Origin: Paracoccaceae bacterium
GTDB lineage: Bacteria > Pseudomonadota > Alphaproteobacteria > Rhodobacterales > Rhodobacteraceae
Length of the DNA stretch: 38,910 nucleotides
Reading direction: 5' to 3'
NCBI GenBank assembly: GCA_031374565.1
Contig: JANMGI010000129.1
Coordinates: 1 to 38,910 of the forward strand
Both the position numbers and the translations under genes were made by a program. The notes under the pieces were generated by a model, which ran no database searches, was not told the origin of the DNA, and saw only the letters and a program-made list of their open reading frames with translations. This document shows positions 1 to 38,910 of this stretch, piece after piece (position 1 is the stretch's first letter; each line of letters begins with the position of its first letter).

Positions 1-414
1 CTGTTCCAGAATCGGCAGCACATTCACGCGCATTTCGTAGAGCTCGAGTTCGCCATCGGAATCGTGCGTGCCTTTCGTGTATGGCGGGTGATGCCAGAAG
101 GCCACGATCCAGCGCTGGCTCGTCGCCGCGAGATCGCTCTCCAGCCACGTGAGCATCGCGCTCGGAGCGGTGCGGGCCGATTCCATGGAATCCAGGCACA
201 CGAAGTGAATGTTCGCGTGATCGAACGAGTAATAATGCTCGGTGCCCGATGGGAGCCCGCCTCCTTCGCCCGCTGTCGGCAGCGTGAAAATCGAGAAATA
301 GGGCGTGCCCGGAGTGTAGGTTTCGTGATTGCCGAGCGTGGACCACAGGATCGTATTGCGAAGCGTCCTGGGATAGGTGTCGAAAACAGCGTTCTGATAT
401 TCTTCGTCCGCACC
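1..414 (-). pseudogene. Internal fragment of a calcineurin-like metallophosphoesterase (purple acid phosphatase type); not in the ORF track, runs off the window start
   Basis: Manual minus-strand translation is open from about 414 to 1: GADEEYQNAVFDTY...LGNHETY...YYSFDHANIHFVCLDS...WIVAFWHHPPY...EMRVNVLPILEQ. It has the GNHE and HHPPY motifs but lacks the N-terminal GD/GDNAY motifs. Confidence 0.8.
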
Positions 415-618
415 AACACCGTGGACCGCTTCGGCTCCGTCCGGTCGGTCGCGCGGACGAAGGTTGTGGAAGTGGCGTTCGAAGGGCTGAACCGTTCCTC
501 GCGTCACAAGTCTGGCGTTGCGATGCGCTTCCCCCGCATCAACCGCATCCGCGAGGACAAGCCAGCGGCAGAGGCGGATCACCTGTCCACGCTGCAAGCG
601 ATGCTGGACCGGGAATAG
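403..618 (+). pseudogene. C-terminal OB-fold fragment of an ATP-dependent DNA ligase
   Basis: The tail of ORF 64..618 reads FVRTNTVDRFGSVRSV...VEVAFEGLNRSSRHKSGVAMRFPRINRIREDKPAAEAD, a recognisable ligase C-terminus. The upstream part of that ORF is antisense to the phosphatase. Confidence 0.8.
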
Positions 619-623
619 GGCGT

Positions 624-1200
624 CACCTTTGCAAAAGGCGCTTCCCTTCCCTTCATGGGGCCAGTTGCACAACTGGGGCCGTTCGGGTGGGCTTGACGGA
701 AGGGCGCTGTTTTCGCGCCTTTGCCGGGGCATCGAGACGCGCTTCGGGGTATTTCGGGCGGAATCTGGCCGAAAGCATAGTCCAGCGGCGCAGGTTGAAG
801 CCGAAGGCTGTCAGCATGACTTGCTCCCGGCCTTGGTCAGCCAAAAATATCGGATCGCCCGAAGCCCCATCCGGTTCTTCCAGGTGGCGAAGGTCGTCCT
901 GACCGCTGCCCGCAGCCGCCCGATCCGGCGTTTCAGCCGCCGCGCATGGGCCGACAGCGGATGGTGCTTGATCGGACGCCATACCAGCGGGACTTCACTC
1001 CTACATGTGCCTTGAACCCATGGACCGAACCCGGTTTGCCCTGCCTCAGCGCGAAACCTGCATCCGGGTCGCGATCAGCGTCGCATCCAGCATCGTGCCG
1101 CCAGGATCTGTGCGTCCAAGCCTTCGAACAGCAGCTCCACCGCAGCCGCCCGGACCAGCGCATGAGCAAGACTCGACTGATCTGTCTGTTTCCCTGTCGT
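624..1200 (-). mobile_element. Degenerate IS5-family transposase remnant
   Basis: Fragments lie in different frames: LFEGLDAQ, GTMLDATLIA (first DDE Asp), DPDAGF...HGFKAHVGV, TTFATWKNRMGLRAIRY and QVMLTAFGFNLRR. ACCTTTGCAAAA at 625-636 resembles an IS1106-like terminal repeat. Confidence 0.75.
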
Positions 1201-1207
1201 CACAACC

Positions 1208-1313
1208 CTAGAGCCTGTCCGACAAAAGTGGAATCCGGTTTTGCCGAAAGAGAGGCGACCACTATTAAGTGAAAGGCTGGCTGGCGCTTCTATCAGCGTG
1301 AGACAGACTCTAG
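1208..1313. repeat. MITE / RIME-like palindromic element of about 106 bp
   Basis: Terminal inverted repeats CTAGAGCCTGTC (1208-1219) and GACAGACTCTAG (1302-1313) match at 11/12 positions and have CTAG ends. The internal AAAAGTGGAATCCGGTTTTGC is typical of alphaproteobacterial short repeats. Confidence 0.65.
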
Positions 1314-1444
1314 AAGCCCGGACAGACCCAGCGGATCAAGCTCAGGGAGGTATGCTACAGGCCCCCGAGAGACGTGAGAAGGGGAGGAGCTGTCAGATAA
1401 AGTCCTAGCCTTGGGAACCAGCAGGCGACGCTGGCCCCAAGCGT

Positions 1445-1489
1445 CCCCTCTCCCCTCTCCCCTCTGCGGGAGAGGGTCAGGGTGAGGGG
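1445..1489. repeat. REP-like hairpin repeat
   Basis: CCCTCTCCC-ctctgc-GGGAGAGGG-tcagggtgagggg matches the widespread CCCTCACCC..CCCTCTCCC..GGGAGAGGG intergenic repeat. Confidence 0.55.
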
Positions 1490-1583
1490 AAATCCGCCAA
1501 ATGAAATGTTAGCACGGGGTAAACGTCCGCGACCAAGTCATTGAAACAAAATGTTTCTCAGATTCTGTCCACTGTGGACAGCA

Positions 1584-2135
1584 TCACGCTCCCTGGAACG
1601 CTTCGGCCAGCGGACCGGGCAAATCGAACTCCTCCAGCACCCGTGCCCGCCCCGCGGCAGACATCTTCCGGGCCGTCTTCCGTACGATATCCAGCGTCGA
1701 TTCTTCCCCCCGTTCCGCCGCGAACGGGGCGAAATGAAACGTCAGGAAGACAAAGCAGATCACATCCTCCAATGCCTGCACCTCCGGGTCGCGCTTGATC
1801 CCCTCTTTCCGAAGCAGGACCCCGACCCGTTCGCTGTCTTCCTCTGGATAGCCCGCCTCGGCCATGATCCCCGCAACCCGCGCGCCATGCCGGCGCCCCT
1901 GCTCGCGCCGCCATTCCAGATAGCCCGCCTTCCCCTCAGGGTAGTCCGACCGGGGCAGAAGCCAGCGCTCGACATGCTGCCCCCGCGCCGCGACCTGAAG
2001 GACCTCGGACGCGGCCGGAAAAAGCCGCCCCAGCTCCGCTGACATCCGCTGCCCGTAGACCAGCGCCTCACCCTTCGGGTCCGCCGCGTTCGCCGTGTCG
2101 ATCAGGGTGATAGCCCGTGTCAGCCGGTCGGTCAT
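1584..2135 (-). CDS. DUF4202 domain protein
   Basis: Motifs IDTANAADP, YGQRMS, AARGQHVERW..PRSDYPEG.AGYL.WR and LEDVICFVFL. Start reset to the ATG at 2135, preceded by a GGAGG RBS. Confidence 0.85.
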   Translation of the reverse strand: MTDRLTRAITLIDTANAADPKGEALVYGQRMSAELGRLFPAASEVLQVAARGQHVERWLLPRSDYPEGKAGYLEWRREQGRRHGARVAGIMAEAGYPEEDSERVGVLLRKEGIKRDPEVQALEDVICFVFLTFHFAPFAAERGEESTLDIVRKTARKMSAAGRARVLEEFDLPGPLAEAFQGA

Positions 2136-2163
2136 GTCGTCCTCCATCCTGAATGCATCCTGC

Positions 2164-3063
2164 CTACCCCGATCCCCCGGTCCCGCCAAGCTGCTCGACA
2201 AGATGGTCCAGCACAGCGCGGGTCCGCAGGGCAAGGCGGCGCTGACCGATGTAGACTGCGTGGATATCCAGCACCGGCCCGCGCACCCCAGGCAGAAGGG
2301 TGACCAAAGCCCCGGTCCGCAGATCATCGCGGACTGCATAGTCCGGACTGAGCGCGATCCCCTCGCCCTGTACCACGAGGTCCCGCGCCAGCCGGGCGCT
2401 GTTGATCAGGAACCGACCCGTCACCGCGACCCGGTGGAGGATGCCATCTTCGGTCAGAGGCCATCTACCATCGCCCCGCAGGTTGGTGTCGCGGATACAG
2501 ACATGGCCGGTCAGGTCCGCCAGCCGCGCCGGCGTGCCATGCAGGGCAAGGTAGGCAGGGGCGGCCACGAGAAGAAGCCGCATCTCGCCCAGTTTGCGGG
2601 CCACAAGGGCGGAGTCATCCAGCCGCCCGATGCGGATCGCAAGGTCGATCCCGTCGGCCGCAAGGTCGATGAAGCGGTCCGACAGGCGCAGGTCGATGGT
2701 CAGGTCGGGGTGCGCAGCCCGGAAGCCTTGCAAAAGCGGGCCAATCAAAAGCTCGCCATACGTCACGGGGGCCGAGACGCGAAGGGTGCCCGACAGCCCC
2801 TGCCGCCCCTCACGCAATGACCCCGTCATCTCGTCAAGCTGGTCCAGCCAGTCCGGCACCTTCACCATCAGCTGCTCACCTGCCGCAGTCAGCCCCAGCT
2901 TGCGGGTGGTGCGGTGAAGAAGCTGCGTTCCAAGATGCACTTCAAGTTGAGCCATGTATTTCGAGGCCAGCTTCGGCGACAACTGAAGCCGCGCCGCCGC
3001 GCCGGAAAACGACCCGGTCTCGACCGAAGCAACAAAGACGCGCAGACCGTCAACTAGATCCAT
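2164..3063 (-). CDS. LysR-family transcriptional regulator (CrgA-like)
   Basis: N-terminal HTH GSFSGAAARL...LE..LG..LLHRTTRKL followed by a substrate-binding domain; divergent from doxX. Confidence 0.95.
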   Translation of the reverse strand: MDLVDGLRVFVASVETGSFSGAAARLQLSPKLASKYMAQLEVHLGTQLLHRTTRKLGLTAAGEQLMVKVPDWLDQLDEMTGSLREGRQGLSGTLRVSAPVTYGELLIGPLLQGFRAAHPDLTIDLRLSDRFIDLAADGIDLAIRIGRLDDSALVARKLGEMRLLLVAAPAYLALHGTPARLADLTGHVCIRDTNLRGDGRWPLTEDGILHRVAVTGRFLINSARLARDLVVQGEGIALSPDYAVRDDLRTGALVTLLPGVRGPVLDIHAVYIGQRRLALRTRAVLDHLVEQLGGTGGSG

Positions 3064-3177
3064 CGATCAGCCATTCAGAACGTATCGGCGAAAGATTTAC
3101 CACATCACCGCCGTTTAAGACAGTTCCAATCGGGTGCATGTGTCAGTCAGGAAATGCATCCCCCGATGGAGACCATC

Positions 3178-3603
3178 ATGATCGATACGAAAACCGCCCC
3201 CTATGCCATACTTGCCCTGCGGGTGATGACAGGCGCGCTGTTCCTGTTCCATGGCTGTGTGAAGCTGTTTGTCTTCACCCCAGCCGGGACCGCCGGTTAC
3301 TTCGAAAGCATCGGCCTGCCCGGCGCGCTTGGCTATCTGACTATGCTGGTCGAAATTGCGGGCGGCCTTGCGCTGATCCTTGGCATCAAGACCCGCATCG
3401 TGTCGGTAGCGCTGGTTCCGGTGCTTCTGGGTGCGGCCTGGTTCGGTCACTTGGCGTCAGGCTTCAACTGGTCGAACCCGAATGGCGGCTTTGAATACCC
3501 GCTGATGTGGGCCATCGTGCAGGCAGTGCTCGCGGGACTTGGTGAAGGTGCCTTTGCGCTGGTGCCGTGCTCGAAGGACGCCCGCACCGCTGCCCTCGCC
3601 TGA
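3178..3603 (+). CDS. DoxX-family membrane protein
   Basis: LR...G..FLFHG..KLF, E..GG..LILG..TR and GGFEYP motifs; GGAG RBS before the ATG at 3178. Confidence 0.9.
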   Translation: MIDTKTAPYAILALRVMTGALFLFHGCVKLFVFTPAGTAGYFESIGLPGALGYLTMLVEIAGGLALILGIKTRIVSVALVPVLLGAAWFGHLASGFNWSNPNGGFEYPLMWAIVQAVLAGLGEGAFALVPCSKDARTAALA

Positions 3604-3659
3604 AAAGTCAGCTTGCGCCGTCCCATCATGAGTCGGCGCATTTCGACAGGGGACTGACC

Positions 3660-4634
3660 ATGCTTGTGAACGGCAAATGGACGGCGAATTGGCAGCCGGT
3701 GCAGGCCAAGGACGACCAGGGCCGCTTTGTCCGGCAGGTGTCGTCCTTCCGCAACTGGATCACCCCGGACGGTGCGTCAGGTCCGACCGGCACCGGCGGC
3801 TTCAAGGCCAAGGCCGGTCGTTATCGCCTCTACGTCGCGCTGATCTGCCCCTGGGCCTCGCGCACGCTGATCGCCCGCAAGATCAAGGGGCTGGAGGCGC
3901 TGATCCCGATAACTGTGGTCAATCCGGTGCTGACGGACGAAGGCTGGACCTTTGGCGGCTATCCGGGTGCGGACACTGACCCGCTGCACGATGCCACTTA
4001 CATGCATGAGCTTTACACACGCGCGGACGGCGATTTCACCGGGCGGGCCACGGTCCCGGTACTTTGGGATACGCAAACCGAAACCATCGTTAGCAACGAG
4101 AGCGCAGACATAGTGCGAATGTTCGATACGGCCTTTGCTGATCTGGTTCCGGACAAGCCGTCCCTTTATCCCGCCGACCTTGCCCCGCAGATCGATGCCC
4201 GCAACGCCAAGATCTACGACAGCCTGAACAACGGGGTCTACAAGGCCGGGTTCGCCTCGTCGCAAGCCGCTTATGACGAGGCGGTGGCGGGCGTCTTCGG
4301 GATGCTCGACCGGCTGGAAGCGCTGCTGACCGAAAACTACCTCTTCGGTCAGCGCTTCACCGAAACCGACATTCGGCTGTTCGTCACCCTGATCCGCTTC
4401 GATGCGGCCTATCACGGGCTTTTCAAGACCAACCTGCGCCGGATCGCCGACTACCCCCGCCTTCAGGCCTACATGGAGCGGGTGCTGTTTTTGCCTGGCG
4501 TGGCCGAAACGGTGGACATCGGCCACATCAAGGCCGGGTATTATTCCATCAAGGCACTGAACCCACCGGGGATTGTGCCCGCGGGGCCAGAACATCTGCT
4601 GCGGCTGGTCACGGCGGCGAAAGCCGGTCAGTAA
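3660..4634 (+). CDS. yqjG: Glutathionyl-hydroquinone reductase (omega/Xi-class GST)
   Basis: CPWA active site, RATVPVLWD, NESADI, NNGVYKAGF and IRFD..Y...FK.N motifs. Confidence 0.9.
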   Translation: MLVNGKWTANWQPVQAKDDQGRFVRQVSSFRNWITPDGASGPTGTGGFKAKAGRYRLYVALICPWASRTLIARKIKGLEALIPITVVNPVLTDEGWTFGGYPGADTDPLHDATYMHELYTRADGDFTGRATVPVLWDTQTETIVSNESADIVRMFDTAFADLVPDKPSLYPADLAPQIDARNAKIYDSLNNGVYKAGFASSQAAYDEAVAGVFGMLDRLEALLTENYLFGQRFTETDIRLFVTLIRFDAAYHGLFKTNLRRIADYPRLQAYMERVLFLPGVAETVDIGHIKAGYYSIKALNPPGIVPAGPEHLLRLVTAAKAGQ

Positions 4635-7084
4635 AGGTCGACCCGGAAGGGTATTGTCGTCCAGTGGATGCGGGCGATGTCAATCAGACGCTCGACCGGA
4701 TCGGACTCCAGTGACGTATCGCCATGCTGATCGGCGATGTCCTTGTAGGCTAAGGTGCTGCCGTCCCCGAACGCGCCGTCCGGGGTGACATCGGCCCCAA
4801 GGGCCTGCAACAGCCGCTGGGATGCTTCGTCAATGGCCTTGGCCGGTAGCGCATCCAGCACCTTGCGGGCACGTTCGACCGACTTCTTGTCCCTTAGCGC
4901 CGCCGCCCGTCCGGCGCGGTAGGCGGCATCGGCCTCACTCAGACCCCCAGCGCCTTCGGTCAGGATCAGGTAGGCGGCGTAGGCCCCGGCATTGGCGTCG
5001 CCACGCTCCAGCCCCTTGTCGAACCACTCCACCGCTTGGCCTAGATCGGGCTTCTTCCCCATTGCTCCGCTGGCGATCAGCTGGCCAATGTTGCCCGGAG
5101 CGTTCGGATGCCCGCCATCTGCGGCCTTGGTGAACCAGTCCAGCGCGGTTTTCGCATCCTTCTTCTGGCCGCCAAGGCCATTCATGTAGACAAGACCCAG
5201 GTTGTTGTAGCCGTAGATGTCCCCCCGGTCAGCACTTTCGGTCAGGTAGCGCAGGCCACGTGTCGGGTCGTAGTATTCGCCGGTTTCATCCAGGTAGAAA
5301 TAGCCCAGCTCGTTCATCGCGAAGGTATGGCCGACCTCCAGCGCGCGCATCATCAGGTCATAGCCTTTCAACTTGTCCTGCTCGGTCTTGCCATGGCGCA
5401 CCAACTGGCGGCCCAGCGCGTAGAAGGCGTAGGGGTCGCCCAAATCGACACCCTCACGGTAATAGGCCAGCGCTTCGTCGGGGGCGGCCTCGGATGTGGA
5501 ACCGCCGGTCTGCTGCGCCGCGTTCAGGATGGCGTTGCCGATGGCATAAGACGCGCGGGCATGACCCATCTCGCGCGCTTTGTCCCATTCGGCCCGGGCT
5601 TCGTCATAGCGGCGCAGGGCGTTCAGGGACCGGCCCAGCTGATAGTGGAAACGCGCGTTCTGAGGGTCCCGCGAAACGGCGGCCTCGCAGGCCTGCACTG
5701 CCGCCTCGGGCTCGATTTCGTTGGCGAAACGGGCCAGACCCACGCCGTCAGGATCAAGGTGATCCGCTGCCTCGACATCGCAGGGATCGGGGGTCAGGTC
5801 GACCTGAACGACCTTCGAGGTGCCGTTCAGCTCGACCTTGAACTGGGCTTTCAGCACCGGGTCTTCACCCGCCTCGACAACCGGGCCATTGACATAGGCG
5901 AAGGCAAGGCGCGGCAGATCGTTGGCGGAAAGCGGGAACAAAGGGGCCGACTGCCCGCCCTGGTCATCCAGCAGCACAAGTCGTCCGCCACGCGGCGGTT
6001 CAGTCAGAGCGAGAGTGTCGGTCGGGGCCATGACCAGATCGCTTGCCAGGGTCACACCGATCGGGACAGCAGGTGCAAGCGGTGCGGCGATGCGGATATC
6101 GGCGGGCGCAAGATCGGTTGCCAGCGGCAGAACCTCGGCTGAGCTGGCGAAAAGGGTCAGGCCCCGGCCGACCGACGCGCCCTCAACCGGCGCGGCAACG
6201 GTCGCATCGCTGCTATTGCCGACAGAGGCGATCGAGGCATCCTCGACCATGGTGGAACTGTCCCAGGGCACCTGAACGCCCTTGGTCTCGACAAAAACGC
6301 TGCGGCGGACATCTTCAAAAACGTCGGTTACCGGGACCTTGCCCAGCGCTGCAGCTTGCAGGAAAGCGGTTGCGAAGGGGCTGTTTTCGCCTGCGCCGTC
6401 CAGTGCGACCTCTCCGGGCGAGGTAGAGAACACCAGGTAGGAATTCACCGGAGCCGCCAGCGAGGCGAAGCCGGTCTTGATCTCGCGCAGGTCGGGGCCA
6501 AGCGAATCCTGCACTTTCAGCCCGGCGAAGGGGTTGTTGCGACAGCTGTCGAGGATGACGATCTGCAACCGCGCCCGCGCGCCGACGATGGACACAAGGC
6601 TGCCGACCGACACCGCTTCGAACGGCAGATCGTCGGGCTGGTCCAGCTGGGCATCGGTCGGGATCAGAAAATTCTCGGACCCGATCTGCACGCCATGGCC
6701 AGCGTAATAGAAGAGCACTTCGGTATTGCGATCAACGTCGAACAGGATTCGCTGCATCAGCCTTTCGAAATCACGCTTCGATGCGTCCTTAAGCAGGGTG
6801 ACGTCATAGCCCTGAGTTGCCAGAAGGTCGGCCACATCCTCGGCATCGTTCCAGGCGTTCGGCAGCTTCGGGGCGTAAAGATAGCTTTCGTTGCCGATCA
6901 CCACGGCATACTTCTGACGTGGACCCGTGGCACCATCGGCCATCTTCCGGGCGCTGGCCGGGACATGGCCTTCGGGATAGGCCCCAACGGCCTCGCCAGT
7001 GTCCTGCGCCGCAGCCACCGAAAACGTCGCCATCAGGGCAAGACCTGCAAGCCCAAACGCTGCGCGTTTGGCAGGACCGGACAT
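4628..7084 (-). CDS. Exported caspase-family (peptidase C14) protease with TPR/Sel1-like repeats and a possible C-terminal peptidoglycan-binding segment
   Basis: Signal peptide ending AAA-QD; AVVIGN..Y, NDA, YYAGHG (His) and ILDSCRNNP (Cys) motifs; Sel1-like repeats in the C-terminal half; a DGAFG motif near the end. Confidence 0.9.
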   Translation of the reverse strand: MSGPAKRAAFGLAGLALMATFSVAAAQDTGEAVGAYPEGHVPASARKMADGATGPRQKYAVVIGNESYLYAPKLPNAWNDAEDVADLLATQGYDVTLLKDASKRDFERLMQRILFDVDRNTEVLFYYAGHGVQIGSENFLIPTDAQLDQPDDLPFEAVSVGSLVSIVGARARLQIVILDSCRNNPFAGLKVQDSLGPDLREIKTGFASLAAPVNSYLVFSTSPGEVALDGAGENSPFATAFLQAAALGKVPVTDVFEDVRRSVFVETKGVQVPWDSSTMVEDASIASVGNSSDATVAAPVEGASVGRGLTLFASSAEVLPLATDLAPADIRIAAPLAPAVPIGVTLASDLVMAPTDTLALTEPPRGGRLVLLDDQGGQSAPLFPLSANDLPRLAFAYVNGPVVEAGEDPVLKAQFKVELNGTSKVVQVDLTPDPCDVEAADHLDPDGVGLARFANEIEPEAAVQACEAAVSRDPQNARFHYQLGRSLNALRRYDEARAEWDKAREMGHARASYAIGNAILNAAQQTGGSTSEAAPDEALAYYREGVDLGDPYAFYALGRQLVRHGKTEQDKLKGYDLMMRALEVGHTFAMNELGYFYLDETGEYYDPTRGLRYLTESADRGDIYGYNNLGLVYMNGLGGQKKDAKTALDWFTKAADGGHPNAPGNIGQLIASGAMGKKPDLGQAVEWFDKGLERGDANAGAYAAYLILTEGAGGLSEADAAYRAGRAAALRDKKSVERARKVLDALPAKAIDEASQRLLQALGADVTPDGAFGDGSTLAYKDIADQHGDTSLESDPVERLIDIARIHWTTIPFRVDLY

Positions 7085-7308
7085 CAGTTCCAGCCGCCGC
7101 CGCCAGAGCCGCCGTCGTCAAAGACGATGACCGGCTTCTTCTTCACCACAGGAGCCGCCGCACCCGGAGCGACGGCCACCGGCTTCTTGACTGGCTTGGC
7201 CACGACCACTGGTTTTGGTTCCGGTTCCGGCGGAACAAGCTCTTCGCAGCCCGCAAGAAAACCCAGAGCAGCGACAAGAAACAATGAGCGAGACAGGTTT
7301 CTGCGCAT
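7084..7308 (-). CDS. Small lipoprotein
   Basis: Basic N-terminus, hydrophobic stretch and LAGC lipobox, then a P/K/V-rich linker and a DDGGSGGGGWN tail. Its stop overlaps the caspase ATG. Confidence 0.75.
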   Translation of the reverse strand: MRRNLSRSLFLVAALGFLAGCEELVPPEPEPKPVVVAKPVKKPVAVAPGAAAPVVKKKPVIVFDDGGSGGGGWN

Positions 7309-7476
7309 CAAGAGACCCTTTTGCTGAAGCGATGGTCAACCGCAGACTATCATGAAAATCACGCAACGAATTCAGAATATGGTGGCACGATTCGGGCTGC
7401 GCCGCAACAAAAGCAAGAGGTATGGCCGCACGCGATGCCCCAGGAATCCCTTACCCAAGCTGTAGGGCAGGACGGG

Positions 7477-8139
7477 TCAGCTTAGCGCCTGGAACTCGAC
7501 CCGGCGGTTCTGGTCGGAATCGGGATCTGCGCCTTCCAGCAGGAAGCGCTCGCCCAGACCCACAGCCTCCAGCCGCTTGGCGTCGATGCCGCAGTCGGTG
7601 ATGAAGAATCGTTGCACCTCTTCGGCCCGCAGACGGGACAGCCGTTCGTTGTAGTCGTCGGACCCGGACGCGTCAGTGTGCCCGATGATGCGGAACAGGT
7701 TGATGTCCGCAGCTTTCATCACATTGCACAGCTTTGCCAGCTTGGGCTTCTGCACCTCGTCCAGCGCGGCACTGTCGAAGGCAAACTCGATCCGGATATT
7801 GACCCCCAGATCAGCTGGCATCTTCACAAGCGTTGCCGTCTCATTCGCGGCCACGACCGTTTCCGTCGCTGCCGCGGTGTCTGCAACCGGCTCGACAGCA
7901 GAAACGTCGGTCGACGGTGCGGCATCATCCTTGGCCACTTCGGTGGAAATATCCACGTCATCCGCCTTGACCAGCGTCAGGCCCCGCGTCAAGGCAGTGT
8001 TGCCTTCGACTGCGGCCTTGTAGGCATCCCGCTGGGCCAGGAAAAGCTCAAGCAACTGATCTTCGGACAGGTCCTGTGCAAAGCTGCCGACGGGGACAAG
8101 CGTGGCACAGATCGCAAGGCTTGCAAGAATCGCGCGCAT
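7477..8139 (-). CDS. Periplasmic OmpA-family peptidoglycan-binding protein
   Basis: Signal peptide (SFA-QD), acidic linker, then F.FDSA.L, GHTDASG..YN..LS..RA and NRRVEF motifs. Confidence 0.92.
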   Translation of the reverse strand: MRAILASLAICATLVPVGSFAQDLSEDQLLELFLAQRDAYKAAVEGNTALTRGLTLVKADDVDISTEVAKDDAAPSTDVSAVEPVADTAAATETVVAANETATLVKMPADLGVNIRIEFAFDSAALDEVQKPKLAKLCNVMKAADINLFRIIGHTDASGSDDYNERLSRLRAEEVQRFFITDCGIDAKRLEAVGLGERFLLEGADPDSDQNRRVEFQALS

Positions 8140-8182
8140 AATCGGACCACCTTCCAGAAAAAACGGATTTATGACTGTGCGA

Positions 8183-8211
8183 AGTCTAGGCTATGATGCA
8201 CGGGCATTCAA
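8183..8211 (-). promoter_or_regulatory. Putative sigma70 promoter of the ompA-lipoprotein-caspase operon
   Basis: TTGAAT-N17-TAGACT on the minus strand, about 45 nt upstream of the ompA ATG. Confidence 0.5.
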
Positions 8212-8236
8212 TTCACACCTTTGGGCGGGCTGCGCC

Positions 8237-8986
8237 ATGAACACGCCGATCACCGTCGTTCCGGGACTGTCGCTGCCGGTTGCCGTTGGTGCAGGGCTGA
8301 CCAACCGCGGCATGGTGCGAGACCGCAACGAAGACTCGATCCTGACCGATCCCTCGGGCACGCTTTGGGCGGTGGCCGACGGAATGGGTGGCTACGGAAA
8401 CGGCGACGTCGCCTCGGACATCGTGATCGATTGTCTGGCGAAGATCCCGGACGGGGTCGATCCCGGACCTGCGCTGGTGGCCCGGCTGAAAGAGGCGAAC
8501 GATCTGATCCTTGAACGGCAGCGCGCTCCGGGGATGGGGCGGATGGGCTCGACCGTGGTGGCGATCCTGATTTCCCGCGCTGTCGCCCATGTCGCCTGGG
8601 CCGGGGACAGCCGGGCCTATCTCTTGCGCGGCGGTCACCTGCGGCCCCTGACCCGCGATCATTCGGTGGTACAGGAAATGGTCGACCGGGGCGAACTGTC
8701 GCCGGAAGAGGCCGAAAGCCACCCGGAATCGCACATGGTGACGCGGGCGGTTGGTGGCGGGGCAGAGCTGGAGGTCGATCTGGTCAGCGTGCCGTTGGCT
8801 GTGGGCGACCGGCTTTTACTCTGCAGCGACGGGCTGACCCGCTGCGTCTACGAGCAGACGGTCGAGGCCCTGCTGAAAGAGGCAACCGATCCCGAGGATG
8901 CCTGCCAGCGCCTCTTGCGTGAGGCTCTGGACAGCGGCGCGCCCGACAATGTCTCGGCCATCACCGTCCAGATCCGGGAGGGCTGA
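8237..8986 (+). CDS. pppA: PP2C-family Ser/Thr phosphatase, T6SS-associated
   Basis: R..NED, ADGMGG, GDSRAY, LLCSDGL and DN motifs; located in the T6SS cluster with ppkA and fha. Confidence 0.88.
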   Translation: MNTPITVVPGLSLPVAVGAGLTNRGMVRDRNEDSILTDPSGTLWAVADGMGGYGNGDVASDIVIDCLAKIPDGVDPGPALVARLKEANDLILERQRAPGMGRMGSTVVAILISRAVAHVAWAGDSRAYLLRGGHLRPLTRDHSVVQEMVDRGELSPEEAESHPESHMVTRAVGGGAELEVDLVSVPLAVGDRLLLCSDGLTRCVYEQTVEALLKEATDPEDACQRLLREALDSGAPDNVSAITVQIREG

Positions 8987-8989
8987 GAG

Positions 8990-9877
8990 GTGCAGCGGAC
9001 AAACCTTGTCGCCCCGATCATCGTCGCCATCGGGGTCATCATAGCCGCCGTCGCCTTTGCCATGGTGACGACCCTGCTGGAATCTGCCGACAGCGGGGCC
9101 GACCTGCGCCTGACCCGCCTGGAAGAAGCGTTTGATTCCGAAGCCGCGCAGCGCTCAGCGCTGGAGACCGAAATCGTCGCGCTGAAGGCAGACCTGGCAC
9201 AGATGCGCGACGACATGAGCCTTCTGGCCAACCGCGCGCCAGTCGCACAGACCCCGGACATCGCAGCCCCGACCGACAGCGAAGTCCTGACCGGCCCGGA
9301 AGACGAACAGCATCAGCCCGAGACTCAAGCGCTGACCGAGCAGATGAAGGCAGCGCGGGACCGATTCAACAAGGGCGTGACCCAGCCGCGCAACAAGACC
9401 ATGCTGGCGCTTCTGGGCCGCCCGCGTGAGGACCTTGGCACTGACTGCCGGGGGATCACCAACCCCAGGCTCAAGGCCCTGGTCGAAACCCGCACGATCG
9501 GCCCGATCAAGGCCACGATGCTGAAACCCGCGCTGGACAGCCTTGAACGGATCTTCGCCAAACTGAAGGCGGATGAGCCTGACATCTATGCCAAGCTGGG
9601 CACGGCAGGGGCGCTTTGCGTGCGGCTGATCCGGGGCTCGAACTCCTCGGTCTCGAACCATTCCTTCGGCACGGCGATCGACATCACGTTGCAAGGTGAG
9701 CTGGACCCCTTCGCAGATGGCACCATGCAAATCGGTCTCGTGATCCTGGCCGAACACTTCAACGAGGAAGGCTGGTACTGGGGCGGGGGCTACAACCGCG
9801 AAGACGGGATGCATTTCGAGGTGGGCGAGGAAACGCTTCGCAAATGGGTCGAGGACGGGCTGATTCCTTCGCAATGA
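8990..9877 (+). CDS. Membrane-anchored M15-family zinc peptidoglycan peptidase (TagX-like role)
   Basis: N-terminal TM helix, coiled coil, then SNHSFGTAID (H-x6-D) and DGMHFE motifs. Confidence 0.85.
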   Translation: MQRTNLVAPIIVAIGVIIAAVAFAMVTTLLESADSGADLRLTRLEEAFDSEAAQRSALETEIVALKADLAQMRDDMSLLANRAPVAQTPDIAAPTDSEVLTGPEDEQHQPETQALTEQMKAARDRFNKGVTQPRNKTMLALLGRPREDLGTDCRGITNPRLKALVETRTIGPIKATMLKPALDSLERIFAKLKADEPDIYAKLGTAGALCVRLIRGSNSSVSNHSFGTAIDITLQGELDPFADGTMQIGLVILAEHFNEEGWYWGGGYNREDGMHFEVGEETLRKWVEDGLIPSQ

Positions 9878-12351
9878 GTGCCGATCCGAACAGCCCGCGC
9901 ACTGTGATGCCGCCCCGGCGCGGCGGGCGGACCTCCGACCCGGACGTTTATGAACAGGCAGCGGCACCGGTCCTGCGAATGGCAGAGGAACTGGCGACAG
10001 TTAGGGGCGTGGGCGCACAAAAGCTGGTGCAGCAGGCCGCCGATGCGCTGGACCGTTTCAGCGCCGACTTGCAGCGGGCGGGTGTCGTGCCCTCGACAGT
10101 GCAGCCGGCGCGCTATGCTTTGGGTTGGCTTCTGGACCAGAAGGCCCGGGCCAACCGCGCGGTGGATGTGGCGCTGTGGGGGGCGGGGGCGCATCGGCTG
10201 ATCTTCGACGGACGCGACATGGCGCCTTCCACGTTGCGCGACTTCATCCGCAAAGCTGTCGATGCGGGGCCGGATTTCAACGGCGTGCGCGTGTTCATGG
10301 AGCGCCGCCAGGCCGAGCTTGAGGGCAGCCGAACGCGGTTTGACCGCAACCTGGGCGCGGGCTGGACCGGGATCACGCTGGTCTTGATACTGGCCTTCGT
10401 CGCCCTGCTGGCGGGATGGGCCGGTTTCGTGGAATGGCGCTTCCACCGCGACCTGACCCGACTTTTCGACGCCGAGGCGCTGTCCATCGGACTGGATCGC
10501 GACGCGGTGATGCCCGACTTGCCCCAGCGTCTGACCCGGTTGGGAGAGGCCGCCGATGGCGTGGCACGGGCTGCGGACAAGGCTCCTATCCGGCTTTTCG
10601 CGGGGGCATTCGGCTTTGACGCCGCAGCACACGCCGATGAAGTTTACGAAGCAGCCGTGCAACAGCATGTGCCGGGCGAAATGGCGCGGGCCGTTGATGC
10701 AGCGCTTGCGGCCGAAGGGGAGAGTCTGCCGCTCTACGACACACTGCGGGCCTGGTCGATCCTTTCGGGCCAGGCGGAGTGGGCGCCCGACTATCTTGCG
10801 GGTTGGCTTGCGGATCGCGCCGGGGCGATGCCCGATCTGCAACCCCTTGTCCCCCACCTTGCCCGCCTGCGCCTGCCGCCCGGCCCCCTGCCACCACCGG
10901 ATGCCGAGCTTTTGACCCAGGCCCGCACCTTTGCCGCCGAGGCCACCGAAGGAGCGCGGGCCTATCTGGAGCTTCTTCGGTCTAACGGTGCGGCGGACAT
11001 TGCCCCCTGGGTGCCGGACGTGGCTGTGCCGGGCCTTGCGGTCGTGATGCAGCGTCGCTCCGGCATTGCGGTGAACACTTCGATTGCCGGGCTTTTCACC
11101 CAAGATGGCTGGGATTTCGCCCGCAAGATCGGGGCCGGGCTCGCCGTGCAGACCGCGCGGGACGAAGCCACCCGACTGTTCGACAAACCGCCCGCCACAG
11201 CAAACGACTCACCGGATCAGGTGCTGGATATCCTGCAGCGTGAAACCCTGTCGCGCTGGAAGGCCTTCCTTGCCGACCTTCAGGTGCAGCCCTTTGCAGA
11301 CCCCGCGCAGGCGGTCCTGATCTCGGGCCGCCTTGCGGTGCCGGATTCGCCCCTCGCCGCCCTGCTTCCCGAGGTCTGGGCGCAGGTCGGCGGACTTGAC
11401 CGCGACCGCCCGCATGCCATGCAGCTGCGCATCGCCTCGGACTTTGCCGCGCTGATCCAGTACTCCGAAGATGGCCGGATGTCCGAAATTGCCGGTCTTT
11501 TCGCCAGCCTGAACGTTGCTCTTGGTGCAATGGACAAGGACGAACCGCGTGGTTTGCAGCGGTTGATGTCGGCCAAAGCGCGGGGCGCGACGCTGACCGC
11601 CTTGCGCACCGCCCCACCGATGGTCGTGCAGATCGTCGAGGACGTTCTGGCCCAGACCAGTGCCGCCCAGGCCGACCCCTTGTCGAACCCGCTGACCAAG
11701 GCCTGGCAGTCCGAAGTGCTGTCCTTGTGCAAAGGTACGACCGAAGGCCGCTATCCCTTTGCCGAAGGGTCTGAGGCAAGCCTGGCCGAAGTCGCCGGTC
11801 TTCTGGCCCCCGGCGGTGCCATCGACCGCTTCTACCGCACCCGGGCCGAGCCCTATATCGACACCTCCAGCAACCCATGGCGTTGGAAGCCGGACGCCCG
11901 TTTTGCGGGACTTGACCCGAAAAGCGCCGAGTTCCTGCAACGCACCCAGGCCATCGCCGCCGGTCTTGCGGGGCAAGGCACTACCCTCAATCTTGCCGCC
12001 CTTGCTGAACGCGGCAAAACTTTTGTCGCCATCGGCGGCGCCGGGGGGCCGGTGGAGACCAGTCTGGAGCCGCTGACGCTGACCTGGCCCGGTGCCAATC
12101 CCGCCGCCGGGGCCGAAGTCCGCTTCACCACGTCAGAAGGCAGCGCCAGCCTGGTCCAGCCGGGCGAATGGGGACTGTTCCGCATTCTTGACGGCGTCCG
12201 GCTGCGCGAACGCGACGGCGGCAAACGCTTTCTGGTCGATCTGCGGTCCGGCGGGGCACGGCTATTTGTGGAAGTGCAGTTCCAGACCGAGGCCAACCCG
12301 CTGTCACGCTGGCGGCTGCTGAAAGGTCTGGCCTGCCCCACCGCACTTTGA
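9874..12351 (+). CDS. TssL(DotU)-like / TssM(ImcF) periplasmic-domain fusion protein
   Basis: The N-terminal region aligns by eye with DotU (AAAPVL..., ARYAL..LLD). One TM follows, then similarity to the TssM periplasmic part (LYDTLRAW, GLFTQDGW, TEGRYPFA, PWRWK, LTWPG, GEWGLFR, CPTAL). There is no Walker A motif. The ATG overlaps the upstream stop. Confidence 0.85.
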   Translation: MSADPNSPRTVMPPRRGGRTSDPDVYEQAAAPVLRMAEELATVRGVGAQKLVQQAADALDRFSADLQRAGVVPSTVQPARYALGWLLDQKARANRAVDVALWGAGAHRLIFDGRDMAPSTLRDFIRKAVDAGPDFNGVRVFMERRQAELEGSRTRFDRNLGAGWTGITLVLILAFVALLAGWAGFVEWRFHRDLTRLFDAEALSIGLDRDAVMPDLPQRLTRLGEAADGVARAADKAPIRLFAGAFGFDAAAHADEVYEAAVQQHVPGEMARAVDAALAAEGESLPLYDTLRAWSILSGQAEWAPDYLAGWLADRAGAMPDLQPLVPHLARLRLPPGPLPPPDAELLTQARTFAAEATEGARAYLELLRSNGAADIAPWVPDVAVPGLAVVMQRRSGIAVNTSIAGLFTQDGWDFARKIGAGLAVQTARDEATRLFDKPPATANDSPDQVLDILQRETLSRWKAFLADLQVQPFADPAQAVLISGRLAVPDSPLAALLPEVWAQVGGLDRDRPHAMQLRIASDFAALIQYSEDGRMSEIAGLFASLNVALGAMDKDEPRGLQRLMSAKARGATLTALRTAPPMVVQIVEDVLAQTSAAQADPLSNPLTKAWQSEVLSLCKGTTEGRYPFAEGSEASLAEVAGLLAPGGAIDRFYRTRAEPYIDTSSNPWRWKPDARFAGLDPKSAEFLQRTQAIAAGLAGQGTTLNLAALAERGKTFVAIGGAGGPVETSLEPLTLTWPGANPAAGAEVRFTTSEGSASLVQPGEWGLFRILDGVRLRERDGGKRFLVDLRSGGARLFVEVQFQTEANPLSRWRLLKGLACPTAL

Positions 12352-12448
12352 CACGTTTTCGGCCCCACACCGGCAATTTTCGGCTAGACTGAACCAGCAT
12401 TTGCCAGAAGACCCGATTTGACATCGCTTTCGGACAGGAGAGATCAGC

Positions 12449-14752
12449 ATGGCTGACGGTCGCAACATCACGGTCAGCACGGCCCTTGGCGACAAACTCC
12501 TCTTCACCCAGATGGAAGGCTTCGACGAGATCAGCCAGTGCTTCCGCTATGACACCGGCTTGGTCAGCAAGGACATCAACATCAAGGCGGAAGACATCCT
12601 TGGCACTCCCGCGACGATCTCCATCCGCACCGACAGCGACAAGCGTTTTTTCCACGGCGTCGTCGCGGAGTTCTCTTTCCACGAATATCGCGATGACTAT
12701 GCCCATTACCGCGCGGTGCTGCGGCCATGGCTCTGGTTCCTGACCAATCGCAGCGACAACCGCATATTCCAGAAAAAAAGCGTGATCGAGATCATCGAAG
12801 AGGTGTTCAAACCCTACACCAACGCCAAAGTGGAAAAGCGGCTCAAGAAGTCCTACCCCCCACGCGACTACTGCGTGCAATACCGCGAGACCGACCTGAA
12901 CTTCGTCCAACGGCTGATGGAACACGAGGGGATCTTCTACCACTTTGACCATGCCGATGGTGAACACACGCTGGTCCTGTCCGACGCCAACGCCAGCGTG
13001 AAGGACGCCGCAGGGTATGAGACGATCAAGTTTCGCAGCGAGACGGACAACGTCACCGCGCTGGATGATGTGATCCACACGCTTCTGCCCAGGGCTTCGG
13101 TCCGGTCGGGAACCTATGTGCACACCGACTATGACTTCAAGAAACCCGCCACCGACCTGATGACCAAATCGGACGCCCCGAAATCGCACGAAGCGGCCAA
13201 AGGGGAGCTTTATCATTACCCCGGCGACTACATCGAGGTTGGTGATGGCGAACCCCTTGCCGCGATCCGGCTGGAAGAGGCACAGGCCCCACATGTCCGG
13301 GTCGCGGCGACCGGCAACGTGCGCGGCTTGTGGTCCGGGGTCAGCTTCAGTCTTGAGGAGTTTGAACGCGAGAGTGACAACCAGAAGTATCTCGTCCTGC
13401 GGTCCGATTACCAGATGTGGGACGAAGAGCACCGCGCCGGGATGGAGCGTACAGACGAGGGCATTCGGGTCCGTCTGGTGCTGCAACCCCATGCACTGAC
13501 CTTCCGCCCCGAACGCCGGACACCAAGCCCCCTGATGTCCGGCCCGCAGACCGCCGTCGTGGTAGGTCCGTCGGGCGAAGAGATCTTCACCGACGCGTAT
13601 TCGCGCGTGAAGGTGCAATTCCATTGGGACCGGCTGGGCGGCAAGGACGAAAACTCCAGCTGCTTTGTCCGGGTCAGTTCGGTCTGGGCCGGGTCGGGCT
13701 GGGGTTTCATCCAGATCCCACGGATCGGACAAGAGGTGATCGTCGACTTCCTGGAAGGCAACCCGGATGCGCCGATCATCACCGGACGGGTCTACAACGC
13801 CGCACAGATGCCACCCTACGGCCTGCCGGGCAGCGCCACGCAATCGGGATGGAAATCCAACTCATCGCCCGGCGGCGGCGGCTGGAACGAGATGCGATTC
13901 GAGGACAAGGCCGGGTCCGAAGAGGTGTATTTCCAGGCGCAAAAAGACCACAACGAGCTGATCAAGAACAACGAATCCCGCGCCATCGGCAATGACTTTG
14001 CCGAAGACGTGGGCCATGACGCCAAGCAGGATATCGGCCACGACCGGACCGAGACGGTGGGCAACGACAAGTCCGTGACGGTGGGCCATGACCAGACCAC
14101 CAGCATTGGCAACAACGACACTGAATCAGTGGGCGTGAATCGCTCGCTGTCGGTGGGGTCGAACGAGACGATCAGCGTTGGCTCAAACTCTACGGAAACC
14201 ATCGGGTTGAACCACACCCAGACCGTCGCCGTAGTGCAGACCATCACCGTGGGTGCCGCGCGAGTGGACAGCGTGGGCGCGACCGAAACCCGCACGGTCG
14301 GCGCGGCGCAGACGATGACCATCGGGGCTTCAAGGACTGTGACGGTCGGGGCCGCAGAGAGCCACTCGATCGGATCAAGCGATAGCTGGACCATCGGCAG
14401 CGACCGCAACGTATCCGTAGCGGGGAAAGAGGCGATCTCGGTCGGCGGCGATCAGTCGGAAAGTGTCGGGGGCGGCGTCTCTGTGTCCGTCGGGAAGGAT
14501 CGGTCGTCCAGCATCGCGGGCGGGGAAACCCTGGGTGTCGGCAAGGACATGGGGATCAAAGTCGGCAAGAAGTTCGTCCTGGAAGTGGCCGACGAGATCA
14601 CCCTTAAATGTGGCGATGCCGAGGTCACGATGAAAAAAGACGGGACCATTTCGATCAAGGGCAAGGACATCACCATGAACGGCTCGGGCAAGATCACCGT
14701 CAAGGCGGACGGCGACATCAAGATGACAGGGTCGAAGATCCACCAGAACTGA
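12449..14752 (+). CDS. vgrG: T6SS spike protein VgrG
   Basis: YCVQYRETDLNFVQRLMEHEG, GPQTAVVVG, RVKVQFHWDR and PRIGQEVIVDFLEG motifs, followed by gp5-type 8-residue repeats. Confidence 0.98.
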   Translation: MADGRNITVSTALGDKLLFTQMEGFDEISQCFRYDTGLVSKDINIKAEDILGTPATISIRTDSDKRFFHGVVAEFSFHEYRDDYAHYRAVLRPWLWFLTNRSDNRIFQKKSVIEIIEEVFKPYTNAKVEKRLKKSYPPRDYCVQYRETDLNFVQRLMEHEGIFYHFDHADGEHTLVLSDANASVKDAAGYETIKFRSETDNVTALDDVIHTLLPRASVRSGTYVHTDYDFKKPATDLMTKSDAPKSHEAAKGELYHYPGDYIEVGDGEPLAAIRLEEAQAPHVRVAATGNVRGLWSGVSFSLEEFERESDNQKYLVLRSDYQMWDEEHRAGMERTDEGIRVRLVLQPHALTFRPERRTPSPLMSGPQTAVVVGPSGEEIFTDAYSRVKVQFHWDRLGGKDENSSCFVRVSSVWAGSGWGFIQIPRIGQEVIVDFLEGNPDAPIITGRVYNAAQMPPYGLPGSATQSGWKSNSSPGGGGWNEMRFEDKAGSEEVYFQAQKDHNELIKNNESRAIGNDFAEDVGHDAKQDIGHDRTETVGNDKSVTVGHDQTTSIGNNDTESVGVNRSLSVGSNETISVGSNSTETIGLNHTQTVAVVQTITVGAARVDSVGATETRTVGAAQTMTIGASRTVTVGAAESHSIGSSDSWTIGSDRNVSVAGKEAISVGGDQSESVGGGVSVSVGKDRSSSIAGGETLGVGKDMGIKVGKKFVLEVADEITLKCGDAEVTMKKDGTISIKGKDITMNGSGKITVKADGDIKMTGSKIHQN
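13970..14580 (+). repeat. gp5-like 8-residue beta-helix repeats (VG/IG-x6) in VgrG
   Basis: Periodic units such as VGHDAKQD, IGHDRTET, VGNDKSVT and VGHDQTTS. Confidence 0.85.
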
Positions 14753-14767
14753 CTGTGCCCGTTCTCA

Positions 14768-15292
14768 TCACCTGCTGACCAGCTGTCTGATTGCGGCTTC
14801 AGGGTCTTGCGGGTCAACTTCCAGCGTGGGTCGTCCGGGGGTCCAAAGCTGCATCGGACCGGTAGCAGAGCCTGTAGGCTCAGGCGCTGGAAGCGCGTCG
14901 AGGGCGTGCCAAAGGTCGTCGGGTGCAAAAGTCTCGAGTCGGGCCATCAGGGCAGCTTCGCACCAGTCGTCAACCTGATCCCGCGACACATCGCCTTTGG
15001 CGATTAGGAGAAGCGACAGCGGGAACAGCCGCCCTACGCTATCGTTGCTTGGCAGGATCACCCCGGCGGCAAGTCTTCCTCCGGACGGCAGGCGAAAACG
15101 CAGGCCGCCGGGCGGGAAGACGTGGCCGTGGCGCTGAAGCGGGGCGATGTGGCGCGTCAGCCAGAAGTCCCAATGTTTGCGAAAAGCGTCGGGCAACCCG
15201 CGCCAGACAAAATCGCCCGTAGCGGGCAGCTTGCCGAAGATCCCGACGACGGGGCGGCGGTCTTCCTCTGGTGTCAGAACTTCGTCGGGCAT
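14768..15292 (-). CDS. tagF: T6SS-associated TagF (copy 1)
   Basis: FGKLPATGDFV, WD.W and S.DSVGR.FPL motifs; follows tssM. Confidence 0.92.
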   Translation of the reverse strand: MPDEVLTPEEDRRPVVGIFGKLPATGDFVWRGLPDAFRKHWDFWLTRHIAPLQRHGHVFPPGGLRFRLPSGGRLAAGVILPSNDSVGRLFPLSLLLIAKGDVSRDQVDDWCEAALMARLETFAPDDLWHALDALPAPEPTGSATGPMQLWTPGRPTLEVDPQDPEAAIRQLVSR

Positions 15293-18200
15293 TTGAAGTT
15301 GCCAAACATCTTCAGATCGAACGGGTTGTCGACCGAGGCGGCGCGCAGCTCGAAATCGGCCGAAAAGCCCGACAGCCCCAGCCGCAGCTTGAACACCTCG
15401 GGCAGATCGGTAGCAGTCAGCCGCCCCTTCCGGATCAGTCGCAGCCAGGCCCAGGAACCGGTTTCCGATGTCAGAAGCTCACCCGTGCCATCGGCGGGCT
15501 GAAACGACAGCGAGATCAGGTTGGTTCCGTCCGGTCCGGGCCAAGTCATCGGCAACGGGCGGGTCGCCGCGTTGAGGTAGGTCAGCACCTGTCCATCCAC
15601 ATTCATCGTGACGCTTGCGGCGTTGGGGGTCAGATCCTTGGCCTCCAGCGTGAAGGCCATAACCGGGCCAGATCCGCCCGGGAAAAGCCCGTCACGGATC
15701 GAGCGGGCGCGTTCGAACGGCGACAGAAGTGCGCCGTCAAGGCCGAAGTCGGCTCGCCAGGCCCAGGGTTTCACAGTGGTGTCGATGTAGGGCAGCAGGT
15801 TGTCGGTCACGAACTTGTCGATCCGTGCACCGGGGGCAAACAGCTCACGGAAGTCGGCGACGTTGACATCAATGGCCGAGGCTTCATCGAAGGGGTAACG
15901 GCCTTCGGTCGCCTTGACGCAAAAGTCGTACACATCGGCGCGCCAGCGGTCGTTCAACTGGCTGATCACCGCATCCCGTGTGACCGCGATGGTATCACCC
16001 GCGATCCCCGCAACCCAGTCGTCCAGCGGATCAGGCAGCGACTTTGCAGCGTTGGCGACGGCTCCGGTAAGTTCGCCCAGACCGCCGCGGGCCAGAAGTG
16101 TCGCCTCGGGGTCGGGTGAGTTCATCGCGCTGGCGAGTTCCTTCGCCAGCCCGTCCAGTTGCAGGCCGACATCATCCAGAAGCGGGGGGATGCCGTCGAC
16201 CTCCTGGATCGCGCCTTTCAGCGGCGCAAAATGCAGGGCGACATCGGTGCCGGGCGGCGGGCCGTCCGCGGTACCACCGGTGGAGGTTGCAAACTTGCTG
16301 CCCGCCTTCAGCAATTTGCCGACCTTGCCCAGCTTGGAGACGGCCTTCTTCGCAAGCCCGTCGGTCGCAGCGCCTTCTTCTTCAGGGATAACACGGGTCA
16401 GGTCGACCTCGTCCACCACGGCACGGACAAGTCGTCGCAGCGTGCTGTCGGGGCTGGCGAGGTCCTTCATGTTCGCTGTGGCGGTGGGCAGGTCGGTGAT
16501 CGGAGCAAGGCGGATATCGCGCAGAAAACCGTTCCACTGTGCAATGAAGTCGTCCTGATAAAGCTTCAGGATGTCCGCTTCCAGCGTGGGAACCGAAGCG
16601 TCCGAGCTTTCGGCGCAGCCCCCGGCAAAGACCGCCTGATCAAGGGCGGCCGTGGCAGCGACATCGGGGATCAGAGGCAGGACGGTGTTGTGGAAACCGT
16701 CATAAGTGAAGGCGCCGGGCAGACCGACGCGTAACGTCTTTTCCGAAATGCGGGTCAGGACTCGGGTGGCATTCGGCCCGGCCTTCTCAGCCGGAATCCA
16801 TTCGGGAAGGGCGGTAACCGCCGGATCGGAAATCAGCGCGGAATAGGCACGGGCAGCCAGCGGAATGGTGCAGATCGACTGCAGCGCCGCTTGCACCAGG
16901 TCGTTGTCCGGGGCGATCTTCTGCTCCTCAGACCCCATCCTGTCGATGGCCGCCAACTGGTGCTCCCGCGCGGCATCGGTCGGGAATGGGTCGATGGGCG
17001 CATTCAAGGGCAGTTGGTCCTGCCACCACTGGCCGACAAAGTCGCGATTGTAGGGCGTAAGCCCCGTCATCATGTAGTAGACCTTCAGCGCCCCCAGAAG
17101 GTATTCCGGATCACGGACCTGCCGCCACATCGTCGCTTCCAGCATCGCGACCATCCGGGGCTCCAGGATGTTGCGCAGACCCCGGTCATAGGCGATCCGC
17201 TGCGCCTCGCTCAGCTCTGACCGGGCAGTCGGGCCAATGATCGTCAGCGGTGAGGTGGCAATCTCGGTCGCGGCTGCCTTGACCTCGGTGACGCCTTCTA
17301 GGGCAAGTTCCAGGTCCAGAGGGTCGGTCGGGGCCTGCCGCGCGGCGACATTGGCAAGCCTGCCGGACAGATCGGCCAAAAGCCGTTCCTGGTCGTCGAT
17401 GCCGCCGGAATAGCGCAGGAAACTGAACAGGAACAGCAGACCGGCGACGATGGTCAGCAACGACGCCCCGGCCAGCGACCCGCGCCAGACCCATTTGCGG
17501 CGTTCCTCAGCTGCAGCGTCGAATGTGCCCAGACCGGCCTCGGGGAAGATGAGATCGGTCAGCATGTTGCGCAGGAAGTAGGACCGCTTTTCACCGAAAG
17601 GTCGGCGCGTGGGGGCATCGGCGTTCAGGCCGAAAGACCCCGCAAGCTCGCCCACCAGACGGTCTATGGGAGAGCCCTCTTGCGTGGCCGAGGTAAAGTA
17701 GAACCCGCGCAGCCAGGGGCTTTCCTCGTACTTGCTTTCACCAAAGACCGCATCGATCAGCAGCTTCAGCGGCGCATCCAGCCGTTCCATCTGCGACGGA
17801 AAGCGGAACACCTCGGCCCGCTGGTCCAGCGCCACATCCTCGGCCATGCGACTGACAAGCCGTGCTTCAAGATTTGCCGACAGCGCCTTCGTCTCGCGCT
17901 CGATGGTGGTGCGGTCGATCCGGGCGTCGGTGGGCAGCGTCGCCCCCCAGACCTGCTCACGGTCTTTGTTGGTGAGCGGGCCGAAGAAGCCCTCGAACCC
18001 CGGCACAAGATCGACCTTGGTGATCATCAGGTAGACCGGAAGCTGGATCTGCAACCGGTCCCGCAGTTCCGCCAGCCGCTTGCGGATTTCGCGACCGTGT
18101 TCGCGCACGGCGGTCTCGCCCGCCAGAAGGTCCTTGAGGCTGAGCGTCAGGATCACCCCGTTCAGCGCCCGCTTGCCCCGGTGCTTCTTCAGCATATCAA

Positions 18201-18807
18201 GAAAGCCCAGCCATTCGGCAGCATCGATTTCCGGGTCGCTTTGCTGCTGAACGTAGCGCCCGGCGGTATCGACCAGCACGGCGTCTTCGGTGAAGAACCA
18301 GTCGCAGTTGCGGGTGCCACCTACGCCTTTCAGGTCATCGGCAAGGTCGACTGGGAAGTGCAGCCCCGACTGCCGCAGCGCGGTGGTCTTGCCTGACCCC
18401 GGTGGTCCGATGATCACATACCACGGCATGTCGCGCAGGAACTTCTTGCCGCCCAGCTTTGACCGCTTCATCTCAGTCAGGATCTGCGCGAATTTCGTGT
18501 TGATCTCGGCCACATTGGCCTCGCCCGGAAGAGCGACCTTCGGTTTCTCGGGCGTTGCAAGCTCGGTGACGAATAGCTGGTTCTTCTTTGCAGCGCGGAG
18601 TTGGGCGAGGAGAAGGGAAAACAGCCACAGGACCAATATGACCGCGATGACGATCATCCGCACCAGATCATCGGCCAGCGGAACCATGTCGCCGACCGAC
18701 ACCAGCGGGCCAAACAGCCAGATCAGCGCGCAGAGCAGGACAATGCCGATGAAGGTCCAAAGACGGCGGGAAAACAGGAACCGGAAGATGGCTTTAAGCA
18801 CTTTCAT
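15274..18807 (-). CDS. tssM: T6SS membrane complex TssM (IcmF)
   Basis: N-terminal TMs, PWYVIIGPPGSGKTT (Walker A), DTAGRY and RGFYFTSATQEG motifs, ImcF C-terminus. Confidence 0.98.
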   Translation of the reverse strand: MKVLKAIFRFLFSRRLWTFIGIVLLCALIWLFGPLVSVGDMVPLADDLVRMIVIAVILVLWLFSLLLAQLRAAKKNQLFVTELATPEKPKVALPGEANVAEINTKFAQILTEMKRSKLGGKKFLRDMPWYVIIGPPGSGKTTALRQSGLHFPVDLADDLKGVGGTRNCDWFFTEDAVLVDTAGRYVQQQSDPEIDAAEWLGFLDMLKKHRGKRALNGVILTLSLKDLLAGETAVREHGREIRKRLAELRDRLQIQLPVYLMITKVDLVPGFEGFFGPLTNKDREQVWGATLPTDARIDRTTIERETKALSANLEARLVSRMAEDVALDQRAEVFRFPSQMERLDAPLKLLIDAVFGESKYEESPWLRGFYFTSATQEGSPIDRLVGELAGSFGLNADAPTRRPFGEKRSYFLRNMLTDLIFPEAGLGTFDAAAEERRKWVWRGSLAGASLLTIVAGLLFLFSFLRYSGGIDDQERLLADLSGRLANVAARQAPTDPLDLELALEGVTEVKAAATEIATSPLTIIGPTARSELSEAQRIAYDRGLRNILEPRMVAMLEATMWRQVRDPEYLLGALKVYYMMTGLTPYNRDFVGQWWQDQLPLNAPIDPFPTDAAREHQLAAIDRMGSEEQKIAPDNDLVQAALQSICTIPLAARAYSALISDPAVTALPEWIPAEKAGPNATRVLTRISEKTLRVGLPGAFTYDGFHNTVLPLIPDVAATAALDQAVFAGGCAESSDASVPTLEADILKLYQDDFIAQWNGFLRDIRLAPITDLPTATANMKDLASPDSTLRRLVRAVVDEVDLTRVIPEEEGAATDGLAKKAVSKLGKVGKLLKAGSKFATSTGGTADGPPPGTDVALHFAPLKGAIQEVDGIPPLLDDVGLQLDGLAKELASAMNSPDPEATLLARGGLGELTGAVANAAKSLPDPLDDWVAGIAGDTIAVTRDAVISQLNDRWRADVYDFCVKATEGRYPFDEASAIDVNVADFRELFAPGARIDKFVTDNLLPYIDTTVKPWAWRADFGLDGALLSPFERARSIRDGLFPGGSGPVMAFTLEAKDLTPNAASVTMNVDGQVLTYLNAATRPLPMTWPGPDGTNLISLSFQPADGTGELLTSETGSWAWLRLIRKGRLTATDLPEVFKLRLGLSGFSADFELRAASVDNPFDLKMFGNFKCPTKF

Positions 18808-20247
18808 CTAGAGCTTCTTCTCGATCTTGATCTCGATGCGACGGTTTTCGGCGCGGCCTGCCTTTGTGCCATTGTCGCCCACGGGTTCGCTGTCGGCCCT
18901 ACCTTCGGCGGCCAGCAGGTCCGGCGGAACTCCGGCGGCACTAAGAAGGTCAGCGATGGTCTTGGCGCGAGCCTCTGACAACCCCTGGTTCGACGCGAAC
19001 GGGTTCGAGGCTTGCACCGGAACAGAGTCGGTGTGGCCGATGATGGTGACTTTGCCGATGACGTCGATGTTTTCGGTGATGCATTCGGCAAGCGCGGTCA
19101 CCAGCGAACCGTAGACATCGTTGATAGTGGCCTTGGCGGACCGGAACACTTCGGGGTTGCTGCCGCGCAGGGTGAAGAAGGCAAAGCTGACGTCATCCTT
19201 GCCGCTTAAGGCCGCAGCAGTGTCGGCTGGGGCCTTGGCCAGACAGGCCGGGACCAGTTCCAGCACCGCGGGCGCCAGCACGATCTCGGGTGCGGGGGGG
19301 TCGGCATTGGTGCGCACCGGACGGAAGATCTCGGCGCGCTCAGGCGGCGGAAGCAAACGGGCAAGCGCGTAAAGCTGCGTGGCCTTGTTCGACAGCTGGA
19401 TGCCAAGGCCGACATAGGTTGCAGTAGTGACGGCGACAGCGGCCAGCGCGATGGTCCAGAGCGGCACGGCAAAGCGCGGCCTTTCGTCCGGCGCGACCAC
19501 ACCTTGCCAATGCGGGGAAAGCTCTGCCGCTTCCGCCTCGGGGTTGCGGATCGCGCGGGCGATGGCCGACCGCGTCGCCAACAGCGCGGACTCCCCCGCC
19601 CGTCCTTGCACCCGGTGCTTGCCCCGGAAACCAAGGTTCAGGCAGTGAAACCCAAGTTCAAGCATCTGCGGGTCGCGGTTGGGATACCGAAGCAGCTCGT
19701 CCAGCCGGTCGAAGAACTTGGTTCCGGCGTCCACTTCGCCCGAAAGCCCTACGACGAGCGGTTGCCGGGGCCAGCTGGAATGGCCGCCCCAGGGCGTGTT
19801 CAGCGCAATGTCATCCACCAGTGCAGCCACGAACCAGGCGGCCTGATTGGCGCGGCTCATCGGGACGCCCATGCCGATGGCGCTGTCCCGGGCGTCGATC
19901 AGATTTTCCTGCACTCGCAGCCGCAACGCCTCGGCATTGGCCGGAGGCGTCGCCCGTTCCAGTTCCGGAGCAAGCTCCAGAAGCGATGCAAAGGCAACGA
20001 TCAGCGGGTTGGCATGGGCGCGGGTGAGACGAGGTTTCGGTCCGCGACCCCCCTGTGGTGGATAGTCGGGAGGCGGACTTCCGAATCCCTGCCCGCCATA
20101 TCCGCCCCCGTAGCTCTGTGTCGAAGGTTGCTCGGCCCCGAACGTCGGGCGCTGCGGGGTGGTGGCGGGCGTATTGGACTTCACCGGGCGGATGCGTGTC
20201 CGCCCGGCGTCGTTCGATAGACCGAAGGGATCGTCATCGTTGCTCAT
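18808..20247 (-). CDS. tssL: TssL long form (DotU + TM + OmpA)
   Basis: DotU motifs (D..AL.TPWG..SW, G..FF..L, LGFRGK), one TM, GHTDS and NRRIEI. Confidence 0.96.
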   Translation of the reverse strand: MSNDDDPFGLSNDAGRTRIRPVKSNTPATTPQRPTFGAEQPSTQSYGGGYGGQGFGSPPPDYPPQGGRGPKPRLTRAHANPLIVAFASLLELAPELERATPPANAEALRLRVQENLIDARDSAIGMGVPMSRANQAAWFVAALVDDIALNTPWGGHSSWPRQPLVVGLSGEVDAGTKFFDRLDELLRYPNRDPQMLELGFHCLNLGFRGKHRVQGRAGESALLATRSAIARAIRNPEAEAAELSPHWQGVVAPDERPRFAVPLWTIALAAVAVTTATYVGLGIQLSNKATQLYALARLLPPPERAEIFRPVRTNADPPAPEIVLAPAVLELVPACLAKAPADTAAALSGKDDVSFAFFTLRGSNPEVFRSAKATINDVYGSLVTALAECITENIDVIGKVTIIGHTDSVPVQASNPFASNQGLSEARAKTIADLLSAAGVPPDLLAAEGRADSEPVGDNGTKAGRAENRRIEIKIEKKL

Positions 20248-21575
20248 CGGTTCACGGCAAAGCAGTCGATTTCCGGCTCGCGGTCCAAAGCCCCCGAGAC
20301 GCCGATAACAAAGCCGGGCGCATCGATCAGCTGGGCGAAATGTTCAGACTTCTGGTCCAGCTCCAGACACAGCCTTTCGCCGTCATAGGGGATCTCGCGC
20401 GGCTGCGAATGCAGGGGTTTCAGAGCAATGCCCGGCAGCCGCGATTTCCACAGCTTTTCAAATGCATCCGCCGCACCCACCGTGGCCTGACTGACGAAAA
20501 TCCGCCGCAGGCTTTCGTCGGACATATCCGACCCCACTCGCAGCACGATCCTGCTGGTTTTCAGAAGGTCGGGGTTGTCGATCCGCACTTTCCAGATGTT
20601 CTGGGCATGACGTGCGACCTGAAGCGCGCGGGATTTCGGTTCCACATGCCGCAAGGACAGCATCAACGACCGCAAGGTGTCGGCCAGTGCGGCAAAAGCG
20701 GGTTGCGGGTCTAGGTGATCGTATGTGGGCAATTCAGACAACCGCCGGGACGAAGACCCATAGGTCGCCATCCGCCCGGCCAGACCCGCCAGTTCCATGA
20801 ACAGGTCCGACGGATGGTGCAAGTTCTGCGCCAGCATGTGCGCGATACGGGGTCGGGAGGAGTTGGCAAGCTCCAGCAGCAGCAGGTTCTCGATCGAGCG
20901 GCCCGCGCCACCCAGCACCAGTTTGCCATGCGCCTCGCCGATGCGGTCAAGCCCGGTGACGACCTCTTGCGCCAGCCCTGCGTACCAGGGAACCGCGCCA
21001 AGGCACAACGCTGGGGCAAGATACCCCTCACCCACCGCAACCGACCCATCCGCGCGCAGGCCTTCCACCCGTGCGACGGGCAGGGCAACGTATCCCGCAA
21101 CGTCATCCCCCGGCAGGATCAGTCTTGCGGCAAGGCGCGCAACTTCCAGCTCTTCCGGTTCCGCCCCTCCGCGGATCGCATCCCGCACCGTCTGGATCAT
21201 CCCGCGGTAGCGTGATCCTGCCGGTTCGGCATGGGCCGGGTCGATGGTTGCAGCACCCGGGCGTTCGATGGGCACCGCCAGTGACACCAGCCCAGCCATG
21301 TCAGCCTTGATCGGCACCGGGGCCGGGGCGGACATCGTATCGGGAATGGCAAACGGAGTGCCATCGGGAAAGATCCCGGGGGCCGAGGCGATCGCGACCC
21401 GCCCCGCATCCAGCGCTGGCTTGTCCAGCACCAACGACCGGAAGCCGCAGGCCTGCATCGGCGCGGCCTGAAGCGCACCGCGCACCAGGCCTTCGGTATA
21501 GCGGTCCTGCTGCTGCAGGTGCTGGGTGCGCAGGAACAACCCTTCGGACCAGACAACCTTGTTCTTGTCACTCAT
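20244..21575 (-). CDS. tssK: Baseplate subunit TssK
   Basis: KVVWSEGLFLRTQHLQQQDRY, GIFPDGT.F and LPGI.L motifs. Confidence 0.96.
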   Translation of the reverse strand: MSDKNKVVWSEGLFLRTQHLQQQDRYTEGLVRGALQAAPMQACGFRSLVLDKPALDAGRVAIASAPGIFPDGTPFAIPDTMSAPAPVPIKADMAGLVSLAVPIERPGAATIDPAHAEPAGSRYRGMIQTVRDAIRGGAEPEELEVARLAARLILPGDDVAGYVALPVARVEGLRADGSVAVGEGYLAPALCLGAVPWYAGLAQEVVTGLDRIGEAHGKLVLGGAGRSIENLLLLELANSSRPRIAHMLAQNLHHPSDLFMELAGLAGRMATYGSSSRRLSELPTYDHLDPQPAFAALADTLRSLMLSLRHVEPKSRALQVARHAQNIWKVRIDNPDLLKTSRIVLRVGSDMSDESLRRIFVSQATVGAADAFEKLWKSRLPGIALKPLHSQPREIPYDGERLCLELDQKSEHFAQLIDAPGFVIGVSGALDREPEIDCFAVNR

Positions 21576-21614
21576 GCGCGTGTCCTGCCTCATCCAGTCC
21601 CAAAGCCCGGGTCG

Positions 21615-22073
21615 TCACATCGGGGTCAGCTTGATCCCGCTGGCCGTTACGTCAAGCGCGAACGTCACGGCGTCTGTCGGCGAGACCGAGGACTTGGCGC
21701 GGAACTGTTTGCCACCTGGATCACGGAAGCCGGCAACAATGGCGATCAAGGCCGTTGACGGGTCAAGCGTGACAGTCTTGGTCGCCTTGCCGCCGGGGGC
21801 AAGCGCGATTGTGTCGGCCTTCACCAGATCGCCGCCAAGCGCCTTGGCGGGCGACTGCAAGGCAAAGAAGTCGGCCCCATCAAAGGCCCCCGCCCCGCGC
21901 AGTTGCAGGACCTGCAACGTCATTGGCCGGTCAGCACCATCCGGGCCGGGGTTCATGCCGGCAGCCCCTTGCGCCACCAGCGTCACCGATCCGGGGCCGG
22001 ATGGGGCGCAGGACACCAATAGAACGGCGCTGCTGCCAATCAGAAAGGCACGGCGTGGAAACTCATGTGTCAT
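21615..22073 (-). CDS. tssJ: T6SS lipoprotein TssJ
   Basis: RRAFL..LLVSC signal/lipobox; MNPGPDG..RP..L...QL, F..ADFF.L and A.FRD motifs. Confidence 0.9.
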   Translation of the reverse strand: MTHEFPRRAFLIGSSAVLLVSCAPSGPGSVTLVAQGAAGMNPGPDGADRPMTLQVLQLRGAGAFDGADFFALQSPAKALGGDLVKADTIALAPGGKATKTVTLDPSTALIAIVAGFRDPGGKQFRAKSSVSPTDAVTFALDVTASGIKLTPM

Positions 22074-23547
22074 CGGTCTTCTCCCTGTTGCCTTCATAAG
22101 CGTCGCGAAAATCCGCACCCACTTCGCCCAGGAACCGGTCCTCGGCGGCGCGGGCGATGTCCTTGTAGCGGTCAGTATAGGCCTTCCACAGCTTTGCGTT
22201 GCGGCCCCCGGACAGAAGGCTGCCCAGCATCCCCAGTTCCTCCAGATCCTTCTCGACCGCCGACGGGTCGAATCGGTCGATCATCCGGCGCAGCGCGGAC
22301 TGGACCCCGACCCATGACCGCATCTGGTGGTCGGCCAGATCGCGGAACGCCCCGTTGATCGCATCGTCAGGATTCAGGTAGCCGGGCCCACGCGCAGCGA
22401 TCATCGCGGCCAGCGCCTCGTTGGTCGAGGCGAGGAATTTCAGCGGATTGACATCAGTGTTGCTGATTACCGTCTGCGCCACGCGGGCGTTCTGCTTTTC
22501 CTTGGCCCGGGTGCGCAACATCAGCATCAGACCCTCGACCAGCAGGCGGAAGCGCTGGCCCATCGCCTCCATCTCGGCCAACGGGTCCTGCGCTGCGACC
22601 GGATCAAGGCCAAGGCCGCGGTAGAAGGCGTCGCGCAGGGCCGCATCCGGAACGGCCGGGACTGGCTGAGTGGACCGGGGCTCAGGCGCGGGTGTAGGAG
22701 CGGCTTCACCGCGCTGACGGGTGCGGTTGTCCTCGTCATGGATGACGACCTGGGGCGCGGGTTCCGGCTTCAGACCTGGCGGCTCCGGAGGGAGGGGGGC
22801 CGGGGCAGCAGGGTCAGGGTCGGGCGCGGCCACCGGTGGGGGCATAGCCCACCAGTCATCGGATGCAGGTGCGCCAACCGGGGCAGCGGGCTTGGGTGGT
22901 GCGGACGCATCGGCTTTGCCCGGTCCATCGAAGAACCCGCCAAATCCGAAATCGTCAGGGCGGGGGGCGATAGGTTCGGGCACACTGCCAGCAGGGCGGG
23001 CCGAAACCGAATGCTCCAGCGTGAAGGGGTCGTCGAACAGCGGTGGCGGTGGGGCGCGGTCCGGGGTCGCGTCATAGCGCCGGGCGTCTGTAGCGCCCTG
23101 ATCAAAGGGCTGCGGCAGGCCGTCCGGGCGGCGCACAGGCGGCGGCGGCGTCACCGGTTGCGAGAAGAAGTCATCATGCGTCATCTGTCGCTGCGTCGGG
23201 GCCTGCGTGCGAGGCCCAGCAACTGGCACCGCGGCCTCGACCTCGACCCGGATCACCGTGTCCCCCAGCCGCAGCCGCATCCCGGATTCAAGACGCGCCG
23301 CATTGCCCGGCCCCAGCGGCTGGTCTTTGCCGTCGATGTAAAGCCCGCCCCGGCTGGCGTCGGTGACGGTGAACTGCCCCGCCTCGCCGGTGATCACGCA
23401 ATGCTTGCGCGAGACATACATGTCGGGGTCGTTCAACTGCCACGAACATTCGGCCCCGCGCCCAATCGAGAACTCTCCTCCCGGATGACGCATTTCGCGC
23501 CGGTCCTGCGGATGCGTGCTGTGCTCGATGACAAGGCGAAGGGTCAT
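22063..23547 (-). CDS. tagH: T6SS FHA-domain protein TagH/Fha
   Basis: FHA motifs IGRG..C and VSRKH, a Pro-rich linker, C-terminal NPLKF and W..Y...Y motifs. Confidence 0.93.
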   Translation of the reverse strand: MTLRLVIEHSTHPQDRREMRHPGGEFSIGRGAECSWQLNDPDMYVSRKHCVITGEAGQFTVTDASRGGLYIDGKDQPLGPGNAARLESGMRLRLGDTVIRVEVEAAVPVAGPRTQAPTQRQMTHDDFFSQPVTPPPPVRRPDGLPQPFDQGATDARRYDATPDRAPPPPLFDDPFTLEHSVSARPAGSVPEPIAPRPDDFGFGGFFDGPGKADASAPPKPAAPVGAPASDDWWAMPPPVAAPDPDPAAPAPLPPEPPGLKPEPAPQVVIHDEDNRTRQRGEAAPTPAPEPRSTQPVPAVPDAALRDAFYRGLGLDPVAAQDPLAEMEAMGQRFRLLVEGLMLMLRTRAKEKQNARVAQTVISNTDVNPLKFLASTNEALAAMIAARGPGYLNPDDAINGAFRDLADHQMRSWVGVQSALRRMIDRFDPSAVEKDLEELGMLGSLLSGGRNAKLWKAYTDRYKDIARAAEDRFLGEVGADFRDAYEGNREKTDDT

Positions 23548-24572
23548 GCGGCCTCCACCTGCGCAACGCGGTAAAGCCGCAGATCGTCGGCATCCGCCTG
23601 CCGCTTCGGCGACAGCCAGGCTGTGCGCCCCAACTGGCAATGGCCAAGCTGGGCGTCGGGGATTTCTTCGCGCGCCATGACCAGTCGCAGGTTGAACTCC
23701 ATTTCGCGCCCCATGGCGTGCCTGATCGCATGGCGAAGGCGCGCGGTCAGATCGGGGTCAGCGAGAAACTGCGTGAACCGGGAAAAGGTCAAAGGCCCGA
23801 CGCGCAGTTCCACCAGCGTCTGCCTCTGGAAGCTGCGGGAACCAACCACTGCCGAACGACCAAGCTGAGCATAGGCCTGCCCAAGACGTGATTGCAAGCG
23901 TTCGGGGATCTGCGTCCATGTGCCGATGAATTCCACCAGACCGACCGGGACCTCCAAGACATCGCCCAGATAGGCGGTCAGCCGTTCAACACTGGTAACC
24001 TGCCGCCCAAGCGAGGTCGCGTGCCGCAGCTTCAGCCGGGTCTGCGCATCCGGCCCCTTCGGCTTGGTCCCCGGCAGGGCGACCCCCGCCAGCGTCTCGA
24101 CCAACGCCTGCACCCGGCCCGCCGCCCCATGCTCGATCTGGACTTCGGGGCGGGCATCGGCCCAGGCCCTCCAGTACAGCGACATCATCCGGTGCTGAAG
24201 GAGGTTGCAGAAATCCAGGAATGTCGTGTCCGACGCCGCATCGCTGCCATCGGTGAACCAGCGGTCCGACATCCGCCCCATGACCCAGCGGGTGATGTGC
24301 AACGGCAGCGCGCCCTCGGGTCCAAGCAGGCCCAGCACCTCGACATCCACCTTCGCGGGGGGGCCGGGGGTGAACCCGGCAACATCGCGTGTCCCGAAGG
24401 TTAGCCGCGCGCGCTGGCCCAGACGTGCCGGTTCGCGCGACGGCCCGCCCGACCGGCCAAACCGCGCGCCGTCGCGCTCCAGCCTGCGCAAAAGCTCGAA
24501 GAAGCCCATGGTTTCGGGAGCGACCAGATCTCCGGTCAGATCAGGGCGCGGTTGCCCGGCGTCATCGGCCAC
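23544..24572 (-). CDS. tssG: Baseplate subunit TssG
   Basis: FFELLRRLE, GLLGPEGALPLH.T, F.D..N...HR...L..RAW and LGRTAWL motifs. Confidence 0.95.
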   Translation of the reverse strand: MADDAGQPRPDLTGDLVAPETMGFFELLRRLERDGARFGRSGGPSREPARLGQRARLTFGTRDVAGFTPGPPAKVDVEVLGLLGPEGALPLHITRWVMGRMSDRWFTDGSDAASDTTFLDFCNLLQHRMMSLYWRAWADARPEVQIEHGAAGRVQALVETLAGVALPGTKPKGPDAQTRLKLRHATSLGRQVTSVERLTAYLGDVLEVPVGLVEFIGTWTQIPERLQSRLGQAYAQLGRSAVVGSRSFQRQTLVELRVGPLTFSRFTQFLADPDLTARLRHAIRHAMGREMEFNLRLVMAREEIPDAQLGHCQLGRTAWLSPKRQADADDLRLYRVAQVEAA

Positions 24573-26404
24573 GACACGTCCTCCTGTCTTTGCATAAGAT
24601 GAGTTTTTGTGCGCACGAAAGCGTTGATCGCGGCATGGCGGGCGAAAAGCTGGTTCAGAAGCGCCGAGAGGAGCAGCGTCGATCCCCCCGCCATCGTCGT
24701 CTCATCCACGTCCAGCGTGATCTCGACCCCGTGGCCAAAGCAGATCGGGCCGGGGATGCCCAGCCGCTCCACAACCTGCCGCGACCGAACGCGTATGATC
24801 GACCGCGCATGCCGCGACATCGCAGGGTCACCGCGACCGGCATAAAGGTCCAGCATTGCCCGCAGCGGTTCGGCGTCCTGCCCAGGTTCGGCCAGCGACA
24901 GGTGGTTCAGCGACAGTTGCGCCACCAGCCGCCAGGCCAAATCGTCAAGCTGGCTTTCCCCGCCCGAGACAATGTTCGGCAGCGCCGAGGCAACCGACGC
25001 GCGCGGACGGCGGAACGGCGACAGAAGCTCGATCCGCCCCACCGGATCGCCGGTTTCCAGCGAAAGTTTCGGGCTATCGTCCAGGATCGCCAGATCGCGG
25101 TTGGTGCAGAGCGCCCGGATGTCCAACCGCCGGATCGCCTTGGTCACCGTCACATCGGCAGGGCGGGCAATTGACAGGAAAAGGTCATCCCCGGCATAGC
25201 TGGTACGGGTCTGGCCGCGCCGTATCTCATCTTCCCCCGGCCTGCGTGGGCGGCGTTCGGTGGTATAGACCAGACCTGACCCACGATGCTGGCCAACGGA
25301 ATACAGCGGCTCCACCTTGGCTTCAGGACCTTCACTGTCTGCATCCTCGACATTGGTCAGTCGGTAGATTTCAAAGTCGCGCGGGCGGGTTCGGTCGGCA
25401 TGAACGACATGGGCGGCGGACCTGCCATCCACCTCGATGACGTTGCACTCTTTCTCGAAAAGGTTGACCAGCGGGGTCGCGAATAGCCGGAAATCCTTGG
25501 CCGCAATGTCGGCGATCTCTGGTCGTGCCGCATTCAGGTAGACGACAACCTCACAGGTTCCTTGTGTGCAGGTGCGCAGCGCCCGGTTCAGCCCGTCCAG
25601 CCGCAGATAGTGAAATCGGTCCGGCATCAGGAAATATTCCCGCATCAGCCGGTAGCCTTCGAATGCCGGGCGAACCCGGGGCAGCAACCCCTCGCCATCC
25701 GTCACGCCAACCAGCGACGGGCCAGCCAGCAAATGCGCCCCACCCGCTTTGGAAGATCGCGCGACCGCAGCCAGACCGTGGCCGAACACTGCGTCGAAGA
25801 TCGCGCCACCCCGGCTGCCGCCAACGAACCACAAGTCCAGCCGATCCAGCGAAAGTTCGGCCAGCGACCCCGGCCCGACGCGCGACAGCGTCAGCCGGAT
25901 CGCCGCTTCGGCCTCGGGGCGGTCCAGGCCCGCCGCATTCATCGCGCCCTTGTCCTGAAGATACTCGACCTTGTCCAACGCGACCGGCCACAGCATCACA
26001 TCCTGCGCCGAAGTGAATGTCGCGCGGGTCGCCACCCCCTCGCGGTAGGCGGCCACCGAACGGGTCCCGCGCTGCACAAGATGCCCGTCCAGCATCGTCT
26101 GCACCTGTGGGCCGGGGTGCAGCACCGCCATCGTCATCGCGGGGGCGGGGCAGACGAGGTCGGGGTAAAGCTCATCCAGAAGGTTGCGGACATATCGGCT
26201 GCTCTCCGCATCGACCTTCAGCCGTGTCCGGGCGGCAAGGAAGGCCACGCCTTCCAGCAGACGTTCGACGTAAGGGTCGGGGCAAGGCACCGCATCCAGC
26301 GACAGATTGCGCGCCACTGTTGGGTGCAGCGCCGAAAACTCGGTCGCAAGCTCGCGGATATGGGCGAGTTCGTCTTCGTAATACGCGAGGAAATTCCGAT
26401 CCAT
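24536..26404 (-). CDS. tssF: Baseplate subunit TssF
   Basis: YYEDEL..IRE...EF...HP, DPYVERLLEGVAFLAAR and GYRL.REYF..P motifs. Confidence 0.97.
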   Translation of the reverse strand: MDRNFLAYYEDELAHIRELATEFSALHPTVARNLSLDAVPCPDPYVERLLEGVAFLAARTRLKVDAESSRYVRNLLDELYPDLVCPAPAMTMAVLHPGPQVQTMLDGHLVQRGTRSVAAYREGVATRATFTSAQDVMLWPVALDKVEYLQDKGAMNAAGLDRPEAEAAIRLTLSRVGPGSLAELSLDRLDLWFVGGSRGGAIFDAVFGHGLAAVARSSKAGGAHLLAGPSLVGVTDGEGLLPRVRPAFEGYRLMREYFLMPDRFHYLRLDGLNRALRTCTQGTCEVVVYLNAARPEIADIAAKDFRLFATPLVNLFEKECNVIEVDGRSAAHVVHADRTRPRDFEIYRLTNVEDADSEGPEAKVEPLYSVGQHRGSGLVYTTERRPRRPGEDEIRRGQTRTSYAGDDLFLSIARPADVTVTKAIRRLDIRALCTNRDLAILDDSPKLSLETGDPVGRIELLSPFRRPRASVASALPNIVSGGESQLDDLAWRLVAQLSLNHLSLAEPGQDAEPLRAMLDLYAGRGDPAMSRHARSIIRVRSRQVVERLGIPGPICFGHGVEITLDVDETTMAGGSTLLLSALLNQLFARHAAINAFVRTKTHLMQRQEDVSWPMTPGNRALI

Positions 26405-27120
26405 CACGCGTCCTCGACCGCAGTGGTGGCGCGCCCGTTGTCTAGGTCAATGGTGGTCGACAGCCGCAGCCTTTCGGGCACCGGCGACAGCATCAGTGTC
26501 GCCTCCAGCTGGATCACCATGCCGGTGCGGTCGCCGTGCGTGACAGTGACACGGATCGTATCGCGCTTCAGTCGGGGCTCGAAGACCGCAATGATCTCGC
26601 GCAGCTCGCGGGCCAGCGCGACCGGATCAAAGTCCGAGAACCCGCGGCCGGAAAAGGACGGGACACCGTAGTTCAGCACTGACCGGCGCACATGGGGGAA
26701 ATCGGCGATCAATTCTTGCGGGGTTGCGAAGGTCTTCCGCTCCAGGTCGGTCATCTGCAGGTCGGATTCGAAGCGTTCGACGTTGAACAGCGCCTCGATG
26801 TCCCGCCGCACGGCTTCGCGCAGGACAGAGGCACTCACGACGATGCCGCGTTCCTCCAGAAAGGCGCGGCGGGCCATCCGGGTCAGGAACTGATGCAGGT
26901 CACGCCGGGTGTCGGCGTCAAAGTCGGCGTCCGCTTCGATCCTGCGGGCGCCGTCGGCCAGCACAGCCTCGACCTTGACCGCACCAAGCCGCGCCACCAG
27001 TTCGGAGCGTTGGCGGTCGGTCTCGGCGACGATCCCGGGCAAGTCGTCGACGAGGCGATCCCACAAGCTGGGTTGGACCGCCTCGGTCCGGGATTGCGCG
27101 CCCTGTGAGGGTTCGGTCAC
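26404..27120 (-). CDS. tssE: TssE (gp25-like) with an N-proximal insertion
   Basis: QPSLWDRL, LREAVRRD, SVLNYGVP and FEPRL motifs. Confidence 0.9.
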   Translation of the reverse strand: MTEPSQGAQSRTEAVQPSLWDRLVDDLPGIVAETDRQRSELVARLGAVKVEAVLADGARRIEADADFDADTRRDLHQFLTRMARRAFLEERGIVVSASVLREAVRRDIEALFNVERFESDLQMTDLERKTFATPQELIADFPHVRRSVLNYGVPSFSGRGFSDFDPVALARELREIIAVFEPRLKRDTIRVTVTHGDRTGMVIQLEATLMLSPVPERLRLSTTIDLDNGRATTAVEDA

Positions 27121-27161
27121 GCTTCCCTCTCTTTTCTATTCCCGCGTTGAATCAGGTCGCC

Positions 27162-27659
27162 TCATACGCCCGAGGCAAGGTCGAACTCGACCTGATGTTC
27201 ATCGCCCTGCGAGTGATCCTCGGCCTGCACGACATACAGGATGTCGATTTTCTCGAACGAGATTCCGATCTTTTCCAGGATATCGTTCCGTTCGTTCTTG
27301 AACAGGTCCTCCTGGTCGATATGCATCTTGTAGCGCGAGAACATGCAGTTGGTCATCTTGACGGTAAGGTAGGGCAGAAGCTCGGTGCCGGAAGATTTCA
27401 GCGCGACGAACTTGACTTCGGGGAACGACTTTCCCTGCATCGCCGCCAGGGCAATGTAGGGCGACGCCGCATCGCAAAGCTTCAGAAAGCTCATCTCGCT
27501 GATCGTCGGCCGCCCACGCGAACGGCCGCTGCCCGTCATTGCCGAGGCCGCTTGCTGCACCTCCCATTCCACGCCAAGAACGTCGATGTTCTTGTCGTCC
27601 GGCGAAATCATGCTTTCGCCAGGCACGTCGTCGATGTGAATATAGCCTGCTATTGCCAT
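27162..27659 (-). CDS. hcp: Hcp tube protein
   Basis: GES...D..I.V...W, F.K..DAASP and E.I...F.KI...Y motifs. Confidence 0.95.
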   Translation of the reverse strand: MAIAGYIHIDDVPGESMISPDDKNIDVLGVEWEVQQAASAMTGSGRSRGRPTISEMSFLKLCDAASPYIALAAMQGKSFPEVKFVALKSSGTELLPYLTVKMTNCMFSRYKMHIDQEDLFKNERNDILEKIGISFEKIDILYVVQAEDHSQGDEHQVEFDLASGV

Positions 27660-27719
27660 TTCAATTCCCTTTCCGGTTAAACGTCATCCAGCGTCGGGCG
27701 CACCGACTGCTCAGGGGTC

Positions 27720-27743
27720 GCGGGGGCCCATACGGGCCCTCGC
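27720..27743. other. GC-rich hairpin between tssC and hcp
   Basis: GCGGGGGCCC-ATAC-GGGCCCTCGC inverted repeat with no U-tract. Confidence 0.4.
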
Positions 27744-27757
27744 CTGATTTCACACCG

Positions 27758-29269
27758 TCAGGCGCTCTTGACCGACGGCAACTCCGAGACCAGCCGCAGG
27801 CTCGCGTTGATGCCTTCCAGCTGATAGTGCGGACGCAGGTAGAAGCGTGCGTTGTAGTAGCCCGGTCGACCCTCGACCGAGTCGACCTGGACCTCGGCCT
27901 TCGCCAGCGGGCGTTTGGCCTTGGCCTTGTCGTCCGCCATGGCGGTGTTCGCCAGGACGTAGCGATTTATCCACTCCGACAGCCAGACCTGCATGTCGGC
28001 GCGTTCCTTGAACGTGCCCACCTTGTCGCGCGCCATGGCCTTCAGGTAATGCGCGAACCGGCTGACCGGGAAGAGGTAGGGCAGGTTGGCCGACAGCCGC
28101 TCATTGGCCTGGGCATCCGGATCTACCAGCCGACCGGCGCGGGTCTCGTCGTCCTGAAGGCTGTGTGCACCGATGAAGGCGGCAATGTCGGTGTTCTTCC
28201 GATGCAGGATCGGCATGAACCCCAGCTTCGCCAGTTCCGCCTCGCGCCGGTCGTCGATGGCAATCTCCGTCGGGCACTTCATCGAGATGGAGCCGTCATC
28301 GGTCGGGAAGCTGTGCACCGGCAAGTTCAAAACCGTGCCGCCCGATTCCACGCCGCGGATCTGGGTGCCCCAACCAAACAGCTTGTGGCTGCGGTTGATG
28401 TTCACGCCCATCGCAAAGGCCGCGTTCATCCAGACGTAGTGGTCATGCTTGCCGTCGATCTCTTCCTCGAAAGAAAATCCCTTCACCGGGATCGTCGCCG
28501 CACCGTAGGGCAGGCGGGCCAGCACGCGCGGCATCGTCAGGCCGATATAGCGCGCGTCCTCGGATTCCCGCAGCGACTGCCAGCTGGCGTAATCGGGCGA
28601 GGACACGATCTGCTGCAAATCCTGCGGGTTGGGCAGCTCTTGCCAGCTTTGCATCCGGAACAGTTGCGGGGCCGCAGCAGCAATGAACGGCGCATGTGCA
28701 GACGCGCAGATGCCCGACATGTTCCGCAACAGACCCACATCTCGGGGATGGTGGCTGAACTCATAGGCTCCGATGATCGCGCCGAAGGGCTCGCCGCCGA
28801 ACATCGAGTATTCGTCGGTGTAAAGCCGCTTGAAGATCGGCGACTGGTCCCACATCTGGCCTTCGAAATCTTCCATCGTGTCGGCCAGCTGGGTCTTGGT
28901 GATGTTCATCACCCGGATCTTCAGCTTCTGGTCGGTCTCGGTGTTGTTGACCAGATAGTGCAGCCCGCGCCAGGTCCCCTCGATCTCGCGCACTTCGGGG
29001 GCGTGCATGATCTCGTTCATCTGGGTGGTGAGCAAACTGTCGATCCCCGCGATCAGGTTCTTGATCGACTTGACCGCATTCCCCGAAATGGTTGCCGTGC
29101 CTGACCGTTCGGTCGCGGCCAGCGCCAGGTTCTGCACAAGCTTTTGCAGCTTTGCGCTTTCGTCTTCCTTGACGCGGAAGTCCTTCTCCAGAAGATCGCT
29201 GAATTCACCCAGATCGATCGCCTGCGCTTCGGCGGCTGCGGCAGTGCCTTGCTTTTCCTGTTCGGCCAT
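27758..29269 (-). CDS. tssC: Sheath large subunit TssC
   Basis: E.TWRGL.YLV, AHAPFI, KCPTEIAI.DRREAEL and PHYQLE motifs. Confidence 0.98.
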   Translation of the reverse strand: MAEQEKQGTAAAAEAQAIDLGEFSDLLEKDFRVKEDESAKLQKLVQNLALAATERSGTATISGNAVKSIKNLIAGIDSLLTTQMNEIMHAPEVREIEGTWRGLHYLVNNTETDQKLKIRVMNITKTQLADTMEDFEGQMWDQSPIFKRLYTDEYSMFGGEPFGAIIGAYEFSHHPRDVGLLRNMSGICASAHAPFIAAAAPQLFRMQSWQELPNPQDLQQIVSSPDYASWQSLRESEDARYIGLTMPRVLARLPYGAATIPVKGFSFEEEIDGKHDHYVWMNAAFAMGVNINRSHKLFGWGTQIRGVESGGTVLNLPVHSFPTDDGSISMKCPTEIAIDDRREAELAKLGFMPILHRKNTDIAAFIGAHSLQDDETRAGRLVDPDAQANERLSANLPYLFPVSRFAHYLKAMARDKVGTFKERADMQVWLSEWINRYVLANTAMADDKAKAKRPLAKAEVQVDSVEGRPGYYNARFYLRPHYQLEGINASLRLVSELPSVKSA

Positions 29270-29272
29270 CGC

Positions 29273-29797
29273 TCAGCCCTCCTTCTTCATGGCTTCATCG
29301 GCGACCTGCATCAACAGGGGCTCGTTCTGTAACAGTTGGGCGATGCGCTTTTCGGCGTTCACCTTGCCGTCCATATAGCCCAGCAACTCTTCCAGCTGGC
29401 GCCGCATCTTCAGAAGCTCGGCCAGAGCGGGGACCTGTTCGGCCACCTTGTCGGGGGTAAAGTCCGACATGCTCTTGAACGACAGGTCGACGAACATCTC
29501 TTCATCCGCCGCGCCGTCCTTGCCCGGCAGACGGTTCGGCACCCGCGCCTTCACCCGTGGTGCCAGCGCTTCCATGAATTTGCCGAACCGGCCTGCATCG
29601 ACATCCACGAAGGTGCGGTCGTTGACCGGCTTCGTCGCCTCCTTCGTTTCCGACTTGCCGGCGAGGTCAGCCATCACGCCCATCACGAAGGGAAGTTCGA
29701 TGGTCGTAGGGCTGCCGTAGTGTTCGACATCGTAGGCGATCTGCACACGCGGGGCGCGGTTGCGTTCGATCACCTTTGCCTTGCTTTCACTTGCCAT
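29273..29797 (-). CDS. tssB: Sheath small subunit TssB
   Basis: RAPRVQI.YDVE and ELPFVMGVMADL motifs. Confidence 0.98.
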   Translation of the reverse strand: MASESKAKVIERNRAPRVQIAYDVEHYGSPTTIELPFVMGVMADLAGKSETKEATKPVNDRTFVDVDAGRFGKFMEALAPRVKARVPNRLPGKDGAADEEMFVDLSFKSMSDFTPDKVAEQVPALAELLKMRRQLEELLGYMDGKVNAEKRIAQLLQNEPLLMQVADEAMKKEG

Positions 29798-29827
29798 GTC
29801 TCAGACCTCTCCTGACTTCTCTGCGGT

Positions 29828-30970
29828 TCACTGTGGAACCGGTTTCGTCTTGTCGTCCACTCCGGCGACGTTCTTGAATTCCTTCATCCCGCTTGGGGCG
29901 ATCTCTTCCATCAGTTGCAGGAAGTTCATCGGCACCATCTTTCGCATCCGCCGCGCCAGATGCGGGATCGGGCTTGACGGCTCGGTGCGTTCGTAAAAGT
30001 CGATGATCATGTCGAGACAGCGTTCGACATCCCGACGCGAGTTCACCGATCCGGGGATGCCACCCGAGGCAGCCGGGGGATGCGCGCCGTTGGTGACGGG
30101 CGCGGGTATTGCGTGGTCAGCCATGACGGTCCCCTCCGTGGCCGGTTTCCCGGTGGCACTTGCGATAGCGGCGGTCAAAGGGGCCGATGCGCGGGTCAGC
30201 ACCTTGGCAAGTTCCTTGAACCTCACGCCGACGCCGTTCTCGCCGACACGGGCACTCAGCGCCGTTTCCAGCGCCACAAGGGCAGTTCGCGCCGCCTCGA
30301 TGGACTGCATCAGCGACGCCATTTCCTCGGGCCGCTCGATTGCCTCGGCCCGGCAGGCAGCAGTGACCCGGTTCACCCTGGCCTCATGACGCGACAGAAG
30401 GTCCGCCACTTCCTTGTCACCCAGCCCCGACGGCAGATCCGCCTGCGCCTGACTGCGCGACAGCCCGCCTGCGCACAGATCTCCGACCGTCACCACCCCA
30501 AGCCCCCGCGGGTTCAGGACGGTCGTGAATTCCAGATCGCACAGAAGGCCGTTATCGGCATTATCCAGCTGAAACAGCGCATTGATCCGCCGCGTTGCGG
30601 CCTCACGCGGTGACGGGCTTTCCCGCAACGCCGGATGCACCGTGTCCCAGTATTGCTCGACCGTCGATGCCAGCAGACCCAGTCCCTGCCCAAGGCCCGC
30701 AAACCCCTCGGCATTGACCAGCGCCCGGGCGACGATCACCAGAAGACGGATGTCCCGGCCCGTGGCGGCAAGGTCAGCCGATTGTGCAAGGATATCCGTC
30801 CAGTCGATGGCCACCGAACCGCTGCCACCCGATTTCACATTCTCAAGCCGGAACGTGCGCGCGGCAGGCTCCATCGACCGCTCGACAGCGTGAAAGCGCG
30901 GGTCATTGCGCAGTTCCGATCCCGACGCAGCATCGCTGCTCACCGGAACCAGAAACGGTTCAAGGTCCAT
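29828..30970 (-). CDS. tssA: TssA (ImpA_N, short form)
   Basis: L.PVS....G..LR.D, D.R and YWD..HP motifs; C-terminal SR.DV...L..I..FY...EPSSP.P. Confidence 0.93.
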   Translation of the reverse strand: MDLEPFLVPVSSDAASGSELRNDPRFHAVERSMEPAARTFRLENVKSGGSGSVAIDWTDILAQSADLAATGRDIRLLVIVARALVNAEGFAGLGQGLGLLASTVEQYWDTVHPALRESPSPREAATRRINALFQLDNADNGLLCDLEFTTVLNPRGLGVVTVGDLCAGGLSRSQAQADLPSGLGDKEVADLLSRHEARVNRVTAACRAEAIERPEEMASLMQSIEAARTALVALETALSARVGENGVGVRFKELAKVLTRASAPLTAAIASATGKPATEGTVMADHAIPAPVTNGAHPPAASGGIPGSVNSRRDVERCLDMIIDFYERTEPSSPIPHLARRMRKMVPMNFLQLMEEIAPSGMKEFKNVAGVDDKTKPVPQ

Positions 30971-31020
30971 CTGTCTTCAAAGCCTTCTGCAAAAAATGTG
31001 CAAACCGAAAACCACTACGG

Positions 31021-31035
31021 GCAAGTCTTGCACCA
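31021..31035 (-). promoter_or_regulatory. Putative sigma54 (-24/-12) promoter for the tssA operon
   Basis: TGGTGCAAGACTTGC has correct GG-N10-GC spacing with TTGC and lies 50 nt upstream of the tssA ATG. Confidence 0.55.
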
Positions 31036-31047
31036 CCTGACTTAAAG

Positions 31048-33159
31048 TCAAGGTCTTGCATCGATGACCCTGGTTGCGACGGACACGATGTTCCCGGGGT
31101 CTTTCGCGATCACCCCTTGCAGTTCATCCGCAAGACCTCCGACCGATAACGTTTCTGGCAGGCGGGTGCCGAAAAGCGAGGTTTTCGACAGAATCGCAAT
31201 GATCTCGGATTTGCCGAAATTGCCCGCGTCGACCTTGATCGAGTAAACCCCGTTGCCGGCCTTCATGTCACTCAGGCTGTACAGAACGCGGACCCGGCGG
31301 ACGCCGTCGGCAACGGTCCCAATGTTCTCGATTGCGTGCTCGGCCTGCGTCTCGTTCGGCAGCAGGCTGAAAACCTGGTTGGTGTTGTCGACCACCAGCA
31401 CCCACAACGACAGGCCAGTCAGTTCGGGAGGCACCAGCACTTCGACCACGGGATTGTCACCTGCATGGAAGATGCCGGACAGGTTCACCTCGCCTGTCGC
31501 GCCATCTCCAAACCAGATGACCGCGTCGCCCGCCCCGACCGGCGGCAGCACCGTGCGGACGGCGCAGAGGTCCCTGTTTAGAATGGTCACATCCAGCCGC
31601 ACCGAACGGTCGCCAACCATCGTCTCAATCGCCGCTTGCAGCGCATCTCGGGCCTCGACCGACGGCAGCGCGCCGGTGACCACGATGGTATCGCCCATGT
31701 CGTAAAGCTGTAACGGTCCCTTGTCGGGCGAAAGCAGCCCGCAGATGGCAAAGGGCGCAAGCGCGTCCAGCACCGCCTGCCCCTGCAACTTGCGCGGGCC
31801 GACCTTCAGGCCAATGTCGATCTGCATCCCCGTGCGCTTTGCCCAATCTTGTAGGGCCGCGCGCTTCTGATCCAACTGCTCCCGCGTGGTGGCGATGCCA
31901 TCGAAGGCGACAGTTTTGTCCGTGACCGACAGCGACCACTCTGCCAGCCCCTGCATCAGGCCAAGAAGGTCGGCAAGGTTCTCGACCCACTGCGCGTCGG
32001 GCACACCCTGGGCCAGGGGCAGCGCATCCTTCGGCGGCGTTGCCCCCGTGGCGGCAGTGAAAGCCAGACCCAGGCGCTGCGCTGCTTCCGCGTCAGGGGC
32101 GTTTCCGGACAGCGCCGCGCTGTCCGGCCCGAAACTGGCCGTAAGCATATAGGGAGAAACACTGGGGATCGGGTTCAGATAGGGGTCCAGAAGCCCCGCA
32201 TACCAAGACCCGCCGCCGAACAGCGAAAGCAGCAGTACCGCCAGCAGCGCAAAAGTGCCGCCGCGACCCTTGGTCATGGTGCCCGTGTCAACCGGAGGCA
32301 AAGTCTGCCGCTTGCCCCGCCCCGACACCGGCTGCAACGCCTGATTCAGGCGGGAAACCACCGCCTCGGCACTAACGGGCCGGTCGGACAGCGCCGGGGC
32401 GGACAGCCAGTCCACCAGCCCCTTCAGGGGTTCCTGTACGCCCTCCGTATCCAGCTTCGACTGCTTGCGCCGCACAATCTCACCCGGCGTCGATCCGCTG
32501 AACGGAACCTGCCCCCGGAACGCCGCCAGCAGCGTCGCCCCCAGCGCATAAAGGTCCGACCGTCGCTCTGCCCGCCCCTCCAGCTGCTCCGGCGCGGCGT
32601 ACTCATACTTTCCCGCGAACTCATTCCCGACAATCGTCCGTGCGCCCGCCGTCGTGTCCTTGGCGATGCCGAAGTCGATGATCGTCGCCTTCTCCGGCGC
32701 GCCATCCCGCAACACCACATTGTCGGGCGACAGGTCCCGATGCACGATCCCCCGCGCATGGGCCACCACCAACCCCTCGGCCACCCGATGCGCAATGATC
32801 ATCAATTCGCGCGGTTCCATCCGGCGGCGCATCATCACGTCGTTCATCGATGGCCCGTCGATGAAATCCATCACCAGAAACACATGCCCCTGGTCGGTCC
32901 GCGAACATTCGGTGTAGCGCACCACCGCGTCGTTCAGCACGTCGCGCATCTGCTCTTCGCGCTTCATCAGCTCGATATAGTCGTCGTTTCCGGAAAACTG
33001 CGCGTTCAGCGCCTTGATCGCGACGATCCGCCCCGAGATCTGGTTGCGCGCTCGGTAAACCTCGCCCGTGCCGCCCCGCCCCAGCACACCCTCGATCTCG
33101 TAGGTGTGGTTCAGCACCTGACCCTGACGGAAGATGTCACCCGGCAGACGGTCGATCAT
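31048..33159 (-). CDS. ppkA: Membrane Ser/Thr kinase PpkA with BON-like and DUF4384-like periplasmic domains
   Basis: GRGGTGEV, VAIK, HRDLSPDN, IDFG and APE kinase motifs, one TM, then C-terminal VVD..NQV..L.PN and FG.SEIIAILS. Start reset to the ATG at 33159. Confidence 0.9.
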   Translation of the reverse strand: MIDRLPGDIFRQGQVLNHTYEIEGVLGRGGTGEVYRARNQISGRIVAIKALNAQFSGNDDYIELMKREEQMRDVLNDAVVRYTECSRTDQGHVFLVMDFIDGPSMNDVMMRRRMEPRELMIIAHRVAEGLVVAHARGIVHRDLSPDNVVLRDGAPEKATIIDFGIAKDTTAGARTIVGNEFAGKYEYAAPEQLEGRAERRSDLYALGATLLAAFRGQVPFSGSTPGEIVRRKQSKLDTEGVQEPLKGLVDWLSAPALSDRPVSAEAVVSRLNQALQPVSGRGKRQTLPPVDTGTMTKGRGGTFALLAVLLLSLFGGGSWYAGLLDPYLNPIPSVSPYMLTASFGPDSAALSGNAPDAEAAQRLGLAFTAATGATPPKDALPLAQGVPDAQWVENLADLLGLMQGLAEWSLSVTDKTVAFDGIATTREQLDQKRAALQDWAKRTGMQIDIGLKVGPRKLQGQAVLDALAPFAICGLLSPDKGPLQLYDMGDTIVVTGALPSVEARDALQAAIETMVGDRSVRLDVTILNRDLCAVRTVLPPVGAGDAVIWFGDGATGEVNLSGIFHAGDNPVVEVLVPPELTGLSLWVLVVDNTNQVFSLLPNETQAEHAIENIGTVADGVRRVRVLYSLSDMKAGNGVYSIKVDAGNFGKSEIIAILSKTSLFGTRLPETLSVGGLADELQGVIAKDPGNIVSVATRVIDARP

Positions 33160-33315
33160 GGCTAGCCCGCCGTGCCTGCGGGTCCGGTATTCGCGACCCC
33201 TGCCGCCAAAACATTCGCCATGACAAAAATTCCGGACTAGACTGACCTTGCGGGAAGCCTGCGTCTTTCCGGTCTGATGAGCAAGCATATTCAAAATCGA
33301 TAAAGGGCAAGCATT

Positions 33316-36024
33316 ATGGCCCCTCGTGGCGGCACCGAGACGATCAAGCGCAAAGAGCTGGTCGGGAAGCTGAATCCTGTTTGTCTGAAGGCATTTTCCG
33401 CCGCTGCCCAGGCTGCGAAAGCGCGGGGCAACCCTTACGTCGAGCTTGTCCACTTCATCGAAGCGCTGTCCCAGTCGGCCCGGTCCGATTTCGACATCCT
33501 CTGCACCTCGGCCGGGGTCGATGCGTCGAAGCTGGCCGCCGACATTACCCGCGCCGTCGACGCCCTGCCGCATGGCGCGGGGTCGGTCGAGGAATTCTCC
33601 GACCACATCTTCCGTGCCATCCAGGAAGGCTGGACCTTCGGCAGCCTGGACTTCGGCGAAGATACCGTCCGGTCGGCCTATATCCTGCTGGGTGCGCTGA
33701 AGGTCCCGGTGCTGGAGGGGCTTCTCTTCAAGATCAGCCTCGAGTTCGACAAGATCGACCCCGCCTCTATGGCCGGACAGCTAAGCGATCTTTTGCCTGA
33801 CTCGGTCGAGGGCGGCGGCGCTACACCCGAGGCACCGAAGGCCAGGCACGCCCCAGGCGGCAAGTCGGCCCTGGACCAGTTTGCCACGAACCTGACCGAA
33901 CGCGCCCGTGCCGGAAAGATCGACCCGGTCATCGGTCGCGACCCGGAAATCCGCCAGATCATCGACATCCTGATGCGCCGCCGCCAGAACAACCCGATCC
34001 TGACGGGCGAGGCAGGCGTGGGCAAGACCGCCGTGGTCGAAGGCTTCGCTCTGCGGCTGGCCCGTGGCGACGTGCCACCGCAGCTGAAAGCGGTCGATCT
34101 GCACATGCTGGACGTGGGCCTGATGCAGGCGGGGGCCTCCGTGAAAGGCGAATTTGAAAAGCGCCTGAAGCAGGTGATCGACGAGGTTCAGTCCTCGGAA
34201 AAGCCCATCATTCTTTTCATCGACGAGGCGCACACCCTTATCGGGGCCGGGGGCGCAGCGGGCACCGGCGATGCGGCCAACCTCTTGAAGCCAGCCCTGG
34301 CGCGGGGCGAACTCCGCACCGTCGCCGCCACCACATGGTCGGAATACAAGGAACACATCGAGAAAGACCCCGCCCTGACCCGCCGCTTCCAGGTGGTCAA
34401 GGTCGAGGAGCCTTCGGAAGATGCCGCCGTCCGAATGCTGCGCGGCGTAGCCGGGGTTCTGGAAAAGCACCACAAGGTCGAAATCCTGGACGAGGCGATC
34501 GAGGCTGCCGTTGCCCTGTCGCACCGCTACATCCCCTCGCGCCAACTGCCCGACAAGGCGATCAGCCTCCTCGACACCGCCTGCGCCCGCGTCGCCGTCT
34601 CGCAGCACGCCACCCCGGCCGAGGTAGAAGACATCGAACGCCGCCTGTCTTCGCTTGAGGTGGAGCAGGGCATCATCAGCCGCGAGGAAGCCATCGGCAT
34701 CGACGTTGGCGACCGCAAGACCGAAGTGGAGGCCGGGCTGACGAAGGCAGCCACCGAACTCGACGCCGCCAAGGCCCGCTGGGACGCCGAAAAAGCGCTG
34801 GTGGACGAGGTCCTGAGCCTCCGCGCCACCCTGCGCGGGGCCGGTCAGCCGGTGGACGACACCGGGGCCACAGGGGAAACCCCGCCCCAAGCGTCTGAAG
34901 ATACTGCCGAACCCGCGCCCTTGACGCCAGAAGCCCGTGCCGAGACACTGACCACCCTTCGCGCCCGCATGGCCACGCTGGCCGAAGCGCAAGGCGAACG
35001 CCCGCTGATCCTTCCAGCGGTGGACCGCCTTGCCGTAGGCGCAATCGTGCAGGACTGGACCGGCATCCCCATGGGCCGGATGCTCGCCAGCCAGACCGAG
35101 CGCGCGCTGCACCTGGCCGGAACTCTCTCTGAGCGCGTCGTCGGCCAGAACCATGCGATGAACATGATCGCCAGCCGCATCCAGACCAGCTACGCAGGCC
35201 TCGGTGCCCCCGAAAAACCCATCGGCGTCTTCATGCTTTGCGGCCCCTCAGGTGTCGGCAAGACCGAAACCGCGCTGGCCTTGGCTGAAACCCTCTATGG
35301 CGGCGAGCAGAACCTGATCTCGATCAACATGAGCGAGTTCCAGGAGGCGCATACCGTCTCCACCCTGAAAGGTGCCCCGCCCGGCTATGTCGGCTACGGC
35401 AAGGGCGGCATCCTGACCGAAGCCGTCCGCCGCCGCCCCTACTCGGTGATCCTCTTGGACGAGGTCAAAAAGGCCCATCCCGATGTGCACGAGATCTTCT
35501 TCCAGGTCTTCGACAAGGGCATGATGGACGACAGCGAGGGCCGCCGGATCGACTTCAAGAACACTCTGATTTTGCTGACGTCCAACGTCGGGTCGGAAGA
35601 GATCATGGCGATGACCGAGGACGGCAGGACTGGTGCCAACCTTGAGGAACTGACCGGAAGCCTTCGCGCGCCCTTGCTGAAGGTTTTCCCCGCGGCACTT
35701 CTGGGCCGCGTGGTGACGATCCCCTACTACCCGCTGTCGGACGCGATGATCGAAGCCATCGCAGGCCACAAGCTGCGCGGCATCGCCCGCCGGCTGGAGG
35801 CGGGGCATGGCGCCGAGCTGGTGATCGGCGATGGGGTGATGAACACGATCAAGGCCCGCTGCACGGAAATAGAAAGCGGGGGCCGAATGATCGACGCGAT
35901 CCTGACCAATTCGCTTCTGCCCGAACTCAGCCGCCAGGTCCTGAACCGCAAACTTGAGGGTGCCGCGTTGACGAAAGTCACTGTCACCGGCTCGGACGCG
36001 GGGTTTGCCTATGCCTTCGAATAG
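33316..36024 (+). CDS. clpV: ClpV/TssH AAA+ ATPase
   Basis: [29 protein letters not shown] and [11 protein letters not shown] motifs; ClpV-type N-domain. Confidence 0.98.
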
Positions 36025-36035
36025 GGAGCACTGCG

Positions 36036-36443
36036 ATGCATGACGGACCTTTTCCTGGCCTGCACGGCGTCTACCGTGCCGATATCATCGAGATCGGTCC
36101 CGATGGTCGCGCCAAGGTTATGATCCCGGCCGTCTTCGGCGATGCCCCGTCCTTTGCCCAGTCTCTTGTCCCCGTAACCCCAGCTTCCGTTGGCCGCCCG
36201 GTCGCCGTGACGATGATGGGCGACCAGCCCCTGATCCTTGGCCTGATCCAGCCTTTGCAGCCAGAGGTGAAGGCCGACGGCGAAACGCTGGTCCTGGAAG
36301 CCCGCCAGGAAATGATCCTGCGCTGTGGTGCCGCTTCCATCACGATGACGGCGGATGGCCGGGTGACGATCCGCGGAACCCAGGTCCTCAGCCGGTCCGA
36401 GGGGGCCAACCGGGTGCAAGGGGCCACCGTCCAACTGAACTGA
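36036..36443 (+). CDS. DUF6484-like protein (mini spike-tip homologue)
   Basis: P.I.G.IQP and C-terminal LEA..E..LRCG.ASIT.TADGRV.IRG..V.SRS.G.NRVQG..VQLN. Confidence 0.8.
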   Translation: MHDGPFPGLHGVYRADIIEIGPDGRAKVMIPAVFGDAPSFAQSLVPVTPASVGRPVAVTMMGDQPLILGLIQPLQPEVKADGETLVLEARQEMILRCGAASITMTADGRVTIRGTQVLSRSEGANRVQGATVQLN

Positions 36444-36450
36444 ACCGTCC

Positions 36451-36966
36451 ATGCAGTCTGACCCGCCAGTGATCGGATACTTCGGCAAACTGCCCTCGGC
36501 AGCGAGCTTCGTCGGCGCATCTCTTCCGTCCGACTTCGTTGATCGCTGGGACAACTGGTATGCCGCCGCCACCAGGTCCAAGCCGCCGGGACCGATCACC
36601 TATGACGAACCCATCTGGCGCTTCATTGCTGCCGAGGGTCTGTTCGGGCCCCTCGCCACAGCCGGGGTCTGGCGCCACAGCCAGGATGCCCGACGGCAAC
36701 GCTACCCGTTCGTGATCGCGTCCCTCGGTCGCTCCCTTTCCGTCGATGACCCCTGGTTCGACGCCGCCGAAGCGCTCCTGACCGCAGCCGTCGAGGGTGA
36801 TCACGCTGACCTTGACCGCCGACTGTCGCGCCTTCCGGCACCGAGAGCCGCCCCACCCGCCACGACGGCAATCCTGATGTGGCGCGACGACTGGGAGGTG
36901 CATGAGCTGAGCTTCCCCTCCGGCCGTGCCTTCGCCGCCTTCGGCCTGCCGCAGGGGGGTGACTGA
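36451..36966 (+). CDS. tagF: TagF (copy 2, divergent)
   Basis: GYFGKLP..SFV, WD.W, WRF, S.D...RYP and W..AAE motifs. Confidence 0.85.
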   Translation: MQSDPPVIGYFGKLPSAASFVGASLPSDFVDRWDNWYAAATRSKPPGPITYDEPIWRFIAAEGLFGPLATAGVWRHSQDARRQRYPFVIASLGRSLSVDDPWFDAAEALLTAAVEGDHADLDRRLSRLPAPRAAPPATTAILMWRDDWEVHELSFPSGRAFAAFGLPQGGD

Positions 36967-37349
36967 TGGGCTTGACCGTCTACGCCGAGAACATGGGCTT
37001 TTTCCACAAAGGCAGCGGCGGCAAGGGCATCGCCCCCGGCGACGTCTGCATGACCCCTCCGCCCCCTCCCGCCGGTCCGATCCCGGTGCCTTACGTCAAC
37101 ATCGCCCAGGCATCCGACCTCACGAAGGGCTCAAAGACCGTCAAGATCGACGGCGAGCCCACCGCGCTGGAGGACGTGTCCGAGGTCTCGACCAGCACGG
37201 GGAACGAGCCAGGGAGCCAACCGCCAAAGGGGGTGGTGAGCTCGACCAACAAGGGCAAGGCCAGTTTCACGATGTGGTCCTTCACCGTGAAGGTCGAGGG
37301 CAAGGGCGTCTGCCGCCATGGCGACCCGATGTTTCAGAACGAGGCGTGA
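36966..37349 (+). CDS. DUF4150 PAAR-like protein
   Basis: DVC.TP..P.P.PY.N.A, STG.E.G and S.TVK.EG..V.R..D motifs. Confidence 0.92.
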   Translation: MGLTVYAENMGFFHKGSGGKGIAPGDVCMTPPPPPAGPIPVPYVNIAQASDLTKGSKTVKIDGEPTALEDVSEVSTSTGNEPGSQPPKGVVSSTNKGKASFTMWSFTVKVEGKGVCRHGDPMFQNEA

Positions 37350-37826
37350 ATGGTGCTCAATTGTACCGCTCCAGGCGCATTAGTTAAGCTGAAGAACCAG
37401 CCGGGATTCAAGCTTGGCAAATGCACGGAACCCTATAATAGCGACATACACCGCCCTGACATTCTCCAGCCGCAGGAAAACGAAGTTCATGGAAAGAAGT
37501 GCTGGGAATGCTCCAGGCAGAACCGGCGCGGGAAACGCGCCAAGACCCCCGGTGGCAAATGGATGCGCGAGAAAGACTACTTCAAACCCAACAGCCGCGG
37601 CGAAACACCCTTTGAAGAACGCGACCGCAAGCGGATGACCCCGGACCACCAGCCGCCACTCAATCGCGCTTGGGATCTCGGCGGTTGCAACATGCAACCC
37701 TCGCCGGACGCTTTTAAGAAAATGATGCAGAAGGCCGAGATGGTCAGGGCGCATTGCCGGGCGCACTCCTGCAGCCAAGGTACTAAAGTAAAGAAGGCTT
37801 CCGCCGCCGCTCGGTCGAAGATTTAG
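37350..37826 (+). CDS. Putative His-Me finger (HNH-like) nuclease toxin, in frame with DUF4150
   Basis: Very basic protein with CWEC, PDHQPP and HCRAHS..QG motifs; sits between the PAAR gene and immunity-like genes. Confidence 0.6.
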   Translation: MVLNCTAPGALVKLKNQPGFKLGKCTEPYNSDIHRPDILQPQENEVHGKKCWECSRQNRRGKRAKTPGGKWMREKDYFKPNSRGETPFEERDRKRMTPDHQPPLNRAWDLGGCNMQPSPDAFKKMMQKAEMVRAHCRAHSCSQGTKVKKASAAARSKI

Positions 37827-37835
37827 GAAAAGAAA

Positions 37836-38267
37836 ATGGACCCGCGCTACGAGGAGATACAAATCCGATATCTTGCCGAATTGCGCGGCATCCTTCCGCT
37901 TGTCATGGCTTGGTGGACGGAAAGGGCAGTGCAAACACCAGATGAAATTGACGACCAGCCTGCGGGGAATGATTTCGAGCGCCGTTGGCCAGCGGGGCCA
38001 ACCGGTCACCCACTCGTACTAAACGTCTTTCGCCGCTATTTTCTTCAGATTGATCGCCTGAATCTTGAAGTTGATTTCCAGGAGGACCTGAGCCGCCAAC
38101 CTACCGAGGATGACTGGGGCGTGGAAGTCTACGAAGTAGTCCCGACGCAGCTTCCCATAGATGTACTGGTCGACGATATTCAGTCGGTCGCACCGGACGT
38201 CTATCGCCTGGTGAAGGGTATGGTCTTCATACCGATAGGGCTTTCACCCGAAGAAGAGTTGTGTTGA
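37836..38267 (+). CDS. Putative immunity protein 1
   Basis: Acidic 143-aa ORF with an AGGA RBS, directly after the toxin; AT-richer codons. Confidence 0.6.
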   Translation: MDPRYEEIQIRYLAELRGILPLVMAWWTERAVQTPDEIDDQPAGNDFERRWPAGPTGHPLVLNVFRRYFLQIDRLNLEVDFQEDLSRQPTEDDWGVEVYEVVPTQLPIDVLVDDIQSVAPDVYRLVKGMVFIPIGLSPEEELC

Positions 38268-38758
38268 TGGCGCTGGAGACAATTCACAGCGTTCAGCGTG
38301 GTATCCTACGTCTCCTAGGGGCGCCAGAAGATGTTAGTGCGGGCCTTCCGCATCAAGGCGTTGCTCGGCTACGCAACGAGGCAACACACGAACACGGAAA
38401 GCTCTATGAAGAGTATGTTGCCGATTTTGCACACGCTTACGAGATTGGCGCGAATTGGTGGGCCGCCTGCGTAGACGCTTGCCTAGAAGAAGCAGGTGAT
38501 CGGCGGGGTGCAATAGACGCCGCTTTTGATCGCCGCTTAGCGGGGCCAGCTTCCGCACCAGAAGTCGTATGGTTTTTCCGTACTTACTGGATGGCCTTTG
38601 ACGAAGTGAACAAGAGTTGCGCGCCCGAAGACCGGGTGCCGCCGCAACATGCGATGCTGCAATGGCTCATAGATGACGGCCATGATGACTACATTCAGCT
38701 TCTGACCTGTATGCCCTACTGGCCCATCGGGCTCGACGAGAACGGGAACTGGTGTTGA
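38267..38758 (+). CDS. Putative immunity protein 2, a paralogue of the upstream gene
   Basis: TGATG overlap with the upstream stop; shares WW, F.RR..AGP, FR.Y, PIGL and the terminal Cys with the upstream ORF. Confidence 0.6.
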   Translation: MALETIHSVQRGILRLLGAPEDVSAGLPHQGVARLRNEATHEHGKLYEEYVADFAHAYEIGANWWAACVDACLEEAGDRRGAIDAAFDRRLAGPASAPEVVWFFRTYWMAFDEVNKSCAPEDRVPPQHAMLQWLIDDGHDDYIQLLTCMPYWPIGLDENGNWC

Positions 38759-38910
38759 ATGAGCTACGACACCGTCATCGACAACCGCACCCCCTTCGAC
38801 GTGCAGACCCATGTCCAGGTCACGGCCGAGGGGCAGGAGCGGTTGGTTGTGATGCTGTCGGCCAGTTTCACGGCAGATGCGGCGGGGAAGGTGGGGGTGG
38901 CGGAGGTCCA
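38759..38910 (+). CDS. DUF2169 T6SS adaptor/chaperone, 5' part only (runs off the window)
   Basis: Manual translation gives MSYDTVIDNRTPFDVQTHVQVTAEGQERLVVMLSASF, with an N.TPF / G...LVV...ASF N-terminus typical of DUF2169. Confidence 0.75.
   Translation, partial: MSYDTVIDNRTPFDVQTHVQVTAEGQERLVVMLSASFTADAAGKVGVAEV

What the first reader, a model, noticed from the sequence alone, without database searches (positions are those of the whole stretch)
4628..8986. Exported caspase-Sel1 / lipoprotein / OmpA operon as a possible new T6SS trigger module
Seen: three envelope-targeted genes share a 97-bp divergent region with pppA. The caspase has a signal peptide and an intact His-Cys dyad, so it is unlikely to be a T6SS-secreted effector. 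No tagQRST homologues are visible in the window. Known: in Pseudomonas aeruginosa H1-T6SS, TagQRST relays envelope damage to PpkA. Inference: this operon may replace TagQRST with a periplasmic protease-based damage sensor.
Basis: partly seen in the sequence, partly recalled or inferred. Interest (0 to 1): 0.85.

Follow-up and report, generated by a model that had tools for sequence, protein, structure and literature searches.

The report
Exported caspase and cleavable T6SS anchor
Beside the genes for a bacterial type VI secretion 'spear-gun' lie a caspase-like protease predicted to be exported, a small lipoprotein that travels with it, and a predicted cell-wall-binding protein carrying an invariant arginine motif that such a protease likely cuts, which would be an undescribed, testable protease switch for the weapon's activating kinase.

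Summary
The three genes, the 97-bp gap and the His-Cys dyad are confirmed, but they are two modules, not one. (1) The OmpA gene is TagN of the Sinorhizobium fredii-type T6SS. It occurs in 42 of 300 family genomes; all 42 have a T6SS and a caspase. Its variable linker holds an invariant [TSA]-R-G-L motif (Arg in 42 of 42), absent from the Acinetobacter and Ralstonia TagN checked, whose fetched cluster regions show no kinase or caspase. (2) The lipoprotein precedes 35 of 35 orthologs of this caspase, but only 4 of 21 family orthologs lie near T6SS genes; 5 flank Tad-pilus loci. Other caspase clades fill the T6SS slot elsewhere. The caspase is closest to Arg-specific MALT1 and carries the same RGL motif in its own linker. 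Best reading (about 0.35): an exported caspase cuts TagN at R52|G53 and so signals to PpkA's periplasmic DUF4384-like domain. Nothing shows cleavage, binding or damage sensing. This scan noted caspase-T6SS-kinase linkage before on other DNA; two word look-ups found no note on the motif, and my paper searches found neither.

The parts
4628..7084 (-). Exported C14 orthocaspase, 818 aa: signal peptide, catalytic domain (His130, Cys181; acidic pocket Asp80, Asp179, Asp229), linker with G-R-G-L (Arg307), a middle region with weak cadherin/Ig-like look-alikes, TPR and Sel1 repeats
   Evidence: middle region only a lead (scores 0.75-0.76)
6155..6169 (-). G306-R-G-L-T310, candidate self-cleavage site after the catalytic domain
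   Evidence: an R[GS][LIFV] motif lies 100-160 residues after the catalytic Cys in 18 of 34 dereplicated caspases against 24% expected
7084..7308 (-). 74-aa lipoprotein: lipobox Cys, Pro/Ala/Lys-rich linker, Gly/Asp-rich tail ending in Trp; translationally coupled to the caspase
   Evidence: same architecture upstream of 35 of 35 orthologs of this caspase, 0 of 34 other caspases
7477..8139 (-). TagN (S. fredii type): signal peptide, amphipathic helix 26-46, invariant T-R-G-L motif, low-complexity linker, OmpA-like peptidoglycan-binding domain
   Evidence: 41% identity over 224 aa to the 248-aa S. fredii SMH12 protein; PMC11872809
7972..7989 (-). T51-R-G-L-T-L56, candidate caspase cleavage site R52|G53
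   Evidence: Arg 42/42, Gly 40/42, Leu54 41/42, Leu56 41/42; 40 of 50 distant representatives against 2.0 expected
8140..8236 (.). 97-bp divergent intergenic region between tagN and pppA
   Evidence: no sigma-70 consensus found; divergent layout kept in 41 of 46 related loci
8237..8986 (+). pppA, PP2C phosphatase
8990..9877 (+). M15 peptidase (TagY of S. fredii, TagX-like), constant neighbour of tagN
   Evidence: within 1.5 kb of tagN in 29 of 30 loci
9844..12351 (+). DotU-IcmF hybrid (TagM of S. fredii)
18808..20247 (-). tssL that already carries its own OmpA domain
22063..23640 (-). fha (TagH), presumed kinase substrate
31048..33159 (-). ppkA: Ser/Thr kinase, hydrophobic segment, weak BON-like region, C-terminal Ig-like DUF4384-like domain (31051-31551)

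Best explanation
TagN, an accessory gene of this T6SS type that carries an invariant Arg-Gly-Leu motif, is likely a wall-bound substrate that an exported, predicted arginine-specific caspase cuts at R52|G53, and the cut would switch on the kinase PpkA. Inferred steps: the lipoprotein's Gly-Trp tail tethers the caspase to a membrane through its TPR/Sel1 repeats; a cue not identified here activates the protease, perhaps with self-cleavage at R307|G308; cutting TagN frees a 31-residue helical peptide and exposes a G-L-x-L strand still tied to peptidoglycan; one of the two engages the periplasmic Ig-like domain of PpkA, which phosphorylates Fha or TssL; PppA resets the system. Shown: the gene content, linkage, dyad, acidic pocket and motif conservation. 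The protease slot is filled by different caspase clades in different lineages, so the 818-aa enzyme here may be only one of two candidates in this genome.
For: TagN of this type is in 42 of 300 family genomes; 42 of 42 have TssC and 42 of 42 a caspase, against 15 of 34 T6SS genomes without it (kin not independent). It lies next to ppkA (21) or pppA (9) in 30 of 30 loci returned, directly upstream of ppkA with M15 and a caspase alongside in 7 loci of a second T6SS subtype. The motif is invariant while its distance from the helix (3 to 16 residues) and from the OmpA domain varies, and it is often tandemly doubled. It is kept in Rhizobium and Sinorhizobium TagN, whose clusters end in a caspase gene, and missing from one Acinetobacter and one Ralstonia TagN, where no kinase, phosphatase or caspase-domain match was seen in the stretches fetched. 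All 10 solved sequences matched by the catalytic domain are MALT1, which needs Arg at P1 and small P2 residues (PMC3304489); characterised non-animal C14 enzymes cut after Arg/Lys (PMC5756287). Asp80, Asp179, Asp229 are kept in 77, 77 and 76 of 77 homologs. In 7 of 7 caspases beside tagN in the second subtype an R-G or R-S sits in the linker after the catalytic Cys. TssL already has an OmpA domain, so a second anchor is not obviously needed. C14-DUF4384 fusions exist in relatives.
Against: No cleavage, binding or phenotype is shown. AlphaFold2 models residues 54-69 and 92-106 of TagN as strands at pLDDT about 75-84, so the motif may be structural. Only 4 of 21 family orthologs of this caspase lie near T6SS genes; 5 of the 17 closest T6SS loci lack it beside tagN. 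The caspase-linker motif is in only 18 of 34; the window's caspase and the genome's second exported caspase have no R-G just after the catalytic Cys. 11 of 40 ppkA contigs have no caspase within 50 kb, most of them in fragmented assemblies. Some T6SS clusters with caspase and kinase showed no TagN in the 20 kb fetched (L158, L162). DUF4384 membership is below cut-off and the profile comparison with C14-DUF4384 fusions gave nothing. In several loci the caspase follows a two-partner-secreted adhesin or lies by an autotransporter, which are other possible substrates.
Confidence: 0.35

Rival explanations
1. TagN is an uncut peptidoglycan anchor or scaffold; R-G-L-x-L is a structural strand or docking motif for PpkA, TagY or TagM. 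The caspases serve the cluster separately, for example by maturing the secreted adhesins or autotransporters often encoded beside them.
For: AlphaFold2 strands at 54-69 and 92-106; anchoring is the published proposal for TagN (PMC11872809); conservation is stronger after the Arg than before it; TpsB-TpsA-caspase runs follow tagN in several loci.
Against: Variable spacing and tandem doubling of the motif fit a short linear site better than a fixed strand; the invariant residue is the Arg in a predicted non-strand kink; 42 of 42 co-occurrence with caspases; TssL has its own wall-binding domain.
Confidence: 0.3
2. The caspase does cut TagN, but as an assembly step: the cut releases TagN's hold on the wall, on the M15 peptidase or on the TagM/TssM membrane complex and does not signal through PpkA.
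For: The M15 gene is the most constant neighbour of tagN (29 of 30 loci); TagX-type peptidases open the wall for membrane-complex assembly (PMC13584744).
Against: tagN lies directly upstream of ppkA on the same strand in the second subtype and beside ppkA or pppA in 30 of 30 loci; the two motif-less TagN checked have an M15 gene nearby in at least the Ralstonia cluster but no kinase match.
Confidence: 0.2
3. The 818-aa caspase and its lipoprotein are a mobile two-gene envelope-signalling unit that landed beside tagN in one lineage and act on something else; the T6SS is served by the 518-aa caspase on contig C195 or by none.
For: 17 of 21 family orthologs have no T6SS gene in the 35-40 kb fetched; 5 flank Tad loci in genomes without TssC; the C195 enzyme belongs with the clade found next to tagN/M15 elsewhere; 168-bp gap after tagN.
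Against: The same ortholog clade sits at T6SS loci in separate branches (closest relatives, four Shimia loci, G274, G295, G006, G044); 16 of 21 ortholog genomes have TssC against 76 of 300 overall.
Confidence: 0.15

Closest known systems
Group-3 T6SS of Sinorhizobium fredii USDA257 with TagM, TagN, TagY, PpkA-PppA-Fha-TagF (PMC11872809)
   Same: Same accessory set and order; TssC 84% identical to S. fredii SMH12; TagN of 248 aa, 41% identical.
   Different: The paper proposes anchoring for TagN and has no occurrence of 'caspase' or 'C14' in main text or the one supplement held; here the motif and the linked caspases are the point.
TagQRST-PpkA-Fha1-PppA of Pseudomonas aeruginosa H1-T6SS (PMC13713981, abstract and outline read)
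   Same: Kinase, phosphatase and FHA protein; a lipoprotein plus periplasmic proteins as candidate input.
   Different: No FGE-sulfatase TagR found; the kinase's outer domain is Ig-like/DUF4384-like; the proposed input is proteolytic rather than complex formation.
RtkS (Serratia, PMC6082577) and TssW (Acidovorax, PMC12607579), lineage-specific PpkA inputs
   Same: Envelope proteins encoded in the cluster that act on a lineage-specific PpkA periplasmic domain.
   Different: They bind PpkA directly and no protease is involved; no sequence comparison with them was made here.
MALT1 paracaspase and cyanobacterial orthocaspase MaOC1 (PMC3304489, PMC5756287)
   Same: C14 fold, His-Cys dyad, D-x-C-R motif, acidic pocket; cleavage after Arg; MaOC1 self-processes.
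   Different: They are cytoplasmic; this enzyme has a signal peptide, TPR/Sel1 repeats and a dedicated lipoprotein.
TagN of Acinetobacter/Burkholderia/Ralstonia (PMC13584744: role 'remains elusive')
   Same: Signal peptide plus C-terminal OmpA domain in a T6SS cluster.
   Different: The two checked have a different N-terminal half and no linker motif.
YfiB of the YfiBNR system
   Same: Top structural matches of the OmpA domain; a wall-binding OmpA-like protein acting as envelope sensor (role recalled, not read).
   Different: Match covers only the OmpA domain, about 30% identity, like many other OmpA-like proteins; YfiB is a lipoprotein and is not known to me to be cut.

Membership tests
TagN (S. 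fredii type) | Signal peptide plus C-terminal OmpA domain, about 250 aa | tested here: met
   220 aa, PF00691 at 119-212; signal peptide by inspection
TagN (S. fredii type) | Encoded in a T6SS cluster with TagM and TagY, homologous to the S. fredii protein | tested here: met
   (41% over 224 aa to the 248-aa protein of strain SMH12; the USDA257 sequence itself was not fetched)
TagN (S. fredii type) | Binds peptidoglycan | not testable with these tools
   inferred from the OmpA-like fold
C14 orthocaspase / paracaspase-like protease | His-Cys dyad in a p20-like domain | tested here: met
   His130, Cys181
C14 orthocaspase / paracaspase-like protease | Acidic specificity pocket | tested here: met
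   Asp80 and Asp179 align with MALT1 aspartates and are invariant in 77 rows; Asp229 in 76; their role as the S1 pocket is recalled
C14 orthocaspase / paracaspase-like protease | Cleavage after Arg | not testable with these tools
   needs an enzyme assay
T6SS threonine-phosphorylation pathway | Membrane kinase, PP2C phosphatase and FHA protein in the cluster | tested here: met
TagQRST input | FGE-sulfatase protein TagR | tested here: not met
   no PF03781 match in G000, 87% complete
TagQRST input | TagS/TagT ABC transporter | tested here: inconclusive
   none among the window ORFs scanned; rest of the genome not searched
TagQRST input | Activation by membrane damage | not testable with these tools
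   needs imaging and phosphorylation assays
DUF4384 (PpkA outer domain) | Match to PF14326 above cut-off | tested here: inconclusive
   24 of 26 homologs match at E<=1, best 6e-5, below 27 bits; Ig-like fold; profile comparison negative
TagL | Three N-terminal transmembrane segments; compensates a TssL without OmpA domain | tested here: not met
   one signal-like hydrophobic stretch by inspection; TssL has its own OmpA domain
RtkS | Sequence homology to RtkS | not tested
   no RtkS sequence was fetched

The most novel reading that the evidence does not exclude
Alphaproteobacterial T6SSs are armed by a periplasmic caspase cascade: a lipoprotein-tethered Arg-specific caspase cuts wall-bound TagN, and the new N-terminus or the released helix is the ligand of DUF4384-type domains on membrane kinases. 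The same caspase / R-G-hydrophobic motif / OmpA / DUF4384 / FHA toolkit also serves Tad pili, making it a general proteolytic trans-envelope signalling language.
Probability: 0.25. Interest if true: 0.9.

Novelty: new variant of a known kind. Interest (0 to 1): 0.72.

Why it matters
The inputs to T6SS kinases are known in only a few genera and none read here involves a protease; a 2026 review calls TagN's role elusive and never mentions caspases. Signal-peptide-bearing alphaproteobacterial caspases have no substrate known to me. The motif names one residue (TagN Arg52) and one enzyme class, so a single point mutant and an N-terminal sequence in S. fredii USDA257, where Hcp secretion is already assayed, would test a substrate, a role for TagN and a new kind of kinase input at once.

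Tried and rejected
Complex prediction of the PpkA outer domain with TagN 53-84: no answer, neither support nor evidence against. Profile comparison of the PpkA domain with C14-DUF4384 fusions: not significant. Fold searches of that domain: generic Ig-like hits only, best Z 8.7, no solved PpkA domain listed. Fold search of TagN: OmpA domain only, nothing for the N-terminal part. Promoter scan: no sigma-70 site. RNA runs: no RNA holder listed. ESM Atlas for the caspase middle region: leads under 0.8 only. A homolog search with TagN 20-70 returned only close relatives. The careful tree did not finish; the quick tree was used only to group caspase clades. The strict motif as a genome-wide pattern is not specific: 26 matches in 11,388 raw ORFs, many spurious frames. 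Rejected: the caspase as a T6SS-secreted effector (signal peptide, coupled lipoprotein); the three genes as one conserved unit; TagL identity. Paper searches (listings) showed no paper on caspases acting on a T6SS or on TagN cleavage; a search for MALT1 P1' preference in PMC11165066 found no passage, so Gly at P1' of MALT1 substrates is recalled.
Full report
Observation. The window is one whole contig of a fragmented, 87%-complete genome and holds a full T6SS cluster. The closest relatives of its M15 protein (84-90% identity) are mostly labelled Tabrizicola. Signal peptides are judged by eye. No TagR-type FGE-sulfatase was found in the genome.

The OmpA gene is TagN. The cluster matches the group-3 T6SS of S. 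fredii USDA257, where a DotU-IcmF hybrid (TagM), a 248-aa signal-peptide/OmpA protein (TagN) and an M15 peptidase (TagY) were named (PMC11872809, passages read; its one held supplement searched). S. fredii SMH12 has the same order and a 248-aa homolog 41% identical to ours. Of 46 loci found with the M15 protein, 41 have this gene in place; three of the others are short or differently arranged contigs, one starts at M15, and in one it was not detected. In an even sample of 300 family genomes it is present in 42; all 42 have TssC and none of the 224 without TssC has it. In the 30 of 43 loci returned (ours included), M15 is within 1.5 kb in 29, ppkA in 21 and pppA in 9.

Caspases follow this T6SS as a family, not as one ortholog. 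57 of 76 TssC-positive genomes have a caspase match against 39 of 224 TssC-negative ones (the protein search scored only three candidates per genome, and kin are not independent). All 42 TagN genomes have one, against 15 of 34 T6SS genomes without TagN. All 45 genomes behind the M15 loci that I submitted (45 of 46) have PF00656. For 40 of them (five dropped: no, split or divergent ppkA; only caspase hits of E<=5e-29 entered), 29 have a caspase within 50 kb of ppkA on the same contig. A second subtype packs pppA, ppkA, tagN, M15 and a caspase together, tagN directly upstream of ppkA, in 7 of the 20 stretches fetched. Rhizobium etli CIAT 652, S. americanum and S. fredii SMH12 have a caspase gene at the vgrG end of the cluster, and Paracoccus methylovorus has tagN-tpsB-tpsA-caspase. 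A quick tree puts these enzymes in several clades.

The window's own caspase is less faithful. It lies beside tagN in 12 of the 17 closest loci and in four Shimia loci. Of 21 full-length orthologs in the family sample (two are contig fragments), 16 genomes have TssC but only 4 have T6SS genes in the 35-40 kb fetched; the 5 without TssC all place it at a Tad-pilus locus. What does travel with it is the lipoprotein: a lipobox or Gly/Asp-rich Trp-ending ORF lies just upstream of 35 of 35 orthologs (25 by a strict lipobox filter, 10 by the tail pattern) and of 0 of 34 other caspases tested with the tail pattern. The genome also has a 518-aa exported caspase of the clade found beside tagN/M15 elsewhere, on another contig next to a Clp ATPase gene.

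The motif. In 42 aligned TagN sequences (three YceI-OmpA proteins left out) Arg52 is invariant, with Thr51 39, Gly53 40, Leu54 41 and Leu56 41, inside a linker otherwise conserved at about 20-65%. It is present in 7 of 7 TagN of the second subtype, where the gap to the upstream helix shrinks from 16 to 3 residues, in 30 of 30 family loci and in the four rhizobial and Paracoccus proteins read. Of 150 representatives at 50% identity, 128 passed length and single-domain filters; 103 carry the strict motif, including 40 of the 50 that were found by the OmpA domain alone (2.0 expected from shuffles); many of the rest have near variants, several have it twice in tandem, and a few have none. Among 11 distant class-level loci 7 have it, one a variant, three none; two lie next to a caspase. 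One Acinetobacter and one Ralstonia TagN lack it, and those stretches gave no match to our kinase, phosphatase or caspase domain; two cases are a thin control.

Why a cleavage site. The catalytic domain matches only MALT1 among solved structures (10 of 10 sequences, E about 1e-9). MALT1 needs Arg at P1 and prefers L-V-S-R (PMC3304489, passages); characterised non-animal C14 enzymes cut after Arg/Lys and MaOC1 self-processes (PMC5756287, passages). That MALT1 substrates often have Gly after the Arg is recalled, not read. Three acidic residues are kept in 76-77 of 77 homologs (rows were picked by the His motif). The window's caspase has G-R-G-L at Arg307 just after the domain, and 18 of 34 dereplicated caspases have such a motif there against 24% expected. 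The seven caspases beside tagN in the second subtype have R-G or R-S in the linker after the catalytic Cys, but neither of this genome's two candidates does. Against cleavage, AlphaFold2 draws residues 54-69 and 92-106 as strands, with R52-G53 between strands, so a structural role stays open.

The receiver. PpkA ends in a conserved 167-aa domain modelled with high confidence as an Ig-like sandwich, weakly DUF4384-like and present in every TagN-linked kinase checked. DUF4384 is fused to C14 domains at the Tad loci and to a membrane protein beside ExbB/ExbD and a caspase at other T6SS loci. That TagN or its fragments bind this domain is inference from gene order alone.

Comparison. Known PpkA inputs are TagQR (PMC13713981, abstract and outline), RtkS (PMC6082577, passages) and TssW (PMC12607579, passages); none involves a protease in what I read. 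The 2026 accessory-factor review has no occurrence of 'caspase' or 'protease' and calls TagN's role elusive (PMC13584744, passages). A roseobacter T6SS survey has no 'caspase' either (PMC9515649, passages). Searches listed no paper on the link; subscription papers and unread supplements could hold it. Earlier notes of this scan report caspase-kinase-T6SS linkage in several lineages; they are not independent support. One of them called its lipoprotein an orphan, whereas the one here is a constant partner of its caspase. Look-ups for the motif found nothing.

Verdict. Observation confirmed, interpretation partly supported. It works like a lineage-specific PpkA input but is not TagQRST. Rough odds: caspases functionally tied to this T6SS type 0.8; the motif a caspase site 0.55; the cut feeding PpkA 0.35; damage as the cue unknown. 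New variant of a known kind, interest 0.72, because one residue makes the open TagN question directly testable.

Noticed in passing
L032, L033, L035, L036, L044 (G107, G013, G117, G212, G252): Tad/Flp pilus loci in genomes without TssC: CpaB, ATPase, TadB/C-like genes, a kinase-like membrane protein ending in an FGE-sulfatase domain, a C14-DUF4384 fusion lacking the dyad, an OmpA protein with R-G-F/Y or R-N-F just before its OmpA domain, and the caspase-lipoprotein pair nearby. Looks like the same signalling toolkit on a pilus.
   Followed up: partly
L147-L154, L157 near tssA: ExbB, two ExbD, a membrane protein ending in DUF4384, and in most a caspase and a YceI-OmpA-type protein, beside tssA of the second T6SS subtype.
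   Followed up: partly
L039:3321-12543, L090, L116, L204:20703-29347: tpsB-tpsA-caspase operon next to tagN; in G274 also a Big_9/cadherin autotransporter after the caspase ortholog.
   Followed up: partly
L031:16132-16467, L035:16303-16707, L033:3531-3842: Small secreted two-cysteine protein upstream of the lipoprotein-caspase pair in 5 genomes, with T-R-G/T/A in its middle; no Pfam match.
   Followed up: no
window 36966-38758: Stand-alone PAAR-like gene whose TGA stop is followed at once, in frame, by a 158-aa ORF with no Pfam or NCBIfam match, then two more ORFs without a family; possibly an effector and immunity set.
   Followed up: no
window 14768-15292 and 36451-36966: Two tagF copies, and a DUF6484 gene at 36036-36443.
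   Followed up: no
G000:C203:445-2415, C412:3215-6619, C429: Three more caspase-like genes in the genome: a 657-aa one with R-G-F near its C-terminus next to a secreted protease-like gene, a 1135-aa one with long repeats, and a fragment.
   Followed up: no
L158:10777-14823, L162:3241-15486: A third T6SS arrangement: caspase with an M23/SLT protein and DUF1036, kinase nearby in L162, no TagN match in the 20 kb fetched.
   Followed up: no
L160, L161, L163, L164, L166 beside the caspase: Secreted helical protein of no Pfam family, ending in L-L-R-S, repeatedly next to the caspase in the second subtype.
   Followed up: no
window 3567-4634: Glutathione S-transferase-family gene converging on the caspase, with the two stop codons overlapping at 4628-4634; the downstream neighbour varies in relatives.
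   Followed up: no

Follow-up and report, generated by a model that had tools for sequence, protein, structure and literature searches.

The locus analyzed here raises the question of why a secreted caspase-like protease and a nearby OmpA protein, encoded among T6SS genes, share a stretch of five residues, and whether that stretch marks a site at which the protease cuts both proteins. The window, by which we mean the whole stretch of 38,910 nucleotides that was analyzed, encodes RGLTL at 6152–6166 and 7972–7986 (both minus strand), exactly where the preliminary description had placed it; the Arg is residue 307 in the protease (818 aa) and residue 52 in the OmpA protein, TagN (220 aa). The two proteins are indeed unrelated, with C14, TPR and Sel1 domains in one, an OmpA domain in the other and none in common in Pfam. 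Comparison of random like-sized protein pairs from the genome of the window revealed a shared 5-mer in 722 of 3000 pairs (24%) and one starting with Arg in 55 of 3000, and RGLTL has a count of 9 in the 3709 called genes. Taken alone, the match in this single genome is weak and within chance; it becomes significant because the motif is conserved across homologues.

The homologues show that what is actually conserved is (T/S)-R-(G/S/T)-hydrophobic. The conservation of RG(L/I)xL anticipated in orthologues held for the Arg core, whereas the form kept around it is this wider one. Of 120 protease homologues and 149 diverse TagN representatives, one each has the VEG-x4-5 half proposed earlier, which is no part of the motif. 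Close relatives of TagN retain VEG together with the entire surrounding region, and such close homologues were ruled out as a test of conservation because the whole region is conserved in them. The scarcity of other basic residues, another point of the preliminary description, applies to the protease linker, where the next Arg is residue 331, but less so to TagN (R37, K41, K58 and K70).

The protease gene (4628–7084, minus strand) encodes a secreted paracaspase-like protein with a predicted signal peptide, a C14 domain (residues 58–280), a disordered linker, a beta-sandwich (330–431) and a TPR/Sel1 solenoid, as assigned from Pfam, a PDB sequence search, an AF2 model (mean pLDDT 82) and Foldseek. 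MALT1 accounted for 10 of 10 matches in the PDB search, and comparison of the model with the MALT1 caspase domain gave a TM(target) of 0.78 (Foldseek). The catalytic His130 (6695–6697, minus strand) aligns with YYAGHG of MALT1; Asp179-Ser-Cys181 (6542–6550, minus strand), which holds an S1 aspartate and the catalytic cysteine, aligns with MALT1 Asp462/Cys464; and Asp80 (6845–6847, minus strand) is the S1 equivalent of MALT1 Asp365. These residues (H130, C181, D80 and D179), as well as D229, are invariant in 42 homologues. Asp229 (6398–6400, minus strand) is likely the third acid of the S1 pocket, which in MALT1 consists of Asp365, Asp462 and Glu500 according to the available portion of PMC4357240; its equivalence to Glu500 was drawn from position, because the MALT1 alignment ends before Asp229. 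The acidic S1 residues and the D-S-C are thus intact, whereas the type is that of a paracaspase instead of the metacaspase or orthocaspase assumed previously. With MALT1 (MEROPS C14B) as the closest solved sequence and fold, the same His/Cys dyad and an acidic S1, the protease is by sequence closer to MALT1 than to metacaspases, and is predicted to be a MALT1-like cysteine protease that is arginine-specific and periplasmic. By contrast, the caspase–DUF4384 protein of Tad loci matches GSU0716 and metacaspases. As in MALT1, a beta-sandwich comes after the catalytic domain, a possible counterpart of MALT1 Ig3; the protease here differs from MALT1 in being bacterial and predicted periplasmic and in its Sel1/TPR tail.

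In the linker of this protease, the Arg307 motif (6152–6166, minus strand) forms a conserved island, present in 119 of 120 homologues. In an alignment of 75 sequences (the query and 74 homologues, 46–79% identity), 74 have Arg307, and positions 286–306 are variable. Among distinct protease linkers from such loci, 79 of 86 contained the motif versus 19.6 expected, and 7 of 86 were without it. Residues 288–315 showed pLDDT <50 and are predicted to be disordered. MALT1 cleaves at L-X-S/P-R-G (PMC11165066), favors a small P2 residue (PMC3304489), cuts S/P-R|G and also processes itself; the sites predicted here are similar, but the P4 Leu is mostly unmatched, and TagN has Gly or Gln at this position. 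Other caspases of such modules carry a T/S-R motif within the loop after the catalytic Cys, and many neighboring paracaspases have no linker motif. A G-D-T-R-S-M match in paracaspases of ~500 aa was set aside, since it seems to open a Sel1-type helix instead of lying in a linker.

TagN (7477–8139, minus strand; Pfam) comprises a signal peptide predicted by eye, a short helix, the motif, a low-complexity linker and an OmpA peptidoglycan-binding domain. With its signal peptide, C-terminal OmpA domain and position beside pppA, tagY and tagM, it is, as judged from sequence and gene order, the TagN of the rhizobial group-3 T6SS type. Gene order and a Sinorhizobium americanum orthologue (248 aa, same gene order) match TagN of PMC11872809, and the group-3 T6SS of Sinorhizobium fredii USDA257 has the same TagN, TagM and TagY genes in the same order (PMC11872809). 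Sinorhizobium TagN carries Pro ahead of the Arg, and the T6SS cluster there has a caspase gene at its end. The role proposed for TagN in PMC11872809 is wall anchoring only, and the word "caspase" has 0 occurrences in the main text of that paper; a 2026 review, whose TagNs are those of Acinetobacter and Burkholderia, calls the role elusive and is without the words "caspase", "protease" and "DUF4384" (PMC13584744). Between tagN and the protease gene, which share the minus strand and are presumably co-transcribed, lies a small Pro-rich predicted lipoprotein gene of 75 codons (7084–7311, minus strand) without a Pfam or NCBIfam match; several Tad-type loci have a similar ORF in this position.

Analysis of TagN homologues revealed the motif in 122 of 131 diverse representatives versus 22.4 expected, and its T/S-R form in 104 versus 6.3 expected, which marks Thr51-Arg52 (7972–7989, minus strand) as the predicted cleavage site. 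At Tad-pilus loci, TagN's gene slot is taken by an unrelated secreted protein of 100 aa with two cysteines, in which the Arg was found in 120 of 120 homologues and Thr/Ser before it in 117 of 120. The motif counts of TagN and of this small protein are inflated, because the profiles that collected their homologues included the motif columns. The small family had no Pfam match and no atlas match above 0.81. All 16 Tad loci had its gene, upstream of the protease gene, and none of the 16 TagN loci did. In a quick tree, TagN-linked and small-protein-linked proteases formed separate clusters, so the swap of partners may have been one event. The motif is found in three unrelated secreted families in adjacent gene slots, the protease included, and TagN, the protease linker and the small protein alike retain a hydrophobic residue at the second position past the Arg.

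These comparisons indicate that the motif is probably a cleavage site. An uncleaved docking strand or pseudo-substrate, lying in the active site or on the Sel1/Ig domain and acting as an inhibitor or tether, is a distinctly unlikely reading: an acidic S1 pocket would suit a conserved Arg whether cut or uncut, catalytically altered caspase–DUF4384 proteins retain a similar Arg motif, and tandem copies in TagN (at least two in 37 of the 131 representatives) could add avidity, but the residue that follows the Arg is small (G/S/T/A), as is usual at cleavable sites, the MALT1 motif among them, and the sites sit in variable, Gly-rich segments.

Genomic coupling was analyzed in 300 genomes of the host's family, 51 of which carry TagN. 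A C14 caspase was present in 51 of 51 TagN genomes versus 47 of 249 genomes without TagN; the two genes were at most 40 kb apart in 38 of the 51, and 13 of the 51 had no same-contig caspase listed. Outside the family, a caspase domain was found within ~10 kb at only 6 of 17 OmpA loci. We consider it very improbable that another periplasmic protease, or a structural role particular to each protein, explains the motif, with the caspase link a by-product of shared T6SS/Tad loci. Chance sharing of 5-mers is frequent, kin sequences are not independent, and outside the family OmpA proteins with the motif frequently have no caspase nearby (3 of 7 T-R loci), all of which fit such an account; the same Arg motif in three unrelated families in adjacent slots, one of them the protease, and the 51/51 versus 47/249 co-occurrence argue against it. 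Self-processing and TagN cleavage after the Arg are predictions well supported by comparative evidence, because the dyad and S1 pocket are intact, the fold and motif are MALT1-like, the linker is predicted to be disordered, a third family carries the motif and co-occurrence is 51 of 51.

What such a cut might do is suggested by the surrounding genes. The kinase PpkA, the phosphatase PppA, the FHA protein Fha and TagF are all encoded in the window. Domain matches identified a PppA-like PP2C phosphatase (8237–8986, plus strand), Fha/TagH (22063–23640, minus strand), which is the expected target of PpkA going by the available part of PMC10482370, and the Ser/Thr kinase PpkA (31048–33159, minus strand), whose periplasmic BON-like and DUF4384-like region is the candidate receiver; Pfam identified a TagY M15 peptidase (8990–9877, plus strand) and TagM, with DotU and IcmF domains (9844–12351, plus strand), both named after PMC11872809. 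In the threonine phosphorylation pathways of the T6SS, TagQRST–PpkA in Pseudomonas aeruginosa and RtkS–PpkA in Serratia, PpkA is activated by a periplasmic partner, and in the available text of the sources the inputs are binding partners and proteolysis is not described (PMC10482370; PMC13713981). The set of PpkA, PppA, Fha and TagF is shared with these pathways, whereas PpkA here ends in BON-like and DUF4384-like domains, and Pfam found neither a TagR-type (FGE-sulfatase) domain nor a TagST transporter among the 30 window ORFs scanned.

The C-terminal domain of PpkA (31051–31542, minus strand) is assigned from orthologue matches, the atlas and a model as an Ig-like, DUF4384-like beta-sandwich. 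PF14326 matched 17 of 33 PpkA orthologues and did not match the copy in the window; the atlas lead to DUF4384 was 0.93, in a cluster of which 14% carries DUF4384; and the model (pLDDT 90) gave Ig-fold matches of Z 7–9, generic Ig folds only (VIA-align). Foldseek found no significant PDB match for the ectodomain. Although tagN and ppkA are 23 kb apart in the window, tagN lies directly upstream of ppkA on one strand at 29 of 38 loci, a tighter link than that between the protease gene and ppkA.

We lean toward a mechanism in which the protease cuts the T/S-R|G/S/T-hydrophobic motif both within its own linker and within TagN, an accessory protein of the T6SS that binds the wall, and so switches PpkA. 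The cut at Arg307 would separate the catalytic domain from the beta-sandwich/Sel1 half, and that at Arg52 would strip the N-terminal helix from TagN, so that the protein, anchored to peptidoglycan, would begin at a fresh N-terminus carried by a long flexible linker. In this form TagN would switch PpkA, the membrane kinase that controls T6SS assembly. Control of PpkA, and through it of Fha phosphorylation, would give the cleavage the role of TagQR/RtkS in Pseudomonas/Serratia, a step to which we assign somewhat less than an even chance. At Tad-pilus loci, the same protease may act on the different, small secreted substrate.

Another account, rather less probable than cleavage that switches PpkA, is that the cut serves maturation, release or turnover, by which the protease would be activated or the N-terminal piece of TagN freed or removed, with DUF4384 domains as adaptors that bind the protease and no peptide ligand. 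Caspase–DUF4384 fusions are common at Tad loci, 49 of 58 DUF4384 genomes have a caspase, pairs of a caspase and a TonB-like DUF4384 protein exist without the motif, and in ~500-aa paracaspases T-R is followed by Gly-Gly and no hydrophobic strand. Against it, the hydrophobic residue past the Arg is a shared feature of TagN, the linker and the small protein, and tagN has a closer tie to ppkA than the protease gene has. That the new TagN N-terminus is itself the ligand of the PpkA DUF4384-like domain, as a tethered ligand, appears unlikely. The tagN–ppkA adjacency, the hydrophobic prime side and the Ig-like end of PpkA fit this idea, but the protease motif is kept in 5 Tad-locus genomes in which the queries used found neither TagN orthologues nor the PpkA ectodomain (the ectodomain search being without a positive control), and caspase–DUF4384 gene pairs occur without the motif too: 12 such neighborhoods were mostly without it. 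A predicted complex of TagN residues 53–84 with the Ig-like domain of PpkA, modeled without controls, reached 0.22 at best, against a mark of 0.32, and weighs neither for nor against the idea.

The closest working model, by analogy only, is Arabidopsis metacaspase 4, which, in the available part of the report, cleaves itself and cuts PROPEP1 after Arg69 to produce the PEPR1 ligand in the damage response (bioRxiv 10.1101/2020.03.09.983940). As in the tethered-ligand idea, a clan CD protease makes a receptor ligand by an Arg cut; unlike here, that system is a plant one, Ca2+-activated and based on a released peptide, and its substrate and receptor have no homology to those at this locus.

Our literature search found no earlier description of the motif or of a proteolytic switch, and no substrate of these secreted bacterial paracaspases. 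To our knowledge, the input of PpkA has been established in a few species only. The motif links three orphan families, predicts the exact bonds Arg52-Gly53 in TagN and Arg307-Gly308 in the protease, and connects a MALT1-like protease with the control of a contact-dependent weapon present in 51 of 300 genomes of the host's family, and in rhizobia. Cleavage at the motif, which is likely, would mean that the T6SS weapon of these bacteria has a proteolytic switch not described before. More speculatively, and with doubt similar to that over the tethered ligand, Alphaproteobacteria may have a periplasmic caspase cascade in which para- and metacaspases act on one common site, T-R|G-hydrophobic, cleaving themselves as well as TagN and the 100-aa protein as dedicated precursors, and DUF4384 domains read the resulting N-termini, PpkA firing the T6SS and analogous modules acting at Tad loci. 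If true, such a cascade would be a bacterial counterpart of the protease-activated receptor and of plant Pep1 damage signaling, and would provide a function for DUF4384 and TagN here.

The preliminary description had assigned the same RGLTL string to the caspase-like protease and the co-located OmpA protein, and a sequence check confirmed the positions given, 6152–6166 and 7972–7986, placing it at Arg307 of the 818-aa protease (4628–7084, minus strand) and at Arg52 of the 220-aa OmpA protein (7477–8139, minus strand). The match is weak evidence when taken alone; among 3000 random pairs of like-sized proteins from the same genome, 722 had an exact 5-mer in common and 55 an Arg-initial 5-mer. 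The OmpA protein is identified as TagN, known from the rhizobial group-3 T6SS (PMC11872809, section 3.2), and it has an orthologue in S. americanum. The T6SS cluster in the window, whose closest named relatives are Tabrizicola, looks complete, with PpkA, PppA, Fha/TagH and TagF all encoded. A small Pro/Val/Lys-rich predicted lipoprotein is encoded between the protease and tagN genes (7084–7311, minus strand); its C-terminal tail is Asp/Gly-rich with Trp, and ORFs 5' of orthologous proteases have like tails. The region 36036–38758 (plus strand) carries DUF6484, a second TagF-like gene and a PAAR-like gene; the ORFs that follow matched no Pfam family and are candidates for one effector and two immunity-like genes.

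The protease has a C14 domain, TPR/Sel1 repeats and, as judged by eye, a predicted signal peptide; all matches (10/10) in a PDB sequence search were MALT1. In that alignment, Asp80 and Asp179 corresponded to MALT1 Asp365 and Asp462, which are among the three acids that set the Arg specificity of MALT1 (PMC4357240), and Asp229 probably matches MALT1 Glu500; these three residues, His130 and Cys181 were invariant across 42 homologues. The AF2 model (mean pLDDT 82) comprised a caspase core, a beta-sandwich and a helical solenoid, and left segment 288–315, with Arg307 inside it, unmodelled. The window's genome encodes two further paracaspases, one of ~1100 aa (C412:3317-6622) and one of 501 aa (G000:C195:1677-3812); the latter has Sel1-like repeats, adjoins a conserved secreted protein of no named function and is without the loop Arg found in many orthologues.

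Analysis of homologues revealed that one half of the proposed motif is conserved and the other is not: Arg307 was kept in 74 of 75 sequences (the query and 74 homologues of 46–79% identity) within variable flanks, followed by G/T/S and then L/I/V, whereas the upstream VEG was kept in only 1 of 120 protease homologues. The linker motif occurred in 119/120 homologues. Of 86 distinct locus linkers, 79 had it where shuffling predicted 19.6; the seven linkers without it include more distant paracaspases, and several paracaspases adjoining tagN also had no linker motif. For TagN, 149 of 150 50%-cluster representatives were scanned among the matches listed, and 131 remained after 18 multidomain or partial sequences were dropped. 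R-[GST]-hydrophobic lay N-terminal to the OmpA domain in 122/131 (22.4 expected), T/S preceded the Arg in 104/131 (6.3 expected) and at least two copies were present in 37/131, counts that lean high because the search profile held motif columns. MALT1 itself recognizes L-X-S/P-R-G and self-cleaves (PMC11165066), with a preference for a small P2 residue (PMC3304489); its P4 Leu, however, mostly has no counterpart in the T-R motif, (T/S)-R-(G/S/T)-hydrophobic. The T-R motif is likely to be the substrate site of these predicted Arg-specific proteases.

Many orthologous proteases adjoin Tad/Flp pilus genes instead of T6SS loci; upstream of the protease, these loci encode an unrelated secreted protein of ~100 aa with two cysteines (Tad loci 16/16, TagN loci 0/16, others 12/54), with a small lipoprotein-like ORF between the two in at least three of the Tad loci examined, as in the window. 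In its variable middle an Arg was invariant among the matches listed (120/120), preceded by Thr in 111 and followed by a small and then mostly a hydrophobic residue; these counts lean high, since that profile also held motif columns. The family (L050:9139-9456 and homologues P0243-P0362) has no Pfam match, two invariant-like cysteines and a highly conserved C-terminal helix beside its T-R motif. In a quick protease tree (n = 58), the small-protein rows formed one clade and the TagN-linked rows required two label changes, so that the partner swap may have been one event; the TagN-linked proteases may have one origin. Tad loci also encode metacaspase–DUF4384 and pseudo-caspase–DUF4384 fusions, an OmpA protein and an FGE-sulfatase-domain protein. 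An Arg motif directly followed the catalytic Cys position in several of these caspase–DUF4384 fusions and in many ~500-aa paracaspases near tagN. In loci L221-L227, L050 and a subset of L063-L081, the Tad/Flp cluster has the small T-R protein, lipoprotein and paracaspase to one side and the FGE-sulfatase-domain protein, pseudo-caspase–DUF4384, OmpA protein, metacaspase–DUF4384 and prepilin peptidase to the other, a parts list that parallels the T6SS module.

Among 300 Rhodobacteraceae genomes (≥90% complete, one per genus), TagN was present in 51, all 51 of which encoded a C14 protease; the protease was found in 98/300 overall, that is, in 47/249 genomes without TagN. Among the matches listed, with 20 others outside them and kin not independent, the two lay on one contig within 40 kb in 38/51 and within 5 kb in 22/51. 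Forty of the 51 tagN loci were surveyed, and in 29 of the 38 with a called TagN, ppkA was directly downstream on the same strand; the pair also occurred where the surrounding 20 kb shows no T6SS core genes. In the window, 23 kb separates tagN from ppkA. The last domain of PpkA is a predicted Ig-like sandwich, matched to DUF4384 in 17/33 orthologues, and 49 of 58 DUF4384 genomes had a caspase. Outside Rhodobacteraceae, the T-R motif was found in 7/17 OmpA loci and a caspase domain nearby in 6/17, including four of those seven; five of these six caspases had T-R in the loop after the catalytic Cys. In most of L184-L220, tagY, for an M15 peptidase, points away from the tagN–ppkA pair and often has a caspase gene beside it, which suggests a peptidoglycan-linked sensing unit. 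A ~640-aa paracaspase near tagN adjoins a ShlB/FhaC and haemagglutinin-like two-partner secretion pair in L258:15703-24347, and by family likewise in L181, L187 and L197; the protein that this pair exports could be a further substrate. In L260-L271, a ~480-aa paracaspase adjoins a TonB-like Ala/Pro-rich protein whose C-terminal module resembles the BON-like and DUF4384 end of PpkA, with ExbB/ExbD-like genes and T6SS clusters near.

The literature searched, in which few subscription journals were represented, gave no account of the T-R motif or of TagN cleavage, and a review from 2026 on accessory factors of the T6SS contains none of the words 'caspase', 'protease' and 'DUF4384' (PMC13584744). 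DUF4384 has been described on alphaproteobacterial pseudo-orthocaspases and kinases with no function assigned (PMC6426788), and caspases have been viewed as toxin-processing enzymes (PMC3482391). By cleaving itself, the protease would separate its catalytic domain from its regulatory half, and a cut in TagN would expose a new N-terminus, carried on a flexible tether anchored to the wall. That this terminus acts directly as a ligand of the DUF4384-like domain is the proposal that reaches furthest and appears unlikely; the binding partner of DUF4384 may be the protease and not a peptide, since 12 further caspase/DUF4384 neighbourhoods, with TonB/ExbBD-like genes judged from sequence, were mostly without the motif. 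PpkA is probably not the sole reader, because five Tad-locus genomes, searched at uncertain completeness and with no positive control, gave no TagN-level OmpA match and no PpkA ectodomain match. The nearest working precedent for the proposed cleavage scheme, as a protease-made signal, is plant metacaspase 4, which frees Pep1 for PEPR1 (bioRxiv 10.1101/2020.03.09.983940). Animal-type protease-made signalling offers a comparison as well, in the form of protease-activated receptors. Input to the threonine phosphorylation pathway is provided by TagQR in Pseudomonas (PMC10482370) and RtkS in Serratia (PMC13713981). The parts of the system are of known kinds, the motif finding is real and the predicted cut is directly testable; the tagN–ppkA pairing tentatively suggests that TagN processing could feed this pathway.
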